In this document: positions 1 to 64,000 of the stretch, piece by piece
Numbering within the stretch: position 1 is the stretch's first letter
How the letters are laid out: each line of letters opens with the position of its first letter
Virus record (IMG/VR): IMGVR_UViG_3300028840_006907
Span: 64,001 to 128,000 of that record
From: a virus
Direction: 5' to 3' (one strand)
DNA length: 64,000 nucleotides
The notes under the pieces: generated by a model
What the model saw: the letters and a program-made list of their open reading frames with translations, nothing else
The model's database searches: none
What the model was told of the DNA's origin: nothing
Program-made: the position numbers and the translations under genes

Positions 1-441
1 AAGAAATTTCTCCGGCAAACAGATCTACTCGAAACGGAAGTTCTTGCCCAAGACGGGGATGGCTTTAAAAAGGCCATACTTCGTAAGAGTGCCCGTCAAG
101 TTGATTCAAAGATATCTTGGGTAGTCTTTAAACGGGATGGCTATATGTGCCGTTACTGTGGCCGTGATGACGTACCACTTACTGTTGACCATTTGGTGCT
201 CTGGGAAGATGGTGGTCCAACCATTGAAGAGAATTTGCTTTCAAGTTGTAAAAATTGCAATAAGAAGCGTGGAAGTATGCAGTATGCTGATTGGTTGAAA
301 TCACAGCGATACAGAAATGTATCGGAAAATCTGTCTGAGGAAATAAAGAGAGCAAATGAAGCTCTTATCTCAACATTAGATGCTATTCCTCGAAAGTTAC
401 ATATTCCATCACGTGGAGGGAAGAAAAAGAAAAAAAGATAA
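1..441 (+). CDS. HNH endonuclease, 5'-partial (open from window edge)
   Basis: Frame 1 is open from base 1. CRYCG...DHLVLWEDGG...NLLSSCKNCNKKRG matches the Cys/His-Asn-His HNH core. Confidence 0.8.
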   Translation, partial: KKFLRQTDLLETEVLAQDGDGFKKAILRKSARQVDSKISWVVFKRDGYMCRYCGRDDVPLTVDHLVLWEDGGPTIEENLLSSCKNCNKKRGSMQYADWLKSQRYRNVSENLSEEIKRANEALISTLDAIPRKLHIPSRGGKKKKKR

Positions 442-469
442 TATATAACAAATAAAGAAGGAGCTTTAT

Positions 470-751
470 ATGAATTATGGTAATTCTGCTAGAAAAGCAT
501 TATTTGGTAAAATTTATGGATCTCCTGGTGCAGATTGGGGTAAAGTACATGCTATATTAAAAAACAAAGAAGCATCAGAACGAAGATCGTCGTCATCTAG
601 TAGTGGGGGTTGTACAGGAGGATATACCCCAACATTTACTCCTCGTGGACCTCGTACAGAGTTCGAAGAAGGGTTTAAAGGTAAATGCAAACATTGTAAT
701 TATACAATTAATTTTCATACCCCTAAAAAGAAATGGTGCCCTCTATATTAA
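470..751 (+). CDS. hypothetical protein (Ser-run, C-terminal CxxC)
   Basis: ORF with AGGAG upstream; no recognisable family. Confidence 0.5.
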   Translation: MNYGNSARKALFGKIYGSPGADWGKVHAILKNKEASERRSSSSSSGGCTGGYTPTFTPRGPRTEFEEGFKGKCKHCNYTINFHTPKKKWCPLY

Positions 752-759
752 AATAAGGA

Positions 760-1410
760 ATGTTAAAAATGTTATTAGAAACTGAATATTTATCATGTAT
801 TTCTGAAATAAATCCTAATTTCGAAAAGATAATAGCTTTCCATAATTTAAAGGAATTAATAAATTTATATTCTGAGAGTTTCCGCATTTATCATAATTTG
901 GATCACATCGAACATGGTTATACATTACTTGAAGAAGTAAAAAATTTGTGTGATGATTATTTTCTGGTTTTATATGCTTGGTTTTACCATGATTGTATAT
1001 ATGTGCCCAATGCTAAAAATATTAATGAAATAATCAGTGCTGATAGAGCTGTATTTGATGGATCTCGGTTAGGTTTTGGTATTGATGCAGTGAGGAAAAT
1101 TCGGAATTTAGTTATGGCAACGGAACATGTTAAACCCATGGTTAATACTAATGATGAGAAAATTATACATGATGTTGATCTAGCAATACTTGGAGCAAAT
1201 CCAGATGATTATGATAGTTATTCAAGTGATATTAGAAAAGAATACTGCATCTTTCCGTGGAATCAATATCGAGATGGGCGACTTTTTGCAATGAATACTT
1301 TTTTGAAATTAGATCAGATTTATTTTACTGATTATTTTAAAGACCTTTTTGAGAAGAGAGCCCGAGCGAACATAAAACGTGAGATGAAAGCAATAAGGGA
1401 AATAGGGTAA
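760..1410 (+). CDS. HD-domain metal-dependent phosphohydrolase
   Basis: YHNLDHIEH ... WFYHDCIY ... HDVDLAILG gives an H..HD..D signature. Confidence 0.65.
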   Translation: MLKMLLETEYLSCISEINPNFEKIIAFHNLKELINLYSESFRIYHNLDHIEHGYTLLEEVKNLCDDYFLVLYAWFYHDCIYVPNAKNINEIISADRAVFDGSRLGFGIDAVRKIRNLVMATEHVKPMVNTNDEKIIHDVDLAILGANPDDYDSYSSDIRKEYCIFPWNQYRDGRLFAMNTFLKLDQIYFTDYFKDLFEKRARANIKREMKAIREIG

Positions 1411-1427
1411 ATTTTTATATAAAGTTT

Positions 1428-1495
1428 GGGGACTGCAGGTGCGTGGGATATATGTCTGCGAAACTTTATCTTACCTTGGTGAGCCTTGCAGTCCC
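1428..1495 (+). other. long GC-rich hairpin after the HD gene (terminator or structured RNA)
   Basis: gggactgcagg (1428-1438) pairs with ccttgcagtccc (1484-1495) with one bulge. A T-rich tract follows. Confidence 0.4.
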
Positions 1496-1509
1496 TCTTT
1501 CTATTTAAT

Positions 1510-1656
1510 ATGTCAATTTTAATACTTGTAATTTTTACTCTTTGTGCATTTATAGTGTGGTGGTTTATTACCCATACCATTTATTCAGCTAAGTGGTATC
1601 TTTTAAGTTTAATAGGTAAACTCAGAAAAAAATTTAAGAAATGGAACCGGTTTTAA
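1510..1656 (+). CDS. small membrane protein (48 aa)
   Basis: MSILILVIFTLCAFIVWWFITH... is hydrophobic. Its stop abuts the ATG at 1657. Below the ORF-track size cutoff. Confidence 0.45.
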   Translation: MSILILVIFTLCAFIVWWFITHTIYSAKWYLLSLIGKLRKKFKKWNRF

Positions 1657-2097
1657 ATGGGATCATTATTAACATTAATTATAAGTGGTAAAGTTAAAGA
1701 AAGAATTAAAGAGATTGTAAAATATGCTGAAGCGCATCGGGTAGATTTTGAAACTCTGATGAGTATGAAAGATTATGGTAATCCAGGTTACACCGGTCCC
1801 ATTCCTGCCGGACTGAATCAAAACAATACGATGAAGATCTATGATATTAAGGGTTACCATTATTATAAAATTGCTTATACTATTGAGCAGATGGAACAAC
1901 TTTGGGTTAGACATTTCTCTGCTTCAGTAAGTACGAATGAAATGCCTAATTTGAAAATGCTTATGATGTGTCTTCCTGATTTCGGTTTTAAAGAATGTAA
2001 TATAAACAAACTTTATGTTGAGCCTCTTCCACCTGCATTACATATATTAGAGCCACTTGATATGACCTGGGAAGAGTTCACAAAGAAATATAAATGA
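1657..2097 (+). CDS. hypothetical protein
   Basis: ORF track; tightly packed with its neighbours. Confidence 0.6.
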   Translation: MGSLLTLIISGKVKERIKEIVKYAEAHRVDFETLMSMKDYGNPGYTGPIPAGLNQNNTMKIYDIKGYHYYKIAYTIEQMEQLWVRHFSASVSTNEMPNLKMLMMCLPDFGFKECNINKLYVEPLPPALHILEPLDMTWEEFTKKYK

Positions 2098-2267
2098 AAA
2101 AGAAGTACCAATTGATAGTGGCCCAATCAGTGGATCGTGAAAATGATATTCATACCTTATTTATGTACTATGTAAGCTGGTGGAGAGCCAAATTAAACCA
2201 GTTTACCCATTATATCTTCAATAAGAAGTGCTCCTCAACAACATTAAGAAGAATACCTTTCGTTTAA
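2094..2267 (+). CDS. small hypothetical protein (57 aa)
   Basis: ATGA start/stop overlap with the upstream ORF. Translated by hand as MKKKYQLIVAQSVDREND... Confidence 0.4.
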   Translation: MKKKYQLIVAQSVDRENDIHTLFMYYVSWWRAKLNQFTHYIFNKKCSSTTLRRIPFV

Positions 2268-2340
2268 TTTACCTTAATTTCCGAGTAATTTTCTATTAAT
2301 ATTTGTTGCAATATCTAAACCAATTTGGAAGGATATTGCA

Positions 2341-5300
2341 ATGTACTCTATTGATGATTTTATTCAAACTGTTTTTTCATATACTCTTCAGAAACAGAAA
2401 TTCTTCGCAGCAGCAGAACGTGCTTTAAAGAAAAATCTCCAATCCTATATACGCCCCGACTTTTTCGGAACTAGTTCGGGAGATGTCCGACTAGATAATT
2501 TACTTGTATCTCTCGCCAATAGATTGGGTGAAGCTGATGTTGAAGATAAAAGAATTTTTCTTGAAGATGCAGTAAGTGATTTTGTCTCAGAAGAGAAGGC
2601 TGACGAGTTAAGAGCAATCCTTGAAACCAAATTGGAAAGAAAACATAAAATCCCTGAAGAACTAGCTGATAAATTTATCAGTAAATCAGGTTTACTTGTT
2701 GATGAAGAGAAAAAAGAATTTGATCGTGTGAAGAAAGATATGGTCAAATTGATCTCAGGTTTTATTTACGGTTTCTTCGAAAATAAATTTAAAGAATTTG
2801 TACGAGCAAAAAAGAAAAAAGAAGATATCGGTAGAGAAGTAGCCCCGGATCTAGAAGTCCTGCCTGATAGTGAATTAATTGATCAAGCTGAAAAAGAACA
2901 AGAATGGCAAGAAGGTTTAACTAAAGATCTGTTTGGATATATCAATAAAAATGTTCCGGAAAAAAGGCGCTATGCTTATAAAATGATCTTGTTAAAAAGA
3001 TTTATGGTAGCACCAGCTAGTAGGATGGGTTTTGTTGAAATGGCAGAAAAGACAGGAATACCCAAATCATCTCTGGAAGAATGGGAAAAAGATTTGGGCC
3101 GTAGACTTGCTGAATATCTCTCTGCAGGTGGCCTTGGCCCTAAATTCGTTAGTGAGGGTGGCCTTTATAAAAAAGATGTTAAAGTTCCCGATTATAAAGA
3201 TGTTTTTAAAAACAAAGAGAATTCGAATGATTTCAAAGATTTCATGGAAGGCAAACAACCAAAAACCGGTAAACCCATGAGTGAGAAGGTAAAAAAAATA
3301 TTAGAGTTGTTTGCTGAAGGTAAAGATACCAAGGAAATCGAATCACAGACTGATGCGAGTATTGGTCAGATAAAAAAATTAAAAAGTACTCATTTCTCTC
3401 CCTGGTATAAAGAGTGGTATGCTGAAATGCTTAAGGATGTCAGAGAAGCTACAGAACGTATAAAGAAAGCTCTTATGATAATTAATGGTGAGACACCTCC
3501 TCCAGCTTCTCATGAGAAATATGTGAATATGGCAATAGCTAAAAAATACCCTCTTGAACTTACTGTAACTTTTAGTGCCAATTATGATAACCAGGATTTA
3601 ATAAAGGAAAGTGATCGAGTTGATCCGGAAAAAGACCCGGTTGATTTTAAATACAAACATTACCAGGTAAAATTAGAAAGGACCAGTAGACCCCGAATTG
3701 AATATACTTTTGATCAAAAATTAACCGATAAAGGTGATTTTGAAGGTAGCCCTCGATCATCATTGGTCATTGAAGGAAATCCTGGTCATGAAGGTTTGAG
3801 AAGAAGGCTCGATGAATATGTCGAGCAAGAAATGAAACCAGAGGGTATCCTTCCTTACGGTCCTTCGGTAAAGGGTAGAAAACCTGTCCAGATCCCTGTT
3901 GAATATGTAAATGAATCTCTTGATAGTACTAAGACCTATGATGGGTCTAAAAAAAGAAGATATCGTGGATTTATTGATTTCGCTGACAAGTACAAAGGTT
4001 TCATGGTAAAAGACCAACCTCATTTAACCCGGGTTCAGGAAGAAAGTAAAAGGGAAGAGAAGAAATTGTTACCTAAGGGTGGAAAAAATGAAATTCGAAA
4101 ATTGATCCAGCATTTAAAAGAAAATATTGGTGATGAAATGGAAGAGACTACACCCGATAAGAAAAAAGTTGAGGTGTGGAAAAAACAGATTAAAGAATTA
4201 CAGGATCATTTGAAGAAAGATTCTGAAAAAGAAATAGTGGATTTTGTCTCAAAACATAAAGAGAGGTTTAAATTCGCTGTCTCTGAAGAGCGCATGAAAA
4301 ATGTTCGTGAATTGATGAAACTCAGAGAACTAGTAGAAAACCAAGAACAACGATTGTTACAAAGAAAAATGAAAGGTGATCCTAAAGATAAGGATACAGT
4401 TAAACTTAAAGAAGATATAGCAACAAATAAAGATAAAATCACTAAGCTCGAAAAAATCCTTGAAGAAACAAAAGAGCCATTTCCTCCACCAGAATCGGCT
4501 AAAGTTCAAAAGTTATTAAAGGAACTTTCTGATCTCGGTATTAAAGACAGAAAATTAGAAGAATTCCTGACTTCAACTGATCTCCAATTTTTTGTTAACC
4601 AGGTACAAGGTGCTCTGGCCAAGGAAGCACAAGATAATATCGCAGGTGTTAAGAAAAACAAAAATATGAGTGATGAGGAAAAGAAACAGGAATATGAAGC
4701 TATTGAGAGAAAACGTGGTGTAAAGCTGAATAAATTTATCGAGTTGTTTGAAGCTGTACCTGAAGACATGAAAAAACGTCTGGAGAAATATAAAAAGGCT
4801 GATCCCAGTGGGTATAAAAAATTAGAAAAGAAGCATGGGGCTCTTTTAAACTGGGTAAATAATCCTGAAAAAGCCCTCTCTAAAGTAAAACAGAATCTTT
4901 CTACACCGAAAACTCTTGAGGCTCCAAAAGGTAAACAGGAATCAGTGGTACCTATGGAGGAAGAGGATGCTAAATACATGCTCAATTGGCTTGAGGCCCA
5001 GTTACAGGGTTTCGATGTTATAGGAGAAAGATTTGGTCAGGCAGCTTTAAAAGCAGAAGGTTTAAGTCCACAAGAGAGAGTTAAGGTAGAAAAACAATTA
5101 AAAGATACAGAAAAAGAGTTTCAGGATTTACGAAATAGAATAGGTGAAATGGAAGGTAAAGGGAAGGCTACCACTAGTGAAATCAAAGATCTGAAAAAAG
5201 ACATACCGACTTATATGAGAACAATAGAAGGTTTAAAAAGTTCTCTTTCTGATTCAAAAGAATCTCCTGCTATGATTATGGCACAAGTTTTAACTGATCG

Positions 5301-6885
5301 ACTTTCTGATTTCACTAAAATGTACAATCCGTTATCAAAGACTTTATGGTTTAGCCCAAAAACCTATGAGAAGAGAGCAGAAATTGTTACCAGTGAAGAT
5401 GATCCAGCTTTAGCTTCATTGCAAAAGAACATTGCTAAGGATACAGTTTCATTTTCAAAACTCAGCATCTTCGATAAAGAATCCATTAGATCTCTGGCAA
5501 GTACCATCCGGTCAGGTTTATCAAAATTCAAAAAGGAGTTACCAAGAATGGCCTCTTTTAATCCAATCTATTTAACAGTAGAAGAAAAAGCCCTTATGGA
5601 TAAACAAGCTAAGGAAGAAGATCACTTTGAAAAACGTGTTAAATTTGTTTTTCCTGAAGGTGAATTGAATGATGCCAAAAATATGGTAACTCAGCTCAAA
5701 GAGAAGAAATTAGATGATGCATCGAAAAAAGCTCAGAAAGAATTATCAGAATTAATTAAAAATGTCACAAGTGCCTATGATGATTTCGATATAGGTAAAA
5801 TTAAAGCATTGGCAGAAAAAGAGGAGATTTCTGAATCAAAAGCTGCTGTTCGTTTAAAAAGAATAAAAGACTCATTGGCTAAATATGCTCTAAGTCAATT
5901 CATTCTTAAGTGGCAAGATGTCATAGACATGGGATTTAAAGATACTCCAAGAAAGAAAGGACCTTTGGGAGGACCGGAATCCCAAAAATATGATAAAATT
6001 TTGGAAATAATTGAAGAGGATGTACCTGAGTTATTTAAAGAGGCTCCTCCTGAGAAAGAAATAAAAGAAGCTCCTAAAGGCTTACCTACTCCTAAGGAAA
6101 TCAGAGAACGTATCGAAATGGAATTTGAAGAAGGATTTCCAGCACAAAAAGAAAGAGAATACAGAACTCTGAAGGACAAAGGTCATAAATTATTCAAAGA
6201 TCCTTCTGGGGCTGGTGGTGGCGGTGGCGGAAAAGGTAAAAGTCGCCCAAAACCTATAAAGAAACATCCTCCTGCCCATACATATGAAACACTTAAGAGT
6301 AATTTCAAAGAAGCTCTGAAAACAAAATCAGTTCATGACATAGTACTTAGTGAAATAGGCAGGTATTTACATAATGTGAGAAATTATGTGAAAGGTGGCT
6401 CTTATTTCGATGTGGATGATGTTGTTGCTGGAGTTGTCGATGTATTGAAAAATTTTAAAAAAGTCATCAAATCATTAAGAGTAACCATGGATCCAGGAGC
6501 TACTGCAGATATAAAACTGAAAGATGAAAAAGAGGCAAAACAACTTTTTAATAAATTATCAGATATTTACAAATTAATAGATATGATTGCTGCTGATGAA
6601 AGTGGGAAACCTGTTATAAAAATAGGTCCTATACCAGGTGATCTGAGTAAGATAAAAACTCAACGTGGTGAACCCGATACCTGGTTCCCGAAAGGTCTTA
6701 TGGAAGCTGTTCAAGTAAAAAAACGAGAAGAGATTGAAGAAGGAGCAAAAGAGAAAGCTCCTGAAAAGTCAGTTTCAGCAAAAAAAGTATCAGCACAATT
6801 TTTGGCTTTTAAATTAGCACATAAGTTTTCCTTTTCAGATTTACAAAAGATTGAAGGTCTGAAAGAAGATATAGATAAAAAATAA
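2341..6885 (+). CDS. giant Lys/Glu-rich coiled-coil protein (1514 aa), function unknown
   Basis: Uninterrupted 4.5-kb ORF with a Gly run GAGGGGGGKGK. The N-terminal part has two HTH-like stretches (MGFVEMAEKTGIPKSSLEEWEK; TKEIESQTDASIGQIKKLK). Confidence 0.7.
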   Translation: MYSIDDFIQTVFSYTLQKQKFFAAAERALKKNLQSYIRPDFFGTSSGDVRLDNLLVSLANRLGEADVEDKRIFLEDAVSDFVSEEKADELRAILETKLERKHKIPEELADKFISKSGLLVDEEKKEFDRVKKDMVKLISGFIYGFFENKFKEFVRAKKKKEDIGREVAPDLEVLPDSELIDQAEKEQEWQEGLTKDLFGYINKNVPEKRRYAYKMILLKRFMVAPASRMGFVEMAEKTGIPKSSLEEWEKDLGRRLAEYLSAGGLGPKFVSEGGLYKKDVKVPDYKDVFKNKENSNDFKDFMEGKQPKTGKPMSEKVKKILELFAEGKDTKEIESQTDASIGQIKKLKSTHFSPWYKEWYAEMLKDVREATERIKKALMIINGETPPPASHEKYVNMAIAKKYPLELTVTFSANYDNQDLIKESDRVDPEKDPVDFKYKHYQVKLERTSRPRIEYTFDQKLTDKGDFEGSPRSSLVIEGNPGHEGLRRRLDEYVEQEMKPEGILPYGPSVKGRKPVQIPVEYVNESLDSTKTYDGSKKRRYRGFIDFADKYKGFMVKDQPHLTRVQEESKREEKKLLPKGGKNEIRKLIQHLKENIGDEMEETTPDKKKVEVWKKQIKELQDHLKKDSEKEIVDFVSKHKERFKFAVSEERMKNVRELMKLRELVENQEQRLLQRKMKGDPKDKDTVKLKEDIATNKDKITKLEKILEETKEPFPPPESAKVQKLLKELSDLGIKDRKLEEFLTSTDLQFFVNQVQGALAKEAQDNIAGVKKNKNMSDEEKKQEYEAIERKRGVKLNKFIELFEAVPEDMKKRLEKYKKADPSGYKKLEKKHGALLNWVNNPEKALSKVKQNLSTPKTLEAPKGKQESVVPMEEEDAKYMLNWLEAQLQGFDVIGERFGQAALKAEGLSPQERVKVEKQLKDTEKEFQDLRNRIGEMEGKGKATTSEIKDLKKDIPTYMRTIEGLKSSLSDSKESPAMIMAQVLTDRLSDFTKMYNPLSKTLWFSPKTYEKRAEIVTSEDDPALASLQKNIAKDTVSFSKLSIFDKESIRSLASTIRSGLSKFKKELPRMASFNPIYLTVEEKALMDKQAKEEDHFEKRVKFVFPEGELNDAKNMVTQLKEKKLDDASKKAQKELSELIKNVTSAYDDFDIGKIKALAEKEEISESKAAVRLKRIKDSLAKYALSQFILKWQDVIDMGFKDTPRKKGPLGGPESQKYDKILEIIEEDVPELFKEAPPEKEIKEAPKGLPTPKEIRERIEMEFEEGFPAQKEREYRTLKDKGHKLFKDPSGAGGGGGGKGKSRPKPIKKHPPAHTYETLKSNFKEALKTKSVHDIVLSEIGRYLHNVRNYVKGGSYFDVDDVVAGVVDVLKNFKKVIKSLRVTMDPGATADIKLKDEKEAKQLFNKLSDIYKLIDMIAADESGKPVIKIGPIPGDLSKIKTQRGEPDTWFPKGLMEAVQVKKREEIEEGAKEKAPEKSVSAKKVSAQFLAFKLAHKFSFSDLQKIEGLKEDIDKK

Positions 6886-6923
6886 AAATAAAATAAGAGC
6901 CCTCTTAGAAGGCTTGTAAAGGC

Positions 6924-7682
6924 TTGGAGACATCTGTGAAGTATAGCGTACTTGTACCCTACTATAAACGCCTAGGGCACCTACATAATACCTTTATTTC
7001 CTTTCTACACCATTATTCAGATAGAAATGATTATGAGGTTGTCATAGCAGAAGATTATAAAAATGTCCAGAATAAAAAAGACCATGACGGTCTATCAGAA
7101 ACCATTGAGAAATTCCGTGAAAAAATACCGATAATTCATTTAACTCTTTCTATGGAAACCTGGAATCCAGCTCATGGTTTTAATGAAGCTGCAAAGTGGG
7201 CTTCTGGTGAATATTTCGTTGTAACCAATCCAGAATGTTTCCATCAAGTGAACATACTGGCTGGACTCGATAAAGAATTTGAAGAAGACCCCAATGTCTA
7301 TGTTGTATGTGGTTGTATGAATTATGTCCGTTGTAATTTTTTTATTAAAAACTTTAATGATCTAAATGGAAAATTTCAGAGATGGTACCAACACTCAATA
7401 CATAGAGCAGCCCACTATCATTTCTGTTCAGCTATTTCAAAACAGAATTGGGTAAAAATAGGAGGATTCGATGAAGACTTTGCTATGGGTATAGCCTATG
7501 ATGATGTCGATTTTAAATTAAGCATTCAAAAAGCCAAGATACCCTTTCATATCCGGGATGACCTTCTTACTATACATATTGACCATGGTTCCTTCCCATC
7601 TCCTCCAAATGCTCAGAAATTAGTTAATCGAAATAGAATCACCTATCAAAGAAAATGGGAAGGAAGTAATGAATCTTACTAG
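6924..7682 (+). CDS. family-2 glycosyltransferase
   Basis: YSVLVPYYKR N-terminus, EDY and DDVDF acidic motifs. The start may be GTG at 6936, 5 nt after GGAGA. Confidence 0.7.
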   Translation: METSVKYSVLVPYYKRLGHLHNTFISFLHHYSDRNDYEVVIAEDYKNVQNKKDHDGLSETIEKFREKIPIIHLTLSMETWNPAHGFNEAAKWASGEYFVVTNPECFHQVNILAGLDKEFEEDPNVYVVCGCMNYVRCNFFIKNFNDLNGKFQRWYQHSIHRAAHYHFCSAISKQNWVKIGGFDEDFAMGIAYDDVDFKLSIQKAKIPFHIRDDLLTIHIDHGSFPSPPNAQKLVNRNRITYQRKWEGSNESY

Positions 7683-9762
7683 TTATACCGCAGCCGACAG
7701 TATCCCGATAAAATTGATTAAGAACTTTAAATTGTTAAAGTCCATGACAACAAAAGGAGTCATCTTACCAATCCATGTCCAGTTCATACCCACAAATAGA
7801 TGTAACATGAAATGTGGATTTTGTAGCTGTGCTGAAGATGACAGAAAAACAGAAATGTCCCTTAAAAATGCTAAGAAGATCATCAGAAAATTAAAAAAAC
7901 TCGGTACTCAATCCGTAACCATCACCGGAGGAGGAGAACCACTCCTTTATCCTCATCTCCAAGAATTGTTTTCTCTGTTTAAAGATGCCGGGATAAAAAT
8001 CGGTTTTGTTACCAATGGCCTCTTATTAGGTAAATGTACCTATGAAGATGTAACCTGGTGTCGGATTTCTAATTCTGATGAAAGAAAAATGGACATGGAC
8101 TATTATCACACAATAGCTTATGCTGTTGAAGATAACCCAAACGTGGACTGGGCCTTTAGTCATGTCGTTTCTCCAAAACCAAATATCTCCGAAATAAAAC
8201 GGATCATAGAATTTGCCAATCTCCATGATTTTACCCATGTCCGATTAGTAGCTGATCTATTGAATTATAAAGAAGTAGATTTAATGCAGTTAAAAATCAC
8301 TCTTCGAGATGAAAATGTCGATGATGATAAAGTCATCTATCAAAGTAGAAATACCCCGCTCAGAGGCGGAGACTGTTATATATGCTATCTTAAACCCATG
8401 ATAGGGGCTGACTGTAATGTGTACGCTTGTTGTTTAGAGGCTAATGAACCTGTATTAATCCAGAGAAATAACGAAAGGATGTATTTATCTATAAAGGATG
8501 TTGTTCCAGGGGATTATGCTTGTGAATATGGAAAGATTTTAAATGTGTTTCATAAAGAGGGTGAAGAAGGCTTGGAAATAGTTTTGCAAAATAATAGGAC
8601 TATTTATGTTTCGAAAGATCATCTTATGCTTAAATTGACAAACCCTGAAATTAGACATAAGAGAAAGAAGTTATTATCTGACTATGAATTAGATACAATA
8701 GAATCTTCTGAATTAAGAATTGGAGATTTACTTCCGGTCAAATATAAATATGATATTAGTGAAATAAAAGAAGATACTATATCTGAAGAAGAAGCAGAAT
8801 TAATAGGATATTATGTAGCTGAAGGTTGGTCCAATGAACGAACTTGTATAGTTGATAAAAAATATCCTACTAGAACTACCACTATAGGATTTATGCTAGG
8901 GAAAGAGTCAAGAGAATATATAAGAAGATTTGAAGAAATTTGTGATATTTTGAATCTAAATTTTTCTATGACTGAACGTAGAACTGGTATGCAGTATCAG
9001 ATAGGTGCACATAAACCCTACGATGACTTAATTGTACACTGTGGTAATAAAGCAGAATTAAAAAAGATCCCTCCTTTTATTTTAAACGGCTCTGATAAAA
9101 TAAAGTGGAAATTTATTCAAGGCTATTTTGGAGGTGACGGGAATTTTCAAACTCCTTCTAAAAGCTATGATGGTTTTAAAATGAGAATGAGTACTGTCAG
9201 TAGACAACTAGCTAATGATATAATTTATCTCTTTTGTACTTTAAATATTCATGCTTCTATGAGAGTTGAGAGACGTGAAGGAAAAATGATAATAGAAGGA
9301 AGAGAGGTAAATGCTAAAGATCGGTATCATATAAATATAGGGGGAGCCTATAATTTAGAAAAAGCCCCATTCCTAAATGTAATTCAAACAAAAGAAAGAA
9401 GTCCTAAAAGAGCCCTCGGTTTTTTGAAAGATGAGGATAAGGGCATTATGTTTGTACCAGTTAAAGAGATCAGAGAGAAAAAGTTAGGAAAATTAGTAGA
9501 CATTCAAGTGGAAGGTTCAAATAAATTTATATCTTCATTTGGTATAATAGTTCATAATTGTGGCGTCCAGTATGCTCTTAAAAAGCCTTCAAAGAATCTT
9601 CCTAAGAAACTGAGCCTAGGAAGTGCTTTTGATCTTGAGAAGATAATTGAGAACAGTAATAAGCCCCTGGACGGGAGCATGTGTTATCGATGCTATTATA
9701 GTAATTATAACAAGATACTAGGATCCATCCTGGATGATACCGATCATATGGAGTTTGTATGA
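7669..9762 (+). CDS. radical SAM enzyme interrupted by an intein
   Basis: CNMKCGFC (CxxxCxxC) and a GGGEPLL SAM motif. The extein is 321 aa after removing residues encoded by 8431-9558. Confidence 0.85.
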   Translation: MNLTSYTAADSIPIKLIKNFKLLKSMTTKGVILPIHVQFIPTNRCNMKCGFCSCAEDDRKTEMSLKNAKKIIRKLKKLGTQSVTITGGGEPLLYPHLQELFSLFKDAGIKIGFVTNGLLLGKCTYEDVTWCRISNSDERKMDMDYYHTIAYAVEDNPNVDWAFSHVVSPKPNISEIKRIIEFANLHDFTHVRLVADLLNYKEVDLMQLKITLRDENVDDDKVIYQSRNTPLRGGDCYICYLKPMIGADCNVYACCLEANEPVLIQRNNERMYLSIKDVVPGDYACEYGKILNVFHKEGEEGLEIVLQNNRTIYVSKDHLMLKLTNPEIRHKRKKLLSDYELDTIESSELRIGDLLPVKYKYDISEIKEDTISEEEAELIGYYVAEGWSNERTCIVDKKYPTRTTTIGFMLGKESREYIRRFEEICDILNLNFSMTERRTGMQYQIGAHKPYDDLIVHCGNKAELKKIPPFILNGSDKIKWKFIQGYFGGDGNFQTPSKSYDGFKMRMSTVSRQLANDIIYLFCTLNIHASMRVERREGKMIIEGREVNAKDRYHINIGGAYNLEKAPFLNVIQTKERSPKRALGFLKDEDKGIMFVPVKEIREKKLGKLVDIQVEGSNKFISSFGIIVHNCGVQYALKKPSKNLPKKLSLGSAFDLEKIIENSNKPLDGSMCYRCYYSNYNKILGSILDDTDHMEFV
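8431..9558 (+). mobile_element. LAGLIDADG-type intein (376 aa) inside the radical SAM gene
   Basis: N-terminal junction YAC|CLEANEPVL; block B SKDH. Two LAGLIDADG motifs (LIGYYVAEGW, FIQGYFGGDGN). C-terminal junction GIIVHN|C. Confidence 0.85.
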
Positions 9763-10310
9763 TCCGTTATAAAGAGATCTATGAACGAGTATTTGACATA
9801 CCTCATTATTCCAGAAACCAAGACCGAAAGATTACCTGTTCCCAAGTACATAACTATTTAATAGGAACTGAAAAATCTATCATTGATATAGGATCGGGGC
9901 GTGGGCCTGTTCTTATAGAACTGCTGAATCATTTTCAGAGATCTCAGATATTGTCTTGTGATTTAAAAAAGTTCCATGATATTGAAGTCCCGTTCCTGAA
10001 ACTGGATTTAACTGAGTTCAAGGATCGGGAAGCAATATTGAGGGTCTTTCCACAGTTTGATTTCTTAACCTGTTTTGATGTCCTGGAACATATCGAGCGA
10101 CAGGAATTGCACGCTATTCTCAGATTCTTTAAAGAGCTATCTAAAAAACATCTAATTATTGTAGCAAATCACTCTGATAACTGGGGCCAGGAATTACATT
10201 TAATACAGGAGCCCATGGACTGGTGGGAGGAAAGTTTTGGTGAATATTTTAAGATATTGGATAAAAAGAGTATTCATAATGATAGAGCGTATGTATTCCA
10301 TTTAGAATGA
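9759..10310 (+). CDS. class I SAM-dependent methyltransferase
   Basis: IIDIGSGRGPV motif I; FDFLTCFDVLEHI motif. Confidence 0.7.
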   Translation: MIRYKEIYERVFDIPHYSRNQDRKITCSQVHNYLIGTEKSIIDIGSGRGPVLIELLNHFQRSQILSCDLKKFHDIEVPFLKLDLTEFKDREAILRVFPQFDFLTCFDVLEHIERQELHAILRFFKELSKKHLIIVANHSDNWGQELHLIQEPMDWWEESFGEYFKILDKKSIHNDRAYVFHLE

Positions 10311-10320
10311 GAGGTATAGG

Positions 10321-10572
10321 ATGTTTAAAGGACTGATCAATTCGATTAAGGAAGATAACGGTAATGCTTCTTCTACCAGATTTATTATGTATGGTACTGG
10401 AGCTGTTGTCTTAGGGACATATCTTTTTCATAACATACTTTCTGCAGTAAGAGGAGGAGAATTTATTGATTTCCCAGTAAACAGTGTCGTTGTTCTTGGT
10501 ATCGTTCTGACGGGTAAAGTTACACAGAAATTCGCTGAGTTTAAAGGTAGCAATGGGAAGACAGATGCTTAA
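10321..10572 (+). CDS. small membrane protein
   Basis: Two hydrophobic segments; ORF track. Confidence 0.5.
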   Translation: MFKGLINSIKEDNGNASSTRFIMYGTGAVVLGTYLFHNILSAVRGGEFIDFPVNSVVVLGIVLTGKVTQKFAEFKGSNGKTDA

Positions 10573-10726
10573 GTTTCTTCGTGCTTTAAAGGAAAAAATA
10601 AAACCAGCAAATCCTACTCGTAGAAGTACTGTGATTAAATATTTAATGAGTCACCCTTTTGATAAACACACAAAATTAATCCCATTTGATAAATATTTAA
10701 AAAATATCCGGAAAAAGCATTCATGA
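10565..10726 (+). CDS. small basic hypothetical protein (53 aa)
   Basis: ATG overlaps the upstream stop; hand-translated. Confidence 0.3.
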   Translation: MLKFLRALKEKIKPANPTRRSTVIKYLMSHPFDKHTKLIPFDKYLKNIRKKHS

Positions 10727-10976
10727 AATGTCCCTTTATATAGAAGGAGATTGTCATGAATGTAATAAAACTAGAAGACTGCAGGAAATATTTCAAAGAT
10801 GAAGGAAATTTTAGGAAATTTGTGGAAACTTTTGGAAATTTTTTTAAAAAAGTTTCTCTTATCTTATCCTTGGTGATGATATTATAGGCACAACTTTAAC
10901 TCCTGAGTCCACCAAGGAATATATTATCGAAAGAATTTTAAAGAGGGAAGATATCCTGATAAAGGTTATAGAGGAG

Positions 10977-11540
10977 TTATAGGGATTTATTTGCGTGTGG
11001 AAAAGGTTTAACCACAATTTCTCGATCCAGGAACTTGCACAATGTTGCATATTTATTTTTATCTTCAATATCTATGAGTAGGAATCGGGGTTTGTCTTTG
11101 AAGAACTCTATGATTTCTTCATTCCTCTTATGGTATCGATCTATTATTTCAGCTTTGTTCTCTGGAATAAATTCAATCTTCCATATCCAGTTATACATGA
11201 CTTGTGCATTTTTTAATTGAATCCAATTTAAAACTGAGTTAAACCATTTCTCGGGATCCCGGGTCAAATGAATGAAGTAGGCATCGGGGAACATATCATA
11301 GAGCATTTCATGACTCCCTTCTAAATTGAAAGGGATATCACAAAATAAATTGGCTGTATATTTTCTTAATCGAAAAGCTTTAAAAAGTTGAATCATATTT
11401 TCTTTGGAATGTTTAAGTCCACCTCCAAGATAGAGTCCATATGCTTTAGTAGAGGGAATAGGGTTGAAACCAAGCTTTTTTATGGCTTGTTCCATAGAGG
11501 TTGTACCGGTTTTATTTGAGCCTATACAAAAGACTTTCAT
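10977..11540 (-). CDS. sulfotransferase-family protein
   Basis: N-terminal MKVFCIGSNKTGTTS, a PAPS-binding P-loop-like motif typical of sulfotransferases. Confidence 0.55.
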   Translation of the reverse strand: MKVFCIGSNKTGTTSMEQAIKKLGFNPIPSTKAYGLYLGGGLKHSKENMIQLFKAFRLRKYTANLFCDIPFNLEGSHEMLYDMFPDAYFIHLTRDPEKWFNSVLNWIQLKNAQVMYNWIWKIEFIPENKAEIIDRYHKRNEEIIEFFKDKPRFLLIDIEDKNKYATLCKFLDREIVVKPFPHANKSL

Positions 11541-11705
11541 TTATGTATGATCTTTTTCCCATCTTGCTCTGAACGATTCACTTTCTTCTTCTATCCATTT
11601 ATGGATTGTGTCATCATTCACGTGGTTACCGGCTTCTCTTTCTTTTTTAAGGTGCTTCTCAATTTCCTTGATCTGGTCTTGCATAAATTCTTTTTGTCGT
11701 CCCAT
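11541..11705 (-). CDS. small charged protein (54 aa), or -1-frame C-terminus of the upstream Cys-rich ORF
   Basis: MGRQKEFMQDQIKEIEKHLKKE... Its stop abuts the sulfotransferase ATG. GGGAGG lies 9 nt upstream of its ATG. It overlaps the 3' end of the 11618..11983 ORF. Confidence 0.45.
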   Translation of the reverse strand: MGRQKEFMQDQIKEIEKHLKKEREAGNHVNDDTIHKWIEEESESFRARWEKDHT

Positions 11706-11983
11706 TCTTCCAGACCTCCCTTATTGAGAGTATCATTTTTAAGCGTTAAGTTCAAGTCTCTTAATGACATACATGGAACATCCCGTACTCGTTTGGAGTT
11801 CCATATAGGGCATACAGTATGATTACACCTATTAGGACCTAACCTACACTCGACATTAAAATGTCCAGGTTCTCCGGCATAGAGGAAATTTCGTTCTATG
11901 CAGTGCGCCTGGAATACCTGAAAAGGCATTATCTTTTCGACACTTACCCCGTTTTTATGTGATTTATTATTCATATTTTTCAT
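11618..11983 (-). CDS. Cys/His-rich hypothetical protein
   Basis: The track ORF extends to 12127, but that part overlaps CRISPR repeats. The likely start is MKNMNNK at 11983. Contains HC...ECRLGPNRCNHTVCP. Confidence 0.45.
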   Translation of the reverse strand: MKNMNNKSHKNGVSVEKIMPFQVFQAHCIERNFLYAGEPGHFNVECRLGPNRCNHTVCPIWNSKRVRDVPCMSLRDLNLTLKNDTLNKGGLEEWDDKKNLCKTRSRKLRSTLKKKEKPVTT

Positions 11984-12025
11984 TCTAGGAATGTAAAGTA
12001 TTAGAGGATTATTAAGGGGAGGGAA

Positions 12026-15018
12026 ACCCCGCTCAGATGCAGGGAAGAAGATTTCATTAAGAAGTTTTAGGAAGAGCCCCGCAGAGGAGGAACCTCGCAA
12101 GATGCGGGGAAAAGGAACTTCAGGCAATTGGCTGGGATTAGCCCCGCGAAGGTGCGGGGAAAACAGTTTCCATGAACTATATTAGGGAGAGCCCCGTTGA
12201 CACGGGGAAAAACCCGTCTTTACTTAGTGAGATCGAGGAAGGAACAGCCCCGTTGATACGGGGATAAAATAATATGACTTTTACGAATCCTCTAGGGACA
12301 GCCCTGCAGAGTGCAGGGAAAAGTAACGTCTGGGAATTGTTTAGGATTAGCCCCGCGAAGGTGCGGGGAAAGCCATAGATTTTATATTGACACAGGAAAA
12401 ACCCCGGTATAGTCCGGGGAAAAGTACGTAATCAAGATGTAAGAGGATTAGACCCGGCGAGTCCGGGAAAAGATTGGCCCAATCACTATTAAGTAGGGTG
12501 GGATAGCCCCGCAGAATGCAGGGAATAGATGCCTCACTTCATACCACTGCGTCAACCCCAGTAGAGTCCGGGGAACATGAGTGTAAATCTCTGTCGTAGG
12601 TTCAACCCCGGAGAGATCCAGGGGAAATGGGTACAACTTTGTGTACAAGGGGTAGCCCCGGAGAAATCCGAGGAAAATGAGTGTAAATCTGTGTTGAGGG
12701 TCCAGCCCCGCTCAGTGCAGGGAATATTAAGGGTCAAAACCGGTTGCCCCTGCGTCAACCCCGGTGAAGTCCGGGGAACATGAGTGTAAATCTCTGTGGT
12801 AGGATCAACCCCGCAGAGTGCAGGGAAAAATTGAACTTTTTAATCAACCCTGTAACAGCCCCGGAGTCAGTTTTGACAAGTCCGGGGGAATATCACTTCG
12901 TAAAGGAGTGGCTGTCAAGGGGGCAACCCCACAGAGATGTGGGGGAAAGTAAGCCAACGTTCCGGCATAGGCATAGCCCCTGAATTTACAGAGGGCAATT
13001 TTTCCAGTGTCCAGAAGAAGATGCAGGGAGAACCCCGGAAAGTCCAGGGGAAAATGTGTCACAGAACAACTCTTTGTGATCTCCAGGGTGAACCTCGCAG
13101 AGGTGCGGGGGAAAAGTGTCAATGAATACCAGTATGAGTCAGCCCCGGTATAGCCCGGGAATAATTACTTCTAGTCTGATAGAAGGTGCAACCCCGGGAA
13201 GTCCGGGGAAATCGGTCATAGCCATCTGGACCAGGAAGAACCCCGGTGAGATCCGGGGAAAAGGACGTTTAAATCCTGACATAGTAGCTAACTGAGGCGT
13301 AGCTCCGGTCGGGTCAGCCCTGCAGAGAGCAGGGAACAAACATAGGTAATAAATCGGCACGTGACAGCCCCGCAGAGAGGCGGGGATATATAGCGTGAGT
13401 TGCAGGGTAAGGTTCAACCCTTGTTTACCAAGGGAAAAATACCGGCAGATAAGAATTTAGGATGACCCCCGGTGAAAGTCCGGGGAAAATAATTAATACG
13501 CAAAACAGCAGGGCCAGTCCCGCGAGATGCAGGGAATGTTCAGCCAGTTTGTGTAATATTTCAGGAGACGGTGGTGCAACCCTGTCAAGGACAGGGATAT
13601 GCAACATCTGTGGCTCTACGAGGATCAGCCCCGGCAAGTCCGGGGAATTATCTTTTTATAAATGCCAAAAATAACAGTTGGGAGGGGCCAATTCCGCTGA
13701 TGCAGAAAGACATTTCATAATTAATATATTTATGGAAGAGCCCCGGTGAAATCCGGGGAAGTCAAGTAATTACAGCTCGCTGACCACTGGGGGTAGCCCC
13801 GGTAAGATCCGGGGAAAAGTTTGTTTTGAAACAAACGCTAGGAACAGCCCCGCTCAGGTGCGGGAGAATCACTGCATATTTGGTTAATGGCCCCCCTGAG
13901 TCAATCCCGCTCAGGTGCGGGGAAAATAAAGAGATAGACTAATTCAATATGCAGGAAGAACCCCGCTATATGCAGGAAAATTTAAAAAGTATGGATATCT
14001 CCTTGAGTCAACCCCGGAGATCCAGGGAAATGTAGGCACTCGTTGTCCTTTGTCGAAGTGTGAAGGGCAAACCTCGTTGATACGAGGAACAAATTTAGTT
14101 TTACTTTTGAATAAAAGTGGTCAAGCCCCGCTCAGGTGCAGGGAATAGATAAGTATACCGACGATAGCCAGGACAGCACCTGTGGTTTAGCCCTGCATGT
14201 GCAGGGAATAGTTGAGTTGAAGATTGAAGAAAAAGATAAAGTAGGGTCAGCTCTGCATGTGCAGAGAATAGCCTTTCTTCAAGCGTTGACTTGGGAGTAG
14301 GTGGGGATCAGCCCTGCACATGCAGGGAATAGAATGGTGAATCAAATTCCATTTTGTCAAAGAACGGCGACAGCCCTGCCAGTGCAGGGAATATGATTTT
14401 AACGATGGTAAAATTGGGAAGGGGTCAGCCCTGCACATGCAGGGAATAGTCGCTAGTTCAAATCCAATCGCCCCGACAGGATCAGCCCTGCATACGCAGG
14501 GAATAGAAAATACTGACGATAAACTAGCGATATGGGATCAGCCCTGCATACGCAGGGATATAGCTTGACGAATGGCCGTTTTAATGCCAGGAGTAACCCC
14601 GCTGCGAGGAATAGTCATTTCAAATATATAGGTAAAGCCCCGCGAAAGAGCGGGGGTATAATATGGCGGATTTTGTTCTATTGGTGGAATCCGGGCCATC
14701 CCCGTAGATTGACACGGGGAGATCTTTTAGAAATCTACCAAGGTGCCTTTCCGGAGTCATCCCCGTATATACGGGGGAGATTTCAATTCAGGGAATTTCG
14801 GTACAAAATTGGTCGGTTTATCCCCGTATACACGGGGAATATTGTTTCAATAGGGCATAGCAGATCTAGGATCGGGGAATCCCCGCAGGGGCGGGGAACA
14901 TCTCGGATTTATTAATCAAATTCAAACGTTTTTCGGGGAATCCCCGCAGGGGCGGGGAACATTGTTTTAAGAGGTGGTAGTTACCTCGTAGGGGAATCCC
15001 CGCAGGGGCGGGGAACAT
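12026..15018 (-). CRISPR. CRISPR array 1 with highly heterogeneous I-E-like repeats (~55 units)
   Basis: Three identical leader-proximal repeats, GGGGAATCCCCGCAGGGGCGGGGAACAT, start at 14874, 14935 and 14991. Read on the minus strand they are ATGTTCCCCGCCCCTGCGGGGATTCCCC, close to the type I-E consensus GTGTTCCCCGCGCCAGCGGGGATAAACCG. Hairpin units then continue every 49-62 bp down to ~12026. Confidence 0.9.
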
Positions 15019-15057
15019 ACTAAGTCATAATGCCATTCAAATCAAAGGTTTATAGGA

Positions 15058-15112
15058 ACCCTAATTTTCTACCAAAGAAAAATGTACTTGTCATGTATAA
15101 ATGTCAAAGAGC
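15058..15112 (-). promoter_or_regulatory. CRISPR leader, array 1
   Basis: accctaattttctaccaaa..gtacttg.c.t.tataaatgtcaaagagc is nearly identical to 22626-22677. The minus-strand reading contains TTGACA (15102-15107). Confidence 0.7.
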
Positions 15113-15127
15113 GTCAGAGAGAAATCC

Positions 15128-17359
15128 CTAGTGGATATACCGAATCCATTCATATCGAATTTTCATCGTTTTATAAGGAGCTTTTTTTCTCCCTGGAAAT
15201 ATGTTTCCTTCAAAAAGGAAAAATTTTTGAACAATTTTAAATTCAGCGTTTGATGGTGTCAAGCTCTGTGGTGCATAATCCGAACGCCAGTAATTATTAC
15301 AATATATAAATTTTTCTTCTCTGTCTTTTTGTATAAGGCCCGGAAACACCACTAAAACTATCTTTTCGTTTTCAATAACAATATCCCCTTGATAAATAGC
15401 TATTTCTAAATCCAGACCATCCTGCTCTATCACACGAGCATATTTCGAGAGTTTCCCATCAATCTTTACTTTAGCTTTAGGGGGAATATCAAAAGTTATC
15501 CATTCACCTTTTATGTCCTTAATGCTTTGAATAGGTTTTTTAACTGGAATTTCTTGAAAGACATGATCTTGGTATTCTGCTTTTTTAAGGATTTCTCCAT
15601 CTTTTTCCATATTAAGCAATAAAGCCTTTTCCATGATGTCTTTAAGTTCATAGAGATCTTTTTCAGTTAAGGGCTCTTTTGTTCCGAATACGATGGAACC
15701 TACATTCTCTAATCGAGCGATTTTATCAAAACCCTGTTTCCGGACAAAGTCTATGGTAATATGTTCTATTTTTCTATTTCTTGAAAGTCTTATGATTCTT
15801 ACAAATTCAGTTTTAATTGTGTCTTTGAAATTATCAAAACTTAAATGATCTTCTACGTAGGGATGATACAAATCCGCTATAAGACTTAATAAAATTTCTA
15901 TGTCTTCAGGTTTATCCTGTTTACGGTTGTAATCATAAGCTTTAATAATTTCTTGTCTCATTTCCATTAATATATCAGGAGCCATTATTTCACTTAAACT
16001 GGTAGATCCTTTTTTGTCCCGATAAAAGGGAGCTGTTGGAAGTAAGGGAATCCTGATAGCAGCACAAAGTTCTGACATTACAATTGAGGTTAAGAACAAA
16101 TTCAATCTGTCTGAATATAATGCCCTGATATTATTACGTTCTTCTTTTTTAATAGGTGGAACATAAATGTATAACCATATTTTATCTTTTTTAGGGTAAC
16201 ATCTGAAAATACGAAACATTATTTGAGAGAAGGTCACCTGACTCTTTCCATAACTTGTATTATGTAAAACAGCAGCAGGAGGCCAATCATACCCTTCATA
16301 GAATATTCTGCAAGATACGGCGACCCAGTATTTTTTATGATTACGTCTCAATAACTCTCTATTTTTTTTCTGAGTTTCCGGTGTGACTAAATCCAGTACT
16401 TTGGACGCAGGATATATTTCGTGAATAGCTTTTAAATATTTTTTAAGGGTTCCTTCCTCTCTGAACCGGTTCCCCATGTCAGGTAATATGACAATGTGTC
16501 TTTGATCTTTGTGCTCTTTCATATATCTAATGATCTGAGTAAGGGGATCTTTCCTATAGTGAGTGAAACGGAAATTGAATTCTTTGATTTTTATGATTGA
16601 GAGATAGTCATTTAATGGGATAACCCATTTTTCAAAATGATGTTTATAAGCATTGGGGACTATTTCTCCTCTGTCTGTGCGGTGGTAAGTAGCTGTATAA
16701 AAATTTACGTTACAAGTAGGTTCATGGATGGTACATACATCTCTGACAAAATCACCCAAATGAGTGGAATCTAGTGGGGTTGATTTTGAATGATGGCATT
16801 CATCTACATGTACAGTTAAATTTCTAAGGGCTTTCTTTTTTTCATAGTTGGTTAATTTTTCCCAGGTCATGACAAACCCTCTATGGGTAGCTGTAGCAAT
16901 AGGGCCTGTTATATGTTTTTCATTGTACGGGTATTTTCGAGGATCTGCTAAAAGGAATTCTTTAAGTCCTTTAATGGATTGAGGGTTTTCACTATTGAAT
17001 TTATGTTCTTTTGGTACTTCCCACAATCTTACCATACCTTTATATTTGATTTTTATTTGTCTATTTTGGGATCTGCAGAAATTTTCACCTATTTCTATTG
17101 TTGGTGCGATAAAGATATGTTTTCGAGTATTTTTAGATATTATGATTTCATCCAGGGATATGCATACTGCTAAAAAAGTTTTGCCGACTCCCCCTGGTGC
17201 ATCAAAGATCATGTATCTGAATTTTTTCCCATATTCTTTTGCATTGCATTGCCAGCCAGAGGGTATCATGATCCCTGATTCAAGTTTTTTATTATAGGTA
17301 CCAAGGTCAACCGGTTCTATTTTAATAGATTGCTGGAAAAGCGGTAATAGCTTTTTCAT
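15128..17359 (-). CDS. SF2 DExH helicase, Cas3'-like position, no HD nuclease domain
   Basis: Motif I APGGVGKT, motif II DECHH, motif III TAT, motif VI-like QIMFRIFR. Only ~55 aa precede the Walker A, so there is no room for an HD domain. Last gene of the cas operon. Confidence 0.75.
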   Translation of the reverse strand: MKKLLPLFQQSIKIEPVDLGTYNKKLESGIMIPSGWQCNAKEYGKKFRYMIFDAPGGVGKTFLAVCISLDEIIISKNTRKHIFIAPTIEIGENFCRSQNRQIKIKYKGMVRLWEVPKEHKFNSENPQSIKGLKEFLLADPRKYPYNEKHITGPIATATHRGFVMTWEKLTNYEKKKALRNLTVHVDECHHSKSTPLDSTHLGDFVRDVCTIHEPTCNVNFYTATYHRTDRGEIVPNAYKHHFEKWVIPLNDYLSIIKIKEFNFRFTHYRKDPLTQIIRYMKEHKDQRHIVILPDMGNRFREEGTLKKYLKAIHEIYPASKVLDLVTPETQKKNRELLRRNHKKYWVAVSCRIFYEGYDWPPAAVLHNTSYGKSQVTFSQIMFRIFRCYPKKDKIWLYIYVPPIKKEERNNIRALYSDRLNLFLTSIVMSELCAAIRIPLLPTAPFYRDKKGSTSLSEIMAPDILMEMRQEIIKAYDYNRKQDKPEDIEILLSLIADLYHPYVEDHLSFDNFKDTIKTEFVRIIRLSRNRKIEHITIDFVRKQGFDKIARLENVGSIVFGTKEPLTEKDLYELKDIMEKALLLNMEKDGEILKKAEYQDHVFQEIPVKKPIQSIKDIKGEWITFDIPPKAKVKIDGKLSKYARVIEQDGLDLEIAIYQGDIVIENEKIVLVVFPGLIQKDREEKFIYCNNYWRSDYAPQSLTPSNAEFKIVQKFFLFEGNIFPGRKKAPYKTMKIRYEWIRYIH

Positions 17360-17444
17360 TGTCTTTTTCCTCTCAAATAAGTCCTGGAAAGCCTTTTCAG
17401 GGGCTTTCCAGGATTAATGTACTGTGTATTCTATATCAACACTT

Positions 17445-17600
17445 TCAATCGTTTTTATCAATCTCCGTGGCTAATACCGACATAAATGACATTCCGGTTC
17501 CTCCTGGTAATTCAATAATAGAAGGTCTTTTGATGTTCTCTTCTAAATTCCTAGAAGCGAGTTGCCAAGAATAGGCTTTTATAGTTTTTGTATTATTCAT
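17445..17600 (-). CDS. 51-aa ORF resembling the helicase N-terminus (degenerate Walker A)
   Basis: YSWQLA...IIELPGGTGMSFMSVLATEI aligns with SGWQCNA...MIFDAPGGVGKTFLAVCISLDEI of the helicase. GGAG lies upstream. Confidence 0.4.
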   Translation of the reverse strand: MNNTKTIKAYSWQLASRNLEENIKRPSIIELPGGTGMSFMSVLATEIDKND

Positions 17601-17628
17601 TTTAAAATCTCCATATAAAAGGTTTATT

Positions 17629-18273
17629 TTAATAAGATTTATACGGTGCAATAAGCATCATACCACATCCGAAACCTTTACTCTTACCAATTCCATTATA
17701 AATAGTATTCACAAAAAGATTTTTATTGACTACCTGAAGGACTCCTCGTAAATCAATACTGAAAAAAGATACAACTTTACCATCTTTTTTTTTGAATTTA
17801 CAGAATTGAAAAGATTGAACGGAATGCTTTTGAATCATATTTTTAAAACCGTAACTTTGGCCACGTTTCTGAAGCCAATTCTTTGAGGATTCGTGAGCAA
17901 TGAAATTCCAATTATAGGGTTCATCAAGAACTTTCATTTCATTTGCCAGATCCGTCATGATTGAAACCTTTTTCCTGGTTTTCAATTTACAAACTTCGGC
18001 ATTGAGTCTGAGATCGTATTGAAGAAATATTCCAGATTTTAAATTATTTAAATCGAATACTTTTGTTTGTGTAGTGTATTCGTCCTCTGGAGGATTTGGT
18101 TTCTTTTTTGATATGATATAAAGTTCACCATTATAGAGATAATAAAGGAAATCTCTTACCCTGTTAGATCTTTGATCACCAAAAAATTCCCAGACTTTTT
18201 GATGAAGCTCATATATACCTTCGGTGGGAGAATATCTTCTCAAGCTGTCACTGTAAATTTTACTCAGAAACAT
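17629..18273 (-). CDS. cas6e: Cas6e (CasE) crRNA endoribonuclease
   Basis: MFLSKIY...YELHQKVWEFF...RDFLY and C-terminal GIGKSKGFGCGMMLIAP parallel E. coli CasE (MYLSKV...LHQGLW...GIGPAKSMGCGLLSLAP). AGGAGG lies 6 nt upstream of the ATG at 18273. Confidence 0.85.
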   Translation of the reverse strand: MFLSKIYSDSLRRYSPTEGIYELHQKVWEFFGDQRSNRVRDFLYYLYNGELYIISKKKPNPPEDEYTTQTKVFDLNNLKSGIFLQYDLRLNAEVCKLKTRKKVSIMTDLANEMKVLDEPYNWNFIAHESSKNWLQKRGQSYGFKNMIQKHSVQSFQFCKFKKKDGKVVSFFSIDLRGVLQVVNKNLFVNTIYNGIGKSKGFGCGMMLIAPYKSY

Positions 18274-18910
18274 TCGATACCTCCTTCCATCCCATATACT
18301 CAATTCGGGATCGGTATTGTTTGGGACCGGTTACCTGATCAAAACGTTGATTGCTTTTTACTATTTTGATACTGGTATCGGTACCTTCCCAAAATATTCG
18401 GTTCTTTTCACGCCCTTTAAGACTACCATTAAGAAATTCAGGAAGAGAGTACTGTTCAAACGCCTCTGAGAGGCTCTCAGCCTTAACGATCTTAGGATCG
18501 GGTGGTATGTCATAGGAACAGCATTTCCTTCCAAGAAAGGGGGTATAGATGGGCCTATTAAGGGCTTCCATTATTTTCTTCAAAGTATAGGGACAGTTTT
18601 CATTCTCCCATATACATACGGTAAAGATGGCATTGACTAGGTAAAATCTATTCGAGACAATTCCTGGTCCGACTCTGACAATATGGAAATCTTTTAGAAT
18701 AGTACCAGGATTATCTTCCCTACAGGCAAATCCTAGTTGGGCAATCTGAGTTAATTCTTTCACCATTTCTCTTGAGACTCCAAGAGAAGCAGCGATTAAC
18801 CCGCTTACGCCAGATTTGGTAGGGTGATCATCTGTCTTTCGGGTATTACCCTGAAGGGGGAGACCCCAGGCGGATAGAGTACCCGAAAGAAGGAATAATA
18901 AATAATTCAT
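18260..18910 (-). CDS. cas5e: Cas5e (CasD)
   Basis: MNYLLFLLSGTLSAWGLP...TRKT..HPTKSGVSGLIAASLGVSRE parallels the Cas5e N-terminus (LRLAGPMQAWG...PTRSGLLGLLGACLGI). Confidence 0.85.
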   Translation of the reverse strand: MNYLLFLLSGTLSAWGLPLQGNTRKTDDHPTKSGVSGLIAASLGVSREMVKELTQIAQLGFACREDNPGTILKDFHIVRVGPGIVSNRFYLVNAIFTVCIWENENCPYTLKKIMEALNRPIYTPFLGRKCCSYDIPPDPKIVKAESLSEAFEQYSLPEFLNGSLKGREKNRIFWEGTDTSIKIVKSNQRFDQVTGPKQYRSRIEYMGWKEVSNVSE

Positions 18911-18933
18911 AATATTATAACTCCTGGTAACAA

Positions 18934-20019
18934 TTAGAAATCGATGAATTTAATAAGTTCGTTAAGTGATCCTTCTTTTGTGAGTACATTCAAGATCCTA
19001 TAATCCATTTCATGGTAACATGAATCAAAACTACTTTTCATGTCAAGAAGGGCTTTGACAGCATTTTCCATAACCGCAGGACCTTTAATAGGAGTATGGA
19101 AGGCTTGACAGAGACTTCGTGGGGCAGTTGGAGCTTTTTCGATCATAACGAATGCTGGCCATGTTTGACTATCAGCACATCTGTTTTTATTAGCTGAGGG
19201 GGATGAAGTGGTTAATACTTCGACTATCTGTCGGATGGTTTTGATAGCTAGTTCTTTATTACCTTGAAGATTTTTCGTTAAGAGCTTGGAATTGATTACA
19301 AAGAAACTATAATAGACACCCTGGGTAAAATAGAAATTATCTAGGTGACCTGAACCTTTGGTTCCTTCTAATCCAAGGTTATCGGTAGCTGTAAAATAGT
19401 CGGTTTGGACAGATCCTATATCATTGACAGTAAAAGCGAAATTTGAGGACAGTGAAGCTTCAACATCATATTGGGGCAGTTTTGCAATCATGCGACCGGT
19501 AAGGGCTGTTCTGATTCCTGTATTTTCTTTTAAAAAGAAGAATTCTTGATCAGTGGGTTTATGCCCCTCAATAATTTTGTCAATCAGTTCTTCAATATGT
19601 TGTCTTTCGCTCGGTTGAATTTTAATGGTTTCGGTTTTAAGAAGATCAACCTTTTTTTTCTTTTTCTTTGTATTTTTATCATCTTCTTTTTCAGTGTGCT
19701 TTTTGATATCAACAAAAGTACCAATAAATTTAAATGCGTATTCTTCAGCTTTTTTAGGTGATATTCCACCATCAATTAATCTTTTCTCGACATATTTTCC
19801 AATAAGAGGAGTCTGAAGACCTATATCGATTTCGCACCTTTCAAATAGAGCCTTGTTTAAATCATATTTTCGATTTTGTGAAGACGAATAACCTCGGTTG
19901 GTATCATTAAGTTTCATTGTTTTAGGACGTCCGTCCTGGCCTCGGTTTATGCTAGATACAGCTACACCAGTGAGAAGGTGAATTAACCAGTAGGGGTCTT
20001 TAATAATAGTTTTAGACAT
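18934..20019 (-). CDS. cas7e: Cas7e (CasC/Cse4) backbone subunit
   Basis: LIHLLTGVAVSSINRGQDGRPKT...RGYSSSQNRKYDLNKAL parallels CasC (HVLISHSPSCLNRDD...RISSQSLKRAMR). 361 aa, like CasC. Confidence 0.85.
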   Translation of the reverse strand: MSKTIIKDPYWLIHLLTGVAVSSINRGQDGRPKTMKLNDTNRGYSSSQNRKYDLNKALFERCEIDIGLQTPLIGKYVEKRLIDGGISPKKAEEYAFKFIGTFVDIKKHTEKEDDKNTKKKKKKVDLLKTETIKIQPSERQHIEELIDKIIEGHKPTDQEFFFLKENTGIRTALTGRMIAKLPQYDVEASLSSNFAFTVNDIGSVQTDYFTATDNLGLEGTKGSGHLDNFYFTQGVYYSFFVINSKLLTKNLQGNKELAIKTIRQIVEVLTTSSPSANKNRCADSQTWPAFVMIEKAPTAPRSLCQAFHTPIKGPAVMENAVKALLDMKSSFDSCYHEMDYRILNVLTKEGSLNELIKFIDF

Positions 20020-20045
20020 AAATACTCCTTGATATTTATTATTTA

Positions 20046-21989
20046 TTATATGTTATTTGAATATTCTCTTTCCCAGTAGAACTTGACATCTTTGCTCCAG
20101 TGGGCATACCCTTCCATGAAACTGATGATGTTAAATCCTTCCATTCGAGAAACAACATCAGCAAATACTTTCCAGTTTTTTTGTATATCCGTTTTATTGA
20201 AACTCATCATTTCGTCAACATGTCGGCGGTTAATTTTTTGAGAACCCATTTGGGCACCGAAAGATTGAGAAAAATCCAGATCCTTAGCTTTAAAAACAAT
20301 TAGTAGAAGAGGTACGAAAAGAGTCTTCATATCTTCTGATCTTAAAGCAGGGAAATGCATAGACATTTCTAAAATAAAATTCAAATAAAGGTCTTCATGT
20401 TTTAAGATATCGATGTCAAAACATCGGGTAAATACCCTATGTTTTTCTGTATTTCTAATAGTCCCGTACCAGGACAGGAATGGTTTGGTAAAGACCTGGT
20501 TAAAATGAGGTAGGTTTAATTTCCTGTATTCGATATGGGCGAAATTCTCATATTCTAATGGTTGTAGTTTAAGAGGTTTAACAACTTTTTTATTTAAGGT
20601 TTCGATAAATTGTTCCTTAAAATATTTCTGTAAACCTCTCTTTTCAGTACCTACATTTTTTTCAAATGTATCGAAAGCTTTAACTACCATCTTTTCCAAC
20701 CATTTTTCGATATTATGATTCTTGAGAACTTCATAGAAGTATTCTTCAGTTTCTGTCAGAAATTCGTGAAATATTAAAGGTTCGGTTTTATCAGTTCCCC
20801 AGAACTTTCTTATATAATTACAGGTATACCATCCTATAAGATATGAGTGTTCTCTGATATTTAAAGTAAACGCACTATCTTTATAGAGTTCTTCTGGGAT
20901 ATCGAATTTATTTTCCTCCCATCCAAAGAGTTTGGCTTTAGCCATATTATAACCGAAAGTCCATAATCCGAAATCAGTTATTCCAAGATATTCTCGGTTC
21001 TCCATGAAATGACTCACCACTAAAGCTGGAGTTAATTTTTTAGCTGGTAGTAGATAGGTCACAAGATCGAGATGGCTGGTAAAGTCCAGGGGTTTCCGGA
21101 AACCTGTTTCTTTGCCTTTTATAATGGGTGAAAGGATATGACGTGGTTTGACATAACAGTTACCATAATTCCTCGTTTTTATCTTTCTAACCATTAATTT
21201 GGAATGATTGCCACAGATAGTACATGATTCATCAAATTTATCAAAGATAAGATGAATACGTAGAGGCATTTCCCAGAGCGGGTAATAAGGATTCATCTCA
21301 TCCAGGGAAACAGTAGCTTTGTTTTTACTATCAACGGTATCACTAAGCCATGGGAGTGTTACACCTTTTGGATTTCCTCCGAATTCAAACATGGTCTTTT
21401 TAATAATAACATTAGACCATATTGTTTCCCATAACGTGGAACCGGTAATAATAGTGGTAAGAGAACCATTGGCACCGGCTGTTATCGAAGTACGGTATCC
21501 TTGGCCTCCCATAATGGCACTGAGTTGATTAAGATAAAGGGCAATTGTAGCACAGGATTGGCAAAAAGTATGTATCTTTGCTTTTTGGAAGAAATCTTTA
21601 CCAGCTTTAATTGTCGCTGTCCCTGGAGTATCAAAGAGGAGATTACCAACATTTACGATTCTTTCAAGGTCCTGTGGCCGTTTATCCTGTAAAAAACGAG
21701 GACCTTTGCCATCTAGTTCAAAGAGTTTTGGTTTAAGTTTTTCTAGGATGGCTTTTTGGTTTGGTGCTTTTTTGAATAGTTTTTTCCATTCTTTCTTACT
21801 TGTAGGAGCAAGATAAGTGTTGAAAAAACCTATGAGAAGCCGTACACCTACAGCATTGAAATCGGGTCTACCGAAATCGAGAGCTATTATAGGGTTATTA
21901 GGTTTTGAAGTTATTTTGTAGGGTGGAATGTTTTCCCTGGTACCGTCTTTTCGGATGACGGGGATCCAAGGGTCCTTAATTACATTCAT
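20046..21989 (-). CDS. cas8e: Cas8e (Cse1) large subunit with fused Cas11/Cse2-like C-terminal domain
   Basis: N-terminus MNVIKDPWIPV and CQSCATIALYLNQ...GGQGYR parallel Cse1 (NWIPV; CGGCTAIALFNQ...GGGFK). The C-terminal ~170 aa (SFGAQMGSQKINRRHVDEMM...HWSKDVKFYWEREY) parallels Cse2 (SLGRALANSGRINERRIFQLI...WWGKRERQQLLEDF). There is no separate cas11 gene. Confidence 0.8.
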   Translation of the reverse strand: MNVIKDPWIPVIRKDGTRENIPPYKITSKPNNPIIALDFGRPDFNAVGVRLLIGFFNTYLAPTSKKEWKKLFKKAPNQKAILEKLKPKLFELDGKGPRFLQDKRPQDLERIVNVGNLLFDTPGTATIKAGKDFFQKAKIHTFCQSCATIALYLNQLSAIMGGQGYRTSITAGANGSLTTIITGSTLWETIWSNVIIKKTMFEFGGNPKGVTLPWLSDTVDSKNKATVSLDEMNPYYPLWEMPLRIHLIFDKFDESCTICGNHSKLMVRKIKTRNYGNCYVKPRHILSPIIKGKETGFRKPLDFTSHLDLVTYLLPAKKLTPALVVSHFMENREYLGITDFGLWTFGYNMAKAKLFGWEENKFDIPEELYKDSAFTLNIREHSYLIGWYTCNYIRKFWGTDKTEPLIFHEFLTETEEYFYEVLKNHNIEKWLEKMVVKAFDTFEKNVGTEKRGLQKYFKEQFIETLNKKVVKPLKLQPLEYENFAHIEYRKLNLPHFNQVFTKPFLSWYGTIRNTEKHRVFTRCFDIDILKHEDLYLNFILEMSMHFPALRSEDMKTLFVPLLLIVFKAKDLDFSQSFGAQMGSQKINRRHVDEMMSFNKTDIQKNWKVFADVVSRMEGFNIISFMEGYAHWSKDVKFYWEREYSNNI

Positions 21990-22120
21990 ATGATACCTCC
22001 GCGATTTATGAATGGTTGCGGAAATTTAATTATTTATGTTTTTACTCAACTTATTTATGTTTTTTTGCTTAGCTGAGACTTTGATTTAATTTTTTAATTA
22101 ACCCATTAGTTATAAAGTTA

Positions 22121-22149
22121 ATTATAATCTAAAATAAATATAAATGCAA
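22121..22149 (-). promoter_or_regulatory. sigma70-like promoter upstream of cas8e
   Basis: Minus strand reads TTGCAT, 17 nt, TATAAT, about 130 nt upstream of the cas8e ATG. Confidence 0.55.
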
Positions 22150-22210
22150 CATTTTTTCAAGTACTTTATATATAACTATAATATTTCGAATTGTTTATAG
22201 CATGAGAAAT

Positions 22211-22236
22211 ATTTCCTCCGTTTACACGGAGGAAAT
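22211..22236. promoter_or_regulatory. perfect 10-bp inverted repeat between array 2 and the cas promoter
   Basis: atttcctccg tttaca cggaggaaat. Could terminate the array-2 transcript or act as an operator. Confidence 0.45.
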
Positions 22237-22266
22237 TTAGGATTATATCAGAGATGGGCTCTGAGA

Positions 22267-22586
22267 CAGCCCCGGTAAAGTCCAGGGAAATAAAAATTAG
22301 TGATAATTCGGGAATCAGCAGGAGGAGAGCATCAGCCCTGCGTATGCGGGGAATAGTGTTATCGTCTTACAGGATGTAAAGCAGAGACAGCCCCGCGTAT
22401 GCGGGGAATAGAAATTAATACATCTCATAAAATCTAGCATCAGCCCCGCGTATGCGGGGAATAGTTATTTATCTATACTTCCTACAACTCCCATAACGCA
22501 TCAGCCCCGCGTATGCGGGGAATAGCTCGTTGGTTTTCCCATTCCACAAAAGTTCAACGCATCAGCCCCGCGTATGCGGGGAATAG
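22267..22586 (-). CRISPR. CRISPR array 2 (6 repeats)
   Basis: GCATCAGCCCCGCGTATGCGGGGAATAG occurs at 22437, 22498 and 22559, with variants at 22329 and 22384 and a divergent unit at 22267. The two leader-proximal spacers are 33 nt. Minus-strand reading is CTATTCCCCGCATACGCGGGGCTGATGC. Confidence 0.9.
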
Positions 22587-22625
22587 ACTATAATATAATT
22601 AGTTGAAAATCAGAGAGTTACAAAG

Positions 22626-22677
22626 ACCCTAATTTTCTACCAAAAAAAGTACTTGCCGTTTATAAATGTCAAAGAGC
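22626..22677 (-). promoter_or_regulatory. CRISPR leader, array 2
   Basis: Near-identical copy of 15058-15112, including TTGACA on the minus strand (22667-22672). Confidence 0.7.
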
Positions 22678-22683
22678 TTATCT

Positions 22684-22857
22684 TTAAAGGTATAAATCCT
22701 CTTCATCCTCAGGAGCCAGATCTATATCTGAAAGAGTTCTGCTCCCACCGAAATCTAATTCTAATACTTCATCTTCTCCACCTGTATTAAAAAAATCATC
22801 TTCTTCACTTGGCTCTTTAAGAATCTCATCAGCATCGTATTCTTCGATTGGTAACAT
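22684..22857 (-). CDS. highly acidic 57-aa protein
   Basis: MLPIEEYDADEILKEPSEEDDFFNTGGEDEVLELDF...EDEEDLYL, hand-translated. Ends 7 nt before the array-2 leader. Confidence 0.45.
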   Translation of the reverse strand: MLPIEEYDADEILKEPSEEDDFFNTGGEDEVLELDFGGSRTLSDIDLAPEDEEDLYL

Positions 22858-22872
22858 AACATTTCCCCTCTT

Positions 22873-23316
22873 TTAATTGTTTCCTTCATTGATATAAAGA
22901 AATCCAGTTCTTTCCAATGTTAAATCTAAATCATTCTCTTTAAGTTTAAAGTTTTTTATTGTGTCTTGCACATCTTTTTTTCCATTCATACATACCCATA
23001 ATGCGTGTTGAAAGAATTCATCATTATCAGGTAACTTTGAGATGTACTTATGTGTAGGTGGAGGACAGTTTTCAGGTTTAATATCCTTTTTTAAAGCCAG
23101 TGCGGTTTTACCGCTATTAAATACATGTAATGGTAATCCTAAGAGATATACCCGACTTTTCATCTCTCTCAATGTCTGTTCTGCCTGGGATAATGTCATT
23201 TCATTGTTTTTCATTAATTCCATGATAGTTTGAGCCACAACCATTGCATTGTTATATTGTGGTTGATCTATAATTTTATTCATCTTTTTTAATACTTCTT
23301 TTATTATATCTGGCAT
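22873..23316 (-). CDS. hypothetical protein
   Basis: ORF track; co-directional block. Confidence 0.6.
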   Translation of the reverse strand: MPDIIKEVLKKMNKIIDQPQYNNAMVVAQTIMELMKNNEMTLSQAEQTLREMKSRVYLLGLPLHVFNSGKTALALKKDIKPENCPPPTHKYISKLPDNDEFFQHALWVCMNGKKDVQDTIKNFKLKENDLDLTLERTGFLYINEGNN

Positions 23317-23317
23317 G

Positions 23318-23812
23318 TTAAATATTCTCTCCTTGTCCGGCTACAGTAATGCCTATTACTTCTTCTGGTTTTATGGTGAATTTAGTAAGGCTTTTAACAA
23401 CACCACTTGCTTTTGGATAATCTTTTAAGAAGATAAAGTTTATACATGTTTTAAGGGCTGTATAATTAATGGACTTTTCATTTAATAGAAGGACATATTT
23501 TAATCGGGGGTAATATTGACTGATTGTTTTTGTCCTTTCCTCAAAAGAAATAATATGAGAGATGGGAAATTGGTATCTTATCATTTTTATAATTAAGTTA
23601 TTACGTAGGTTAGATCCTGTAAGTAAAAATTCATTTCCTTCTAGAATAGGACGAAATTCATTATAATTATAATCAAGTCTTCCGAATACAGATAAGGTGC
23701 GATTAACTTGTTCATCATCTATGATATGGGTAAAAGAAAATTTTAAATACTTGAATAGTATTTTCTGCTTTTCTTCAAAAGACCCATGAGCCCATTTCCA
23801 GTTCTCAGTCAT
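23318..23812 (-). CDS. hypothetical protein
   Basis: ORF track; 1-nt spacing to its neighbour. Confidence 0.6.
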   Translation of the reverse strand: MTENWKWAHGSFEEKQKILFKYLKFSFTHIIDDEQVNRTLSVFGRLDYNYNEFRPILEGNEFLLTGSNLRNNLIIKMIRYQFPISHIISFEERTKTISQYYPRLKYVLLLNEKSINYTALKTCINFIFLKDYPKASGVVKSLTKFTIKPEEVIGITVAGQGENI

Positions 23813-23815
23813 TTT

Positions 23816-24100
23816 TCACTCTTCCTCTTCTTCCGTAGCTTCTTCATACAAATTTATCATCCCGTCAACTTGGGTCTTGTGAGATCTTAATCTTTCCAAT
23901 AGGATTCTTTGGAGATCCTTTTTACTATTTATTTCTTCTTCATCATTGGTCCAGTACAGGCTATCACTGAAAAATATATAGATATCATTTCCATTGGTTT
24001 GTAGAGAAATAGTTTCGATAGTACTTAAATTATCAATACCGGTTTCAATCTCTTTATTTAGCTCTTTTATTATTTTCAGTAGTTCGGGAATATCCAACAT
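23816..24100 (-). CDS. hypothetical acidic protein
   Basis: ORF track. Confidence 0.55.
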   Translation of the reverse strand: MLDIPELLKIIKELNKEIETGIDNLSTIETISLQTNGNDIYIFFSDSLYWTNDEEEINSKKDLQRILLERLRSHKTQVDGMINLYEEATEEEEE

Positions 24101-24111
24101 TTATAATGCTC

Positions 24112-24444
24112 CTATAATTCAGTTACTTTAATTCCAAGATGTTTATAAAACCATTCTGCGACGATATGTCTATGGCAGAATTTTGTTTTATTTTCCCAGC
24201 ACAGGAGAATGGCATTCTCACCAAGTCGTTCATAAATTCTTTTAGGATCTAATTTATCCAGTACGTTTTCATAATAAAGTTTAATGTATTCTTTGGTATT
24301 GAGATCTTTTTTAAATTTATTTATGAGCCATCTTGGTGGAGCTAAAAGAGTAAAGTGTCTTCCTTTGAAACTGGGAGGATTTTTATATGCTATCGATACT
24401 GCATTTGGATTTTTACCTGATTTAGAGAAGTAGGATGTATTCAT
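24112..24444 (-). CDS. DUF488-like protein
   Basis: ILLCWENKTKFCHRHIVAEWF resembles the DUF488 LLCxE....CHR motif. Confidence 0.45.
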   Translation of the reverse strand: MNTSYFSKSGKNPNAVSIAYKNPPSFKGRHFTLLAPPRWLINKFKKDLNTKEYIKLYYENVLDKLDPKRIYERLGENAILLCWENKTKFCHRHIVAEWFYKHLGIKVTEL

Positions 24445-24896
24445 TATGTGTCACCGTCCATGGGTTTTGCTACTTGTACAAATATTTCATTTTCATATTT
24501 TATCCAATCCCATTTATCTTTAATCCATCTTCCTCTCATACTACAGGTATATTCGTTATTGTAATAGCAATTAAAAATAAGGTACAGCTCTTGTGTTTCG
24601 GTCCATCTCTTAAAGAATTCATCTATTCGAACACTGTTATTTAAATCTTTTGCATCAACTATTGAATCTACCTCAGTTCCAATAAGAATGGTCCTTTTTT
24701 CAGGATCAATGTGTACATCTTTGTTCAATCCATCTAAAGCTATTTCTAATTGTTGTGCTGTGTAGAGTCTGGGTAAGCCATCCGCTGTAACACAAAGTAC
24801 AGGGATTTCATCTTCAACAAATTCTCGTTCTGTTTTTTCGTCCATAGTAGAGGTGATCGTGTGTTTACTTGTAGTTGGTGAAACTATAATATTCAA
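24444..24896 (-). CDS. hypothetical protein
   Basis: ORF track. Confidence 0.6.
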   Translation of the reverse strand: MNIIVSPTTSKHTITSTMDEKTEREFVEDEIPVLCVTADGLPRLYTAQQLEIALDGLNKDVHIDPEKRTILIGTEVDSIVDAKDLNNSVRIDEFFKRWTETQELYLIFNCYYNNEYTCSMRGRWIKDKWDWIKYENEIFVQVAKPMDGDT

Positions 24897-24952
24897 AATT
24901 TATTATCCTTTCTTTATGGTAAAGTATATAAATATATCATTTCATAATATTA

Positions 24953-25150
24953 CTATTTTCTTTTATCGGGAAGATACCAGGAGGTCATAATAGCATACAT
25001 TCCCCCGATGATTAGAAGTACTTCTTTTATACCTATTTGTTCACCGTTAAGGAAAATTGATACTCCGTAACAAAAGAGTAAAAAAAGACCAATGATTAGA
25101 TAAGTTAATCGATTTATTTTAAGCATTTTTTCTGTCTCGCAATTTGACAT
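24953..25150 (-). CDS. small membrane protein
   Basis: Two hydrophobic helices. Confidence 0.45.
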   Translation of the reverse strand: MSNCETEKMLKINRLTYLIIGLFLLFCYGVSIFLNGEQIGIKEVLLIIGGMYAIMTSWYLPDKRK

Positions 25151-25203
25151 AACAAAGTGAAAAGAACAGTTGAAACAATCTTTTTAATACTTTCAATCAT
25201 AAT

Positions 25204-25404
25204 TTACCAATCTTCAGAATCGGTTAAATTAATTTCCTCTCCACATAAACATTCGACATGAATCAAAGGACCCATGCCGGTAGGGGTAAATACGAATGAA
25301 AGTCTACCTCCAATGGCTCCAGCATCACTGTCGCATTTTTCACGATGTTTTTTATCCCACTCTTTGAATTTCCTGACTTGTTCTTCATCTAATTCAAATT
25401 TCAT
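25204..25404 (-). CDS. hypothetical protein
   Basis: ORF track. Confidence 0.5.
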   Translation of the reverse strand: MKFELDEEQVRKFKEWDKKHREKCDSDAGAIGGRLSFVFTPTGMGPLIHVECLCGEEINLTDSEDW

Positions 25405-25467
25405 AATTTACCCTTTTAATTATGTCCATGGATCAGGGAGATGTTCCCTGATCCATAATTAACATAA

Positions 25468-26352
25468 TTATTTTTTGAGTCCTTTTGCTAATTTTAAATC
25501 TTCAAGCCCAAAAACCCAAGTGGCCTGTTGTCCTGATTCAGAAATTTTATTAACCATCTCTTGTGTCTTGTTTATTTGATAATATGTTGCAAATGGGATG
25601 CCATTTCTTTTACAAGCTTTACCCATTGAATCAATTTTAGCTACTTCAAGTTTCACACTAACCAATTGAGCAGTTTCTTGGACTATTTTTTTATCTTGTT
25701 GAATATTTGATGCAGTTACATTTGTTAAAGTTAATGGCACTGAATTTCGTTGAAATATGGTATCTGCCATTGCATATAATTGGTTATTCAATACTTCTTT
25801 ATTCTTTTTAGTATTAAGTGTTTCAAAATTTTTAAATCCGGCAAAAACTATTCTGGCACTGGGTCTGCAATCCATTCCGGCATAAGTATCATAAACTGAC
25901 ATTAAGCTTATAATCTCTGTATTAGGGGTAGTACCTGGTTTAGATTTCATTTCACCTAATATTTTTGTGAGGTACTCAGTATTATTTCGAGAGAGGTTTA
26001 CTTTGTACCTGACATCTACAGTTAAGGGCGCTTGGTCTCCAAGAGTTATTCGATGGTCTTTGTCAGGGCTCTCTTTTACAAAGGGCTCTTTCTTGGTATA
26101 TACTCCAATTTCTACGAGAATTAGCTTGTTATGAAATTTAGTCTTTCTGTCTACTTTCCCTAGATTAACTAATTGTCCGGAGGTGTAAATTTTTAATTTG
26201 CCTCCACCGTCCATTTCAAATCCAGTGCTTATTTGTTTTACCCCAATATATTTTCGCGGTACTTCGACATATGTATCTCTAGCACAGCCTATCATCATGA
26301 GTAGGAATGAGGTAATTATTATGGTCGATAGAAGTTTTATGTACAGTTTCAT
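25468..26352 (-). CDS. lipoprotein, possibly SPFH/band-7-like
   Basis: Signal peptide with lipobox LLMMIGC. The body loosely resembles the SPFH fold pattern. Confidence 0.5.
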   Translation of the reverse strand: MKLYIKLLSTIIITSFLLMMIGCARDTYVEVPRKYIGVKQISTGFEMDGGGKLKIYTSGQLVNLGKVDRKTKFHNKLILVEIGVYTKKEPFVKESPDKDHRITLGDQAPLTVDVRYKVNLSRNNTEYLTKILGEMKSKPGTTPNTEIISLMSVYDTYAGMDCRPSARIVFAGFKNFETLNTKKNKEVLNNQLYAMADTIFQRNSVPLTLTNVTASNIQQDKKIVQETAQLVSVKLEVAKIDSMGKACKRNGIPFATYYQINKTQEMVNKISESGQQATWVFGLEDLKLAKGLKK

Positions 26353-26384
26353 TTAAAGTGGTCTCCTTTTTTATAGTTAAATGG

Positions 26385-26693
26385 TTATTTGGTTGTATCT
26401 TGATAAACGGCTTCCCGTTTTTTCCCAACATCAGTTTCAAAAGTACTCTCTGGCATTTCCTGTGGTGGTATTAATCTTTCCTGATATCTTTTAGCGGTTG
26501 TAAATATCTGTAAAGCGATAATAACGATATTTAAAAGAATCCAAGTTTTTCCAAAATGCTTTTGAATTCCTTTGGGTAAAGATTTCTTTTTGAAACTGAT
26601 TATAGCTATCACAACATTTAAAATCAATAGAGTGGTTATTAAACCAGTCCACATTCTAAGATCTGATCTAAAAAGTTGTTCTATGAGATCCAT
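26385..26693 (-). CDS. membrane protein
   Basis: Two TM segments. Confidence 0.5.
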   Translation of the reverse strand: MDLIEQLFRSDLRMWTGLITTLLILNVVIAIISFKKKSLPKGIQKHFGKTWILLNIVIIALQIFTTAKRYQERLIPPQEMPESTFETDVGKKREAVYQDTTK

Positions 26694-26714
26694 TATTTTT
26701 CATCACCTCCTTTT

Positions 26715-27032
26715 TTATTTCAGTGTTATAAACTTCCCATTAGGATTTGGCTTTTTTTCACATTTAGGACAGTACGGCATTTGTTCTTGTTTGACTTGTC
26801 CTGAACCTGACAAAGCAAAAAGTCCGTCATGAACAGGATGGGCTATTAAACCTACCAATATTTCATTACCACATTCAGTACAAATGAAATCATTATTTGT
26901 GCATTTGTAGGCATGTTTTTGGGAGAGCTTCTTATGGTAGACAGTATTGCATATAACGCATTTAGCTATATGTATCTCTTCTTCGATACCCCCTCCACGT
27001 GTAAATTTAAGTTCAACATCGCAACATTTCAT
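26715..27032 (-). CDS. zinc-ribbon protein
   Basis: Several CxxC pairs (CVIC, CTEC, CPKC). Confidence 0.55.
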   Translation of the reverse strand: MKCCDVELKFTRGGGIEEEIHIAKCVICNTVYHKKLSQKHAYKCTNNDFICTECGNEILVGLIAHPVHDGLFALSGSGQVKQEQMPYCPKCEKKPNPNGKFITLK

Positions 27033-27322
27033 AATGCCTTCTTTCTTCTTTTTCGTCTATGTTCTAAAAGTATTTTTCCCATTTCATAATTTGTGATTTC
27101 TTTGGCACCCATTTCAATAGCTCTTTTTCTTCGGCTTTCTACCAAATCGAAATGAATAAAACCGGTTCTACTTTTTTGTATCCAGTTTTTTTTCATTCCA
27201 ATCTTTTCTGCAAATTCGAGTAATTCTTTAATACTAATATCAGAAAACATGTGACAGTTTTTCACATATCTTCCACGAAGTTTCCAAAGGTTATCTTTTA
27301 ATTCATCTACATATATTGTCAT
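27029..27322 (-). CDS. DUF4031-family protein
   Basis: IYVDEL...CHMFSD..EELLEFAEKIGMKKNWIQ...HFDL...RKRAIEMGA follows the DUF4031 pattern. Confidence 0.6.
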   Translation of the reverse strand: MTIYVDELKDNLWKLRGRYVKNCHMFSDISIKELLEFAEKIGMKKNWIQKSRTGFIHFDLVESRRKRAIEMGAKEITNYEMGKILLEHRRKRRKKAL

Positions 27323-27849
27323 GGTAATGTTAATCCGAATTTGTCAAAAATTCCTATGATTGCTTCAGCATTACCCATAGCATCATCTAGTGGATTATGG
27401 GTATGTTTTGTTTTTCGAAACTTCTTTTTCCAGTTCCTTTGAGCGTTGAATTTTTTTACAAGCCCACTATATAGATCCCCGATTCTCCTGGCACTATGTC
27501 CAAAAGGATTGTTATTACAAAAATGCCATAGATAATAATTTATGAATTGCCAGTCGAAAACGGGGTTATCCGAAATGAATACAATTCCTTGTTCTTTTTC
27601 ATTTATATTTTTTAACCATTGGTGAAATTTTTCTATTACTTTTTTGGGTGGAGGGAATTTTTTAACTTCTTTATATGAGAATCCTGAGACAACTAGAGCT
27701 GATTCGATAAATTTATTTGTTATAGGGCGTAATTGACTATAAAAAGTCCTGTTTAATTCTGGCTCTACAACTACCGCTCCGAAACAGACCATGGAATAAT
27801 CGCCGGGGCATGGACCGTCAGCTTCAATATCTACTGAGATAAGTTTCAT
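27319..27849 (-). CDS. DEDD-type 3'-5' exonuclease
   Basis: SVDIEADG (Exo I), FISDNPVFDWQF (Exo II), HNPLDDAMGNA (Exo III). Confidence 0.65.
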   Translation of the reverse strand: MKLISVDIEADGPCPGDYSMVCFGAVVVEPELNRTFYSQLRPITNKFIESALVVSGFSYKEVKKFPPPKKVIEKFHQWLKNINEKEQGIVFISDNPVFDWQFINYYLWHFCNNNPFGHSARRIGDLYSGLVKKFNAQRNWKKKFRKTKHTHNPLDDAMGNAEAIIGIFDKFGLTLP

Positions 27850-27853
27850 TGGT

Positions 27854-28030
27854 TTAACCTTTCATGTATTGTCTATTTATGTGTTTTTCATTTAGACCTA
27901 ATTTTTCAAGTGCTGAGGTAACCATATAATCCACTATTGTGATGTCAATTTCTTCTTCAAGATTTTCTTTAACAAGATTACCCGTTCTAATAATTTCTTG
28001 CACCATGTTTTCTTTTATAGTTTTTTTCAT
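27854..28030 (-). CDS. small hypothetical protein (58 aa)
   Basis: Hand-translated MKKTIKENMVQEIIRTG...; fills the gap between neighbouring genes. Confidence 0.35.
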   Translation of the reverse strand: MKKTIKENMVQEIIRTGNLVKENLEEEIDITIVDYMVTSALEKLGLNEKHINRQYMKG

Positions 28031-28031
28031 T

Positions 28032-28346
28032 TTAATTGGGATTTATAAATTTAAAAATTTCTTTTATAGCATCATCACAAGTATTATTTTTTGGAGAAGA
28101 TTTTAATATAGAATCAATTGCTGTAGCATAAAGCGCTCTGAGTTCAAATATAAATCGAATCTTTTCTTCTTTTGAAAGAGCTATATACATATCTCCTACA
28201 TTCTTGTCATGATTCATTATTTTTTCTTGGCAACTCGGACAAACAACTTGATTTAAAGGGCATCCTTTTTTACTATTACATGCTAAACATTTGGTTGGCA
28301 ATTTATCCTCTGTAATAAAACTGTGGCACAATTTACATCTATCCAT
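28032..28346 (-). CDS. Cys-rich zinc-binding protein (paralog of 28363..28863)
   Basis: CKLCHS..KCLACNSKKGCP..VCPSCQEK. Confidence 0.55.
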   Translation of the reverse strand: MDRCKLCHSFITEDKLPTKCLACNSKKGCPLNQVVCPSCQEKIMNHDKNVGDMYIALSKEEKIRFIFELRALYATAIDSILKSSPKNNTCDDAIKEIFKFINPN

Positions 28347-28362
28347 TTATTATCCTTAATTT

Positions 28363-28863
28363 TTAAAATTTCATAAAAGGTGGTAAATCTTCATCTGAAC
28401 CTCTTCTGAAAAAATCAGATAACATTTCAGATAACATATCAAGTATTCTTTCTACTCTTTTATTAGTAAATAGTTCCATAAATTTTTCTGAAAATTCCCT
28501 TCTCTGAATTGGATTAAGATCTATTAAAAGGTCTTTAATACTTTCTTTATTGGTATGTACTTTGTTAATACAGTCACTACAGAATATTTCCAGTAACATA
28601 CAGCTTTTTTGGCCATAGCAATCATGGCATCTCTCAATTTTGTTTTCTCCTTTTTTATATGTCTTTTTGCATAAGAGACATGATTCCTTTTTTTCTTTTT
28701 TATTGAAGTCAGTTTTGCAGGAATCTACTTTTTCTAGGCATGCTGTACATAAAGTATTCGGTCCAATACAATCTTTTTTATATTCGCATATTTCACATTT
28801 ACCACATTTTCTTATATCTTCTATAAGAGGTTTTTCACACTTTTTACATAATACTATTTTCAT
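28363..28863 (-). CDS. Cys-rich zinc-binding protein
   Basis: Two copies of the CKKCEK..KCGKCEIC..KKDC..LCTACLEK-type module. Confidence 0.55.
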   Translation of the reverse strand: MKIVLCKKCEKPLIEDIRKCGKCEICEYKKDCIGPNTLCTACLEKVDSCKTDFNKKEKKESCLLCKKTYKKGENKIERCHDCYGQKSCMLLEIFCSDCINKVHTNKESIKDLLIDLNPIQRREFSEKFMELFTNKRVERILDMLSEMLSDFFRRGSDEDLPPFMKF

Positions 28864-28895
28864 TATTTTCTACTCTTTTTTATATATAATTTTAA

Positions 28896-29093
28896 TTAAA
28901 GGGTTTCGAATTTTTCTTTTTCATCGTATTCATGTATAATTTTTCGCATTTGTTCAATCCGTTTTTTGAAATCGGGCATAGTTCTAATTATTTCAGAAAG
29001 AGGCATCCCCATTTTAATGACATATGTTGCTGTAGCATATCCTAATTGAAAAGCTTCAAATGCAAGATCTACCCGTGATTTATAATGATCCAT
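28896..29093 (-). CDS. hypothetical protein
   Basis: ORF track. Confidence 0.45.
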   Translation of the reverse strand: MDHYKSRVDLAFEAFQLGYATATYVIKMGMPLSEIIRTMPDFKKRIEQMRKIIHEYDEKEKFETL

Positions 29094-29102
29094 ATACCTC
29101 CC

Positions 29103-29312
29103 CTATTTCAACATTTTAAAATGCTTAAAGGTATCCCAAAAGAAATTTATTGTACATATGATAAAATAGCCAGGTATCAATTTTAATAAGAGTTCTTTTT
29201 TTGTTTTATATTCTCCTAACCATAAATGCCCAAGAACAACAGTCCATTGCATTAATAAAAAATTCGCTATTACAAATAATACCCATACTAATCCTATAGA
29301 CATACTTACCAC
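29103..29312 (-). CDS. small membrane protein
   Basis: Hydrophobic. Confidence 0.45.
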   Translation of the reverse strand: MVSMSIGLVWVLFVIANFLLMQWTVVLGHLWLGEYKTKKELLLKLIPGYFIICTINFFWDTFKHFKMLK

Positions 29313-30025
29313 ATTTCCCCAATGGCCTTTTTCTGTTTATTGGTTAATTTATAAACCAGCTTGCAATTAATACATTTCATTCTAGTTATATTCCCAAATA
29401 TATCATAAAGATCATCAGTTACCTTTCCAATCTTGTGACAAGAGTTTTGCTCACCTGCAGAAATGGTCCCATCGATATTAACTGATGGAGTGCACATTTT
29501 ACCCATCATTGCAAGACCCATCATAACTTGTGAAAGAGAGTTCGCCCCTGAATTTCGGCATAAGGATCTAAGGTTAAAACAATTAGGTGCTTTAGAGGTT
29601 ATTGGAAGTTCATTTTTAATGGCTCTTCCAAAGGGTGTTATCACTCTAAGCTGATGCTCATATGTAATATTAGGATGTTGTATAATAGGTACTTCTTTTG
29701 GATAGTACCGAGGATCATTGGTAATTTGAATATTTATTCCAATTTGAATGATTTCTTTTTTTAATGTTTCATCTTCAAGAAAAGTACCATTCGATAAAAG
29801 TGCTGGCATCAAACCTATATTTTTGGCTCTATTAATCATTTCAATAATGTCTGGATGTGAAGTTGGCTCTCCGCCTGTAAGCATTATTATAGGCATTTCA
29901 AGATTTTTTAAATATCGCAATGTCTGGTCATATGTTTTAAGATCCATATGTTCACCTTCCGGACATGCATTCACTGAACAATGAATGCAATTCATATGGC
30001 ATTTTTCAGTGACTCTTACGAGCAT
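29306..30025 (-). CDS. radical SAM enzyme
   Basis: CHMNCIHC (CxxxCxxC) and LTGGEPTSHP. Confidence 0.75.
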   Translation of the reverse strand: MLVRVTEKCHMNCIHCSVNACPEGEHMDLKTYDQTLRYLKNLEMPIIMLTGGEPTSHPDIIEMINRAKNIGLMPALLSNGTFLEDETLKKEIIQIGINIQITNDPRYYPKEVPIIQHPNITYEHQLRVITPFGRAIKNELPITSKAPNCFNLRSLCRNSGANSLSQVMMGLAMMGKMCTPSVNIDGTISAGEQNSCHKIGKVTDDLYDIFGNITRMKCINCKLVYKLTNKQKKAIGEMW

Positions 30026-30183
30026 TTCACTTATCCTTTCAAATATAATACTTACTTCTCCTCTATACTATATATACCAGATTTAAAGGCCAATTATCCC
30101 AAAATAATTTTAAATAATTTTGGGTATACTATATAACTCTATATTTATGAATGTATTATATAAGAAAAAAGTTGAGGGGAGAT

Positions 30184-30873
30184 TTAGTGTTTTCTATGTT
30201 TTCCAGTATTTAGAGATTTCTCATAATTCTTAGTGAGATGGTCATACATCTTTAAAAACCAACGATGCCATCGAGGTTTTTCTAACCAGCAGTCTTTTCC
30301 TACATGCCGAAATCCCATTTTAGAAGGAGGAGCACCTGTTACAAGATCATAGCCATTTTCTACGCGAGTTGTATCTATTGGAAGTTTATTATATTCATCT
30401 CTAAATGTCTTGTTTCCAATACGAGGACAACCATATACTATACAGGATAGGCCATTGATTCCTCTATTTTTGGCAAGGTGGCGTGCACATAAAACAGCCA
30501 GGGCTGCTCCACGAGAATGGCCTGTGGTATATATAGGCTTTTCATCATATGATTTTATGTATTTATCGATCATTTCTTTAAAGACAATCCAGCCATCATA
30601 GAAACCCTGGTGTATGGTCTTCGCCTCTTGGAGGGGGTAGATTTCAAAATCTGAGAGCCATCCTTTAATATTATCGGTACCACGAAAGGTCATGATAATA
30701 CGATTGGGATATTCAGCTATGAAAGCATAGTCAGTATTGTCTATTTTATGTATGAACTTGTCAGGTTCTTGGATATTATATCTATTTTTAGAAAGAGAGA
30801 CTAATTGTCCAGCATTGGTTGGTTCTTGGTATGCAATATTAGCAAAACCCCAGATATCTCTAAGTATCTTCAT
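30184..30873 (-). CDS. class-3 lipase / alpha-beta hydrolase
   Basis: FRGTDNIKGWLSDF and the nucleophile elbow GHSRGAA. Confidence 0.7.
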   Translation of the reverse strand: MKILRDIWGFANIAYQEPTNAGQLVSLSKNRYNIQEPDKFIHKIDNTDYAFIAEYPNRIIMTFRGTDNIKGWLSDFEIYPLQEAKTIHQGFYDGWIVFKEMIDKYIKSYDEKPIYTTGHSRGAALAVLCARHLAKNRGINGLSCIVYGCPRIGNKTFRDEYNKLPIDTTRVENGYDLVTGAPPSKMGFRHVGKDCWLEKPRWHRWFLKMYDHLTKNYEKSLNTGKHRKH

Positions 30874-30906
30874 ATCAAAGCCTTATAACTATATTTTTGA
30901 TTATTT

Positions 30907-31197
30907 CTATTTAAGAGTGGATTGATACCCCGATACCTTAACATACTTTTTTGTGAGCGCTTTTCTCAATGATTTTATTTTTGGGATAATCTTTCTAAAT
31001 ATTAAAATTGCTTTCTCTGCATGAATACTAAAATCGGTTATAGCCTTATCCAGCCGAATCTTATTTAATTGGTATTCATCAAGTTTCACATGTTTGAAAC
31101 AATTGGCTATTGATTGGTTAATTTGGTGTAATCTTTTAAGTTCCTTTTCATTAATTTTAAGTATCATTTTTGGAATCGGTTTCATCTTCTTCCTCAC
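30907..31197 (-). CDS. hypothetical protein
   Basis: ORF track. Confidence 0.5.
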   Translation of the reverse strand: MRKKMKPIPKMILKINEKELKRLHQINQSIANCFKHVKLDEYQLNKIRLDKAITDFSIHAEKAILIFRKIIPKIKSLRKALTKKYVKVSGYQSTLK

Positions 31198-31316
31198 GAG
31201 GTTTTCTATTTAAATTACACCTTTCTGAATCTCGCTCTACGTTACATCCTTCAGGAGACATGTACCAAGCGCAATCAGAACAATTACCATAACCTAATTT
31301 TTTATCTGACATAATT

Positions 31317-32270
31317 TTATTCCTTAAAATAAAATTTAGATTTTAAATTATCGTAAGCACTCCAATTACCTTCAATAATACGATTAGTATATATAGTACT
31401 TAGATTGTATTCAGAGTCGATTATATCAGCTTTAGATAAAAGTATAGCTTCAGGAGTCATCGGGACTACTGCAGCCCCTAAATCCAGAGAACCGTGATGA
31501 CTTAATATTAAATGACCTAATATTTTTTTCATTCGGTTTCTTTCTTCCGGAGGAGCTTCTAATGCGTTTATGATTGGTATAATATTAGTATAACTTAAAT
31601 TGAGATGACTATGCAATCGTCCTATATCAGTCATTTCAATAGTCAAGTCATATGTATAGGAAAACATTTTTCCGTGATCATGAAGAAAAGCTCCCATGCA
31701 AATGATAGAAGGATCTATTGGATAAATATAACAGAAAGAGGAACAGATCTTCGTTACACATAAAGTATGCTCTAATAGACCGTGTAGATAAGCGTGATGG
31801 ACGTTACCCTTTCCTCCAGGGCACATTTTAAATTTATGCACAAATGTTTCATTATTTTTAAATTTATCCCAGAGATCTCTCATATATTTATTTTTAACTT
31901 TATCATCCATTATTTGAACTAGTTCAACCCACATTTCATCGGGATCATGTGGTGAAGTAGGAAGGAAATCTACAGGATTATAAGGATTTGTTTCTTCAAT
32001 TGAAGATACAATGATTTGATTCTGACCTTGATATACATTAACTTTCCCTTGAATACGACAAACTTTAGCATTTTTAACTATTTCGTAATAAGTATCTGCA
32101 TGATTGAAAGCGGTTGCTGCTATCTGTCCTTTTTTATCTCTCAACTCAAAAGTTAGAAAATTACCTTTTGAAGCGTTTTTGAATGGTCTTAGTGAAGCGT
32201 CTGCTATAACGAAGATTCCATCTATATCTGTTCCACTACTCAATGTTAATATATCTGCTGTGTTTACCAT
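31317..32270 (-). CDS. YhaM-like OB-fold plus HD-domain 3'-5' exoribonuclease
   Basis: N-terminal OB-fold-like region, then HHAYLHGLLEHT and FLHDHGK HD motifs. 317 aa. Confidence 0.6.
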   Translation of the reverse strand: MVNTADILTLSSGTDIDGIFVIADASLRPFKNASKGNFLTFELRDKKGQIAATAFNHADTYYEIVKNAKVCRIQGKVNVYQGQNQIIVSSIEETNPYNPVDFLPTSPHDPDEMWVELVQIMDDKVKNKYMRDLWDKFKNNETFVHKFKMCPGGKGNVHHAYLHGLLEHTLCVTKICSSFCYIYPIDPSIICMGAFLHDHGKMFSYTYDLTIEMTDIGRLHSHLNLSYTNIIPIINALEAPPEERNRMKKILGHLILSHHGSLDLGAAVVPMTPEAILLSKADIIDSEYNLSTIYTNRIIEGNWSAYDNLKSKFYFKE

Positions 32271-32474
32271 TATTCTCCTCCTATATCTATGTCTATTTCA
32301 CCAATACCATCACCGACTTCTTCAATACCATCACAAATGATATCACAAAATGGTATATGCTTTCGGAAGATATAGCAGAAAATTATAATGAGAATTATTA
32401 TTGCAACAACAATTAAAACCCAACCCCACCAAGGCATAGGTCACTCCTTTATTATGTGTTATCTATTATTTTAT

Positions 32475-32885
32475 TTATACAAATTCAGTCATTGCTGTTA
32501 TATCAAATTTTAACTGAATCGGTATTGGTGCACCAAAATCCCATATAGAGAATTCTTTACAGTCAGTGCATCTATAAATTACTTCATTATCAGATTCTGT
32601 TATGAAACTTCCAGAAGTAATCAGCTCATTTCCGCAATTACATTTTAAAAAAGTGCATGGTTCATATGTAAATCTAACATCATACCAATCCAAACATTTC
32701 TGTGAAACTGAATTGAATGTTTCCATTCCTATTTGATTTTTTAAGCATCTTTGTAGGATATAAGCAGTTGAAAGGATTTTTAATTTTCCTTCAAGCTTTT
32801 TCCACCAAATGAATCTTCTCACAATTCTGGTTTTATTATAGACTTTCTTATGTATGCCTGGGTATGGATGAATATTGATCGCCAT
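32475..32885 (-). CDS. hypothetical Cys-containing protein
   Basis: ORF track. Confidence 0.55.
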   Translation of the reverse strand: MAINIHPYPGIHKKVYNKTRIVRRFIWWKKLEGKLKILSTAYILQRCLKNQIGMETFNSVSQKCLDWYDVRFTYEPCTFLKCNCGNELITSGSFITESDNEVIYRCTDCKEFSIWDFGAPIPIQLKFDITAMTEFV

Positions 32886-32912
32886 CTTGAATTACTCCAT
32901 AATATAAAAAGA

Positions 32913-33232
32913 ACCTCATACTCTCAGTGCCTTTCAAGTCAAATTCCATTGCCAAATCCATGCATTAATCTGATATAGAATATATTTGTACTTGAGGTGA
33001 CATAATCGCCTGTCCCGCCTAGGCCAATCGTCTCTCGTTGGGCAAAGGATCGAACATATTAGTTGTCCCTATACCCTTGTGAGCCCGATTTTCAAGAGCA
33101 GAAATCTTTCTGGTATCGTCAAGAAAGATCCGCGACTGCACTTCGATAACATTTCTTTATCTTTTATTTTCGAGATACCACCGGAAATATCTTCATCAAT
33201 ACTTTGTAACCTCCTTTTGAGAGGGTATGAGG
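32913..33232 (-). ncRNA. candidate structured RNA (unclassified)
   Basis: ~320 nt with no credible ORF, visibly GC-richer than its flanks. Termini pair: acctcatactctc with gagagggtatgagg. On the minus strand the closing stem is followed by a T-run. Confidence 0.3.
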
Positions 33233-33242
33233 CCCTATTAAT

Positions 33243-33881
33243 TTAAAAAATACTTTTATATAATGTATTGTCACTATTTCCAATTTTATATGAAACTAGC
33301 GCTCCGAATTCTACAAATCGTTGCATTAATAAATATGCTTTGGCTCCAAATTTTTTAGAATAATCTTCAATCAATTCTGCCAGCTCTTCACGAGAAAATA
33401 AATGCGTGGTTATATCTTCACTTGCTTCGCTTAGATCTGAACTTATTTCTCCTTTAACAGAGCATAAAATCATAAATACCGATTCGTTCGTTAATCCTGT
33501 TGAACTATATATCGGAGGAGATACATGAAATATTTGATCGATATCTAATCCAGTTTCCTCCTTCATTTCTCTACGAGCCGCGATTTCGGGTGTCTCTCCT
33601 TTATCTATGAGCCCAGCAGGAAGGCCCCACTCGTAGTCTTCCAATGGTACTCTGTACTCTTTTGTTATCACCATTTTTCCATTATATAAAGCAGCGATAA
33701 CTACAGCTTTTTGATTATTAATTCTACGTACCCAATCCCATTTTTTATGTTCACCTCTTGTATCAATATATGGTGATGTAACCATTTGGATAAAAGGTGT
33801 TTTAAAATTAATTTCGATTAGATCCTTTAATATCCTCATTTTTCCATTAATCCTTAGAAATAAATGTTTCTGGTAACTCAT
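33243..33881 (-). CDS. NUDIX hydrolase (ADP-ribose pyrophosphatase-like)
   Basis: Nudix box GLPAGLIDKGETPEIAARREMKEETGL. Confidence 0.8.
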   Translation of the reverse strand: MSYQKHLFLRINGKMRILKDLIEINFKTPFIQMVTSPYIDTRGEHKKWDWVRRINNQKAVVIAALYNGKMVITKEYRVPLEDYEWGLPAGLIDKGETPEIAARREMKEETGLDIDQIFHVSPPIYSSTGLTNESVFMILCSVKGEISSDLSEASEDITTHLFSREELAELIEDYSKKFGAKAYLLMQRFVEFGALVSYKIGNSDNTLYKSIF

Positions 33882-34335
33882 GTTCTGATATTATCATGGT
33901 TCTTGTATTTGTTACTCGTAATGTATGCCATTTATATTCAAGATCATCCCAGAGTCCCTTAAATGTAAAAAGGTATTTTTCTTTTTTATCATACACATTG
34001 TATTCAAGACCGAGCATTCTAGTTTCTACCCACCGTTCAAGAAAAGAATCTCCGTAAGTGTTGCTGTCTTTAATATCATATTCTATAAGAGCTGTGTTAG
34101 GATCATTGAATCTTCCACTTATAACCAATCTTCTTTTTTCTATATCAACACATACATATTTAGATAAATCACGGCAGACACTTTTCAGTTTATTTTTATC
34201 AATCTTTTTTGAAGATTGATCTAAAACAGCTATACAAGAACATACAGGGACATCGGTTTTTTTCATTGTCTCAGCACCTGGAGACACTAAATGTCTTGTG
34301 GAGCTTAAATAAACAGTGAATTGTTTTAAACCCAT
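33847..34335 (-). CDS. hypothetical protein
   Basis: ORF track. Confidence 0.55.
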   Translation of the reverse strand: MGLKQFTVYLSSTRHLVSPGAETMKKTDVPVCSCIAVLDQSSKKIDKNKLKSVCRDLSKYVCVDIEKRRLVISGRFNDPNTALIEYDIKDSNTYGDSFLERWVETRMLGLEYNVYDKKEKYLFTFKGLWDDLEYKWHTLRVTNTRTMIISEHELPETFISKD

Positions 34336-34425
34336 AATAACCTCGAATCGTTGAAGTTAAATGCTCCTATATATTATACAAGATTGGGATAAGTAATATT
34401 CACTTTTTTTAAAAAAAATTTAGGA

Positions 34426-34502
34426 TGGTACCCCAATCAGGACTCTAACCTGAAATCTTTGGCTCCGGAAACCAACGCTTTATACAATTAAGCTATTGGG
34501 GC
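34426..34502 (-). tRNA. tRNA-Arg(CCG)
   Basis: Hand-folded cloverleaf: acceptor GCCCCAA/TTGGGGT, anticodon loop TTCCGGA, T-loop TTAGAGT, CCA encoded. Confidence 0.85.
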
Positions 34503-34511
34503 ATTATAAGA

Positions 34512-34586
34512 TGGCGGTGCGTAAGGGAATCGAACCCTTGCCAGGAGATCGACAGTCTCCGGTCCTAACCACTGAACGAACGCACC
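34512..34586 (-). tRNA. tRNA-Asp(GTC)
   Basis: Acceptor GGTGCGT/ACGCACC, anticodon loop CTGTCGA, T-loop TTCGATT, CCA encoded. Confidence 0.9.
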
Positions 34587-34782
34587 GTATTTTTATTAAT
34601 CAATTTTTTTATTTCCGATAAAAAGACCGCAGTCGCATTGCCGAGCCATTTTCGTTTTATTCTTTATTACAATGCCTATTGCTTTAATAGGCTTTTTACA
34701 AGTGTTGCAAATATTTTGCTGTGTCTTTTTGTCATGCTGTTTCACTGCTGTTTTAGCCATTACTTGTACTCCTTAAATGTTA

Positions 34783-34856
34783 TGGCAGGGACGGTCAGAT
34801 TCGAACTGACATCGCCGGTTTTGGAGACCGGGTGCTTGACCGTTAGCGACGCCCCT
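34783..34856 (-). tRNA. tRNA-Trp(CCA)
   Basis: Acceptor AGGGGCG/CGTCCCT, anticodon loop CTCCAAA, T-loop TTCGAAT, CCA encoded. Confidence 0.85.
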
Positions 34857-35062
34857 GTATTGACAAATTTTTCATGATTTGAACCATTCACTACAACCTT
34901 CGGCTAGTTCTAATAAATGAACACAAGGTTTTGTTTCTTTTGCCAGAACACAGCCACACACTGTACAAATTACCACAGCAGGTTTCAAATCATGTTTCTC
35001 AATTTCAGCGAATGCTTTCACTATATCATTCACTATATCATTCATTTTTTCTCCGAATTATC

Positions 35063-35135
35063 TGGGCGCAGACGGACTTGAACCGCCCACGAATGGCTTA
35101 TGAGACCACTACTCTACCGACTGAGTTATACGCCC
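35063..35135 (-). tRNA. tRNA-Met/Ile2(CAT)
   Basis: Acceptor GGGCGTA/TGCGCCC, anticodon loop CTCATAA, T-loop TTCAAGT. Confidence 0.85.
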
Positions 35136-35143
35136 TTGACTTA

Positions 35144-35221
35144 TGGCACACCCGGCACGATTTGAACGTGCGACTTCTTCGTTCGTGGCGAAGATCTCTA
35201 TCCGGACTGAGTTACGGGTGC
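35144..35221 (-). tRNA. tRNA-Arg(ACG)
   Basis: Acceptor GCACCCG/CGGGTGT, anticodon loop CCACGAA (note C rather than U at position 33), CCA encoded. Confidence 0.75.
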
Positions 35222-35227
35222 GTATTT

Positions 35228-35728
35228 TTATAAAAAAGTTTTATACGTTTTTTTATTAATGATATATGATAATGTTGATTTTGCTGATTTATATTCCTTT
35301 GCTAATTTATTTAAACTTTCTCCATTTTTATTTCTGTTAATTATAGATTCTATCTCTTTTTTTGTGAATTTTCTTAATTTATACGCAGCTTTAACTGCTT
35401 GCTCTTTTCTTTCTTTTTCAGGTATATCAAATGAATTCTCTGATCTTGTACCAATTGATATATTAGAATCATTGAAATTTAATCTATTTCTATCTAAGTG
35501 TCTAGTCTCAATCCCTTCTTCAAAAACTTTATCCCCAAATAAAAAGTATGCTTTTAATTTATGTACTTTTAAATTTTTAATCTTTTTGTTTACATAGATA
35601 TTTATGGTAGGGTAACCTTTTGAATAATGGAATCTTAAAGGTTTTCCCATTGGCCCAATAACTTCATTTTTATCATTAAAATGATATCCTTTTTTTACAG
35701 CTATTTTTAAGACATCATTATTTTTCAT
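35228..35728 (-). CDS. HNH (HNH_3/NUMOD-type) homing endonuclease
   Basis: VHKLKAYFLFGD...ETRHLDRNRLNFNDSNISIGTRSEN plus a C-terminal HTH-like tail. Sits inside the tRNA cluster. Confidence 0.7.
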   Translation of the reverse strand: MKNNDVLKIAVKKGYHFNDKNEVIGPMGKPLRFHYSKGYPTINIYVNKKIKNLKVHKLKAYFLFGDKVFEEGIETRHLDRNRLNFNDSNISIGTRSENSFDIPEKERKEQAVKAAYKLRKFTKKEIESIINRNKNGESLNKLAKEYKSAKSTLSYIINKKTYKTFL

Positions 35729-35748
35729 ATATTAATTTTTCTTTCTAA

Positions 35749-35821
35749 TAGGGGTACGGGGAGTCGAACCCCGGTCGTGGGAGAGAAAATCCCATATCCT
35801 AAGCCATTAGAAGATACCCCC
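35749..35821 (-). tRNA. tRNA-Glu(TTC)
   Basis: Acceptor GGGGGTA/TACCCCT, anticodon loop TTTTCTC, T-loop TTCGACT. Confidence 0.85.
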
Positions 35822-35866
35822 ATAAAATAAAAAAGCTCCTGTCTGGTTCTCACCCGACAGGAGCTT
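35822..35866 (-). terminator. rho-independent terminator
   Basis: 11-bp stem aagctcctgtc/gacaggagctt, followed on the minus strand by TTTTATTTT. Confidence 0.7.
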
Positions 35867-36023
35867 GTATTTGCTTTATTGTTAGACAATATTATACCCT
35901 ATCAGGTGATATGTACCTCCCGATCTCGTTCGCGCCATTCTATAGCGATTGATATAATATTGTTTGTTGTTTTCATAATAATTTAAATATACCCCAAAAG
36001 GAAAGATATGTCAACTTTAAATT

Positions 36024-36653
36024 TTATTTTTTCTTGAGTCGCTTATGAAAAGTATAAGCTTGAGCTGTTTGAAGTAAAAGAGTTAACCAGTTTTCTTCAA
36101 ATTCTGTTATTAGATAAGGGAATTTTTTGACATCTTTATCTAATTTTGCCCACTTCCAATTAATTGGATCATCGTTACTACTAACCCATATATCTCCATT
36201 GTGCTGATTAATATAAGCTACCCAAAGTTCATTTCTTTCATTAGTATAAGAGTGAAAACAGAATCCTGTTATAAACGGCCCATCGGGAAGTTTGAATGGA
36301 TCTTGGTATTCTTCGAAAAATTGTTTTGATGTTTTTAATCCTGTTTTAATACATCCTGGAATAATTATTTTTTCTATGACATTTTTTTCTGACATTTCTT
36401 CGTTCAATTTTAAAGTAAATTTTGTACTACCTGAGTGCCTTTTCTTCATTTCTTCTTCTGATAATTGTTTAACAATACCGTAATCTTTAAAAGAGGATAG
36501 GTTGAAGGAAGCCCCAATATTCTTTTTACTTTTATTATTAAAAGTAGCTTTTTTTGTCAATCCAGTAATATCTGATATTACATACCCTATGTAAGTTAAA
36601 TTTTCTTTACGCCTAATTTCTAAACCATTTTCTAATAGCTGTGTGTCTTTCAA
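36024..36653 (-). CDS. hypothetical protein
   Basis: ORF track. Confidence 0.6.
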   Translation of the reverse strand: MKDTQLLENGLEIRRKENLTYIGYVISDITGLTKKATFNNKSKKNIGASFNLSSFKDYGIVKQLSEEEMKKRHSGSTKFTLKLNEEMSEKNVIEKIIIPGCIKTGLKTSKQFFEEYQDPFKLPDGPFITGFCFHSYTNERNELWVAYINQHNGDIWVSSNDDPINWKWAKLDKDVKKFPYLITEFEENWLTLLLQTAQAYTFHKRLKKK

Positions 36654-36908
36654 AACATCTCCTTTGATTTATTATATGGATTTAAGATTTCTATATAATT
36701 AGAAATATATGAAAAATATAAGGAAAAATCAAGAAAAATTTAAGATATCGTGAAAAAGTCGTGAGAACTATTTAAGTATAAAAATCGGAAGTACATAGAT
36801 AGGGATGAATTATATTATTAATCGACACTTTTTTAAAATGATGAAGCCCTTTTGAGGGTAGTCGCACGGGATATCTGTGATTATGAAAATTATCATAGGT
36901 ATCCCATT

Positions 36909-37106
36909 TTATTGTATTATATGTAGCTGATTATCTATTTCCCAATTATCCTCATCTTTAATAATATCTTCTGGCCATCTGGCTGCAGGAGAAAATTCAT
37001 TATTTTGCCAAATTATAAATTTTTTCATAGCTTCTGATTTGTCTTTTGCTAATACAAGATATTGGTGGCATCCACATCCTTCAGCAAGGAATGTATAATA
37101 GTTCAC
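36909..37106 (-). CDS. hypothetical protein
   Basis: ORF track. Confidence 0.45.
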   Translation of the reverse strand: MNYYTFLAEGCGCHQYLVLAKDKSEAMKKFIIWQNNEFSPAARWPEDIIKDEDNWEIDNQLHIIQ

Positions 37107-37140
37107 TTAAAAGAGCCTTTTTAATATGTAGGAATTTAAA

Positions 37141-37174
37141 TTGGAGGATCCGCATTATGACGCAGATCCTCCAA
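37141..37174 (-). terminator. hairpin terminator after the coiled-coil gene
   Basis: 13-bp stem ttggaggatccgc/gcagatcctccaa. The single non-Watson-Crick position is a G-U pair on the minus strand. Confidence 0.5.
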
Positions 37175-37193
37175 CAATGAAAGGAACTTAATA

Positions 37194-38192
37194 TTATTTA
37201 GATTTATTACTACCGGCGGCAATTTTCGAAACTTCTGAAATAGTCGCAGCGTCACCTTGTGCTTTCAGAGCTGCCTGTGCCATTGTAGCAACTTTTTCGT
37301 TGGCACTTAATACAGCTTCATTTGCTCTATTAATTTGTTTTTCCAGATCCACCACTTTAGCTTCAAGATTGGCAATAGTAGATTGAGCAATTTTAGCCTC
37401 AGCATCGGTATGGGATTTAACCATATTAGCCTGGAATTGCGCCGATTTCTTAGCTTTTTCCTCACCATTAGTAAAAGCTTCATCAATTTTATCTTGAATA
37501 CTCTTTTCAAGATTTTCAATCTTTCTAGAAAGTTCATCAATTTTACTATCTTTTTCATTGGCTATTTTTTCACGTTCACCGACTTCTTTTTCACGTTGAT
37601 CAAGGGATTTTGATTTCAACTCTAATTCATCAGCGACCTTATCAGCATCTTTACGACGGTTGCGTGTAGTATCATAGTTATATTGTTCTTCTTCACGAGC
37701 ACGTTCAATATCTTGTTTTTCTGTAATTTTTTCTGCTTCCTCATTGGTTTTCTTAATGGTGTCACGATAATATTCATCGGCTTCTTTCTTTTTCTCTTCA
37801 GCGTCAGCAATAATTTTCTTGGCCTCTTCATCTTTGTCAGCAATTAATTTTTCTTTAACCGCAGCCAGAGCAGCCAGGTCATTAGCACTAACTTCAATAC
37901 CATGAACTTCTTTTAATTCTGCTTTTTTAGCACCAATTGCAGTAACAAGATCATCGTATTCTTTTTTTAAGCCAACAACACCTTCGACAAGTTTTGTAAG
38001 AACAGTTTCAATAGTACTCGTGTCAATTCCAGAAGCATTTTTAACCGCACTTGATACAGCATCTTTGTTTGCTCTTTCAGTAGTACTGACAGGTTCATTT
38101 GCTTTTAATTTAGTTAATTCAGCTTTAGTTTCTTTATATGCATCCCATATTTCTTTTTTTGTGGAACCCATATATTTAATCTCTTCTGCCAT
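37194..38192 (-). CDS. Ala/Lys/Glu-rich coiled-coil protein
   Basis: Heptad-like composition throughout. Own terminator and a long upstream AT-rich region suggest high expression. Confidence 0.6.
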   Translation of the reverse strand: MAEEIKYMGSTKKEIWDAYKETKAELTKLKANEPVSTTERANKDAVSSAVKNASGIDTSTIETVLTKLVEGVVGLKKEYDDLVTAIGAKKAELKEVHGIEVSANDLAALAAVKEKLIADKDEEAKKIIADAEEKKKEADEYYRDTIKKTNEEAEKITEKQDIERAREEEQYNYDTTRNRRKDADKVADELELKSKSLDQREKEVGEREKIANEKDSKIDELSRKIENLEKSIQDKIDEAFTNGEEKAKKSAQFQANMVKSHTDAEAKIAQSTIANLEAKVVDLEKQINRANEAVLSANEKVATMAQAALKAQGDAATISEVSKIAAGSNKSK

Positions 38193-38334
38193 TTGAAATT
38201 CCTTTCTTTCAAAAGATTATTAATAAAAAGTTTGTACTACCCAACTATTTTTTGGTTGAGTAGTCCGTTAAATAATATTTAATTGTGAATATTTTTACTA
38301 GAGGAATTGGATGCTCCTTTACGGAGCACCTTTA

Positions 38335-39456
38335 TTATTTCATTCCGTGTTCCCAGTCCTCGACCTCATAAAGAAATTTTGTACCAGCAAGCAACTTCCG
38401 GTTATAGGAAGTACTCTGGATAAATATATTGTATTTGCCAAGATCTGCTTCTTTAGGAGCAAAAGAGACTCTTCCTTCTGGAATGCCTACGATCTCTCTT
38501 GCTTCACTACCACTGAAAAAATCTCCGGTGATTTTATCCTGGAGAATGACTTCTTTATATTCCTGAATCAGAACACGTTTAATAAATTCGTAGAATCCTC
38601 GGCCCTTCTTAAATGTCATCCCATTGTCTAGGACAAATTGTTTAATTGGACAATCTTCCTCAACATCCATAACCTGAAACCGTCCTGGTGGTACTGCAGA
38701 TAGCTTTGTGGTAGCATAACGCTCTTTATATTCTTTCGGAAGTGTAATTTCAGCTCCAGTAAGGGCTGTAAGGTTTTTGACCATGGAACGAGAGAAGTGA
38801 CGCTTCTTGAATCTCTTATTTACAAATTCAACAACTTTCTCTTTCCCGGCCTGGGAATAACATATAGCTTTAATCAGATCTGGAACATCTGAAAACTGAT
38901 TTAGTTCAAGATGAAGTCCTTCAGTTTTTCTGGCTACTTCTTTATAAAAACTGGTAGCATGACGACGGCCTAGTGCCTGAACTGCATATACGTGAACGCC
39001 CATTTCCAGGAGACAGTCTAGTTCGTTTCTCCAATCAAGATGTTTGTAATTTTGAGCCTCATTCTGTTTATGGGGAACATCATCACCGATAAGAACTAAA
39101 ACTTTGTTTTTGCCTGCTGTCCAGTTAAAGGCTCTGGCAGAATGAAGAACTAATTCATAACATTCCGGTGCATCACCACCGTAAGTATTACCACAATGAC
39201 GAATAAATTTTATTAATGAACTTTGATCGGTTGAGAGTTCATGTGTTTTAATAACATAAGTATTTCCATCATCACAATAATCCCCATGTGCAATTAACCC
39301 CATGCGAAAATTTGGTATGTCTTTAAAGAGATTTTTTGTAAACTTTTCGACCTCTTTTCGAACCTGGGTCAGGCATGGGTACATCGAGCCAGTAGTGTCA
39401 AAAGACACTAACACTTCGACGATTCCTTCTTTTTCATCCATAATTTTTTCCTCCAA
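38335..39456 (-). CDS. von Willebrand factor A (vWA) domain protein
   Basis: MIDAS-like VSFDTTGSM near the N-terminus; vWA-like beta-alpha pattern. Confidence 0.6.
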   Translation of the reverse strand: MEEKIMDEKEGIVEVLVSFDTTGSMYPCLTQVRKEVEKFTKNLFKDIPNFRMGLIAHGDYCDDGNTYVIKTHELSTDQSSLIKFIRHCGNTYGGDAPECYELVLHSARAFNWTAGKNKVLVLIGDDVPHKQNEAQNYKHLDWRNELDCLLEMGVHVYAVQALGRRHATSFYKEVARKTEGLHLELNQFSDVPDLIKAICYSQAGKEKVVEFVNKRFKKRHFSRSMVKNLTALTGAEITLPKEYKERYATTKLSAVPPGRFQVMDVEEDCPIKQFVLDNGMTFKKGRGFYEFIKRVLIQEYKEVILQDKITGDFFSGSEAREIVGIPEGRVSFAPKEADLGKYNIFIQSTSYNRKLLAGTKFLYEVEDWEHGMK

Positions 39457-39495
39457 TTTATGATTTTGGATTTTTGAATTTGTTTATTTATGTAT

Positions 39496-39852
39496 TTATG
39501 TTTTTTTGGCTGGAAAACCTAAATATGTAAGTTTCCAATCTAATTTTTGAGTCCATCCTTTTTCGATGGCTATATTTCTTGCTTCTTTTCTTGTCCTTGC
39601 TTGAATAACTTTAAAAAAATCTTTACGTGCAGGTACAGTAAAAAGAAAGAGAGGGGGATTTCCGTTAGGCATCTCCACTTTTGGAAGATGTTGATCTTTA
39701 GAGAAAATCCTCTCTATAGTTGTTACCCGATACCCACACTTTGGATTGGTACATAATCTCCTTCGCCTAGTGACATAAGGAGTTTTACAACGTGAATCTA
39801 TTACTTGAGTAGCACTCTCACATTGAGGGCATTTAAATTTTGTATGTGTCAT
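39496..39852 (-). CDS. NrdR-like zinc-ribbon protein lacking an ATP-cone
   Basis: [15 protein letters not shown]...[20 protein letters not shown] parallels the NrdR N-terminus (CPFC...VIDSR...RRRRxC..C..RFTTFE). Only 118 aa. Confidence 0.55.
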
Positions 39853-40726
39853 CTATACTTTGTTCCGCTATATTTAACAAATATTTTCCGTAATTATTCT
39901 TTTCCATTGGTAGAGCTAGGTTCATTAATTGCCCCTCATTTATATAACCATTTCGGTATGCTATCTCTTCAGGAGAAGAAATGATCAGTCCTTGTCTGGT
40001 TTGTATAGCTTCTACAAACTGGGAAGCTTGCATCATGGATTCATGTGTACCCGTATCAAGCCATGCTACTCCTCGGCCAAGAAGTTCTACTTTCAATAAT
40101 TCTTTTTCAAGATAAATCTGGTTAAGGCTAGTTATTTCAAGTTCTCCTCTGGGGGAGGGTTTTACCTGATGAGCGTATTCCACAACATTTTCATCATAGC
40201 AATATAAACCGGTAACAGCATAGTTTGATTTTGGATATTTGGGTTTCTCTTCAATACTAATGGCTCTTCCGTGTCCATTAAATTCTACAACTCCATATCT
40301 TTGGGGATCTGTGACTTGGTAACCGAAAACAGTAGCACCATGATTAAGTGTTACTGATTTTCGGAGTTTATCAATGAATTTATGACCCCAGAATATATTG
40401 TCTCCTAAAATGAGTGTCGTAGGTGAATCCATGGCAAAATCAGCCCCGACAAGAAAGGCTTGAGCCAGCCCTTCAGGTTTAGGTTGTATTACATAAGAGA
40501 AGGACAGCCCCAATTTATGGCCATCTCCGAGTAATCGTTTATACGACTCTATATCCTGGGGTGTTGATATTATGAGAATTTCTCTAATTCCTGCAAGCAT
40601 TAGTATTGATAGAGGATAATATATCATCGGCTTATCGTATATAGGAATTAACTGTTTGCTTATTCCTATAGTAGCTGGATAGAGCCTAGTCCCTGATCCT
40701 CCGGCAAGGATAATACCTTTTACCAT
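39833..40726 (-). CDS. rmlA: glucose-1-phosphate thymidylyltransferase
   Basis: [40 protein letters not shown] is a canonical RmlA N-terminus. Confidence 0.9.
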
Positions 40727-40944
40727 TATTTTGTCTCTCCTTCAAAAGCTGCTTCTTTTTCATCACCTTTATTTTTATTAGCCATTTCGATGTATCTTTG
40801 TTCAATAAGATATGCTATCTCACCAGGTTCTAAATTTAATACAGCAAACCATCCTGGCATATCATTACGCATTAATCTTATTTGTACAACAGTAGGAGAG
40901 TGTTTTACATCACAGATGCTTATAACAGGCTTTTGTTTTGACAT
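40726..40944 (-). CDS. small protein, tandem paralog A
   Basis: Shares NMPGWFA.L.L...EI..L.E.(R/K)Y with 40953..41177. Confidence 0.5.
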
Positions 40945-40952
40945 AATTCCCC

Positions 40953-41177
40953 CTATTTTGATTTTAATTTTCTTGGTAATTTAGAAAACCCGCTACGGTC
41001 TTCAATTCCATTTTGAATTAAATTTTCATCAATTTTATATTTCTCTTCAAGTAATTGAGTAATTTCTTCTGCATCTAAATCCAATTCTGCAAACCATCCT
41101 GGCATATTTTTTTCTTTTAGTGTGATTCTGATAGCCCCCTCAACAGGTATCACATCTAATATGCTAAATGATCCCAT
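40953..41177 (-). CDS. small protein, tandem paralog B
   Basis: See the paralog at 40726..40944. Confidence 0.5.
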   Translation of the reverse strand: MGSFSILDVIPVEGAIRITLKEKNMPGWFAELDLDAEEITQLLEEKYKIDENLIQNGIEDRSGFSKLPRKLKSK

Positions 41178-41189
41178 CCTTTCTCCTTA

Positions 41190-41441
41190 TTAACATTTGG
41201 GTGGTTGGTTATAACTGGACACATTTGCAAGAGAACCAAATGCACTTTTAACTCCTTTAAAAGTTGATGTGATTATATTGTCTATTGTTGAAATAGTAAC
41301 TTTACATATAGTTACTATCCCTGTAACAATCACCCACAATGAAAATCCTGCCGTAACTAGAGTGAAACAACAAACAATTGTTTCTTGCACGTTGAGCCCA
41401 TCATTAATTAATTCCACTATTGCTTGCATTAATTCATTCAT
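41190..41441 (-). CDS. small membrane protein
   Basis: Hydrophobic core. Confidence 0.45.
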   Translation of the reverse strand: MNELMQAIVELINDGLNVQETIVCCFTLVTAGFSLWVIVTGIVTICKVTISTIDNIITSTFKGVKSAFGSLANVSSYNQPPKC

Positions 41442-41466
41442 ATCTGATTCCTATTTTATTTATTAT

Positions 41467-41931
41467 TTAATCTTCCCAAACAGTGTATTTATTAACACCT
41501 TGCCAATTAGTCTTATCATAAATGATCACAGGTCTTAAGAGATCCGGATCCAGAGCCATGGGAATCAACCATCTTAAATTTGGAATGATATTATTTGGCA
41601 AGTTGTTAATATCTGCTATAATTACTTTCTCATCTGTGGGATTATGTTCGGGTAAAATCAGTGCTGCTTTATTCAAAGCATAGAAAAAATAAACTCTCCA
41701 TCCTGAACCATTTATGATAGCAAAGTTTTTAAAATCCGCGATAGTATAAGAAGTTTCTTCTTTAAATTCCCTGATCATTGCCTGTTCAGGAGACTCCATT
41801 GGTTCAATATGACCTCCTATTCCGTTTACTTTATTTATCTGCCATTCTGGTCGATTTTTTTCTATCAGCATTACTTTATTAGTATGCCCTAAACAATCAT
41901 TAAAAAGAAATCCGACTACCATTTCAGTCAT
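41467..41931 (-). CDS. NUDIX hydrolase
   Basis: Nudix box GIGGHIEPMESPEQAMIREFKEETS. Confidence 0.75.
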   Translation of the reverse strand: MTEMVVGFLFNDCLGHTNKVMLIEKNRPEWQINKVNGIGGHIEPMESPEQAMIREFKEETSYTIADFKNFAIINGSGWRVYFFYALNKAALILPEHNPTDEKVIIADINNLPNNIIPNLRWLIPMALDPDLLRPVIIYDKTNWQGVNKYTVWED

Positions 41932-42317
41932 TCTTTTACTACCTCGATTGCGGGTTCACCTGGTTTATATGAATTACAAAGAGAATCGATAAATTCTTCT
42001 ATTGTACCGTACCTTTCTCGGGCACCTAATCCTTTATATTTTTCATTGTTCCAAAATTGGTCTGCCCGTTTCTCCATATACTCTCGATGTTTCTCAGGAG
42101 TAAGATCTGTAAAGATCCTGGAACCAACGGGAGGATCGTAATTAGGAAGACAACAATCTCCTTCCCAGTTTATATGAAGCATGTCTTTACCACATTTTAT
42201 ACATGTGATACCAAACGGGGTAACACCATCACGGCTGTTCCATATTGTTTCGGAATATCCACAATCCTTACACTGATATTTCATTAAACAGAAAGCTTCT
42301 TTGTGTAGATATGCCAT
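41928..42317 (-). CDS. zinc-ribbon protein
   Basis: CKDCGY...CIKCGK. Confidence 0.55.
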   Translation of the reverse strand: MAYLHKEAFCLMKYQCKDCGYSETIWNSRDGVTPFGITCIKCGKDMLHINWEGDCCLPNYDPPVGSRIFTDLTPEKHREYMEKRADQFWNNEKYKGLGARERYGTIEEFIDSLCNSYKPGEPAIEVVKE

Positions 42318-42329
42318 AGATCCTCCTTG

Positions 42330-42542
42330 TTAATGTCCAAATACTTCATCTGTATCATCTTCAACAAATGCTATAGGATCAGCTACTCCGAATTCTCCCA
42401 TATCTTTTACGCACTCATGGTAAACACAAGTGGGAGTTAACGGCTTGTTTGCTTTAACATTTTCTTTGAATTCAATCTCATTTATACCAATTTCAAAAGT
42501 GCGCTTACAATTTCTGCATAAAAGTTTAATATAATATTTCAT
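42330..42542 (-). CDS. hypothetical small protein
   Basis: ORF track. Confidence 0.45.
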   Translation of the reverse strand: MKYYIKLLCRNCKRTFEIGINEIEFKENVKANKPLTPTCVYHECVKDMGEFGVADPIAFVEDDTDEVFGH

Positions 42543-42790
42543 TTGGTTTTGTCCTTTTTAAGTCTGTTTTTAACCCGGTCCTTTTCTTGAAAATGCAAAT
42601 CTGCTGTTGACATGTGTGGGCATCCATCATATGGATCAGTGCAGAATTTAATTTCATGCCGAAAACCAATATGTGATTTTATTAATATTATTTTTTTGCA
42701 CCATATGTTTTTGTCTTCATCAGTTATAAGACAACAGACTGGTAGGGTTTCAATACCTTTATTAGAATTTTCTTCGTAATTTACCATCAA
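42539..42790 (-). CDS. hypothetical small protein
   Basis: ORF track; 4-nt overlaps with neighbours. Confidence 0.45.
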   Translation of the reverse strand: MMVNYEENSNKGIETLPVCCLITDEDKNIWCKKIILIKSHIGFRHEIKFCTDPYDGCPHMSTADLHFQEKDRVKNRLKKDKTK

Positions 42791-42996
42791 TTTAAACCTA
42801 TATGATCAAATCGTTTCAAGGCACATTCTACACATTCATCATCACTTTTTATTTCTATTTTCGGATTTACATCACATCCGCAGTCTATGCATTTCTTTGG
42901 TTTAATTAATCTCGCTTTAATATTTAATTTTGTAAATAGTTGTATAAATTTTCCTATAAACTTTTCTTGTGTTTCTATTATAAAATAGTGGCTCAT
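42787..42996 (-). CDS. hypothetical small zinc-ribbon protein
   Basis: CIDCGC...CVEC. Confidence 0.45.
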   Translation of the reverse strand: MSHYFIIETQEKFIGKFIQLFTKLNIKARLIKPKKCIDCGCDVNPKIEIKSDDECVECALKRFDHIGLN

Positions 42997-43047
42997 TTAT
43001 TGTTCTTGCCCTTTTGCAAGGTTCCTTTCTTTTTAGGTTTAAATACA

Positions 43048-44658
43048 TTAGTACAGAGGCTTTCCTGGTGCTGATCTCATACTCATAGGTCTTGGTATTT
43101 CTTCTTTCGCTGTTTCATCTTCTATAATAGCTATCTCTTCATTGAATTTATATGCTTTTAAATTCTTTTTAGACTGTTCGAAAAAGGTGATAGCTTTATC
43201 GATTTCATCTATAAGTGTTGATGTTTCCGGATTATCCATATTAATAAAGACCTTTTCAATAATACCGCATGTTAATTCTGCTTGTGTAAAATTATTGTTT
43301 AAGCATCGTGTTAGTATTTTTTCCAGATCTTTTTGTAGAGGAAATTCAATATCTTCGAATTTGGTATAGAAGCGTTTTAGTTTATTGAATTTGGACAGCA
43401 TCACGACATATGCCTCATCCCCGGTTCTGGGAGGTTTTATTTCAACTATTTCATCGAATCTCCCTGGTCGGTCAATGATAGTTTTATGGACTAATTCTGT
43501 GTCGTTAATGGTTATTAAAAGAACTATGTTAAGGTTATTATTTGTATCATCTATTTCATTTATAAAAGCTCCAACACGTTCGTTTTTTTCCTTAAATCCA
43601 AGAGCATCGAGATCTTCAATAATAACAAGAGCTGGTTGAATCATCCGAACAAATTGAAAGCACTTTTTTATTCGGTAAACTGTGCTGAATTCTTCAGGAC
43701 CTAGTTTGATAATAGTTATATCCGTAAGGATCTCTTCGAGTTTTTTTATGATAATAGATTTACCGGTACCCTGAAGCCCTATGAATCCGAAACCCCTTTT
43801 ACGATTATACTTTAAAATTTTCCTTATTACTTGTGCAAAAGCAGGAACATCATATTGGTTGATATTCTCTTCAACCTTCTGACGTGGTTTTGTTATAAGG
43901 CCATTTCTGAATTCCAATATATTGTCATGGGTATTAAAGGTGACAATGAAATCTTTTATTATGAGTTCTTCTAGATCGCGGATAATTTCTTCTGCTGAGT
44001 AAGATGAATTTAACGCATATTGTAAATCAAAGTAATATGAGGAAGATATCAACTTTGTGATCTTTAAATCGAACAATATTTTCTCATCATTAAATTCAAC
44101 CAGAATAAGGATCTCATTAAATTCGTGATCGAGTGAAACCTTTTCTAATGGTTTAAAAGAATGATCATAGTAACCTATTATTTTATATCCATTTGTTTTC
44201 GGGCTTTTAAATAGCCAGAATATGATGTCTTCATTTAAATATTTAGTCTCGTAATAACTGACATTATGGATATCCTCTATCTCTAAAAATTCTTTTAATT
44301 TCTTCTGCCTCTTATCATATTCAGAAAGTTCTTTTTGGTTTATTTTATCTATATATTTCTTGATTTTAATACCCATCTCCAGGCCATAGAGTGAAGCCGG
44401 TAAGGTATAGCGAAATAAGTTGAAGGTGTTTTTAAAAGTGAGTTTTCGATTACCATTGGTTAAGAATTTAAATCCTTTATCTAAATCTAAGATAACAGAT
44501 AAAGCTTTTGTGATATCTGCTGGACTTCCGTAATTTTCACCAATAAAATTGAATAAATGATATAGTTTGTGGTTTCTGGGAACCAGATTCATCAGTGATA
44601 TATCTGTTTTGGGATTTTCATCTCCTGCTGTCGTTACTGGCATATTTACTCGTGGCAT
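43048..44658 (-). CDS. AAA+ ATPase
   Basis: Walker A GLQGTGKS, Walker B LVIIEDLD, followed by an arginine-finger-like DRPGRFD. Confidence 0.75.
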   Translation of the reverse strand: MPRVNMPVTTAGDENPKTDISLMNLVPRNHKLYHLFNFIGENYGSPADITKALSVILDLDKGFKFLTNGNRKLTFKNTFNLFRYTLPASLYGLEMGIKIKKYIDKINQKELSEYDKRQKKLKEFLEIEDIHNVSYYETKYLNEDIIFWLFKSPKTNGYKIIGYYDHSFKPLEKVSLDHEFNEILILVEFNDEKILFDLKITKLISSSYYFDLQYALNSSYSAEEIIRDLEELIIKDFIVTFNTHDNILEFRNGLITKPRQKVEENINQYDVPAFAQVIRKILKYNRKRGFGFIGLQGTGKSIIIKKLEEILTDITIIKLGPEEFSTVYRIKKCFQFVRMIQPALVIIEDLDALGFKEKNERVGAFINEIDDTNNNLNIVLLITINDTELVHKTIIDRPGRFDEIVEIKPPRTGDEAYVVMLSKFNKLKRFYTKFEDIEFPLQKDLEKILTRCLNNNFTQAELTCGIIEKVFINMDNPETSTLIDEIDKAITFFEQSKKNLKAYKFNEEIAIIEDETAKEEIPRPMSMRSAPGKPLY

Positions 44659-44927
44659 TATTCTTTATCTTCTTCCTCTATTAATTTGTAACCCATACTA
44701 TGAGGCTCTTGTGGTTTAAAATATTTGTCATAAGTATCTGTGTCATCAATGTGAGCTATAATATAATCCCCTTTTATTTCTTTTACTTTCCCTATTATTT
44801 TATCTCCAAATTTAATTGGAGACCCTATAGGAGGTGCCCCTAAATTTGGGTTAATAGGAAATTTTATAAATTCCCCTTTTTCTTTTCGTTTTAAGAATTT
44901 TAAGAATATTTTTGGAAGAGCCATCAT
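44658..44927 (-). CDS. hypothetical protein
   Basis: ORF track. Confidence 0.5.
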   Translation of the reverse strand: MMALPKIFLKFLKRKEKGEFIKFPINPNLGAPPIGSPIKFGDKIIGKVKEIKGDYIIAHIDDTDTYDKYFKPQEPHSMGYKLIEEEDKE

Positions 44928-45202
44928 AATCCTAGTGCTTCTTTTTCTTTTTTGGTTAATTTTTTTAAAGCTCTTTTTCTGTAAATAACTTTGGGATCTG
45001 TTTTATCCAAATTATAGACTTTTCCTTCAACAATGACACGACCGCCACTGATCTCTTCTCCACTGGCTTTTAAAGGTCTGTAATCAACCCATTCTTCTTT
45101 CAAATCCCCACATTTTAATTCACAAGTTTCTTTATGGATAAATGCCTCTTTCATAAGATTCGACCCACCCATTGTACTTCTTTTCATTAAATAGACTTCC
45201 AT
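44924..45202 (-). CDS. hypothetical protein
   Basis: ORF track. Confidence 0.5.
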   Translation of the reverse strand: MEVYLMKRSTMGGSNLMKEAFIHKETCELKCGDLKEEWVDYRPLKASGEEISGGRVIVEGKVYNLDKTDPKVIYRKRALKKLTKKEKEALGL

Positions 45203-45214
45203 TATTTATTCCTT

Positions 45215-45601
45215 TTAATCAATGTCAAAAGAGTCAGCACTTCCACATTTGGGACACCTAGCTTTTCCATGGTTGTGGTCTCTTTTCCAATTCTCATAAA
45301 ACCACCATTTTTGAATCCAAAACTTTCGAAAGATCCTTTTAAATTGCTGTAACGCTAACCACCAGGAGTGCGGGTCAGATCTTTTCCAACCATTTTCTTC
45401 AGCATAATAGTCATCAAACCTAATTCGTGTTGGATACCAGTAACCTTTTTTAGTGAATACATATGAAAGGAAACAGGATATTGGATTATACCCCCATTTT
45501 ATTTTTATGATTGGGAAAGTATAATAACCATATTTTCCAAATTTAAAGTCCCAGAAATCATCCTGACTCCAATCACAGTTATGACAGTGTAAATAAGCGA
45601 T
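45215..45601 (-). CDS. Trp-rich zinc-ribbon protein with no canonical start codon
   Basis: 144-codon open frame (45215-45658) with no in-frame ATG, GTG or TTG. HCHNC...CPKC and 12 Trp. AAGGAG lies 6 nt before an ATC at 45601. Confidence 0.5.
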   Translation of the reverse strand: MAYLHCHNCDWSQDDFWDFKFGKYGYYTFPIIKIKWGYNPISCFLSYVFTKKGYWYPTRIRFDDYYAEENGWKRSDPHSWWLALQQFKRIFRKFWIQKWWFYENWKRDHNHGKARCPKCGSADSFDID

Positions 45602-45612
45602 ATTTAACTCCT

Positions 45613-46407
45613 TTATATATAGGTAGTGATTGTCTTTTCTACTGCCATAGGCAAAGTCTCAAAATTGGCATCTAATCTAATACAGGGAATTATACTAACA
45701 ATTTCTTCCATATTAAAATGCGATACTTCAAGTTCTCGTTTATAACCATCACTGTAATGATCGTAACATTTTTTATATTTATTAACAAAGTCTTGCCTGA
45801 CAACGAGATTTCTGTTTTCTTCTACAATAAGCCTCCCTTTGGTACCCTTGGTTCTCTGTACTACATTGTAGTATCTTTTCGCATATTTCGGAATTTTAAA
45901 ACGCCATAGATCATCAGGAGAAGCCCCACTGAATTTTACTGCTAATTTTCTTTTTTTCGATGGAGGTAAAAAACCGTCAATTAAAATCAATGCCTGTATG
46001 TTAGGTTTTTTATGATATGGTTTGAAAAAAGACAAGGCGGTAAGGGTATCCCCAACTCCGAAGCTCTTGGCAACAATGATATGATTAACATTATTTCCAT
46101 AATATTGCATAGTTTGTTGTAAAGCCTCAAAGAGACATTCTTCTGAGTCAGATCCAATAGTACCTCGACCAAAGATGAATACATAATTATCTTTGGTCTC
46201 AGGGGCCTTATTGCTCGTCCTGGCTTGTTCAACCCCGGTTAAGACTTCATAAAACAGGGAAGAATTGGTTTTCTCTATTTCTTGAACGTGAGGTAGCCAG
46301 ATAGTATTATAACCATCTAGTGCGTTCATATCAAAAGGATGTTCAGTGTCCTTTTGATGGAACCGGTTCATCCCAAGCATTACTGTTATAATAGTATATG
46401 AATCCAT
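45613..46407 (-). CDS. hypothetical protein
   Basis: ORF track. Confidence 0.6.
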   Translation of the reverse strand: MDSYTIITVMLGMNRFHQKDTEHPFDMNALDGYNTIWLPHVQEIEKTNSSLFYEVLTGVEQARTSNKAPETKDNYVFIFGRGTIGSDSEECLFEALQQTMQYYGNNVNHIIVAKSFGVGDTLTALSFFKPYHKKPNIQALILIDGFLPPSKKRKLAVKFSGASPDDLWRFKIPKYAKRYYNVVQRTKGTKGRLIVEENRNLVVRQDFVNKYKKCYDHYSDGYKRELEVSHFNMEEIVSIIPCIRLDANFETLPMAVEKTITTYI

Positions 46408-46654
46408 CCATTCTCCTAATTGTTGAAAAAGCTACATATATTTTACGACATAAGGAGACGCTTTCATTAAGTAGTTTTTTTGAAAATCTAAAATAGTTTT
46501 ATTCGGGAAAAATTTCTGTGGTTAAATATTTGATATTAAAGTATGATTTTAAAGGAATTATCTAAGTTAAATCATTTTTTCAACTCAACAACGTAATATT
46601 AATATACCTTCATAAATATAGAACACTCTTTATCACATTTTTTTAGGATGGATT

Positions 46655-47758
46655 ATGAAATTGTTTGTTACCGGTGGAGCAGGATTTATAGGAGCTAATT
46701 TCGTAAATTATTGGATTCAGAAACACCCCAATGACTATGTTACTGTTTTTGATAAATTAACGTATGCAGGGAATCTTAGTAGTTTATCAAAAGTAATGAA
46801 ACATCCTCATTTTAAATTCATTCGTGGGGATATTTTAGATTATAATTTATTATGCAAATCATTGAAAGAAGTAAGTACAGTTGTTCATTTCGCTGCGGAA
46901 TCCCATGTGGATCGGTCTCTTTCGGGATATGAAGCAGAGATGTTGTTTAATCGAACTAATTTGGATGGTACTATCACGCTTCTTCATGCTTGTTCTTTAA
47001 TGGATGTTGAGAGATTTCATCATGTCTCTACAGATGAGGTATATGGTGATTTAGGATATGATGATAAGCCATTTAATGAGAAATCACCCTATAATCCCCA
47101 TAACCCTTATGCTATAAGTAAAGCTGCGGCTGATTTTGCGGTTAGAGGATTTTCCCGTAGTCATGGGTTGGTATATACTATAAGTAATTGTACCAATAAT
47201 TATGGTAAATACCAAACCCCAGAAAAAATTATCCCTCGATCTATATGTCTTTTATTGCAGGATAAAAAGATTGAACTCTATACCGATGAACTAGGAAATC
47301 CAGGGACGAATATTCGAGATTGGATTTTTGTAGAAGATCATTGTAGGGCAATTGAGAAGATCCTTTTATATGGGAAAAATGGAGAAACTTATTGTATTGG
47401 TGGTAATTGTGAGCTAAAAAATATCGAATTGGTTAAAAAGATTTTAGCAATTATGTCAAAATTATTGGGTAAAACCTTTTTTGTTGAAAATAATGTCAAA
47501 CTAGTTAAAGACAGACCCGGGCATGATTTAAGATATGCTATGGATATTGAGAAGATTTCTTCTGAGTTGGACTGGATCCCTAAGCATTCATTTAATGAGG
47601 CATTTGAGTTAACCGTAAAGTGGTATTTATCAGAAGAAGGACAACAGTGGTTAAAATCAGTTGAAAAAACTTCTGGGGAAGTGAGAAAAGATCAGAGTAA
47701 AAAACATAAGAAGAGTTTTGATCTAAAGAATAAATTCAGCCATATTTTCAAACAGTAG
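46655..47758 (+). CDS. rmlB: dTDP-glucose 4,6-dehydratase
   Basis: MKLFVTGGAGFIGANFV Rossmann motif, catalytic YAISKAAAD, and typical RmlB length and pattern. Confidence 0.9.
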   Translation: MKLFVTGGAGFIGANFVNYWIQKHPNDYVTVFDKLTYAGNLSSLSKVMKHPHFKFIRGDILDYNLLCKSLKEVSTVVHFAAESHVDRSLSGYEAEMLFNRTNLDGTITLLHACSLMDVERFHHVSTDEVYGDLGYDDKPFNEKSPYNPHNPYAISKAAADFAVRGFSRSHGLVYTISNCTNNYGKYQTPEKIIPRSICLLLQDKKIELYTDELGNPGTNIRDWIFVEDHCRAIEKILLYGKNGETYCIGGNCELKNIELVKKILAIMSKLLGKTFFVENNVKLVKDRPGHDLRYAMDIEKISSELDWIPKHSFNEAFELTVKWYLSEEGQQWLKSVEKTSGEVRKDQSKKHKKSFDLKNKFSHIFKQ

Positions 47759-47760
47759 AA

Positions 47761-47789
47761 GTTGGCCTCTCCTATAAGAAGAGGCCAAC
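47761..47789 (+). terminator. hairpin terminator after rmlB
   Basis: 10-bp stem gttggcctct/agaggccaac. The T-tract is weak. Confidence 0.5.
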
Positions 47790-47872
47790 CATTCTTTAAG
47801 TGGTATACACAACTTAAAGAGCGGTCCTTCATGTTAACGTAGGTAATTTTCTCTGTAAGTTGTTGATTTATA

Positions 47873-48282
47873 TGGAGGTGAGGAGAGTTGAACTCCTGTC
47901 CGCGAAGGTATCTTGAGTAAACCTCTACATGTTTAGTCTATGGTTTAAATCTTATTCATAATCACGTTCACAGACAAACTTAATTAAGAACCAGTCTCTA
48001 GTCTCATTCATTGGTCAAGACTCCTCAATGAACCAGAACCCGTTTGGCTATCCGGAATTAACAGGGTTCAGTTAAAACCGGATTTGTCGTTTTTTGTTTA
48101 AACGACGGCTTCTTCTGCTTGATGAATAGCAGCAAGGTTAAGTGCTGAAAACATCGCACAGAAGTTAACTGTATTAGTTTTTTCAGTTATTATTGAAATC
48201 GGCTTTTTTACGAGGCCAACCGATTAACCTCGACATGCAGTTTACATTTCAACTCATCACGTCGAAAACCAAGTACACCCCC
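47873..48282 (-). ncRNA. ssrA: tmRNA
   Basis: 5' end GGGGGTGTACTTGGTTTTCGACG. 3' end AGGAGTTCAACTCTCCTCACCTCCA (T-arm plus acceptor). Acceptor GGGGGTG/CACCTCC has a G3-U70 pair (Ala identity). CCA is not encoded. Confidence 0.85.
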
Positions 48283-48305
48283 AGAATTATCAAAGAACTA
48301 TTAAT

Positions 48306-48334
48306 AGTATAAACTATTTCAATGAAAATATCAA
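48306..48334 (-). promoter_or_regulatory. sigma70-like promoter of the tmRNA
   Basis: Minus strand reads TTGATA, 17 nt, TATACT. It ends 23 nt upstream of the tmRNA 5' end. Confidence 0.6.
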
Positions 48335-48382
48335 ATGTTTTTATCTTTATAAGGCTGTTTTTTAATTAGACTAAATACTAAT

Positions 48383-49201
48383 TTAACTTGATAAAGTTAA
48401 GCTTGGCACTTTTTTAATAGTAGTCTCAGTTTTACTCTCTTCAAAACTGACACCAACAGTAGTCTCATAAAAATCATATAATTTCTCTAATTGTTCTTCC
48501 AATCTTTGATTTGATTCAATAGCTATTTCTCTCGCTTGTTTAAACATGTTATAAGCCATTTTTAAATAATCTTCTTTGTTTTCATCGTAAGCTTCACGAA
48601 TTTCTTCCCTTGATACTTCCATTTTATCACTACAATAAAAATTATCAAAAAACTGGCTAGTTAATTCATATAGTATGATAGCTTTTTTCTCAGCATATTC
48701 TTTAAATTCATTATCAGTCATTTTATCAATATGATTTTGTTTAAATGCTGTAATCATGAGTTCTTTGACATCTCTACACATAATTAAATCTACAAGAGTG
48801 GCAAATGCTTTGTAATCTTCATGAGATGTGACATTTTTACTATCTTTAATATGTGGCATAAGAAGTTTACCATAAGTATTAAGCATGGCTGAACGGGAGA
48901 TAATTAATTGTTCTTCAACAGCAGACATTTGAGCTTTAAGAGTTTCCTGATATTTGATATTGCTATATACAGACATCACTTCAATTGTTTTTACCACGGT
49001 TTTTTTGAAATCAATGTTATGAGGGCATTTTTCATGAGGGGATGTTTTTCCTCCTTTTTGTGTCCCCAGTGCGAATACGAAAGATTTACCTATTTTTATA
49101 TATGGTTTTCCAAGAAAAATGATGATTAGTAATGTGATTAGGATAATGAGCAACACAGTCATAAGTTGCCAAAACTCAAATTTACTTAGAAATTCGACCA
49201 T
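48383..49201 (-). CDS. membrane-anchored hypothetical protein
   Basis: N-terminal TM helix. Confidence 0.6.
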   Translation of the reverse strand: MVEFLSKFEFWQLMTVLLIILITLLIIIFLGKPYIKIGKSFVFALGTQKGGKTSPHEKCPHNIDFKKTVVKTIEVMSVYSNIKYQETLKAQMSAVEEQLIISRSAMLNTYGKLLMPHIKDSKNVTSHEDYKAFATLVDLIMCRDVKELMITAFKQNHIDKMTDNEFKEYAEKKAIILYELTSQFFDNFYCSDKMEVSREEIREAYDENKEDYLKMAYNMFKQAREIAIESNQRLEEQLEKLYDFYETTVGVSFEESKTETTIKKVPSLTLSS

Positions 49202-49300
49202 AAGATAAACTCCTCCGAAATATTTAAACGATTAAAATGCTGTTATCTTGTTGCAATTTCTGTTTAATAAATTTTCGGTATTAATACATTATTGGAGTTT

Positions 49301-49651
49301 TTAGCTCTTTTTGATGAATTTTTTAGTGAGTGCTGTAAAACGATTGTGTCTAATCTCTTCTTTTTTTGGCTCCATTCTAAGGATCTTATTACTCCATAAA
49401 AATTCGCCTTTTTTTAGTATAAACCATATATCTTCTTCTACTAAATAACCCAATTCAAGATGGTCATGTTTCTTAAATAGTCTCCCTAAAACATTTATAA
49501 TGTCATCTGGAATGATAAAGGTTATGACAGAATTTCTAAGATTTGCTACGAATTGCTTTATTTCGGTTTTTTTTATTGGGTCAATAATTTTTTCTATTAA
49601 AACAGTGACTGTATTTTTTCTTAGAATTTTGTTAGTATAAAAATTGTGCAT
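49301..49651 (-). CDS. hypothetical protein (paralog of 50631..50987)
   Basis: AAGGAG precedes the internal ATG (MHNFYTNK). The longer track ORF overlaps the amidase 3' end. Shared C-terminal pattern WF(I/V)L..GE(F/I)LWSN...RF(T/N)..TAL. Confidence 0.55.
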   Translation of the reverse strand: MHNFYTNKILRKNTVTVLIEKIIDPIKKTEIKQFVANLRNSVITFIIPDDIINVLGRLFKKHDHLELGYLVEEDIWFILKKGEFLWSNKILRMEPKKEEIRHNRFTALTKKFIKKS

Positions 49652-49706
49652 TATTGTTCTCCTTAACAATAATACACAATTTAGGTAAGAAAGATTTAGA
49701 AAAAAA

Positions 49707-50627
49707 TTAAATAATTTTATCCCAGTCGAATCCTGGGCCAATATCAAGTTTTCCATAGCCTCGATAGTTTACATGTGAACAAATTCCCTGGAAAGTCTGA
49801 GCTTCCTCTTTAGAAGGGAATAATCTGTAACGTTTATTCTCTGGAAGTAGTTCATGAGGAATATTGAATCTACTACATAGATAGGCTAATAAGTTACGAA
49901 GAGAGTCATATTGCTCTTCTGTGAAAGTAGCAAAATACGTATATTTGCGAAATGGCGTATCCAATTTAACATAAAATTCATCTTCATTAATGCCACAATA
50001 TTTCGTTCCGTAAACGGTATGTAAGTCTCCATTCTCTCTTACCAATGGGCCTATATTGGATAATTCAATAGCGATACTTCGTTTCGAATTTATACCATTT
50101 CCACCGACAGATCCTCGGCCCAGATGGTATGACCAATATCTTGGATCAAAAAGCTCGTATACAACACCATTTCGGCCTATCACATAAGCCGTAGACATAT
50201 GGACATCCTGCTCAGTCAGAGAGGCTAAATCACTCCGTAAAAACCCAACTGTAAAATGCAAGACTACCATATCTTTATCATATTCTGTCTCATAATAATA
50301 GCCAGTCACACCCTTTGGAGTTAAAATCGATAAAGGGAAAGTGAATGACCCATCTTCTTTCACATCATAAGAGACTCCGTCAGTATCTTTTTTTGTCCTT
50401 TCAAATTTTTCCTCGTGATTAGTAATACCTTCAGGGTACATCATTACCTCCTTTGTCTGATTGGTATTATCCTTTTCTGGTTCTTCTTTAATAGGCTCCG
50501 GCATTAAAGAAGTAGATGCAATAACTGATTCTTTTATTTTTGGTTGATCAGTTATTTTTTTGTTTGACTCGGTATTTGCAAACATTTGGCTTAAAAACCT
50601 GAAAAATGATTCTAATAAATTTTTCAT
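49707..50627 (-). CDS. N-acetylmuramoyl-L-alanine amidase-like lysin candidate
   Basis: The C-terminal ~190 aa (VLHFTVG...STAYVIGRNGVVYELFDPRYWSYHLG...SIAIELSNIG) resembles the Amidase_2/PGRP core. Confidence 0.5.
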   Translation of the reverse strand: MKNLLESFFRFLSQMFANTESNKKITDQPKIKESVIASTSLMPEPIKEEPEKDNTNQTKEVMMYPEGITNHEEKFERTKKDTDGVSYDVKEDGSFTFPLSILTPKGVTGYYYETEYDKDMVVLHFTVGFLRSDLASLTEQDVHMSTAYVIGRNGVVYELFDPRYWSYHLGRGSVGGNGINSKRSIAIELSNIGPLVRENGDLHTVYGTKYCGINEDEFYVKLDTPFRKYTYFATFTEEQYDSLRNLLAYLCSRFNIPHELLPENKRYRLFPSKEEAQTFQGICSHVNYRGYGKLDIGPGFDWDKII

Positions 50628-50630
50628 AGT

Positions 50631-50987
50631 TTAACCTCCTTCCTTTATAAGTGCAGTATACCGATTGAACCTTTTCTTTGGTTCTGATTTTACTTCTTTA
50701 GGTTTTTCTGTAGTGATTTTAAAGTTACTCCATAGAATTTCCTCACCTAGAATCACAAACCATAATCTGTGTTTTCGGATATAACCTACATCACATATAT
50801 TATTTTTAAGAAGTACTTGATTAATTTTATAAAGAGTACCATTTGGTATCTTTAAACTAATCGTCCTATCTACATTGCGTGCATAAGTATCACCACCCTC
50901 CGTAAAAAGTAATACTTTGTTATAAGTGTCTTGTAATTCATCTATGGGAACATAAATAGGAAATTTTTTACTCATAATTCTACCCAA
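50631..50987 (-). CDS. hypothetical protein (paralog of 49301..49651)
   Basis: See the paralog at 49301..49651. Confidence 0.55.
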   Translation of the reverse strand: MGRIMSKKFPIYVPIDELQDTYNKVLLFTEGGDTYARNVDRTISLKIPNGTLYKINQVLLKNNICDVGYIRKHRLWFVILGEEILWSNFKITTEKPKEVKSEPKKRFNRYTALIKEGG

Positions 50988-51305
50988 TTCATTATATATT
51001 TAAAATTCACCCTCAATACATTATACAAGATGTATAAGAGAGAAATTTGGTACTATTTTACTTTTTGAATATATTTAAGAGTACATCTTCAACTTTTTGC
51101 TTTGTAAGTTTTGTCTTTTTAGTGGCATATAGATATTGAATATCCAATAAATATTTCTTGGCTTCATTCATCTCATTTGAGGTATCTGTCTTTGATGTTT
51201 TTAAGTCCATAAGGTTAAAAAATAAAATTAAAGGATTATTACAGAAATTAATTATATTAAAAACAGATTTATAAAGAAAAAAACCATATTTACAAGAGAA
51301 CTACC

Positions 51306-51479
51306 ATGCCGAAATGTAGCGTATGTGGCCAGGATAAAGGAACTGTTGATAGAAATATGTTTGATGGTATGTGTGCTGAATGTACGGATAAAGCTTTATA
51401 TGACCCTTCAGTTAGTAAAAAGGCTGAAGAGAATAATAAATTACTTAAACAATTAAATGAATTGAACATTTTTTAGGAT
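51306..51479 (+). CDS. small zinc-ribbon protein (57 aa)
   Basis: MPKCSVCGQ...GMCAECTDK, hand-translated. Confidence 0.4.
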
Positions 51480-51484
51480 TAATT

Positions 51485-51946
51485 ATGCTAGATAAAGTAC
51501 CTACATTATATGTATTAATCGGTATCCCGGGTTCAGGGAAGAGCCGTTGGGCCATAAAGAATTCTCAGTATTACCGAATATGTCCTGATGATATGATGAA
51601 TCAGAAGAATAATATCAATGCTCATTTAATTGTAAGAGGAATGTTGATCACAGCTTTAAAATTTGGTATAGACACCGTTTTAGACGGGACTAATCTTAAT
51701 ACACGTTTTCGTAGAGAGATGTTTGCTAAACTCCCATTTCATAAAAGATGTGCAAAAATGTTTGAGATAGATCCTGAAATAGCTTTTGACCGCATGAGCA
51801 AAGATATAAAAGACGGTATTTATAGAGCCGATGTACCTAAATCCACATTTTATCGATATTATGGAGATTTTTTATATTGTAAAGAGGCTGTGAAAGAAGA
51901 AGAAGAATTCGATTCGATAGATTATGTTGATCAGGATTCATTTTAA
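51485..51946 (+). CDS. P-loop kinase (AAA_33 / polynucleotide-kinase-like)
   Basis: LIGIPGSGKS Walker A; ~150 aa. Confidence 0.55.
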   Translation: MLDKVPTLYVLIGIPGSGKSRWAIKNSQYYRICPDDMMNQKNNINAHLIVRGMLITALKFGIDTVLDGTNLNTRFRREMFAKLPFHKRCAKMFEIDPEIAFDRMSKDIKDGIYRADVPKSTFYRYYGDFLYCKEAVKEEEEFDSIDYVDQDSF

Positions 51947-52063
51947 GTCATCTACTTCAAAGACCCACAGAAAAACCATATATAGTAAGAAAAAATCTGT
52001 TTTCTCTGAAAAATGTATTATTTTAATATCTATATATAATATAGAGCATAGGAGGAAACTGAT

Positions 52064-52522
52064 ATGAATATAAGAGATAGAGTGTTAGATCTTTTAGAGA
52101 AAAGTTCGAAACCCTTATCTTCAGAAGAAATTGCAAAGCAATTGAAGCTAACTAATCGGCAGGTTCAAGAAGCAAACACAAAACTTAAAAGACAAAAGCG
52201 TATTAAATCACATGGTATTCGTCCATGTAAGTTTTCGTTTCTCACAAGAGAACTAGGGACAAAACTATCAACCAAAAAAGTCGAAAAGAAAAAAACTGAA
52301 AAGAAGAAAACGACTGTTAAAAATAGTTCTTCTTTTAAATTTAATGGCTACATATTGATGTTTTTAACGGAGGATTCTCCTGACCCTAAGATGCTCCATG
52401 ATTTTGATAATGCTAAAGAATTAACTGATAAATTCGAAGAACTTCAAGATATGGATGGATTGATTGATATAGCGGCTTATTCAAAAATTGGGATGGTTCG
52501 AAAACTACAATTAGAAATTTAA
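52064..52522 (+). CDS. winged-helix DNA-binding protein
   Basis: N-terminal RVLDLLEKSSKPLSSEEIAKQLKLTNRQV, wHTH-like. Confidence 0.45.
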   Translation: MNIRDRVLDLLEKSSKPLSSEEIAKQLKLTNRQVQEANTKLKRQKRIKSHGIRPCKFSFLTRELGTKLSTKKVEKKKTEKKKTTVKNSSSFKFNGYILMFLTEDSPDPKMLHDFDNAKELTDKFEELQDMDGLIDIAAYSKIGMVRKLQLEI

Positions 52523-52523
52523 T

Positions 52524-53405
52524 TTATTTGTCTATATAGTGATAGCCCATTTTCTCCCACTGCTCTCTGAATTGAATAGCTTCATATTCTATCCCTAATA
52601 AATTTATTAGTATCTTTTCACTCTTTTTTGTTTTTTGTTGAATAGCTTGTTTAGTGATTTTATAAGAGTTAGCTAATTCTTCAAAAGTCCATTTACCTTT
52701 ATTATCCAAATTATACCGATGGATAATAATATTTTGTTGTTGTTCATTTAAATAGTTTTTTATGACTCTTCGAATGATAACATCTATTTCCGAATTCTCA
52801 TATTCTTTTCCGGTTAAGTAATGTTCATCAAGATCAGGTATATTATTTATTAGAAGGATGTCTTCAATTTCATTTCCATTACCTATGGGTTCATAGAGAG
52901 ATTCAACTTTTAATAATTTAAATCTCAATTTTTCCTTTTCTGTATATCTAATGTGAGGCATGTATTTTGTAATTATATTCTTTCTCGCTATTGGTGGTAT
53001 CATACTCATTATAAAAGTGGTCTCTTTATAAGCTGGGTTATAGCATTTACTTGAATGGGTGAGAATAGTAAGATTGATTTCATTTATAATATCCTGATAT
53101 TCTACTCCACCTTGTAAAGAGGTATATATCTTCTTTGCTATATTCACGACTATTCCTTCGTGTTTGGCTGGATCTATACGGTATATCTGTCGTATTAAAA
53201 TTTCTTTTCCTTTTATGGATGGTGAAGGTCTTTCTTTAAAGAGGCGGTATTCAGCTATTTTATTTTTTATTTGTTTAATTCCCGCTTTTTTGGCTGTCTT
53301 TTCATCGGTACAATTTGTTACTACTGCTGTGAATACTCTTTTGGAACCACTGAGATTTAATTTATCAGCTTTACCTTGTAATTTTACCTTAACTTCAAAT
53401 AGCAT
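52524..53405 (-). CDS. sigma-factor-like protein
   Basis: C-terminal LNEQQQNIIIHRYNLDNKGKWTFEELANSYKITKQAIQQKTKKSEKIL resembles sigma70 region 4. Confidence 0.55.
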   Translation of the reverse strand: MLFEVKVKLQGKADKLNLSGSKRVFTAVVTNCTDEKTAKKAGIKQIKNKIAEYRLFKERPSPSIKGKEILIRQIYRIDPAKHEGIVVNIAKKIYTSLQGGVEYQDIINEINLTILTHSSKCYNPAYKETTFIMSMIPPIARKNIITKYMPHIRYTEKEKLRFKLLKVESLYEPIGNGNEIEDILLINNIPDLDEHYLTGKEYENSEIDVIIRRVIKNYLNEQQQNIIIHRYNLDNKGKWTFEELANSYKITKQAIQQKTKKSEKILINLLGIEYEAIQFREQWEKMGYHYIDK

Positions 53406-53564
53406 TATAACTCTCTTATTTTTTATATGAATATTTTCCAGGAATCACCCTAGCATGATCTGTGATATTTTGTTGTGGAATTTATTTAAATTACAGTTTA
53501 TGGGATTCTAATTATGACATGAATATTTAAAGAATATTACGATTTAATTTATTTGAAGAAGTTG

Positions 53565-53593
53565 TTGACTTTTTATTCGAAATTGAGTATACT
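53565..53593 (+). promoter_or_regulatory. sigma70-like promoter
   Basis: TTGACT, 17 nt, TATACT. Confidence 0.6.
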
Positions 53594-53632
53594 ATACAAA
53601 TAGCAAATGAAATTTAAATTAAAGAAGGAAAA

Positions 53633-53722
53633 ATGACTTCAATAAATCTAAGCGCAATTATAAAAACAGCGGGAGCCACCGGGACAACAGTCGTAGTGGG
53701 TACGGCAGGAGTATTGCCTTAG
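53633..53722 (+). CDS. 29-aa Gly/Thr/Ala/Val-rich peptide
   Basis: MTSINLSAIIKTAGATGTTVVVGTAGVLP. AAGGAA RBS. Lies between the promoter and the terminator. Confidence 0.3.
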   Translation: MTSINLSAIIKTAGATGTTVVVGTAGVLP

Positions 53723-53756
53723 AGGAAGTCTATATTATATATAAAGTCAAAGAAAA

Positions 53757-53792
53757 AGGACTTCCTCGATAAAAAGAGGGAGTCCTTTTTTT
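53757..53792 (+). terminator. rho-independent terminator
   Basis: Stem aggacttcctc/gagggagtcct (1 mismatch) followed by T7. Confidence 0.65.
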
Positions 53793-53794
53793 AT

Positions 53795-53868
53795 GCCGGA
53801 ATAGCTCAGTTGGCCAGAGCGGTTGATTTGTAATCAATTCGTCGGGGGTTCGAATCCCTCTTTCGGCT
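53795..53868 (+). tRNA. tRNA-Thr(TGT)
   Basis: Acceptor GCCGGAA/TTTCGGC, anticodon loop TTTGTAA, T-loop TTCGAAT. Confidence 0.85.
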
Positions 53869-53934
53869 TGTAAATTTATTTGGAAAGGAGATGACATGAT
53901 GGCGAAAGTGTGATACTTAAACAAAGGAGCCGTT

Positions 53935-54234
53935 ATGTCTCATCCGAAAAACAAAAGAGAACGTTTTCTTATTGGGAAACGTAAAGGGGAAAAACGTTCT
54001 TATTTGTATTGGAGTGGTTATTCCAATTGGTTTGACCTTCCAGATTATTTCTATAAGAAAAGCCCTCGTAATAAGGGTGTTGAGTATGAGGAGAAAAAGA
54101 GATTACTCGAAAAGAGTAAAGCAATAAGAAGGGATACAACAAAGTTATGCTCTTGTCCTCAGTGTGGAAATCCGCGCAGACATTTTAAAGAGCGTACTTT
54201 ACAAGAAAAAAGATATTTTACTGCGGGGGGCTAG
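53935..54234 (+). CDS. basic hypothetical protein with CxxC
   Basis: ORF track. Its 3' end overlaps the next tRNA by ~13 nt. Confidence 0.5.
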   Translation: MSHPKNKRERFLIGKRKGEKRSYLYWSGYSNWFDLPDYFYKKSPRNKGVEYEEKKRLLEKSKAIRRDTTKLCSCPQCGNPRRHFKERTLQEKRYFTAGG

Positions 54235-54294
54235 GCCTGGTGGTCTGGCAGGTCTCATAAGCCTGCAACTCAAGTTCAATTCTTGGCCCCGCAA
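54222..54294 (+). tRNA. tRNA(CAT), Met or Ile2
   Basis: Acceptor TGCGGGG/CCCCGCA (U1-A72), anticodon loop CTCATAA, T-loop TTCAATT. The D/anticodon junction is tight. Confidence 0.65.
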
Positions 54295-54314
54295 ATGCAT
54301 ATAAAGGGGAAATA

Positions 54315-54683
54315 ATGGGAATGGATATACATGAGTGTTTTGAATATAAATTAAAATCATTTAATGAAATGGTTGCAAAGATCAATGAGAAACCGAAAGA
54401 AGATGAAGAGATCGATCTTGATAAACCTTATATCAGTCAATGGGATCATTTTGAGAGCTTCTTGAGGGAATTAATCTCTGATGATCACAGTCGGTTTAAA
54501 AGTGCTATTTTATGGCTTTTCTTTGCTGATGAAGAATTAGAGTTGCATGAAAAGATGAAAAACTTGTTTAACATATTAACAGATTTTGACGATAAACAAT
54601 TGATCTCTATGGTTTATGATTCGGGTTGTGATCGAGTGAAAGTTGATTTTGATAAATCGGAAAGTATAATTCATATGGAATAA
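54315..54683 (+). CDS. hypothetical acidic protein
   Basis: ORF track. Confidence 0.55.
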   Translation: MGMDIHECFEYKLKSFNEMVAKINEKPKEDEEIDLDKPYISQWDHFESFLRELISDDHSRFKSAILWLFFADEELELHEKMKNLFNILTDFDDKQLISMVYDSGCDRVKVDFDKSESIIHME

Positions 54684-54689
54684 AAATGG

Positions 54690-54765
54690 GGGCCGGAATG
54701 TTCCAAGGGGGCGAGAATGCCTTGCAAGCAATCTGCGGTGAGTTCGATTCTCACTCGGTCCACCA
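54690..54765 (+). tRNA. tRNA-Ala(TGC) with poorly paired D-arm
   Basis: Exactly 76 nt. G3-U70 present. Anticodon loop CTTGCAA, T-arm GTGAG-TTCGATT-CTCAC, CCA encoded. The D-stem (tgtt/gcga) has only 2 of 4 pairs. Confidence 0.6.
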
Positions 54766-54780
54766 TAAGTAAAATAACAA

Positions 54781-54908
54781 AATCTTTCAAAAGGAAGTAG
54801 GCTTAAGAGTAGCCACTTTAATGAGTGATGAAAGGCGATGTGCACACGAATTTCGTGGAGTAGTTATCCGAATAGTCTTTGGTGTAACAACACACCTTTT
54901 GAAAGATT
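54781..54908 (+). ncRNA. structured inter-tRNA element (unclassified)
   Basis: Perfect 14-bp closing stem aatctttcaaaagg/ccttttgaaagatt encloses ~100 nt with internal hairpins (cacgaatttcgtg; ggtgt..acacc). Confidence 0.35.
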
Positions 54909-54919
54909 ATTAATATAAT

Positions 54920-54994
54920 GCGAGTGTAGTTCAATGGCAGAACCCCACCCTTCCAAGGTGGTTGTTGTGAGTTCAAATCTCATCACTCGCTCCA
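54920..54994 (+). tRNA. tRNA-Gly(TCC)
   Basis: Acceptor GCGAGTG/CACTCGC, anticodon loop CTTCCAA, CCA encoded. Confidence 0.9.
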
Positions 54995-55001
54995 AATTTA
55001 T

Positions 55002-55076
55002 GCGGTAGTAGCTCAATGGTGGAGTTCCTCTTTGCCAAGGAGGAGGTTATCGGTTCAAGCCCGATCTACCGCTCCA
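55002..55076 (+). tRNA. tRNA-Gly(GCC)
   Basis: Acceptor GCGGTAG/CTACCGC, anticodon loop TTGCCAA, CCA encoded. Confidence 0.9.
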
Positions 55077-55166
55077 GGTCAAAGGCTCTGGCAGGTTGCC
55101 TTAAATAAAATGGGGTGTGGGTACCTAGGCACTTCTCACATCTCTGCCTGACCTGATTAAATTTAC

Positions 55167-55245
55167 GGGCGCGTAGCCTAGCTGGTTAGGGCACCTGTTT
55201 TACACGCAGGAGATTTCGTAGGTTCAAGTCCTACCGCGCCTACCA
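55167..55245 (+). tRNA. tRNA-Val(TAC)
   Basis: Acceptor GGGCGCG/CGCGCCT, anticodon loop TTTACAC, T-loop TTCAAGT, CCA encoded. Confidence 0.85.
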
Positions 55246-55253
55246 TAAATCAA

Positions 55254-55328
55254 GCCGGAGTAGCTCAGAGGCAGAGCAACGCTCTCGTAAAGCGTAGGTC
55301 AAGGGTTCAAGTCCCTTTTCCGGCTCCA
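55254..55328 (+). tRNA. tRNA-Thr(CGT)
   Basis: Acceptor GCCGGAG/TTCCGGC, anticodon loop CTCGTAA, CCA encoded. Confidence 0.9.
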
Positions 55329-55424
55329 TTATGAAAGAAGAAATAATATGCCAAAAGCAGAAAGGGCAGATGCCCATTAACTATCTCTGGAAAAACAATT
55401 GATGGAAATTTCGTTGTTAAGGGT

Positions 55425-55655
55425 GTGTTTCCATTATTCTCTTCATTAACAGGCTTACCTCTTGAAGATATCCTAGAAGTTTTAAAACAGAATAATATGA
55501 TTGTGGATTGGCTGGATTTTTATGACCAGGCAATGGAAGAGAATTGGAAACCGAAACGGACTTTATTGAAAATTCGTGATTCGGTCGGAGAGGTATATGG
55601 ATCTAAGGTAGGAGAAGAGATCATGAAAAAATTTAAAATTTTTCGGGATATTTGA
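55425..55655 (+). CDS. hypothetical protein
   Basis: ORF track. Confidence 0.5.
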   Translation: MFPLFSSLTGLPLEDILEVLKQNNMIVDWLDFYDQAMEENWKPKRTLLKIRDSVGEVYGSKVGEEIMKKFKIFRDI

Positions 55656-55705
55656 TATTCTAGTCTCGTATAATATTTATAGGGATATTTAAATATAAAT
55701 AATAA

Positions 55706-56290
55706 ATGGAGGGAAATATGGTAAATAAAGATCCAGAAGATGTGGCTTTATTCGACATGGATGGCACTCTCTGTGACTACGAGAAAGGACTTATAAAGAG
55801 CTTGGAACAACTCAGGTCACCAATGGAGCCTCCTGTAACGAAACCACCTTCAAAAAGTTCCCCGAACTATTTAAGGGTACGTGCGGATCTGGTACGTACG
55901 AATGAAGATTGGTATGTTAACCTTGATCGATTTGAACTTGGTTTTGATATCTGGAATATTGCTGAAGAACTCGATTATACCAGAATGATTTTAACCCAAG
56001 GCCCGAAACGAAATCCATTCGCATGGTCTGGGAAAAAGATGTGGATCGATAAGCATCTGGGGACGGATGTTGGCATCACCATCACGCGAGATAAAGGGTT
56101 AGTGTATGGACGTGTTCTTGTAGATGACTACCCAGGATATATCAATCGTTGGTTGGAATGGCGTAGGAACGGGTTGGTAGTAATGCCAGCTAGTAGAATT
56201 AATGGTGATTTCAAGCATCCTCAGGTTATCCGATATGACGGGAGTAATTTAAATGAAGTCAGAGAAAGAATGATTGCAGTGAAGAGGTAA
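55706..56290 (+). CDS. HAD-family 5'(3')-deoxyribonucleotidase-like
   Basis: ALFDMDGTLCDY (DxDxT) and VLVDDYP. Confidence 0.6.
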   Translation: MEGNMVNKDPEDVALFDMDGTLCDYEKGLIKSLEQLRSPMEPPVTKPPSKSSPNYLRVRADLVRTNEDWYVNLDRFELGFDIWNIAEELDYTRMILTQGPKRNPFAWSGKKMWIDKHLGTDVGITITRDKGLVYGRVLVDDYPGYINRWLEWRRNGLVVMPASRINGDFKHPQVIRYDGSNLNEVRERMIAVKR

Positions 56291-56291
56291 T

Positions 56292-56693
56292 ATGAGAATG
56301 GTTTATTGTTTTCAAGATTTTGGGTCACACGGATTAATATATCCTCTTGAAGGTGATAATACTCCTAATATGGTTTTTTATATTGAGGAAAATGAAAACG
56401 GTATTTTAGATAATGCATATTTAATGAATACTATTTTTTGTAAAACAAAAGAGATATTCAATACAATTCTTAATAGAATTAAGAATGATCTATTTGAAGT
56501 GAAATATAAAGATTATTCGATTATGTTTAAAGCAATGAAATCGGATAAATCTTATGTGGGTAAATTAAAAAAGCCTTCGAATTCTCTATGGACATTAACA
56601 GAAATTGAAAAAAAAGATACAATCACTCAAATAGATTTATTTATAAAATGTGGCATTGTTCTAATAGGTTATTCTGAGGGAAAAGTAAAATGA
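56292..56693 (+). CDS. hypothetical protein
   Basis: ORF track. Confidence 0.55.
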   Translation: MRMVYCFQDFGSHGLIYPLEGDNTPNMVFYIEENENGILDNAYLMNTIFCKTKEIFNTILNRIKNDLFEVKYKDYSIMFKAMKSDKSYVGKLKKPSNSLWTLTEIEKKDTITQIDLFIKCGIVLIGYSEGKVK

Positions 56694-56902
56694 ATAATTT
56701 AAATAATTCCGAAGATTTAATTCAAAATTTATCTAATAGATCGCTTTTTTTATTAGATCAAGTCTCTGTTTTGAAAAACGATGAAGATTTTCTACTTTTA
56801 TGTTTACATATTGATTCATTGAAATCTTTCGAAAAAAAGATATTTATTAAATTACTTGAGAAAGAAAATATGGATTTTTATGAAAGATTTAAAAATTTAT
56901 GA
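56690..56902 (+). CDS. hypothetical protein
   Basis: ORF track; 4-nt overlaps. Confidence 0.5.
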   Translation: MNNLNNSEDLIQNLSNRSLFLLDQVSVLKNDEDFLLLCLHIDSLKSFEKKIFIKLLEKENMDFYERFKNL

Positions 56903-57333
56903 AATGTCCTGTTTGTAGTACTAAAATAAAAACAATGCCGAATGACGAAGATACGGTTTATTGCCCTAATTGCCATTCAGAGATTCCTCAAAGATTTGCT
57001 GAGAATTTTGAATTATATAAAGAAATGGGAAAAAGGATCAATCCATTCAATGAAATTGAAATCGCTCCTCAGGTCTTAGCGGATCAGTATGAAGATATTG
57101 CAAATCATTTTATACCACAAATCATTGGAGTAAAAGGATTCCTGATAACTGATGAATCGAGTTTGCTTGATTTTAATTTCGAAATTGTAGATGGGAAAAT
57201 AAAAAGAGAGACCAAAAAGACACTGAAGAAAATAAAAAAAATTTATGATGTAGATGTATCTGATATCAAAGATTTGAATTTAATGAAAATCTTTGAACGG
57301 TTAAGGATATTATCACCTGTATTTAATCAGTAA
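56899..57333 (+). CDS. zinc-ribbon protein
   Basis: CPVC...CPNC at the N-terminus. Confidence 0.55.
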   Translation: MKCPVCSTKIKTMPNDEDTVYCPNCHSEIPQRFAENFELYKEMGKRINPFNEIEIAPQVLADQYEDIANHFIPQIIGVKGFLITDESSLLDFNFEIVDGKIKRETKKTLKKIKKIYDVDVSDIKDLNLMKIFERLRILSPVFNQ

Positions 57334-57475
57334 AGTGAGGTATTATGCTTTATTTAATTATTAACTCAATAATGATTCTTATAGCTATAGGGGTTTTAGT
57401 AATGTTCTATAGATTCAGTGAACAAGATATTGGCATGGAGTATGCCAGGGACGGATTACCATATAAGGGGAAAAT

Positions 57476-58360
57476 GTGGATTTAATAATTGAAACAGATA
57501 TAGGTCATGATCCTGATGATTTCTTTGCACTCTGTTATTTCTTTTCTGTAGGAGTAAATGTACGGGCTATTTTAATCTCACCAGGAGATGAATCACAAGT
57601 TGCTATTGTTCGTTTTCTCCTCTCTGAACTGGGTAGAGAGGATGTAGTTGTAGGTGTCCCGGAACTGGGCAGAAGAAAGGAATATTTAACAAGTATTCAT
57701 AAATATTTTATTATAAGATATAATTATCCACGTTTTTCAGATGATTGTTGTGTTGGTGAAGAAATTCTTCATACTGTTTTTGATATATACCCTCAGAGTG
57801 AATTGTTTATTTGTGGTGCAATAAGAAATATTGGTAATTATCTTATCAGAAATGAAAATATAAAAATACCGAAAGCAGTCATGCAAGGTGGGTTTATAGG
57901 ATACGATACTCATGGTATTGATGTACCTAAATTAGATAAGTTCATTGGTAAAGAGAGTGTACCAACTTTTAATCTCAATGGATATGTCAGAGGTTCTCAG
58001 GCTTTTTTAAATCATTATAATATTGGGGAAAGATGGTTTGTTTCTAAAAATGTGTGTCACACAGCTATCTATGATTCAAAGATCCATGAAAAAGTTACGG
58101 CTATTCCGGCCAAGAACAGAGCAATGGAATTATTCCAGGAAGGAATGACAGAGTATTTAAGGAAACATCCTAAAGGTAAGAAATTCCATGATCCAACGGC
58201 AGCGGTATGCCATCTTCATCCTGAAATCGGGACTTGGGTAAAAGCCCGGTTATATCGATATCAAGGGGGATGGGGTTCTCGTATAGACGGTAATGGTGAT
58301 AATATTATAGTTGATATTGATCATAAAAAATTATGGGATTACATTGCAAAAGGAAAATAA
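57476..58360 (+). CDS. nucleoside hydrolase-like protein
   Basis: N-terminal IIETDIGHDPDDFFAL resembles the IU-nucleoside hydrolase DxDxxxDD motif. GTG start. Confidence 0.5.
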   Translation: MDLIIETDIGHDPDDFFALCYFFSVGVNVRAILISPGDESQVAIVRFLLSELGREDVVVGVPELGRRKEYLTSIHKYFIIRYNYPRFSDDCCVGEEILHTVFDIYPQSELFICGAIRNIGNYLIRNENIKIPKAVMQGGFIGYDTHGIDVPKLDKFIGKESVPTFNLNGYVRGSQAFLNHYNIGERWFVSKNVCHTAIYDSKIHEKVTAIPAKNRAMELFQEGMTEYLRKHPKGKKFHDPTAAVCHLHPEIGTWVKARLYRYQGGWGSRIDGNGDNIIVDIDHKKLWDYIAKGK

Positions 58361-58369
58361 TAGTTTGAT

Positions 58370-58645
58370 ATGTTACAGATTGCTTTTGATGTAGATGGTT
58401 GTTTAATTCAACAAATTGGGGTAAAAGAAGATACTCCCCGATATGATGTTATTGCTCTTTATCGTTTATTTGAAAAATTTGAAAATGATCTGTACATTTG
58501 GTCCGGCGGTGGTATAGATTATGCTACTAGATGGAGAGATAAATTAGGTTTAACAGGTGAGGTCGTTCAAAAAGGCTCTTTTAAACCTGATATTGCTGTT
58601 GATGACGAAGAAGTTGATCTTGGTATAGTAAATTTAAGGGTTTGA
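58370..58645 (+). CDS. small HAD-like protein
   Basis: IAFDVDGCL ... VDDEE. Confidence 0.45.
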   Translation: MLQIAFDVDGCLIQQIGVKEDTPRYDVIALYRLFEKFENDLYIWSGGGIDYATRWRDKLGLTGEVVQKGSFKPDIAVDDEEVDLGIVNLRV

Positions 58646-58646
58646 T

Positions 58647-58829
58647 ATGAATGCAAATAATGAAGAAAATCTGGATCAGGAAGATACTGGTTTTATATTA
58701 TGGTGTTTAGGATTTGTCCTTGGTGTATCAGAAGGTTTAGATGATAAACATAAAAAATTTATAAAAGATAATCATGATAGGGTTGCTTTAAAAATAGGCC
58801 GAATACATGAGAGGCAACAGGTAAATTAA
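58647..58829 (+). CDS. hypothetical protein
   Basis: ORF track. Confidence 0.45.
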   Translation: MNANNEENLDQEDTGFILWCLGFVLGVSEGLDDKHKKFIKDNHDRVALKIGRIHERQQVN

Positions 58830-58993
58830 TGGGACTTATAGGAAAACCTAATAAAGAATATAAAATCCGATTAAAATATTGGACCAAAGGCATGGAAATA
58901 CAATGCCCTAGTTGTAAAACAATGGTTAAAGAACCCTATAAATGTCCTAAATGTTTTTCTATTCTTAAACCATATGTTAAGGGGAAAAGATGA
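58829..58993 (+). CDS. small zinc-ribbon protein (54 aa)
   Basis: CPSC...CPKC, hand-translated; overlaps neighbours by 1-4 nt. Confidence 0.4.
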   Translation: MGLIGKPNKEYKIRLKYWTKGMEIQCPSCKTMVKEPYKCPKCFSILKPYVKGKR

Positions 58994-59796
58994 TAAAGTT
59001 AATTTATGCTACTGACCTTCATGGGGATCCTCGTAAGTATCGAGCTGTTCTGGAATTCGCTCTGAAACATGATATAAAGTTAATTCATCTCGGTGCTGAT
59101 ATATTACCGAAAGGTACCAATCTGTTAAAGATACAGAAAAGGTTCGTTAAGAATTACTTAAAAGATTTTCATACTGAGTGCGACTCTTATGGTATCAAAA
59201 TTTTAAGTTTCTTTGGCAATGACGATATCTATACTCGTAAGAAGTATTTTCGGGAATATGGTGAATTGCTCGATGAGAATCCATGTACAATAGAAGGCTA
59301 TGAATTTAAAGCTTACCCCTATGTCTTGGATTATCCCTTTGGTATAAAATCCGCTTGTAAACTGGATTATCCTGGGTGGAAATGTCCCGATCTTTATTTA
59401 ACCAATCCATGTGAGTTTAATGAAAAAGGTTATTATCTCATTGAAGATATAAATGATTACTTTCTGCAGAAGGGTACTGTGGAAGATGATCTTAAAGAGA
59501 TCCATGCCGATGATAAAACTATCATGGCGATGCATATGCCTCCGCAGGGACTCGGTATGGATGTCTGTTACGGGAACAGGCGTGTAGGTTCCAAGTCAGT
59601 CCTGGACTGGATCTATCGGGAACAACCCTTGTTATTTCTGTCAGGTCATATTCATGAAAGTCCTGAGATAACGGGTATTTGGAAGACTATGGTAGGTGAC
59701 ACAGTGGTTATTCAGCCCGGACAAAAAACCGATAAAACCACAATGGTTTATATCGAAATAGATGGTAATAAAGTTGATGCTCAATTAATAGGATAA
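58990..59796 (+). CDS. calcineurin-like metallophosphoesterase
   Basis: YATDLHGD, LGADIL, FGNDD, GHIHES motifs. Confidence 0.65.
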   Translation: MIKLIYATDLHGDPRKYRAVLEFALKHDIKLIHLGADILPKGTNLLKIQKRFVKNYLKDFHTECDSYGIKILSFFGNDDIYTRKKYFREYGELLDENPCTIEGYEFKAYPYVLDYPFGIKSACKLDYPGWKCPDLYLTNPCEFNEKGYYLIEDINDYFLQKGTVEDDLKEIHADDKTIMAMHMPPQGLGMDVCYGNRRVGSKSVLDWIYREQPLLFLSGHIHESPEITGIWKTMVGDTVVIQPGQKTDKTTMVYIEIDGNKVDAQLIG

Positions 59797-59799
59797 ATT

Positions 59800-60072
59800 A
59801 TGTTTGAAAATTTACAGATAATAGTTTCTTCGGAAGAAGAGAAACAGGAATTATTAAGAGGGTGTAAGCATATTCATGATTTTACTGTGTTGTCTCAGGA
59901 TGATAAAAGCATCACAGCTCACGATGAATTTGGTGAAACTAGACCTCTTGAAAAAGATGTTGTTGGGGTATGTTTGAATTTCGATGAGTACCCTTTTGTT
60001 AATTTCCTAGCCGGACTATACGACTGTGATGATAAATCGATTCAAGAAGATATTATTAAAGTAAAACCCTAA
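59800..60072 (+). CDS. hypothetical protein
   Basis: ORF track. Confidence 0.5.
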   Translation: MFENLQIIVSSEEEKQELLRGCKHIHDFTVLSQDDKSITAHDEFGETRPLEKDVVGVCLNFDEYPFVNFLAGLYDCDDKSIQEDIIKVKP

Positions 60073-60170
60073 TTGCTCATACTAAATTATGATGTGATTA
60101 TAAAGTGAAAATATAAAAAGAAACAGTCTAATACCTGAAGAATACAGAAAAAATAAAAATAAAAAACTGG

Positions 60171-60199
60171 TTGACACGGTTATGTTTTTTTAGTATTAT
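60171..60199 (+). promoter_or_regulatory. sigma70-like promoter
   Basis: TTGACA, 17 nt, TATTAT. Confidence 0.6.
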
Positions 60200-60241
60200 T
60201 AAGGGTAGTTATTGAAGATTAAATTTTTAAAAAGTAGGAAA

Positions 60242-60376
60242 ATGATGAATTTATTTAAGGCCCAGAACACAGTCAAAAGCATAAGACTACTATCAAGTAG
60301 TTTTAAATGCTCATTGTGTTTATCCCATATGCTCTATTCAATTAGAGGAAAACAGGTATGGGTGGGGTCTATGTGA
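60242..60376 (+). CDS. 44-aa ORF between promoter and terminator
   Basis: MMNLFKAQNTVKSIRLL...; may instead be a small RNA. Confidence 0.25.
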   Translation: MMNLFKAQNTVKSIRLLSSSFKCSLCLSHMLYSIRGKQVWVGSM

Positions 60377-60407
60377 ATGTGATTTAATACATAATACGGA
60401 TAAAAAA

Positions 60408-60442
60408 AGCCCCCGCCCGATAAAAAGGACGGGGGCTTTTTT
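60408..60442 (+). terminator. rho-independent terminator
   Basis: GC-rich stem agcccccgccc/ggacgggggct followed by T6. Confidence 0.75.
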
Positions 60443-60462
60443 CGTTTATAGGGTTAAAAGTA

Positions 60463-60711
60463 ATGAAAACAGTAAAAGACAGAGCATATTCATTTAATCA
60501 TACGAAAGATCGGCTTCTTGAAAGATGCCAGGTATCTTTATCGTTCGATGAATACAATGAGCTTTGTCAGAGATATATTGATAATAAAGTAACAATTGAT
60601 AATGTGGAAGGAGAGCAGATAGTATTCCTGACTGGATTTAAAGGAAACATGATTAAGTTTGTCTGGTCAAATAAACGTAAGTTGATTACAACTGCTCTTA
60701 AAACAATTTAA
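60463..60711 (+). CDS. hypothetical protein
   Basis: ORF track. Confidence 0.55.
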   Translation: MKTVKDRAYSFNHTKDRLLERCQVSLSFDEYNELCQRYIDNKVTIDNVEGEQIVFLTGFKGNMIKFVWSNKRKLITTALKTI

Positions 60712-60767
60712 CAAAGGAGACAGCCATTATGGTTGATGACTTTAGTGACTTTAGAAGTTTTAATTAT

Positions 60768-60843
60768 GGCTGTCTGACCGATGTGGTAAAGGTGCTGGAC
60801 TGAAAATCCAGAAATTCCGGTTCAATTCCGGAGGCAGCCACCA
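60768..60843 (+). tRNA. tRNA-Phe(GAA)
   Basis: Acceptor GGCTGTC/GGCAGCC, anticodon loop CTGAAAA, T-loop TTCAATT, CCA encoded. Confidence 0.85.
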
Positions 60844-60870
60844 TTAGTAAATTAGTGTTTTTTAATAAAA

Positions 60871-60946
60871 GGGCGTATCGGCAAGCGGTTAAGCCACTAC
60901 TCTGATAAGGTAGCATGCGAAAGTTCAAATCTTTCTACGCCCACCA
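60871..60946 (+). tRNA. tRNA-Ile(GAT)
   Basis: Acceptor GGGCGTA/TACGCCC, anticodon loop CTGATAA, CCA encoded. Confidence 0.9.
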
Positions 60947-60965
60947 TAAATCTTAGGAGGACAAG

Positions 60966-61732
60966 GTGTTCTGGGTTTTACAAAACAATCTTTTTAATGA
61001 AGTAGGGTTTCAGTCTTTGGTAGGAACTCTGGAAAGGATGAATATAAAACATATCATTGTGAAAGTGGTTCCTTTTGTAGGAGATATAATTCCTGACATA
61101 AACCCGAAGAACCCTGTCATAGCAGTGGGAGCCTATTCCATGTGGAAGGTTGCCAAAAGAAAAGATGGCACCCAGGTGTCTTTGTGAATGAGAATTTTAC
61201 GTATCCGAAATTGATAAAACATTATGGAGACAATCTCTTAAATAAAGAATGCAATATAACTACACTTGAGAATGTTCTCCCGAAATATAACGAATTTTTT
61301 ATAAAACCTTGTAAGGATAGTAAAGTTTTCTCAGGACAAAGGATGACCTGGGTAGAATTTAAAGAGTGGAGAGAAAGAATCTTAGAACTCGGATGGGAGG
61401 GTTCAGTAAAGGGAAGTACCTGTGTAGTACAGGCACCTGTAAAAGAAATCTACCGGGAGTACCGGTTCTTTATAGTGAATGGTAAAGTTGTCACAGGTTC
61501 GCAATACAGAGTAGGAATGCGGGTATTTTCAACGGAATGTCATGAAAAGGATGTAATTGAATATGCTCAACGAATGGTTGATCTCTGGAGTCCGGATGTA
61601 GGTTTTGTCATTGACATAGCACTAACTCCTGAAGGATTCAAAGTTATCGAGATAAACTGTTTAAATGCTTCAGGCTTTTATGCCTGTGATATGAGTAAAG
61701 TAGTTTTTGCATTGGAGAAAATTTATAATTAA
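60966..61732 (+). pseudogene. ATP-grasp-domain gene split by a -1 frame change (frameshifted gene or pseudogene)
   Basis: The ORFs 60966..61187 and 61142..61732 overlap in frames 0 and -1 around gccaaaagaaaagatgg. The downstream part has an ATP-grasp-like EYRFFIVNGKVV...VIDIA...VIEINCLNASGFY. Confidence 0.55.
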
Positions 61733-61733
61733 C

Positions 61734-61819
61734 GCAGACGTGCTGGAATGGTAGACAGGCTTGGCTAAGGACCAAGTGTTCGTATGGGCGTGAGAGTTCG
61801 AGTCTCTCCGTCTGCACCA
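61734..61819 (+). tRNA. tRNA-Leu(AAG), type II
   Basis: Acceptor GCAGACG/CGTCTGC, anticodon stem CTTGG/CCAAG, loop CTAAGGA, long variable arm, CCA encoded. Confidence 0.8.
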
Positions 61820-61833
61820 TATAGGAAGTAAAG

Positions 61834-61998
61834 ATGGGCGAATGTAATTGCTGTTATATGACAATGGGAGAACATGCTTTGACTTGCCCTGCGTATAAAA
61901 GGGATAAAAGTCAGCCCTGTGATTGTTGCTATATGACAACAGGAGAACATGCTCTTACTTGCCCACAGTATGAAATTGAAGATAATGAGGAGGATTAA
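61834..61998 (+). CDS. 54-aa protein with a tandem Cys motif
   Basis: C(N/D)CCYMT(M/T)GEHALTCP(A/Q)Y occurs twice. AGGAAG RBS. Confidence 0.45.
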   Translation: MGECNCCYMTMGEHALTCPAYKRDKSQPCDCCYMTTGEHALTCPQYEIEDNEED

Positions 61999-62077
61999 GA
62001 TGGGACTGAACTCATCGTTGTTTAAACGTAAGTGGTTTGTAGATTAAGACCTGAGCCTGAGTGCTACAGGTCTGTAC

Positions 62078-62150
62078 GGGCTTGTGGCCAAGTTGGTAAG
62101 GCTCTTGACTTTTAATCAAGAAATCGTCAGTTCGATCCTGACCAGGCCCA
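62078..62150 (+). tRNA. tRNA-Lys(TTT)
   Basis: Acceptor GGGCTTG/CAGGCCC, anticodon stem CTTGA/TCAAG, loop CTTTTAA. Confidence 0.85.
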
Positions 62151-62159
62151 TATGTAAAC

Positions 62160-62236
62160 GCTCCCGTAACTCAGTTGGTCAGAGTAGCTGATTCTTAATC
62201 AGCGAGTCGAGTGTTCAAATCACTCCGGGAGTACCA
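62160..62236 (+). tRNA. tRNA-Lys(CTT)
   Basis: Acceptor GCTCCCG/CGGGAGT, anticodon loop TTCTTAA, CCA encoded. Confidence 0.9.
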
Positions 62237-62255
62237 TAAGTAAAGTAAATAATTC

Positions 62256-62344
62256 GGAAGGGAGCCAGATATTGGTTAGCTGGGGCTGTCTGCTAAACAG
62301 TTGTTCTATAAGGACTTAGGGTTCAATTCCCTATCCTTCCGCCA
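62256..62344 (+). tRNA. tRNA-Ser(GCT), type II
   Basis: Acceptor GGAAGGG/TCCTTCC, anticodon loop CTGCTAA, long variable arm, CCA encoded. Confidence 0.85.
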
Positions 62345-62360
62345 TAAAAAGAAGATTAGC

Positions 62361-62603
62361 ATGAAAGATGAAGATGAACTTAAATGGTGTGATGACGATT
62401 GCAAAAATTGTGATGACGATTCAATAATTAAAGAAATACATGCTATTCGGAAGGAACATGCTAAAAGGTTTAATTATGATATAAAAGCTATGGGAGACGA
62501 TCACAAATTAAAACATCCAATCATTGTAGAGATGATGACTGCAAGTAGAAAAGGAGATCATGAAACTGTTAGAAAATTAAGACAAAAGTTGAATTCTATG
62601 TGA
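62361..62603 (+). CDS. hypothetical protein (80 aa)
   Basis: The track ORF starts inside tRNA-Ser. The likely start is MKDEDELKWCDDDC at 62361. Confidence 0.5.
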   Translation: MKDEDELKWCDDDCKNCDDDSIIKEIHAIRKEHAKRFNYDIKAMGDDHKLKHPIIVEMMTASRKGDHETVRKLRQKLNSM

Positions 62604-62767
62604 ATGAAAAGATTTTAAAAATGAATATGAAAAAGAAAGAACAGAAAAAGGCAATAAAATGGGGCAGAAGAAAGATATACATAGGAAGAAAAAGATTAAT
62701 GCCCGTAAACGAAAACCGTGTAATCGGGATTGCGAAAACTATAAAAAATTCAAGTGTTAATATATAG

Positions 62768-62845
62768 GGCCGAGTGGTGAAGTTGTTTTAACACGGTAGT
62801 CTGCAAAACTATTATGCGTCGGTTAGAATCCGACCTCGGCCTCCA
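62768..62845 (+). tRNA. tRNA-Cys(GCA)
   Basis: Acceptor GGCCGAG/CTCGGCC, anticodon loop CTGCAAA, T-loop TTAGAAT, CCA encoded. Confidence 0.85.
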
Positions 62846-62858
62846 GTTCTTTGAAATA

Positions 62859-63064
62859 AATAAGTATATCGAGTCCACGCGCAGATGTTAAGTCTGTGAG
62901 GAAGCTCAGGACATCACCGCTGACGGAAGGAGACGTAAGTCGTAGGTACTTCCTAGGATGCAACACAAACAGACCTATGCCGGTGAGCGGGGCTATGATG
63001 GTCGGGTTAGTGGCAAAGATAAATGTGGACATAAAACAGAATCCTGGCTACGGATATACTTATT
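62859..63064 (+). ncRNA. rnpB: minimal RNase P RNA-like gene
   Basis: GAGGAAGCTCAGGAC (62898-62912) parallels the bacterial CR-I GAGGAAAGUCCGGGC. ACAGAATCCTGGCTAC (63036-63051) parallels CR-V ACAGAACCCGGCUUA. The two strands form P4 (AGC-U-CAGGA with UCCUG-GCU) with a bulged U. P1 is 12 bp perfect (62859-62870 with 63053-63064). P2 pairs gtccac with gtggac. AGATAAATG parallels AGAUGAAUG. Confidence 0.7.
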
Positions 63065-63068
63065 ATAC

Positions 63069-63176
63069 GGAGAGGTAGGTTTAATTGGTAAAATCAGTGC
63101 TTTGCACAGCACCTAAGCTAGCAAGGTGCCATTCCAGGGATGGATTTCGGGGTTCAAGTCCCCGTCTCTCTGCCAA
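63069..63176 (+). tRNA. aberrant 108-nt tRNA-like gene (anticodon uncertain)
   Basis: Canonical acceptor GGAGAGG/TCTCTCT, D-arm, T-arm CGGGG-TTCAAGT-CCCCG and CCA. Between the D-arm and T-arm lie ~53 nt with competing hairpins. Confidence 0.5.
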
Positions 63177-63186
63177 TAAATTATAC

Positions 63187-63275
63187 GGAGGTAGACCGGC
63201 TGGACGAGGAGCCTGTCTTGAAAACAGGTAGGGCTGTAAAAGGTCTTCGGGGTTCAAGTCCTCGTGCCTCCGCCA
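63187..63275 (+). tRNA. tRNA-Ser(TGA), type II
   Basis: Acceptor GGAGGTA/TGCCTCC, anticodon loop CTTGAAA, long variable arm, CCA encoded. Confidence 0.85.
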
Positions 63276-63352
63276 TAAAAACAATAGTTATCAAAAGGTA
63301 ACTATAAGTTCTTTGACATTTCGGTTATTATGAAGTAAGCACATATTTATAT

Positions 63353-63431
63353 GGTGAGCGTAGCTTAACTTGGTTAGAGCACTGGATTGTGGTTCCAGGA
63401 GTTGGGGATTCGAGTTCCCTCGCTCACCCCA
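63353..63431 (+). tRNA. tRNA-His(GTG) with encoded G-1
   Basis: G-1 plus acceptor GTGAGCG/CGCTCAC, discriminator C, anticodon loop TTGTGGT, CCA encoded. Confidence 0.9.
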
Positions 63432-63459
63432 TAAATTTTCATTTTATATAGAATGAAAC

Positions 63460-63549
63460 GAGTAGGAGGTCAGATAGTGGTTGGCTGCACCGGACTGTAA
63501 ATCCGGATCTCGTAAAGGGACGCTGGGGGTTCGACGCCCTCCCTACTCA
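63460..63549 (+). tRNA. tRNA-Tyr(GTA), type II
   Basis: Acceptor GAGTAGG/CCTACTC, anticodon loop CTGTAAA, long variable arm. Confidence 0.85.
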
Positions 63550-63563
63550 TTTGTCAATTTTAT

Positions 63564-63649
63564 GGAGAGCAACCGAATGGTTAGGAGGCGGTTTCGAAAA
63601 CCGTTAAGGCTGAAAGGCTAACTAAGTTCGATTCTTAGGCTCTCCGCCA
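63564..63649 (+). tRNA. tRNA-Ser(CGA), type II
   Basis: Acceptor GGAGAGC/GCTCTCC, anticodon loop TTCGAAA, long variable arm, CCA encoded. Confidence 0.85.
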
Positions 63650-63985
63650 TTAACAAACAGATTTTAAAAAAGATGATGCTACTCTTTTAATTGCTTCTTT
63701 ATCGGCGTTTTCCATTTGATTAACAATTTTTTTGGCCCAGGTATATCCAGAATCACCTCCCCAAACAAGCCATGCTACATAACCTTTATCTTTCCATGGT
63801 TCATTTTTATATTCTGGGTTTATCTTTTTATTCTTTTGATGACGGTCGAAGAAAGCTTTCATTCTTTTGACTGTTTTGGGAGATAAAATATCTCTGTTTT
63901 TAAGATTAACAGCTCTTTGAACACCAGACCCAACACCTTCTGCTTTTGCCTGTTCAACTGTTAGTCCTCCTTTACCACCGGCCAT
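63650..63985 (-). CDS. hypothetical protein
   Basis: ORF track; Trp/Lys-rich. Confidence 0.55.
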   Translation of the reverse strand: MAGGKGGLTVEQAKAEGVGSGVQRAVNLKNRDILSPKTVKRMKAFFDRHQKNKKINPEYKNEPWKDKGYVAWLVWGGDSGYTWAKKIVNQMENADKEAIKRVASSFLKSVC

Positions 63986-64000
63986 TCTTCTATATCTTAA

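Follow-up and report, generated by a model that had tools for sequence, protein, structure and literature searches.

Interrupted radical-SAM gene and its neighbourhood

The window, i.e., the 64,000-nucleotide stretch of viral DNA that was analysed, contains a cassette with genes for a family-2 glycosyltransferase (GT2), a radical-SAM enzyme, a class-I SAM methyltransferase, and a sulfotransferase (Table 1). The start of the radical-SAM gene overlaps the 3' end of the GT2 gene, and its TGA stop codon overlaps the ATG of the methyltransferase gene. The coding frame of 2,091 nt runs without interruption. As the same 697-aa protein was found, in identical form, on at least six assembled contigs, including the 388,651-bp JGI contig Ga0180437_10000019, an assembly artefact was discounted. 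An HNH gene is located just upstream in the contig.

Table 1. Features of the radical-SAM locus (nucleotide positions in the window; aa, residues of the 697-aa precursor; L006, a syntenic related phage contig).
Feature	Coordinates	Strand	Basis and remarks
Upstream cassette gene, family-2 glycosyltransferase, 252 aa	6924..7682	+	PF00535, E 3.7e-9
Precursor gene, radical-SAM enzyme interrupted by intein, 697 aa + stop	7669..9762	+	ORF list; Pfam Radical_SAM, LAGLIDADG_3, Intein_splicing
N-extein, aa 1-254, radical-SAM core and first half of Cys-rich C-terminal domain	7669..8430	+	alignment; collinear with L006 up to 8433
CxxxCxxC motif, C45-N-M-K-C49-G-F-C52, ligands of the radical-SAM [4Fe-4S] cluster	7801..7824	+	invariant in 83 aligned homologs
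TITGGGEPL ('GGE') SAM-binding motif	7918..7944	+	G87, G88, G89, P91 invariant in 83 aligned homologs
Intein, 376 aa, aa 255-630, HINT domain split by LAGLIDADG endonuclease domain	8431..9558	+	motifs, Pfam, PDB, HMMER, AF2, Foldseek
Block A, CLEANEPV	8431..8454	+	Cys1 (nt 8431-8433) invariant in 12 same-site inteins
Block B, S61-K-D-H64 (T/S-x-x-H motif)	8611..8622	+	S61, D63, H64 invariant in 12 same-site inteins
LAGLIDADG homing-endonuclease domain, about intein residues 115-310	8773..9360	+	PF14528; PI-PkoII alignment over residues 117-275; AF2
LAGLIDADG motif 1, AELIGYYVAEGW, intein residues 122-133, predicted catalytic Glu131	8794..8829	+	alignment
LAGLIDADG motif 2, KFIQGYFGGDGN, intein residues 227-238, predicted catalytic Asp236	9109..9144	+	alignment
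Blocks F and G, LVDIQVEGSNKFISSFGIIVHN	9493..9558	+	block F Asp357, penultimate His375, terminal Asn376
C-extein, aa 631-697 + stop	9559..9762	+	alignment; collinearity with L006 resumes at 9559
Downstream cassette gene, class-I SAM methyltransferase, 183 aa	9759..10310	+	PF13489, PF08242
Cassette gene, sulfotransferase, 187 aa	10977..11540	-	PF17784, E 5.7e-25; conserved in L006

The enzyme is recognised by the Pfam model Radical_SAM (PF04055; E 4.6e-16, aa 40-120) and is a member of the radical-SAM superfamily by its two motifs and its partial TIM-barrel core. Its C-terminal part contains five invariant cysteines (C236, C254, C255, C296, and C299 in spliced numbering), with a CxxCYY motif in the C-extein at nt 9682-9699. 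A SPASM profile was searched on the enzyme and gave no match; the best fold neighbours of the extein are twitch/SPASM enzymes. The closest known relatives are DesII, which acts on a TDP-sugar, and BlsE, which acts on cytosylglucuronate, at an identity of 15-17% and with PDB sequence matches confined to the N-terminal radical-SAM core. The enzyme resembles these twitch/SPASM-type sugar enzymes, its nearest structural relatives, which act on sugar nucleotides, and its most likely role is predicted to be sugar or glycan modification. A bacterial homolog is found within a cluster of glycosyltransferases, methyltransferases, and an ABC transporter. Based on their conservation pattern and the fold neighbours, the cysteines at the intein junction may serve as auxiliary-cluster ligands or catalytic residues. 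The window protein has a serine, Ser649, in an 'LSLG' motif where approximately 80% of the 120 best homologs have cysteine ('LCLG'); since some 10% of them likewise have serine, Ser649 was rejected as the mark of a dead enzyme.

Insertion site and intein-free homologs

A preliminary description of this DNA, made from the sequence alone, had proposed a LAGLIDADG intein of 376 residues inside the radical-SAM enzyme, with boundaries C|C...HN|C. The N-extein ends in ...DCNVYAC, with Cys254 as residue -1; the intein starts with CLEANEPV at aa 255 (nt 8431) and ends with ...FGIIVHN at aa 630 (nt 9558), after which the sequence continues as CGVQYAL. Residue +1, Cys631 (nt 9559-9561), is at the same time the second cysteine of an invariant 'CC' motif of the host enzyme; of the 120 best homologs, 119 have this motif. 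An intein starting at Cys254 was also considered and was rejected because it would end in Cys instead of Asn, a non-canonical boundary. The GC content is 0.309 for the intein, compared with 0.37 and 0.39 for the exteins.

After removal of the intein, the two exteins (254 + 67 residues) form a protein of 321 aa, as had been proposed, and this protein aligns end to end with intein-free homologs (coverage 99-100%, identity up to 73%). In total, 886 homologs were matched, and the best 120 of these are all 260-357 aa long (119 of them 313-357 aa), which is too short to hold a 376-aa insert. In the homologs that were aligned or inspected, the junction is continuous, and the alignment with the 73%-identical homolog, of the kind suggested beforehand for locating the extein junction, contains a single clean gap of 376 residues inside the invariant YACC-GVQYA motif.

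The same was observed at the nucleotide level in the syntenic related phage contig L006, which has an empty site and lacks exactly 1,128 bp. In blastn, the window is collinear with L006 from 2286 to 8433, and then again from 9559. The previously proposed boundaries are correct to the base. Genes for a 1,500-aa protein, GT2, the radical-SAM enzyme, the sulfotransferase, a helicase, and a Cas6e-like protein are common to both, and the methyltransferase gene downstream of the radical-SAM gene is absent from L006. From 74 empty alleles, the empty-site target was derived as TAy-nCn-TGy|TGy-GGn-Gtn-CAr-TAT-GCn, and the reconstructed empty site of the window gene reads GCTGACTGTAATGTGTACGCTTGT|TGTGGCGTCCAGTATGCTCTTAAAAAG.

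Splicing and endonuclease domains

The insert has the sequence blocks of a HINT splicing domain (Table 1), including the SKDH block B named in the preliminary description. Cys1 and Cys+1 are both invariant in 12 inteins found at the same site, and D357, F366, H375, and N376 show no variation across their alignment. In block F, the window intein has Asn ('SNKF') at a position where His is frequent. From these intact residues, Cys1 (Cys255) is predicted to be the first nucleophile and Cys631 (+1) the second.

In a profile scan for inteins, as had been suggested beforehand, LAGLIDADG_3 (PF14528) matched above its cut-off (E 2.4e-9, 37.7 bits versus 22.5), and Intein_splicing (PF14890) matched with 35.0 bits (E 1.5e-8) for the insert alone and 33.6 bits for the whole protein, i.e., 0.8-2.2 bits short of the gathering score of 35.8. 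Because of this shortfall, it is the motifs, the fold, and the comparative evidence that support a HINT domain; PF14890 is listed among the precomputed matches of the relatives P0121-P0125. Three NCBIfam models of intein-containing proteins, namely, Tes-with-intein, GyrA-with-intein, and RpoA'', also match the insert. The AF2 model of the intein (pLDDT 88.9) has beta-rich N-terminal (residues 1-105) and C-terminal (330-376) parts, between which the endonuclease domain forms two helix-strand-strand-helix-strand-strand units. In a Foldseek search of the PDB, the best 16 matches of this model are all endonuclease-containing inteins (probability 1.00, E 2e-22 to 1e-12), with TliVMA, PI-PfuI, PI-PkoII, PhoVMA, and PI-SceI at the top, followed by the free-standing LAGLIDADG enzymes I-DmoI, I-Tsp061I, I-OnuI, and I-AniI (E about 1e-7 to 1e-6). 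PI-PkoII is also the sole strong match in a PDB search by sequence (E 8.5e-9).

Both LAGLIDADG motifs that had been recognised earlier are present. Among the 12 same-site inteins, G126 and G132 of motif 1 are invariant and Y128 and W133 are nearly so, and Y232, D236, and G237 of motif 2 are invariant. The predicted catalytic Glu131 is conserved in the five closest sequences, unlike the other catalytic residues, which are invariant in all 12.

It is highly likely that nt 8431-9558 encode a canonical class-1 full-length intein with a nested LAGLIDADG homing endonuclease, which would splice and home, in the radical-SAM enzyme of a huge phage. Splicing of this insertion, placed in frame between both cysteines of the invariant ...VYAC|CGVQYA... 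motif, would start with an N-to-S acyl shift at Cys255 (Cys1), and the thioester would then be handed to Cys631 (+1). Cyclisation of Asn630, aided by His629, would release the intein, and an S-to-N shift would restore the peptide bond, yielding the 321-aa enzyme with its native Cys-Cys-Gly. Before splicing, the enzyme should be inactive, since invariant cysteines of its Cys-rich C-terminal domain are kept apart by the intein. The freed intein would act as a site-specific endonuclease that cuts the conserved target in intein-less copies of the gene during co-infection, and recombinational repair would copy the intein into the cut gene.

A decaying intein that has lost splicing, leaving the radical-SAM gene as a dead passenger in the phage, is very unlikely. 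The slightly low Intein_splicing score, the serine at a usually conserved cysteine position of the C-extein, and the missing methyltransferase gene in the closest relative phage, which indicates that the cassette is in flux, would fit such decay. However, the frame is unbroken, no catalytic splicing residue is missing or varies among relatives, and the operon has kept its overlapping start and stop codons. Both exteins match the 73%-identical homolog that lacks the intein, none of the radical-SAM motifs is damaged, and the identical protein recurs on the contigs mentioned above.

Distribution and probable homing of the intein

An exhaustive HMMER search with the insert gave 938 matches at E<=1e-3 and 13 at E<=1e-30. 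Only this exhaustive search brought out the family, as a word-indexed protein search with the intein gave no more than four relatives. A related intein is present at the identical site in at least 13 other proteins, which are divergent members of the same enzyme family, and when that family is clustered at 50% identity, at least a dozen of the clusters contain this same-site allele. The closest intein to that of the window is P0125 (60% identity), whose extein is only 40.5% identical, and the closest exteins of the window protein (73, 70, and 64%) are all empty. In a comparison set of 198 intein-free and 14 intein-bearing sequences, the nearest extein is an intein-free one for 11 of the 14 intein-bearing proteins. 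The distribution of the intein is sporadic and phylogenetically incongruent with the relatedness of its hosts, and such discordance between intein and extein relatedness is the signature of homing. The higher AT content of the intein relative to its exteins also fits a mobile element.

Among 80 IMG/VR viral loci with the enzyme, the intein is present in two and absent from 78. One of the two occupied loci is on a 217.7-kb viral contig from the same sample, so that two different huge-phage contigs of this sample carry the intein. The intein-bearing genes of two loci, L002 and L118, are flanked by the same enzyme classes as the window gene; this recurrence of the cassette concerns enzyme classes only, not orthologs. 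Co-transfer of the methyltransferase or of an 83-aa protein with the intein-bearing gene was considered and rejected, as the corresponding L002 and L118 proteins are remotely similar or dissimilar. Other searches gave little: blastn of the gene against 50,697 GenBank phage records gave zero matches, a single-protein pattern scan of IMG/VR with the intein found nothing, and a closer intein alignment used as a pattern recovered from JGI metagenomes only the already known L002 contig. In GTDB genomes, the closer alignment found only distant inteins (<=27% identity) in unrelated hosts, and no cellular source of the window intein was found there. No further inteins of the same type were found within the window.

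That the 376 residues belong to this enzyme subfamily as a native accessory domain, a result that the preliminary description had named as contrary to an intein, or that they stem from an assembly chimera, is extremely improbable. The insert does occur at the same position in several family members, as a native domain would, but it breaks an invariant motif that runs without a gap in the best 120 homologs, it has the fold and motifs of an intein-endonuclease, its sporadic occurrence does not follow extein relationships, and the syntenic phage lacks precisely this segment. The identical protein on independent contigs speaks against a chimera.

It may also be considered that the intein is a conditional, domesticated switch and not just a selfish element, in which a junction disulfide or metal binding keeps the precursor unspliced under oxidising conditions. 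This is unlikely, as is the consequence that the oxygen-sensitive radical-SAM enzyme would be released only when able to work. Such a switch has a precedent, and the junction offers three cysteines (C254|C255...N630|C631), close together in an Fe-S or Cys-rich motif, and splicing residues that do not vary in 12 divergent same-site inteins. Cys1 and Cys+1 are, however, the commonest intein nucleophiles, the extra cysteine is that of the host motif itself, and the intact acidic residues of both LAGLIDADG motifs indicate that the element is still maintained by homing. As the 78 viral loci and the closest syntenic phage manage without an intein, it is not needed for regulation. A redox- or Fe-S-gated intein that splits an auxiliary-cluster Cys motif and splices only in the reducing cytoplasm of the host is distinctly unlikely; if true, splicing would activate an oxygen-sensitive, glycan-modifying enzyme and provide the phage with post-translational control of timing, and this benefit would partly maintain the same-site intein lineage.

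Relation to known inteins and significance

Like the window intein, TliVMA, PhoVMA, PI-PfuI, PI-PkoII, and PI-SceI consist of a HINT domain split by a double-motif LAGLIDADG domain, and have the same chemistry of Cys1, T/S-x-x-H, His-Asn, and a +1 nucleophile. Sequence identity to these archaeal and yeast full-length inteins is only 12-20%, and their hosts are V-ATPase, ribonucleotide reductase, and DNA polymerase, whereas the host of the window intein is a radical-SAM enzyme in a bacteriophage. With 376 aa, the window intein is near the small end of the full-length TliVMA/PI-SceI-type set. Phage inteins in terminase, RNR, helicase, polymerase, and PhoH (e.g., in Campylobacter phage IBB_35 and the Jug huge phages) are likewise selfish elements in large, homing-endonuclease-rich genomes, and their homing is expected to occur during co-infection (PMC3322345; PMC12880540). 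These known phage inteins reside in proteins of DNA metabolism and packaging, in contrast to the glycan-pathway-type radical-SAM enzyme of the window.

The insertion in a radical-SAM gene had initially been regarded as unusual, which holds in part. In surveys, inteins are strongly biased to replisome and ATPase proteins, and the glycan-pathway radical-SAM class is not listed as an intein host in the main text of the 2016 survey (PMC4760082). Yet radical-SAM hosts are on record, and the allele itself recurs in the clusters described above. An earlier example is the MoaA intein of Pyrococcus abyssi (PMC3922620), and NCBIfam has a curated model, NF045703, for the intein-containing archaeal tetraether lipid synthase Tes. 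This model matches the insert with 31.8 bits against a cut-off of 1700, which reflects the shared intein/endonuclease part only. The P. abyssi MoaA and Tes inteins are archaeal, and differ from the window intein in host family and probably in insertion site.

Inteins persist at highly conserved sites, as the homing endonuclease requires. That the intein singles out an enzyme of importance to the phage, as was additionally proposed, cannot be concluded, given the intein-free loci and the empty site of the closest syntenic phage; what an intein indicates is that its site is conserved. The element is a genuine intein in an uncommon kind of host gene and would work like an ordinary intein. The general understanding of intein function is unchanged.

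For annotation, the 697-aa ORF should be resolved into an enzyme of 321 aa and a mobile element, and intein-aware gene calling matters in huge phages. As tools, the compact Cys1/Cys+1 intein in a native Cys-Cys context is a candidate for redox-sensitive splicing, and the LAGLIDADG enzyme, with its defined target some 27 bp long, is a candidate for use as a meganuclease. For intein biology, the allele is well populated, as at least 14 sequences share the one site, and it circulates among large phages in a non-replicative enzyme of the sugar-pathway type, which widens the known range of intein host genes beyond the replisome and ATPase network, and its occupied and empty alleles form a natural series for the study of homing between co-infecting phages.

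Anatomy of the intein and its insertion site

The 697-aa precursor encodes a radical-SAM enzyme (Pfam Radical_SAM at aa 40-120, E 4.6e-16) into which a 376-aa intein is inserted between flanks of 254 and 67 residues. The preliminary description had placed this intein at nt 8431 to 9558, with an SKDH block B, two LAGLIDADG motifs and a 321-aa remainder; both boundaries match the ORF translation exactly, the flanks add up to 321 aa, and every motif quoted is present (see table). The intein is richer in AT than its exteins (GC 0.309 vs 0.37 and 0.39). In an alignment of 12 same-site inteins, C1, S61, D63, H64, G126, G132, D236, G237, D357, H375, N376 and the +1 Cys are invariant, and Glu131, the acid of the first LAGLIDADG motif, is kept in the closest relatives. 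The set of class-1 splicing residues is thus complete, and both endonuclease acids are intact. It is therefore unlikely that the intein has decayed and no longer splices, as the reading frame is intact, the exteins are conserved and the operon overlaps are preserved; moreover, the Ser at position 649, where Cys is common, is shared by about 10% of homologs.

Coordinates of the intein-bearing gene and of other features of the window
Feature	Position	Strand	Basis or remark
Precursor ORF, 697 aa	7669..9762	+	ORF list
Intein start, CLEANEPV	precursor residue 255, nt 8431	+	sequence reading
Intein end, ...FGIIVHN	precursor residue 630, nt 9558	+	then CGVQYAL
Block B, SKDH	intein residues 61-64	+	motif location
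LAGLIDADG motif 1, AELIGYYVAEGW	intein residues 122-133	+	motif location
LAGLIDADG motif 2, KFIQGYFGGDGN	intein residues 227-238	+	motif location
C-terminal intein motif, LVDIQVEGSNKFISSFGIIVHN	intein residues 355-376	+	motif location
Very Lys- and Glu-rich protein, 1,514 aa	2,341-6,885	+	ORF
Phage-encoded CRISPR-Cas module	15,128-21,989	-	domain matches
tRNA genes/tmRNA regions	34,426-35,822; 47,870-48,282; 53,795-55,328; 60,768-63,431		ARAGORN, Rfam

In the HMM scan, LAGLIDADG_3 scored 37.7 bits (Pfam cut-off 22.5) and Intein_splicing 35.0 bits (E 1.5e-8), slightly under its cut-off of 35.8, and matches to the NCBIfam models Tes-with-intein, GyrA-with-intein and RpoA'' were confined to the insert. 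The intein endonuclease PI-PkoII was the sole strong PDB sequence match (8.5e-9). The AlphaFold2 model of the insert has a mean pLDDT of 88.9, and its 16 best PDB matches in Foldseek are all endonuclease-bearing inteins (E 2e-22 to 1e-12; among them TliVMA, PI-PfuI, PI-PkoII, PhoVMA and PI-SceI), with free-standing LAGLIDADG enzymes, I-DmoI and I-OnuI among them, ranking next.

The spliced extein matches 886 homologs, the best 120 of which are all 260-357 aa long (119 of them 313-357 aa) and thus too short to hold the insert; query coverage is 97-100% in nearly all of these, identity reaches 73%, and 119 of the 120 contain 'CC'. A 14-sequence alignment places the intein as one clean 376-residue gap within the invariant motif ...K/N-V-Y-A-C-C-G-V-Q-Y-A.... 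The closest homolog, P0001, is encoded on L006, an 18-kb contig of a related phage that is syntenic with the window and shares genes for the ~1,500-aa protein, GT2, the radical-SAM enzyme, a sulfotransferase, the 743-aa helicase and Cas6e-like proteins. Since blastn collinearity with the window (2286-8433) resumes at 9559, the 1,128 bp missing from L006 at this point are precisely the intein, the 3-nt uncertainty of the breakpoint being due to a repeated TGT codon. An assembly artefact is excluded because at least six contigs encode the identical 697-aa protein, one of them the 388,651-bp JGI contig from which the window comes. The clean gap, the empty L006 allele and these contigs, as well as the sporadic, incongruent distribution of same-site inteins, contradict the alternative that the 376 residues are a native domain or a chimera.

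Same-site relatives and probable homing

A word-indexed protein search with the intein returned four relatives only, and an exhaustive HMMER search 938 matches at E<=1e-3 (13 at E<=1e-30). Eleven of these 13 representatives, together with the intein-bearing relatives on contigs L002 and L003, belong to the same radical-SAM family, and in all of them the intein occupies the same site (...[PA]C/C[LIV]..[ND]E ... HN/C[GR].QY...; slashes mark the junctions). The closest inteins, those of P0125 (on contig L118), L003 and L002, are 60%, 59% and 54% identical to that of the window; their exteins are only 38-43% identical to the window extein, whose nearest relatives (73, 70 and 64%) are empty alleles. 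When 14 intein-bearing exteins were compared with 198 intein-free ones, the nearest relative was intein-free for 11 of the 14, for example for P0125, whose extein shares 78% identity with that of the empty viral locus L061. In IMG/VR, only 2 of the 80 viral loci encoding the enzyme are occupied, with identical intein-HMM scores; one of them, L071, which encodes P0126, is on a viral contig of 217.7 kb that was assembled from the sample of the window itself. No close relative of the intein was found in GTDB genomes, remote ones only (identity <=27%).

Among 74 empty alleles, the target TAy-nCn-TGy/TGy-GGn-Gtn-CAr-TAT-GCn is near-invariant at codon positions 1 and 2, and a LAGLIDADG enzyme requires a conserved target site of such kind. 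A scattered occurrence at a single conserved site, incongruent with the relationships of the exteins, is what intein homing classically leaves behind, and the pattern found here points to homing of a same-site intein lineage. Outside the window, P0138 (729 aa), a different radical-SAM protein, has an apparent related LAGLIDADG-containing insert at another site, immediately before the GGGEP SAM-binding motif and with atypical termini (no Cys1; end ...CFD/T), and the non-radical-SAM protein P0137 carries a related intein whose terminus (...TKN/C) is without the penultimate His. Judging from these two cases, the intein clade seems to have moved between hosts.

Host enzyme, cassette and neighbouring features

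In the host enzyme, CxxxCxxC (C45, C49, C52) and GGGEP are invariant among aligned homologs, as are five cysteines of the C-terminal part (C236, C254, C255, C296 and C299, spliced numbering); PDB sequence matches of the extein are limited to the N-terminal core. Before splicing, the precursor probably has no activity, since the intein keeps apart cysteines that are invariant in the C-terminal domain. Translational coupling joins the gene to both neighbours: its start overlaps the 3' end of the gene for a GT2 glycosyltransferase, and its TGA overlaps the start codon (ATG) of the gene for a SAM methyltransferase. A sulfotransferase gene lies downstream on the opposite strand. Similar classes surround its homologs (glycosyltransferases, methyltransferases and an ABC transporter in a large bacterial cluster; glycosyltransferases, methyltransferases and sulfotransferases on L002 and L118), which bears out the glycan/modification cluster described earlier. 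The methyltransferase gene (9,759-10,310, +), directly 3' of the radical-SAM gene, is absent from L006, which is collinear apart from this and has no more than about 170-195 nt between the flanking genes; the cassette thus contains a second indel. On L118 (1,071-11,210), an HK97/encapsulin-type major capsid gene precedes the intein-bearing gene by a few genes, and after it come genes for a methyltransferase, two sulfotransferase-like proteins and a GT2 enzyme; this arrangement hints at a possible role of the cassette in decorating glycans of the virion or the cell surface.

The 1,514-aa protein has no match in Pfam or PHROG; its L006 counterpart (1,540 aa, about 71% nucleotide identity) has a weak HTH_3 match. 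An ORF-poor stretch at 12,020-15,020 (+; GC about 50% vs about 35% elsewhere) contains 38 perfect hairpins with GC stems (AGG...CCCCGN-loop-NCGGGGAA), most of them 49-62 nt apart, and more in degenerate form. Their stems vary with compensation (CCCCGG/CCGGGG, CCCTGC/GCAGGG, CCCCGC/GCGGGG, CCCCGT/ACGGGG, CCCCAC/GTGGGG). The stretch has no match in Rfam, L006 has only about 650 nt at its position, and elsewhere in the window such hairpins occur only around kb 22, where a second small array lies (22,326-22,586). This array, 14,184-14,564 and 14,813-15,018 look like ordinary CRISPR arrays (period 53-62 nt) and flank a type I-E-like cas operon; 12,020-14,150, whose very degenerate repeats recur about every 50 nt, may be an array of an unusual kind or one in decay. 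The CRISPR-Cas module comprises a 743-aa ResIII/DEAD helicase (possibly Cas3-like), then CRISPR_assoc (PF08798), Cas_Cas5d and Cas_CT1975 proteins and a 647-aa ORF, and fits a huge phage carrying its own CRISPR system. There are 21 tRNA genes in three clusters (ARAGORN), a full-length tmRNA (Rfam, 159.9 bits) and a weak tRNA-like match at 63,069-63,172 (Rfam), a set read as a huge-phage translation toolkit since the source contig measures 388,651 bp.

Comparison with known inteins

Mechanistically, the element is a textbook case of a full-length intein; its host class is uncommon but has precedent. According to a 2016 survey, inteins are concentrated in proteins of the replisome and in those that bind ATP; radical-SAM enzymes go unmentioned in the main text of that survey (PMC4760082). 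Phage inteins have been reported in terminase, RNR, PhoH and polymerases (PMC3322345; PMC12880540). Against this bias the host is unusual, as the preliminary description held, although two other inteins share a radical-SAM host, namely, that of Pyrococcus abyssi MoaA, controlled by a Cys-3/Cys1 disulfide (PMC3922620), and that of the tetraether synthase Tes, whose intein-containing form is curated in NCBIfam. The MoaA precedent and the three cysteines at the junction would favour an intein conditional on redox or Fe-S, to which a low probability is assigned. No published account of this intein allele or its enzyme family was found in the literature.

The observation of a LAGLIDADG intein in a radical-SAM enzyme is confirmed and its interpretation supported. 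The further inference that the intein marks the enzyme as important to the phage is unwarranted, as the majority of viral copies lack the intein, and the intein is a sign of a conserved site. The allele is mechanistically ordinary but populated, and its host is a radical-SAM enzyme of the sugar-pathway type in huge phages.

Follow-up and report, generated by a model that had tools for sequence, protein, structure and literature searches.

Two repeat arrays flank a cas8e-cas7e-cas5e-cas6e operon and a gene for an XPB-like helicase in the window, by which we mean the whole 64-kb stretch of DNA that was analysed (Table 1). The source contig belongs to a huge phage of ~390-470 kb. The matches to Cas8e, Cas7e, Cas5e, and Cas6e (Pfam, NCBIfam, and PADLOC; E 1e-26 to 1e-55) place the larger array beside type I-E cas genes and support the earlier note on this DNA, which had read it as a CRISPR-type array. 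The same note had likened the repeat hairpins to a Cas6e substrate, and the phage Cas6e keeps both the catalytic His (aligned to E. coli CasE His20) and the glycine-rich loop. The cas8e product is ~150 aa longer than usual; no separate cas11 (Cse2) gene was found in the operon, and the Cas8e tail showed no similarity to a viral Cas11. The helicase has XPB/Rad25 as its nearest solved (PDB) relatives, and its family always adjoins a cas8e-7-5-6e operon of the present type. It showed no BLASTP similarity to a viral I-E Cas3, domain and structure-relative searches revealed no recognisable nuclease domain in it, and no Cas3 homolog was detected by tblastn in the 64-kb window. The lack of Cas1-Cas2 remarked on earlier held within ±10 kb (precomputed Pfam), in the 64-kb window (tblastn with viral I-E Cas1 and Cas2), and at the loci L003, L004, L006, and L013-L015. 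Judged by its gene content, the system in the window would therefore consist of Cas8e, Cas7e, Cas5e, Cas6e, and a dedicated XPB-like SF2 helicase, without Cas1-Cas2 and without an HD-domain Cas3.

Array 2 has 6-7 units overall (22586→22211), the most distal hairpin being either a unit or a terminator. Both arrays are preceded by a leader with a boxA-like element; the E. coli boxA consensus is GCTCTTTAACAA. The leader motif G(C/T)TCTTTGA(C/A)AT is invariant in 7 of 7 leaders from six loci. BoxA sits ~77 bp upstream of I-E arrays (Stringer 2020, PMC7665894), and its role in long I-E arrays has been described there. The best sigma-70-like promoter match lies upstream of the array 1 leader, within the 3' end of the helicase gene. 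Copies of the Cys-rich ORF at the other end of array 1 also follow the arrays of the related loci L013 and L003, and we regard this conserved ORF as a candidate accessory gene.

Table 1. Coordinates of the arrays, leaders, genes, and conserved guides in the window.
Feature	Position	Strand	Remarks
Cys-rich ORF, ~121 aa	11618..11983	-	directly downstream of array 1; no Pfam match
Array 1	12027..15018	-	55 hairpin units parsed; frame search, covariation, repeat diversity
Repeats A01-A03			identical I-E-like repeats, ATGTTCCCCGCCCCTGCGGGGATTCCCC
Repeats A09-A15			repeat block CTATTCCCTGC-nnnn-GCAGGGCTGAyCC
Guide A44	12574..12597	-	ACG ACA GAG ATT TAC ACT CAT GTT = TTEIYTHV
Guide A42	12674..12697	-	TCA ACA CAG ATT TAC ACT CAT TTT = STQIYTHF
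Guide A40	12777..12800	-	ACC ACA GAG ATT TAC ACT CAT GTT = TTEIYTHV
boxA-like element, array 1 leader	15101..15112	-	GCTCTTTGACAT; ~83-94 nt upstream of first repeat
SF2 helicase, 743 aa	15128..17359	-	DECH box; without HD domain, without Cas3 C-terminal domain
Sigma-70-like promoter match, best	15234..15262	-	TTGACA-17-TAAAAT, 11/12; consensus match only
cas6e, 224-aa ORF	17629..18303	-	catalytic His in YELHQ and C-terminal G-rich loop conserved
cas5e, 216 aa	18260..18910	-	profile matches
cas7e, 361 aa	18934..20019	-	profile matches
cas8e-like gene, 647 aa	20046..21989	-	Cse1 match = residues 1-375; ~270-aa C-terminal remainder
B07 or terminator	22211..22236	-	11-bp hairpin ATTTCCTCCGTGTAAACGGAGGAAAT, distal end of array 2; listed as terminator-like
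Array 2	22270..22586	-	upstream of cas8e; 4 identical repeats (CTATTCCCCGCATACGCGGGGCTGATG), then 2 variants, B05 and B06
boxA-like element, array 2 leader	22666..22677	-	GCTCTTTGACAT

Array 1 is a ~3-kb CRISPR-like array whose repeats differ nearly throughout and share the same hairpin fold. We parsed 55 units on the minus strand (15018→12027), in line with the ~55 repeats first estimated, and numbered them from A01 at 15018, which adjoins the leader, to A55 at 12027, the distal end. All 55 keep the type I-E repeat frame, in which a GC-rich stem of 6-7 bp is closed by a short loop and accompanied by a 5' handle of 8 nt. When the repeat is taken as 5-nt flank, hairpin, and 8-nt handle, 54 of the 55 sequences are distinct, with 50 distinct hairpins in array 1, which bears out the earlier statement that almost every repeat is different; the 6-bp stems of both arrays pooled form 25 different haplotypes, and every stem pair that had been listed was found in the array. 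The longest exact run common to two repeats has a median of 6 nt, and common runs of ≥20 nt are present in only 6 of 1485 repeat pairs, confined to A01-A03, A09-A10, and A49/A53. From A16 to A55 nearly all repeats are mutually different, and the order of the distal repeats has neither a gradient nor an adjacency effect (permutation p ≈ 0.5), in keeping with the description of the loop families as interleaved, not graded. CRISPR arrays are recognised by identical or near-identical direct repeats, which array 1 does not have, and by regular near-constant spacing; the spacing of array 1 is regular but falls into three linker classes, and most spacers are unique, one family having 3 copies. With 55 units, it far exceeds the median of six repeats for phage arrays (PMC7162821). 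The array is also GC-richer than its surroundings, as had been noticed (48-50% versus ~33%), and this is because of the hairpins, since spacer GC is 38% compared to 34% in the remaining window. The locus is 100% identical in two independent assemblies from different samples and is therefore no assembly artefact. The two-unit blocks A40-41, A42-43, and A44-45 are duplicated and diverged and carry G·U intermediates, suggesting that the array may have grown by duplication.

Compensatory covariation of the hairpins, claimed in the earlier note, was confirmed on a loop-less alignment. Standard pairs occupy 97.5% of 360 stem cells compared to 84.5 ± 1.1% in shuffles (n = 500), changes on both sides are present in 6 of 6 stem pairs, and 46 double-change cells were counted against 12.1 ± 2.6 in shuffles, a number that 0 of 500 shuffles reached. 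The unit boundaries were curated with the pairing known, a concern that is addressed by a slid-register control, in which pairing dropped to just 37-61%, and by a test anchored only on CCC...GGG and free of ascertainment, in which the inner three pairs were all Watson-Crick in 31 of 55 cases within the arrays versus 1 of 36 outside. Only 2.5% of the stem cells are unpaired; stem pairs 1-3 and 5 are ≥90% C-G/G-C, and pairs 4 and 6 are free to vary. In the 8-nt handle, T2 and the CC at positions 6-7 agree with the E. coli handle ATAAACCG. The frame TCCC-N8-14-GGGNT gave 66 matches in the 64-kb window versus 9.2 ± 3.2 expected; those within the arrays are all on the minus strand, and those outside are 8 only, which is chance level, and are not complementary. 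The units are confined to the two arrays in the 64 kb, and the dispersed REP-like family that the earlier note had set against its own reading was not found there. As to the molecule under selection, G·U pairs favour the minus strand 18:4 (p = 0.004), or 10:3 when counted by distinct haplotypes (p = 0.09 only), and this strand bias points to a minus-strand RNA as the target of selection; selection on an RNA hairpin had been proposed earlier.

The fall in unit period from the leader to the distal end is real, and it is better stated as a hairpin-to-hairpin linker, which in array 1 measures ~45 nt on the leader side and shortens to exactly 32-33 nt among the distal units. Three linker classes (~45, 39, and 32-33 nt) were distinguished. 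The window has 15 linkers of 32 nt, 6 of 33, 13 of 38-40, and 11 of 44-46; L004 has 15 of 45, 7 of 39-40, and 6 of 32-34, and L006 has 5 of 45 and 7 of 32-35. The 32-nt class recurs in four loci, and we know of no such class in canonical I-E arrays. Across 125 pooled linkers there is a periodicity at 6-6.5 nt (R ≈ 0.5 versus 0.1 null), although the main classes lie 13 nt apart, not 12, and a reading in Cas7 steps is approximate. When I-E crRNAs are shortened, Cascade assembles with fewer Cas7 subunits, and interference is kept by spacers >20 nt (PMC5159557).

Heterogeneous arrays are likewise present in four related loci (L003, L004, L006, and L013), and non-identical repeats are a trait of this clade. 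Repeats are uniform at the viral I-E loci L008-L010, which are more distantly related and carry a canonical Cas3-HD; two of them, L009 and L010, encode Cas1 as well. L013 is syntenic with the window locus and has 4-5 linkers in common with it at 75-87% identity, with different hairpins beside them (for example, CCCCCA/TGGGGG versus CCTCGG/CCGGGG). Since the same guides stand beside different hairpins, the hairpins must have changed in place. No spacers common to the window and L004 were found above background. Stem families are interleaved in L004, and in L006 a run of 5 identical canonical repeats and one near-identical repeat lies between variant units. Searches of 185,579 species genomes and of IMG/VR returned no array built on the A01 repeat.

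One guide family is conserved, with 3 copies in the window and members in L003, L006, and L013, always directly 3' of the 8-nt handle. It reads TTEIYTHV in translation, which is the motif with the catalytic tyrosine in tyrosine recombinases, and its variable sites fall at 7 of 8 third codon positions versus 4 of 16 others (p = 0.008). In 11 viral contigs, a 17-mer of the guide falls within the sequence for a C-terminal LGHSN(V/I)KTTEIYTHVS in Phage_integrase ORFs of ~270 aa; these matches are in sense orientation and directly follow AAA or AAG. The integrase matches extend to up to 22 of 24 positions, the best having 2 mismatches, one of them in the seed, and co-occurrence with the present phage is not known for any matched contig. 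The 17-mer alone is not specific, because 13 of its 29 matches lie in an unrelated ORF family (GTTEIYTIV). A target was found for this one guide family only, and conservation of guides is seen for few units, not library-wide. For three spacers of canonical length IMG/VR gave no match, 50,697 phage genomes gave none for the whole array, and the remaining 64-kb window gave none for any spacer.

Together, these results suggest that the locus is probably an inherited library of Cas6e-processed guides, belonging to a phage-borne type I-E derivative, and neither an adaptive array nor a set of decoys. Minus-strand transcription of each array, through a leader with a boxA-like antitermination element, would yield one long precursor, which Cas6e would cleave at the 3' base of each hairpin. 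The product, an 8-nt 5' handle (xTxxxCCx) followed by the guide and a 3' hairpin, would nucleate Cascade. Indirect indications of such transcription and processing are the promoter-like site, the boxA-like leaders, the strand bias of the G·U pairs, and the constrained linkers. What Cas6e and Cascade are predicted to recognise is the form of the hairpin, its three basal C-G pairs and one more G-C pair, and a small number of bases at its flanks; the remaining repeat positions would be free to change. With no Cas1-Cas2 copying a master repeat there would be no return to uniformity and, because nothing restores it, the repeats have probably diverged singly, via G·U intermediates and compensatory change. 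The conserved element is at least one guide family, together with a few further linkers common to the syntenic relative. This family would aim at the DNA for the catalytic-tyrosine box of tyrosine recombinases (K followed by TTEIYTHV), its variants tracking synonymous and conservative variation of the target. Linkers of ~45, 39, and 32-33 nt would build Cascades with roughly 6, 5, and 4 Cas7.

The non-identity of the repeats might itself have been positively selected, as an adaptation rather than a by-product of absent homogenisation, if identical 28-nt repeats are soon collapsed by the recombinogenic replication of a jumbo phage that has no means to re-acquire spacers. The short common runs (just 1 distal pair exceeds 17 nt), the persistence of a 55-unit array, identical in two samples, where phage arrays have a median of six (PMC7162821), and the heterogeneity of every locus in the clade are consistent with such selection, which the earlier note had proposed as selection against recombinational spacer loss. 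Adjacent repeats are, however, as alike as random pairs, identical repeats are tolerated on the leader side (A01-A03, B01-B04, and 5 in L006), and drift in the absence of homogenisation would lead to the same outcome; we consider selection for non-identity a serious but doubtful possibility. The scarcity of common runs likely benefits the array by making it a poor substrate for recombinational deletion, and it was possibly selected for this. The earlier note had also offered piecemeal capture, by which the array would be a composite of many host or phage I-E arrays and the covariation would be natural I-E repeat diversity. We find this unlikely, although the leader-end blocks A01-A03, A04-A06, and A09-A15 (the last resembling array 2), the interleaved stem families of L004, and the L006 block of 5 identical and one near-identical repeat amid variants would fit it. 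Capture from hosts is at odds with the finding of the A01 repeat in 0 of 185,579 species genomes and with the change of hairpins in place beside the orthologous L013 guides. In addition, an A01 repeat array is absent from IMG/VR too, clade-specific flank and handle features are common to all units, the 32-nt linkers recurring in four loci are foreign to the canonical I-E arrays we know of, and G·U intermediates distinguish the duplicated two-unit blocks from one another.

It is still less probable that the array is a decoy or sponge library (an RNA anti-CRISPR), as had been suggested by analogy, in which repeat mimics titrate host Cas6e and Cascade and the linkers hold no guide information. 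I-E-like hairpins as diverse as these could suit many host systems, and the phage has no recognisable interference nuclease, but the phage has a complete set of Cascade genes of its own, flanked by arrays with matching leaders, and its linker lengths are sharply constrained. A guide family that is conserved across the clade, varies with codon periodicity, and matches real integrase genes argues against decoys as well, and so do the conserved 5' handle positions, which would be needless for decoys acting on Cas6e alone. We give the least credence, and very little, to an explanation without selection on RNA, whether DNA-level maintenance through template-switch correction of quasipalindromes or an old decaying array. 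Palindromes are correctable by intrastrand templating, and most of the stems are perfect Watson-Crick. Such correction would nevertheless give no strand bias of G·U pairs (18 minus versus 4 plus), and it sits poorly with the strictly uniform orientation of the units, the conservation of unpaired flank and handle bases, the constrained linker lengths, and the conserved guides; under neutral decay, stems would be lost as often as kept, compared to the 2.5% of cells that are unpaired.

Canonical type I-E systems (E. coli K-12 and Salmonella) resemble the phage system in their Cas8e, Cas7e, Cas5e, and Cas6e, in a repeat made of 5 nt, a 16-18-nt GC hairpin, and an 8-nt handle with T2 and CC at 6-7, and in the 61-bp period seen in the leader-proximal units of the phage; a boxA-like element in the leader is shared with Salmonella. 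Unlike them, the phage system has 54 of 55 repeats different, two extra linker classes 6 and 13 nt shorter, and, within the window, no Cas1-Cas2, HD-Cas3, or separate Cas11, the XPB-like helicase replacing Cas3; it is encoded by a huge phage and has at least one guide conserved across divergent genomes. The available text of Al-Shayeb et al. 2020 (PMC7162821) describes huge-phage type I variants that are likewise phage-encoded, without Cas1/Cas2, and with a helicase replacing Cas3, but its example, a variant of type I-C, has no Cas6, phage arrays in general are described in it as compact (median six repeats), and that text makes no mention of covarying repeat heterogeneity. Type IV-A systems, which are plasmid-borne, also combine a class 1 effector with a non-Cas3 helicase (DinG), have no adaptation module and no nuclease, and reside on mobile elements, where they are used in element-versus-element conflict. 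They differ in that their own effectors are of the Csf family and, to our knowledge, their arrays have uniform repeats. Type IV-A spacers are acquired in trans via host I-E Cas1-Cas2, according to the available text of 10.1101/2023.06.23.546257. The type I-F system of Vibrio phage ICP1, directed against the PLE satellite, is similarly a CRISPR-Cas of a lytic phage against a host mobile element, as far as the available text of its source goes (PMC6452262). ICP1, however, has Cas1, Cas2-3, uniform repeats, and active spacer acquisition, and the present phage appears to target a motif conserved among recombinases rather than any single element. Cr-like RNAs (CreA and repeat-like elements; PMC9458426, 10.1101/2023.03.03.530964) have degenerate repeats that are still Cascade-bound in those systems, and conserved inherited guides that are shorter or partly matched; they are one or two ectopic units regulating a toxin or the cas operon, in contrast to a 55-unit array. 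RNA anti-CRISPRs and solitary phage repeat units are also phage-encoded repeat-like hairpins, but they stand alone, without cognate cas genes or constrained guides, whereas the phage array has a Cascade operon adjoining. In ELSA-type synthetic non-repetitive arrays, many guides are placed in one locus with deliberately non-identical scaffolds that avoid recombination; these are engineered Cas9 sgRNA cassettes, in contrast to a natural array with presumed Cas6e processing.

Beyond the earlier note, what is new here is the second array, the boxA-like leader, the linker classes, the conserved guide with its target, and the recognition of a clade trait. A broader interpretation of the inherited guide library, which we put forward tentatively, is that of an innate, inherited CRISPR in a huge-phage clade with its logic reversed, having conserved guides, free repeats, three guide sizes, and an XPB-like helicase in place of Cas3. 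On this innate interpretation, the guides may be vertically transmitted and directed to those codons that are best conserved in widespread genes of mobile elements, the tyrosine-recombinase box being the first example. The guides may begin in frame after a Lys-codon PAM, which would place the flipped-out 6th positions on wobble bases; the repeats may be bound by hairpin shape only and perhaps selected to differ, and the three guide sizes may build 4-, 5-, and 6-Cas7 Cascades.

At least one conserved guide beside variable repeats is the reverse of the usual CRISPR arrangement of constant repeats and variable spacers. If processed as proposed, the array is a natural mutational scan of what Cas6e and Cascade need in a repeat, namely C-G at the three basal pairs, G-C at one inner pair, a T at two flanking sites, and three positions of the handle, and this bears on how multiplex guide arrays for type I tools could be made non-repetitive and stable against recombination. 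The 32-33-nt linkers would, if this holds, represent natural reduced-stoichiometry Cascades, so far laboratory-made only, and the XPB-like helicase partner would be an uncharacterised interference or silencing module. The guide to the tyrosine-recombinase catalytic box suggests that a lytic jumbo phage fights the integrases of satellites, prophages, or rival phages. If our interpretation is true, a CRISPR array needs no Cas1-Cas2 to persist as an inherited library, with its guides conserved and its repeats drifting, and the boundary between adaptive CRISPR and innate RNA-guided systems would be blurred.

Array 1 comprises 55 hairpin units (A01, leader-proximal, to A55) and array 2 comprises 6 to 7 units (B01-B07), all built on a common frame in the RNA-sense strand (nTTTT / CCCnGn-loop-nCnGGG / yTnnnCCn) that has the same anatomy as the E. 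coli type I-E repeat (5 nt, hairpin, 8-nt handle), with T2 and C6C7 as in AUAAACCG. The earlier note had described about 55 repeats, nearly all different, and this is what parsing recovered: of the 55 units, 54 have a distinct repeat and 50 a distinct hairpin, the two arrays together hold 25 stem haplotypes, and the longest run common to two repeats has a median of 6 nt. Units A01-A03 share one sequence (ATGTTCCCCGCCCCTGCGGGGATTCCCC) and a period of 61 bp, A09-A15 make up a block similar to the array 2 repeat, and from A16 onward almost all units differ. Population variation was uninformative, since the sequences L001 and L002 do not differ from the window. Unit A24 has the stem TTCTGC/GCGGAA. 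Unit A39 has a 17-nt loop with a nested mini-hairpin (GTCAaaacTGAC), and a similar two-tier unit is present in the related locus L013.

The window belongs to a phage contig of ~389-470 kb (JGI 3300017963 Ga0180437_10000019; SRR6963591 assembles to the same sequence) and has a GC content of ~33%, with 21 tRNA genes and a tmRNA, which are typical huge-phage translation-related cargo. The helicase lacks an HD domain and a Cas3 C-terminal domain, shows no BLASTP similarity to viral I-E Cas3 and no direct PDB sequence match, and by family profile is closest to archaeal XPB/Rad25 (E = 6e-5). Homologs of Cas1, Cas2, and Cas3 were found neither within ±10 kb nor, by tblastn, across the 64-kb window. 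A reading of the Cas8e tail as Cas11 found no support, BLASTP similarity to a viral Cas11 being absent. A strong terminator-like hairpin after cas6e suggests that the helicase gene and array 1 are transcribed apart from cas8e-cas6e. In three loci the array is followed immediately by a Cys-rich ORF (…FQVFQAHCIERNFLYAGEPGHFNVECRLGPNRCNHTVCPIWNS…; 55-64% identity, no Pfam match), a possible accessory gene.

Features of the locus and of related loci (window coordinates unless another locus is named)
Feature	Position	Strand	Remark
Array 2	22586-22211	minus	upstream of cas8e
Cas8e-like protein, 647 aa	21989-20046	minus	first in operon
Cas7e	20019-18934	minus	operon
Cas5e	18910-18260	minus	operon
Cas6e	18303-17629	minus	operon; catalytic His and glycine-rich loop kept
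Terminator-like hairpin, 12 bp	17382-17413	minus	between cas6e and helicase gene
SF2 helicase, 743 aa	17359-15128	minus	operon
Sigma-70-like site, 11/12	15262-15234	minus	further upstream of array 1 leader
Match to A40	15254-15272	minus	overlaps -35 box of best promoter-like site
Array 1	15018-12027	minus	downstream of helicase
A31 linker	13259-13317		the single 59-nt linker
Site matched by A31 linker	L038 1303-1320		intergenic
Unit A39	12859-12887
Two-tier unit	L013 3417-3444		similar to A39
Units A49, A53	12351-12368, 12142-12159		only distal units with identical repeat
Cys-rich ORF, ~121 aa	11618-11983; L013 3752-4123; L003 8658-8876	minus in window	conserved 3′ of array
Radical-SAM gene with weak intein and LAGLIDADG matches; three tRNA clusters; tmRNA	7669-9762, 34426-35822, 47873-48282, 53795-63431
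Extra genes, ~201 and ~110 aa	L014 9396-10004 and 12289-12618; L015 9399-10004 and 12307-12639		candidates
Solitary repeat hairpin	L012 2560-2590		IMGVR_UViG_3300027739_000025

Compensatory covariation, as claimed from the sequence at the outset, was assessed with all 62 units of both arrays in a loop-less alignment, together with regex and anchor tests; a covariance model was dropped since MAFFT placed the gaps at the 5′ end instead of in the loops. Standard pairs filled 97.5% of 360 stem cells compared to 84.5 ± 1.1% after shuffling, two-sided changes were seen in all six stem pairs, and double-change cells numbered 46 against 12.1 ± 2.6 in shuffled data (reached by 0 of 500), confirming the claim. 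Sliding the 3′ arm by 1-3 columns gave only 37-61% pairing. Stem pairs 1-3 and 5 are at least 90% constant, and pairs 4 and 6 vary freely (CG, UA, UG, GC). Because unit boundaries had been drawn with the pairing known, we added an anchor-only test (C-run…G-run); here 31 of the 55 anchor pairs within the arrays had Watson-Crick bases at all three inner pairs, compared with 1 of the 36 outside them. Non-Watson-Crick transition pairs were G·U on the minus strand in 18 cases and on the plus strand in 4 (p = 0.004 by cells; 10:3, p = 0.09, by distinct haplotypes).

Selection on an RNA, as the earlier note had held, and specifically on a minus-strand one, is favored by the G·U bias, the uniform orientation, and the conservation of unpaired flanks; the same three features speak against both the upkeep of palindromes by DNA-level correction and the neutral decay of an old array. 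That the distal units might instead belong to a dispersed REP-like family, which the same note had raised against its own reading, is contradicted by the distribution of the frame TCCC-N8-14-GGGNT: it occurs 66 times in the window (9.2 expected), and all but 8 of these matches are inside the arrays, the 8 being non-complementary and no more than a chance-level number. Piecemeal capture of units from different host arrays did not hold up either. A search of 185,579 species genomes for the leader-proximal repeat recovered no host array (one irrelevant Actinomyces match), and the 4-5 linkers common to L013 and the window, 75-87% identical, lie beside hairpins that differ by paired changes (CCCCCA/TGGGGG versus CCTCGG/CCGGGG; CCCTG/CAGGG versus CCCTTG/CAAGGG); the two helicases have 59% protein identity and the gene downstream of the array 68% DNA identity. 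Within array 1, A40-41, A42-43, and A44-45 are two-unit blocks, diverged duplicates with G·U intermediates. Together, the L013 linkers and these duplicates indicate that hairpins change in place and guides are kept. A library of repeat decoys, also proposed initially, is likewise contradicted by specific results. Lack of repeat homology would protect a long array from recombinational loss, as a selected cause of the diversity or as a side effect; adjacent repeats are no more different than random pairs.

Ungapped comparison of the spacers with three related loci (L004, L003, L006) gave nothing above the null. Gapped BLAST including the handles recovered one linker common to the window (A40, A42, A44), L003, L006, and L013, in which the conserved guide always starts directly after the 8-nt handle. 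Variation affects 7 of its 8 third codon positions and 4 of the 16 other positions (p = 0.008), a codon periodicity that in a non-coding guide is expected if the copies were taken from, or kept matched to, alleles of a protein-coding target. In tyrosine recombinases, TTEIYTHV and STQIYTH form box II, the motif with the catalytic tyrosine. When IMG/VR was scanned for exact copies of a 17-mer from L003, there were 29 matches, of which 11 encode the C-terminal LGHSN(V/I)KTTEIYTHVS of ~270-aa ORFs on the coding strand, 13 fall in an unrelated ORF family with GTTEIYTIV (contigs L020, L025, L029-L033, L035-L037, L039, L041, L043), and 5 look random. One ~270-aa ORF checked against Pfam contained Phage_integrase and a SAM-like N domain (E = 2e-39). 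The integrase matches are preceded by a Lys codon, AAA or AAG, resembling the E. coli I-E PAM AAG, and A40 and A44 agree with the integrase of L027 at 22 of 24 positions, both mismatches being at wobble positions. Being sense in sequence, the crRNA is predicted to base-pair with template-strand DNA rather than with the mRNA.

Guide copies with codon-like variation and the predicted target
Copy	Sequence	Translation
A40	ACC ACA GAG ATT TAC ACT CAT GTT	TTEIYTHV
A44	ACG ACA GAG ATT TAC ACT CAT GTT	TTEIYTHV
L003	ACA ACA GAA ATT TAC ACA CAT GTT	TTEIYTHV
A42	TCA ACA CAG ATT TAC ACT CAT TTT	STQIYTHF
L013	ACA ACG CAA ATA TAC ACT CAT TAT	TTQIYTHY
L006	ACA ACA GAA ATA TAT ACC CAA ATT	TTEIYTQI
Predicted target of TTEIYTHV guide	AAG/AAA + ACNACNGARATTTACACNCATGTT
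A49	AAA CAA TTC CCA GAC GTT ACT TTT	KQFPDVTF
A53	AGC CAA TTG CCT GAA GTT CCT TTT	SQLPEVPF

A candidate target was found for this guide family only, in contigs that are not known to meet this phage, and the conservation is seen in a handful of units. In the 13 GTTEIYTIV contigs the 17-mer lies inside a 238-aa ORF (…AAASGTTEIYTIVFDS…) with no Pfam match; A45, which adjoins A44, has a 15-nt exact match in the same ORF, ~380 nt away on the opposite strand (E = 0.003, 279-kb search space), which could be chance or a second target. The guides of A49 and A53 differ in a codon-like manner, hinting at a second family that tracks a protein motif. Spacers B01, A04, and A13, searched against IMG/VR with N at every 6th position, had no matches, and no spacer had a significant match in the remainder of the window. 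A38 (LTATPLRSD), which resembles helicase motif III, is not supported as a guide to it, the codon-degenerate scan yielding 12 chance-like matches in short ORFs. Self-regulation of array 1 by A40, which matches a site ahead of the array at 15 of 19 positions (first 9 nt exact), was also set aside; chance alone would give 0.77 such matches, and the L003, L006, and L013 sequence examined has no counterpart.

What is constrained is the linker, taken as the distance between consecutive hairpins (3′ end to 5′ end), rather than the period. Window linkers are of 32 nt (15), 33 nt (6), 38-40 nt (13), and 44-46 nt (11); those of L004 are of 45 nt (15), 39-40 nt (7), and 32-34 nt (6), and those of L006 of 45 nt (5) and 32-35 nt (7). 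Pooled (n = 125), they have modes at 32-33, 38-39, and 45 nt and a 6-6.5 nt periodicity (R ≈ 0.5 versus 0.1 when jittered). The 45-nt linker equals the canonical 8-nt handle, 32-nt spacer, and 5-nt flank. In E. coli, Cascade with shortened crRNAs has fewer Cas7 subunits, and spacers >20 nt still interfere (PMC5159557); read in this light, the three classes may correspond to crRNAs for about 6, 5, and 4 Cas7 subunits, an approximate reading, as the main step measures 13 nt instead of 12. The single 59-nt linker, that of A31, has an 18-nt exact match to L038, an unrelated 57-kb viral contig (p ~0.01-0.02 after multiple testing). All seven leaders carry an invariant G(C/T)TCTTTGA(C/A)AT, located 83-94 nt ahead of the first repeat, which agrees at 10 of 12 positions with the E. 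coli boxA consensus, GCTCTTTAACAA. In Salmonella I-E arrays, a boxA placed ~77 bp upstream shields long arrays from termination by Rho (PMC7665894). The boxA-like leader and the putative promoter support transcription through the whole array, short of proof.

Homologs were rare in a collection of 5.8 billion proteins, six for Cas7 and eight for the helicase, and every Cas7 or helicase contig extending past the cas genes and helicase has the same kind of array. Comparison with related phages, which the earlier note had envisaged, found heterogeneous arrays in four loci. L004 has at least 42 units, most of them TCCCAC/GTGGGR with TCCYGC types and TCCTAC/GTAGGA interleaved; L003 has AT-richer stems (CCCTGT/ACAGGG, CCCTCT/AGAGGG, CTCCTT/AAGGAG); L006 has canonical repeats, five identical and one near-identical, with variant units on the flanks; and L013 has ~12 units, syntenic with the window, between the helicase and the same sulfotransferase gene. 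The helicase family always adjoins this cas8e-7-5-6e operon. Repeat variation is milder in L015, a more distant member. L014 and L015 carry an extra gene between cas6e and the helicase (~201 aa) and another after the helicase (~110 aa), both without a Pfam match and candidates for the missing Cas11 or for a nuclease. The locus had no match among INPHARED phages by megablast or blastn, a metagenome scan gave one short contig (L007), and a Cas7 pattern search of IMG/VR gave none; an alignment search there returned only distant I-E loci, used as comparators. These three loci (L008-L010; Cas7 identity 25-33%) have canonical HD-Cas3 and uniform repeats with a 60-61-bp period, and two of them also have Cas1, with or without Cas2-DnaQ. 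A link between loss of the adaptation module and loss of repeat uniformity fits these three comparators, which are not proof. On L012, an unrelated high-GC viral contig, the search with the repeat also turned up a solitary I-E-like hairpin (cattCCCCGCgtctGCGGGGattccccc), which could be a lone repeat unit or only a terminator.

Al-Shayeb et al. 2020 (PMC7162821) report that Cas1 and Cas2 are usually missing from the CRISPR systems of huge phages, that in a type I variant a helicase replaces Cas3, and that phage arrays are short, with a median of six repeats. The cas architecture itself fits this known huge-phage pattern; the 55-unit non-identical array, the length classes, and the conserved recombinase-directed guide are new relative to it. 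No earlier account of a phage I-E array with heterogeneous, covarying repeats came to light, an absence of evidence only, given incomplete literature coverage. The best-supported reading of the sequences is that the locus is an inherited, Cas6e-processed guide library of an I-E-derived system without adaptation and Cas3. With no Cas1-Cas2 copying a master repeat, repeats would drift apart through compensatory change, constrained solely at positions read by protein. The identical 61-bp units at leader ends suggest that units are still being added, possibly via host I-E Cas1-Cas2 in trans, as is reported of type IV-A3 (10.1101/2023.06.23.546257). At its target, the effector may act by binding and silencing, by helicase-driven removal, or by recruitment of another nuclease.

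Follow-up and report, generated by a model that had tools for sequence, protein, structure and literature searches.

A heterogeneous array downstream of a type I-E-like Cascade operon in a virus contig is probably an inherited guide library

Bacterial type I-E spacers are 31-33 nt long, with shorter ones rare (PMC5159557), and the E. coli Cascade makes base-specific contacts with the crRNA handle at positions -7, -5, -3 and -2 through Cas5 and Cas7.6 (PMC4288178). In engineered Cascades, Cas7 copy number tracks spacer length in 6-nt steps, and complexes built on spacers shortened by 6 or 12 nt assemble and can work (Kuznedelov et al. 2016, PMC5159557; Songailiene et al. 2019, PMC6859484); the E. 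coli complex loses one Cas7 for every 6 nt of spacer removed, and interference persists at spacers of >20 nt (PMC5159557). Type IV-A systems have no adaptation module and acquire spacers in trans (bioRxiv 10.1101/2023.06.23.546257), and for huge phages with CRISPR-Cas, host translation-related genes are reported as targets (Al-Shayeb et al. 2020, PMC7162821). Mini-arrays comprise two repeats, with only 12 longer cases reported, and their targets are promoters within the cas locus (Shmakov et al. 2023, bioRxiv 10.1101/2023.03.03.530964). RNA anti-CRISPRs and solitary repeat units typically have no adjoining cognate cas genes, whereas a cas operon adjoins the array described here.

We analyzed a 64-kb window, meaning the whole stretch of viral DNA under study, in which a type I-E-like operon is accompanied by two arrays. 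The longer of these, array 1, is probably an inherited guide library for an I-E-like Cascade that lacks adaptation genes and Cas3, a system that would count as a new type I-E variant. The features of the locus are as follows.

22,587-22,700, minus strand: leader of array 2
22,262-22,586, minus strand: array 2, comprising four repeats of identical sequence (CTATTCCCCGCATACGCGGGGCTGATGCG family) and then two degenerate units
20,046-21,989, minus strand: cas8e, 647 aa, with a Cse1 match at residues 2-375
18,934-20,019, minus strand: cas7e
18,260-18,910, minus strand: cas5e
17,629-18,273, minus strand: cas6e, 214 aa from ATG
15,128-17,359, minus strand: SF2 helicase, 743 aa, in the place expected of Cas3
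15,019-15,127, minus strand: leader of array 1, whose conserved core is GCTCTTTGACATTTATA..GTAC..TTTGGTAGAAAATTAGGG
12,019-15,018, minus strand: array 1, ~55 repeat-spacer units, delimited by a hairpin parse, 55 covariance-model intervals, covariation and chance controls

The cas operon and the anatomy of array 1

The operon comprises cas8e, cas7e, cas5e and cas6e, followed by the SF2 helicase, with the Cascade genes in canonical order. All four match type I-E families in Pfam, NCBIfam and PADLOC with E-values of 1e-26 to 1e-55; Cas7e falls under the NCBIfam strict cut-off, yet matches at E 2e-45. Cas6e retains the catalytic His context YELHQ and a C-terminal G-rich loop. The C-terminal ~270 aa of Cas8e gave no domain match, the 26-nt gap between cas8e and cas7e holds no cas11/cse2, and no Cse2 appears among the Pfam or PADLOC families listed; it is possible that Cas11 is fused to Cas8e, itself ~145 aa longer than usual. 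Among the 71 window ORFs, no Cas1, Cas2, Cas3 or Cas11 was found (Pfam, NCBIfam; best 25 of 39 PADLOC families), and the ±10-kb gene tables hold no cas1 or cas2 either. Any of cas1, cas2 or cas3 could lie elsewhere in the 388-kb genome, of which 64 kb were covered (~70 kb for tRNAs).

The motif I region of the helicase begins near residue 53. The protein matches only ResIII/DEAD in Pfam and nothing in NCBIfam, with no Cas3 among the PADLOC families listed and no HD nuclease domain detected. A Foldseek search with its structural model (pLDDT 67) returned generic SF2 helicases, without Cas3-specific or nuclease similarity. Within the 64-kb window, no Cas3 of the type I-E kind, which joins an HD nuclease to an SF2 helicase, was found.

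Array 1 sits downstream of the operon, on the same strand as the cas genes. Its leader is 82% identical to that of array 2, and its orientation is fixed by this common leader. A related element, CGCTCTTTGACAT..GGTAGGAAATT, lies upstream of the array in the related phage locus L130, and CGTTCTTTGACAT upstream of that in L128. Each unit of array 1 comprises a pre-stem UU, a 6-bp hairpin with a loop of 3-8 nt (longer in a few), and an 8-nt post-hairpin handle. This architecture and the conserved positions fit a 28-29-nt I-E repeat, with a predicted Cas6e cut at the 3' base of the hairpin and an 8-nt 5' handle.

Run over the 3.15-kb block, a simple hairpin detector found 53 units; composition-matched shuffles averaged 5.6 and never exceeded 12, and other 3.15-kb segments of the window yielded 0-3. 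When a covariance model built on the units was run over the 64-kb window, matches were confined to 12,019-15,018 and 22,262-22,586, and the full-length matches in both arrays were nearly all on the minus strand. The weak units of array 1 (covariance-model E > 0.01) lie at 13,684-13,712 and 12,969-12,999, and the long-loop units at 12,851-12,892 and 12,069-12,114. The 82- and 88-nt gaps were considered as leader remnants or internal promoters, and this was rejected, each holding a degenerate or long-loop unit.

Because loop lengths vary, a MAFFT alignment of the raw units misplaced the 5' arms, and register-normalized 29-nt units were used instead. Across both arrays, 56 of 58 normalized repeats are distinct, and within array 1 nearly every unit is unique, with a mean pairwise difference of 11.1 of 29 positions (~38%). 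Set against a strict definition of a CRISPR array, array 1 has a leader at one end and adjoining cas genes; near-identical direct repeats are lacking, and in place of one spacer length and unique spacers there are three length classes and diverged duplicate spacers. Standard CRISPR finders require near-identical repeats and would therefore miss most of array 1, and gene callers put spurious ORFs there; we treated the ORFs within it (e.g. 14,532-14,915, plus strand) as such.

Repeat blocks, hairpins and handles

Three blocks stand out at the leader end of array 1.

14,873-15,018, minus strand: block 1, three leader-proximal repeats of identical sequence, their spacers ~27 and 32 nt long, the part most like a canonical I-E array
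14,692-14,842, minus strand: block 2, three mutually different units with CCCCGU/ACGGGG stems
14,183-14,562, minus strand: block 3, seven units with CCCUGC/GCAGGG stems, one of them CUCUGC/GCAGAG, and the highest covariance-model scores

An earlier note on this DNA had described array 1 as a mosaic within 14,187-15,018, and both the repeat blocks and their handles do differ there. The three leader-proximal repeats that it listed are identical (14,873-14,901, 14,934-14,962 and 14,990-15,018; ATGTTCCCCGCCCCTGCGGGGATTCCCCG on the minus strand). Periodic matches to annotated E. coli CRISPR arrays extend over only the first ~4 units of array 1. The three CCCCGT/ACGGGG-stem units were likewise recovered, with hairpins at 14,699-14,720, 14,761-14,776 and 14,821-14,838; the handles of block 2 are all unlike (ATAAACCG, ATGACTCC and ATGGCCCG), one unit having exactly the E. 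coli-type handle AUAAACCG, and a Proteus mirabilis I-E repeat shares 96% identity with the unit at 14,814-14,842. For the units at 14,187-14,563, the CCCTGC/GCAGGG stem and the array-2-like flanks (..ATCAG/GTCAG ... GAATAG) agree with the note, but the loops are not simply ATAC or CATG: on the plus strand the seven units of block 3 read ATGT, ATGT, ACAT, CAGT, ACAT, ATAC and ATAC. The handle does differ between families, but the CTGATGC assigned to this block is the array-2 form, and block 3 has CTGATCC or CTGACCC. In a direct comparison of normalized units, block 3 and array 2 differ at 6 of 29 positions.

The array is longer than the note implied, running on to ~12,019 with ~40 more units; the region first described is only its leader-proximal quarter. 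The two or three repeat families seen there exist, but they are merely the most homogeneous leader-proximal blocks. Similarity between neighbors is significant only across the first ~15 units, and the distal 37 are without block structure, each unique.

Such an arrangement might be a patchwork of repeat-spacer blocks that recombination brought in from several I-E arrays of bacteria or phages, with different systems, of host or phage, processing or loading the blocks. This is close to the earlier suggestion that each family matches a different host system. The block structure of the first ~15 units fits such an origin, as do the Proteus-like unit, the resemblance of others to Streptomyces and Thioclava repeats, the periodic E. 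coli matches of the first four units and the likeness of block 3 to array 2. We nevertheless consider it unlikely, as it accounts neither for the distal units, which lack blocks, nor for spacers of ~19 or 25 nt in most units where bacterial I-E spacers have 31-33 nt (PMC5159557), and all variants keep the same determinants. Repeats are also equally heterogeneous in every related phage (all six related loci that have array sequence), which suggests a property of the clade and not a one-off mosaic. The original observation is confirmed, and its interpretation partly supported.

The shared determinants are evident in the hairpin and the handle. The innermost pair of the stem is C:G in 31 units, G:C in 18 and U:A in 7, with zero mispairs, and the lower three C:G pairs are nearly fixed. 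Of all stem cells, 98% are paired, which is partly by construction as units were pre-selected for at least 5 of 6 pairs; five of the six pairs show double changes, and compensatory cells number 41 against 11.8 ± 2.6 in shuffles. Compensatory changes have kept the hairpin that Cas6e is predicted to bind. In the handle, U-7 is found in 56 of 56 units, C-2 in 55 and C-3 in 43, and positions -8, -6, -5, -4 and -1 vary between families; the related arrays of L004, L130 and L003 show the same pattern. It had seemed puzzling that one Cascade should load both families. Since the conserved -7, -3 and -2 are three of the four positions contacted in E. coli, this puzzle largely dissolves, the one real deviation being the array-2 handle CTGATGCG, with G at -3.

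These constraints bear on the possibility that array 1 is mostly a dead relic, with function left only in array 2 and in the few identical units next to the leader, and the other ~50 units decaying. Although hairpins are weak or loops oversized in a few units, spacer lengths are non-canonical, and most spacers have no target in the searches run, neutral decay would break hairpins, and here nearly every expected position stays paired through compensatory changes; U-7 and C-2 are almost invariant beside freely varying neighbors. We regard a relic as very unlikely, and the spacers argue further against it.

Spacer lengths, targets and conservation in related phages

The spacers of array 1 fall into length classes of ~19, 25-26 and 32 nt, with most units at ~19 or 25 nt. 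Inter-hairpin gaps pooled from seven arrays (n=115) peak at 32, 38-39 and 45 nt, the largest class, 45 nt, being the gap of a 32-nt spacer; the steps are 6-7 nt, not exactly 6, and the lowest mode is 32, not 33. The 19-nt spacers lie at or below the length that gives interference in E. coli (>20 nt). Three stretches of array 1 are of particular relevance to targets and inheritance.

14,450-14,477, minus strand: tRNA-Pro spacer, 28 nt, in block 3, flanked by divergent repeats
12,821-12,862, minus strand: handle, spacer and start of the next repeat, orthologous to an array unit of L128
12,574-12,811, minus strand: duplicated modules with a 19-nt spacer family (ACGACAGAGATTTACACTC, TCAACACAGATTTACACTC, ACCACAGAGATTTACACTC) and a diverged copy, also found in related phages

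The spacer at 14,450-14,477 is antisense to the 3' end of bacterial tRNA-Pro, spanning the T-loop, the 3' strands of the T-stem and acceptor, A73 and C74. A 22-mer of this spacer occurs exactly in >120 GTDB genomes, and ARAGORN identified tRNA-Pro at 9 of 11 checked matching loci. Over its full length, the spacer matches the common allele at 26 of 28 positions and the best at 27 of 28, and the match ends at the spacer boundaries. It is the only spacer with a target found. The array 1 spacers have no match beyond chance in the rest of the window, local cas promoters included; searches with both arrays returned no protospacer from GenBank phages, only repeat-to-repeat matches, and plasmids and E. 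coli genomes gave I-E repeat similarity but no protospacer. No protospacer was found for four spacers in IMG/VR or for one spacer in JGI metagenomes, a collection from which the source contig itself was also not returned. The 26 tRNAs encoded by the phage up to ~70 kb include no tRNA-Pro.

Related loci were found through a protein database, as a Cas7e search of IMG/VR and megablast against GenBank phages gave no match. The helicase is conserved beside the cas genes in L004, L006, L128, L129 and L130. The coding genes of L128 share only 65-74% DNA identity with the window; the unit at 12,821-12,862 is 87% identical to its L128 counterpart over 45 nt (53.6 bits; null maximum 35.6). The duplicated 19-nt-spacer modules are 86-89% identical to L003 7,665-7,699, spacer included, and 74-77% identical to L128 3,525-3,608, both above a null in which spacers were shuffled with repeats preserved (0/100). 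Sharing with L128 and L003 was retained only after this test. A claim of sharing with L004, L006 and L130 was dropped, the all-against-all ungapped comparison being not above shuffles. Distal units and spacers are thus shared with L128 and L003 at an identity at or above that of coding genes, which a decaying relic would not predict, and neither the quantized gaps nor the location of the tRNA-Pro spacer in a block of divergent repeats fits such decay.

It is highly improbable that the array is an RNA decoy or sponge, its hairpins soaking up the Cas6e or Cascade of I-E hosts like RNA anti-CRISPRs and its repeat diversity covering host variants: solitary repeat units and mini-arrays do occur in phages, and anti-CRISPR or regulatory roles have been proposed for them (bioRxiv 10.1101/2023.03.03.530964), single units resemble I-E repeats of different bacteria and short spacers would be irrelevant to a decoy, but array 1 immediately follows a complete effector operon encoded on its own strand and has a dedicated leader common to both arrays, the sequences of spacers have been retained from phage to phage, one of them matches a cellular gene over a stretch that coincides exactly with the spacer, and the spacing is quantized in steps fitting the Cas7 footprint.

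A proposed guide library and its place among known systems

As an inherited guide library, array 1 would be a single leader-driven pre-crRNA locus serving the phage's Cas8e, Cas7e, Cas5e, Cas6e and SF2 helicase. If acquisition is not steady, no master repeat would be re-copied, and the repeats would diverge individually as point mutations and segmental duplications accumulated, with a unit added now and then next to the leader. Identical repeats (three leader-proximal in array 1, four in array 2, five in L006) indicate that some recent master-repeat copying occurs; by analogy with type IV-A, trans acquisition from a co-resident I-E system would be a plausible source of those at the leader end. 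Selection would act only on features read by proteins, namely the paired 6-bp hairpin with its lower three C:G pairs, as the site of Cas6e binding and cleavage, the pre-stem UU, and U-7, C-3 and C-2, as Cas5e/Cas7 contacts, so that all families would fit the same Cascade. Cas6e would cut every variant after the hairpin, yielding crRNAs with an 8-nt handle and spacers of ~19, 25-26 or 32 nt, which may assemble with ~4, 5 or 6 Cas7 subunits, by analogy with engineered E. coli Cascades. The guide set would be inherited and not freshly acquired, with some guides conserved between diverged phages and one directed at the 3' end of the tRNA-Pro gene or at att sites derived from it. The output would be nuclease-free, likely binding plus helicase action in the form of repression or a replication block.

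A wider reading is more doubtful, though possible: throughout this huge-phage clade, the Cas1/2- and Cas3-less I-E Cascade may form an innate, germline guide system of dozens of individually evolving inherited guides with their own repeat variants, its guide genes kept by selection over long times. The three lengths would give differently sized Cascades, possibly with different outputs, short guides repressing and full-length guides providing helicase-dependent interference, aimed at conserved targets of hosts or rival elements, for example the 3' end of tRNA-Pro or its att site. If so, the array would also serve as a natural deep mutational scan for the repeat features that an I-E Cascade needs.

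If the units are processed, a CRISPR effector would be running on a stable inherited guide library with freely drifting repeats, hard-wired RNA-guided regulation would be harder to separate from adaptive CRISPR immunity, and the window and its relatives would offer a natural catalogue of ~150 working repeat variants defining the minimal determinants of Cas6e and Cascade loading. A testable hypothesis is that the nuclease-free Cascade of a huge phage carrying many tRNAs of its own may be guided to the host's tRNA-Pro gene or to tRNA-Pro att sites in rival elements.

Among known systems, type IV-A (bioRxiv 10.1101/2023.06.23.546257) is alike in its mobile-element-borne class 1 effector, in having a helicase (DinG) in place of a nuclease, and in lacking Cas1/Cas2. 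The effector here is I-E and not Csf, the helicase is not recognizably DinG, and type IV arrays have uniform repeats, unlike array 1. Cr-like RNAs and mini-arrays (CreA/CreTA, scaRNA; bioRxiv 10.1101/2023.03.03.530964) share the degenerate repeats, which there support loading, the conserved guides and binding without cleavage as the likely output; array 1 differs in its ~55 units and, unlike CreA-type guides, has no match to local cas promoters or elsewhere in the window.

The huge-phage systems in the excerpted text of Al-Shayeb et al. 2020 (PMC7162821) resemble this locus in its setting, a 388-kb contig whose portion within the window encodes 21 tRNAs and a tmRNA, in the missing adaptation genes and in a helicase for Cas3, as in their type I-C variant. 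Unlike that variant, the system here is I-E-type with Cas6e; the arrays there have a median of six repeats against ~55 units here, and that text describes none with heterogeneous repeats and quantized short spacers.

With canonical type I-E (E. coli/Thermus, 61-nt crRNAs), the locus shares homologs of Cas8e, Cas7e, Cas5e and Cas6e in canonical order, a 6-bp stem of CCCCGC type preceded by UU, U-7, C-3 and C-2 in an 8-nt handle, a leader upstream of the array, and a largest spacer class of 32 nt. It departs from it in that the window yielded no Cas1, Cas2, Cas3 or separate Cas11 and an SF2 helicase without a detected HD domain replaces Cas3, in repeats that differ at ~38% of positions, in spacers mostly of ~19 or 25-26 nt, and in the conservation of spacers between phages 65-74% identical in coding DNA. 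Engineered Cascades of altered length are laboratory constructs, whereas here three length classes coexist in nature, within a single array and throughout a phage clade; these would be the first natural I-E guides found in 6-7-nt length classes, otherwise seen only in such engineered complexes.

Extent and anatomy of the repeat arrays

Two arrays bracket a cas operon, all on the minus strand:

12,019-15,018, minus strand: array 1, approximately 55 repeat-spacer units
15,128-17,359, minus strand: SF2 helicase, 743 aa
17,629-18,273, minus strand: cas6e
18,260-18,910, minus strand: cas5e
18,934-20,019, minus strand: cas7e
20,046-21,989, minus strand: cas8e
22,262-22,586, minus strand: array 2

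The earlier note described array 1 as a mosaic ending at 14,187, with three identical leader-proximal repeats, three CCCCGT-stem units and a block of CCCTGC-stem units flanked like those of array 2. All three blocks are present, the last with seven units, and the stem and flanks of the last are as described, but its loops need a small correction and its handle (the 8-nt segment after the repeat hairpin) is CTGATCC or CTGACCC rather than CTGATGC. Moreover, hairpin units run on to approximately 12,019, giving an array four times the flagged length. A covariance model of these units detects 55 intervals in array 1, six in array 2 and none elsewhere in the 64 kb, its full-length matches lying nearly all on the minus strand. 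A simple hairpin detector finds 53 units; shuffles of the same sequence average 5.6 and never exceed 12, and other 3.15-kb segments yield 0-3. The approximately 115 nt upstream of each array are 82% identical, which fixes the direction: each array is read, like the cas genes, on the minus strand. Normalised to 29 nt, 56 of 58 units carry distinct repeats, which differ pairwise at a mean of 11 of 29 positions, and neighbor similarity is raised in the first ~15 units only. The proposed repeat families are real, but they therefore represent the most uniform end of an array whose repeats are essentially all different.

G+C content is 33% across the window versus approximately 50% in the 3-kb block at 12,000-15,000. 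Mechanical ORFs of 92-127 aa fall within the array (12844-13417, minus; 14532-14915, plus), and public gene calls (JGI, Logan) place a 116-127-aa gene there on the opposite strand; these are almost certainly spurious, owing to the G+C-rich repeats. Among sigma-70-like promoter matches in this region, the best (15234-15262, minus; TTGACA-17-TAAAAT, 11/12) falls inside the helicase gene at its 3' end and precedes the conserved leader core. That core has a TTGACA of its own, but with only a 15-nt spacer to TACATT. Directly past the final degenerate unit of array 2, a 7-bp hairpin (TCCTCCG-TGTAAA-CGGAGGA, 22214-22233) could represent a terminator or else a terminal repeat that has diverged strongly.

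Among the families listed in a PADLOC scan of 71 window ORFs, cas8e, cas7e, cas5e and cas6e were the only Cas families, with no Cas1, Cas2, Cas3 or Cas11. No HD domain was found in the helicase, whose predicted fold matched generic SF2 helicases alone. Aligned to E. coli CasE, Cas6e retains the catalytic-His context and glycine-rich loop. Cas8e comprises 647 aa (651-663 aa in relatives), of which Cse1 models match residues 2-375 alone; since the C-terminal ~270 aa lack an assignment and no separate cas11 gene was found, a Cas8e-Cas11 fusion is possible. PADLOC pVip (viperin-like) models also matched two window ORFs (E 7e-15).

Conserved hairpin, handle and spacer lengths

Written as six pairs, the stem is paired in 98% of cells, a percentage partly built in because units were selected for at least 5/6 pairs; such a hairpin is nonetheless present at nearly every expected array position. 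Both-side changes occur in five of the six pairs, with 41 compensatory cells observed where shuffles give 11.8 ± 2.6. At the innermost pair, 31 units have C:G, 18 G:C and 7 U:A, with no mispairs; the lowest three pairs are almost always C:G. Within the handle, counting back from the spacer, U-7 (56/56), C-2 (55/56) and C-3 (43/56) are conserved and positions -8, -6, -5, -4 and -1 are free; the sole notable deviation is a G at -3 in array 2. E. coli Cascade requires all eight handle bases, and their sequence matters (Beloglazova et al., PMC4288178); its crystal structures feature base-specific contacts at -7, -5, -3 and -2 via Cas5 and Cas7.6 (PMC4288178). Three of these four positions (-7, -3, -2) are those held constant here, and the between-block handle differences fall where the E. 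coli complex has no reported reading of base identity. This coincidence would largely answer the earlier puzzle of how one Cascade loads both families; by analogy, a single Cascade could plausibly load all variants.

Inter-hairpin gaps in array 1 peak at 32 (n = 16), 38 (n = 7) and 44-45 (n = 7), and those of seven pooled arrays (n = 115) at 32, 38-39 and 45. Subtracting the 13 repeat bases that lie outside the hairpin yields spacer classes of ~19, 25-26 and 32 nt, the longest sharing the canonical I-E geometry. The steps of 6-7 nt are near the 6-nt footprint of one Cas7. With spacers cut by 6, 12 or 18 nt, E. coli Cascade assembles with fewer Cas7 (Kuznedelov et al., PMC5159557), and interference persists above 20 nt (PMC5159557). 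In natural I-E arrays, 31-33 nt is the preferred length (PMC5159557), and thus three classes together in one natural array are unusual.

Related loci, spacer targets and the phage

Cas7e has only five homologs in a 5.8-billion-protein set (57-65% identity), and a protein search recovered seven for the helicase. Where sequenced, the relatives' gene order is cas8e, cas7e, cas5e, cas6e, helicase. Two more distant clade members, L129 and L130, feature an additional ~200-aa gene between cas6e and the helicase (L129 9396-10004; L130 9399-10004) and a ~110-aa gene past the helicase (L129 12289-12618; L130 12307-12639); both genes are conserved, neither matches Pfam, and they may be further components of the I-E variant. 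Repeats are heterogeneous in every relative with array sequence (40/40 units distinct in the related locus L004; already from the leader in L130), so this heterogeneity belongs to the clade as a whole rather than being a quirk of one genome. The conserved handle positions are again U-7, C-2 and C-3.

The syntenic phage L128, whose genes share 65-74% DNA identity with the window, has an array of only ~11 units, which align with the distal part of array 1 (12,440-12,960). That distal end is flanked by a 1,514-aa ORF (2341-6885) and a sulfotransferase (10977-11540), both with syntenic counterparts in L128 (7585-12207 and 4839-5408), so the array occupies a conserved genomic slot. Against 100 shuffles of the spacers with repeats kept, the best match was 53.6 bits for L128 (null maximum 35.6) and 46.4 bits for a further relative, L003 (null maximum 38.3), each score being reached in 0/100 shuffles; matches of L004, L006 and L130 to the window fell within this null. 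The common elements are a unit at 12,821-12,862 and a 19-nt spacer family with three to four copies in the window (ACGACAGAGATTTACACTC and variants), ACAACAGAAATTTACACAC in L003 and ACAACGCAAATATACACTC in L128. We restrict the claim of shared spacers to these, because a cruder all-against-all comparison gave no significance. Such sharing implies an old origin and retention of the distal units; the other ~40 units, nearer the leader, were either added later in the window lineage or lost in L128.

A 28-nt spacer within the CCCTGC-stem block (14,450-14,477) runs antisense to bacterial tRNA-Pro genes at their 3' end. An exact 22-mer from it occurs in >120 bacterial genomes of many phyla, with a tRNA-Pro gene at 9/11 loci checked. 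The match spans the T-loop, the 3' strands of the T-stem and acceptor, A73 and C74; the whole spacer matches the common allele at 26/28 positions and the best at 27/28, and similarity ends at the spacer boundaries. The genomic flank, the encoded CCA, places NTG on the PAM side; ATG is known to serve as a PAM in E. coli type I-E. An IMG/VR contig (L127, 3,473-3,494) carries the tRNA-Pro 3' half alone, resembling integrase att sites, so either the host gene or rivals that integrate at tRNA-Pro may be targeted. The 26 phage tRNAs to ~70 kb (21 in the window, five just past its end on contig L131) include no tRNA-Pro. No targets for other spacers were found in the rest of the window, GenBank phages, plasmids or E. 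coli genomes, nor in IMG/VR (four spacers) or JGI metagenomes (one spacer).

The window lies within a 388,651-bp metagenomic contig (JGI 3300017963, Ga0180437_10000019), with further copies in a 469,617-bp contig and a Logan assembly; the two copies read over the region are 100% identical to it. Neither GenBank phages nor IMG/VR yielded a close relative. Besides HNH endonucleases and a portal-protein match, the window carries:

34426-35822, 53795-55328 and 60768-63431: three tRNA clusters, 21 genes
47873-48282: tmRNA, tag peptide EKTNTVNFCAMFSALNLAAIHQAEEAVV

This gene content therefore identifies the source as a huge phage like those of Al-Shayeb et al. (PMC7162821). At 7669-9762, a radical SAM protein is split by an intein that carries a LAGLIDADG homing-endonuclease domain.

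Interpretation and comparison with known systems

The best-supported reading of these sequences makes array 1 an inherited library of guides, serving an I-E-type Cascade that lacks a nuclease and, within the window, adaptation genes. Individual repeats would drift, with selection retaining the hairpin for Cas6e and the handle contacts of Cas5e/Cas7. Capture of units from several host arrays is contradicted by several observations and appears unlikely. Neutral decay of the array is still less probable; several observations oppose it, and the three length classes fit functional constraint better. An RNA-decoy role, equally at odds with several observations, is just as doubtful as decay.

Identical repeats at the leader end (three in array 1, four in array 2, five in the related locus L006) show that some recent templated addition occurs. 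By analogy this may proceed via host I-E Cas1-Cas2 in trans, a possible likeness to type IV-A3, for which such use has been proposed.

CRISPR systems without adaptation genes are already known from huge phages (PMC7162821). Regulatory mini-arrays known from the literature likewise feature degenerate repeats, but comprise two repeats versus ~55 units here, and the known short-spacer Cascades are engineered (PMC5159557), whereas this array is natural. We found no description in the related literature of a long natural I-E array in which every repeat differs, the repeats co-vary and spacer lengths are quantised.
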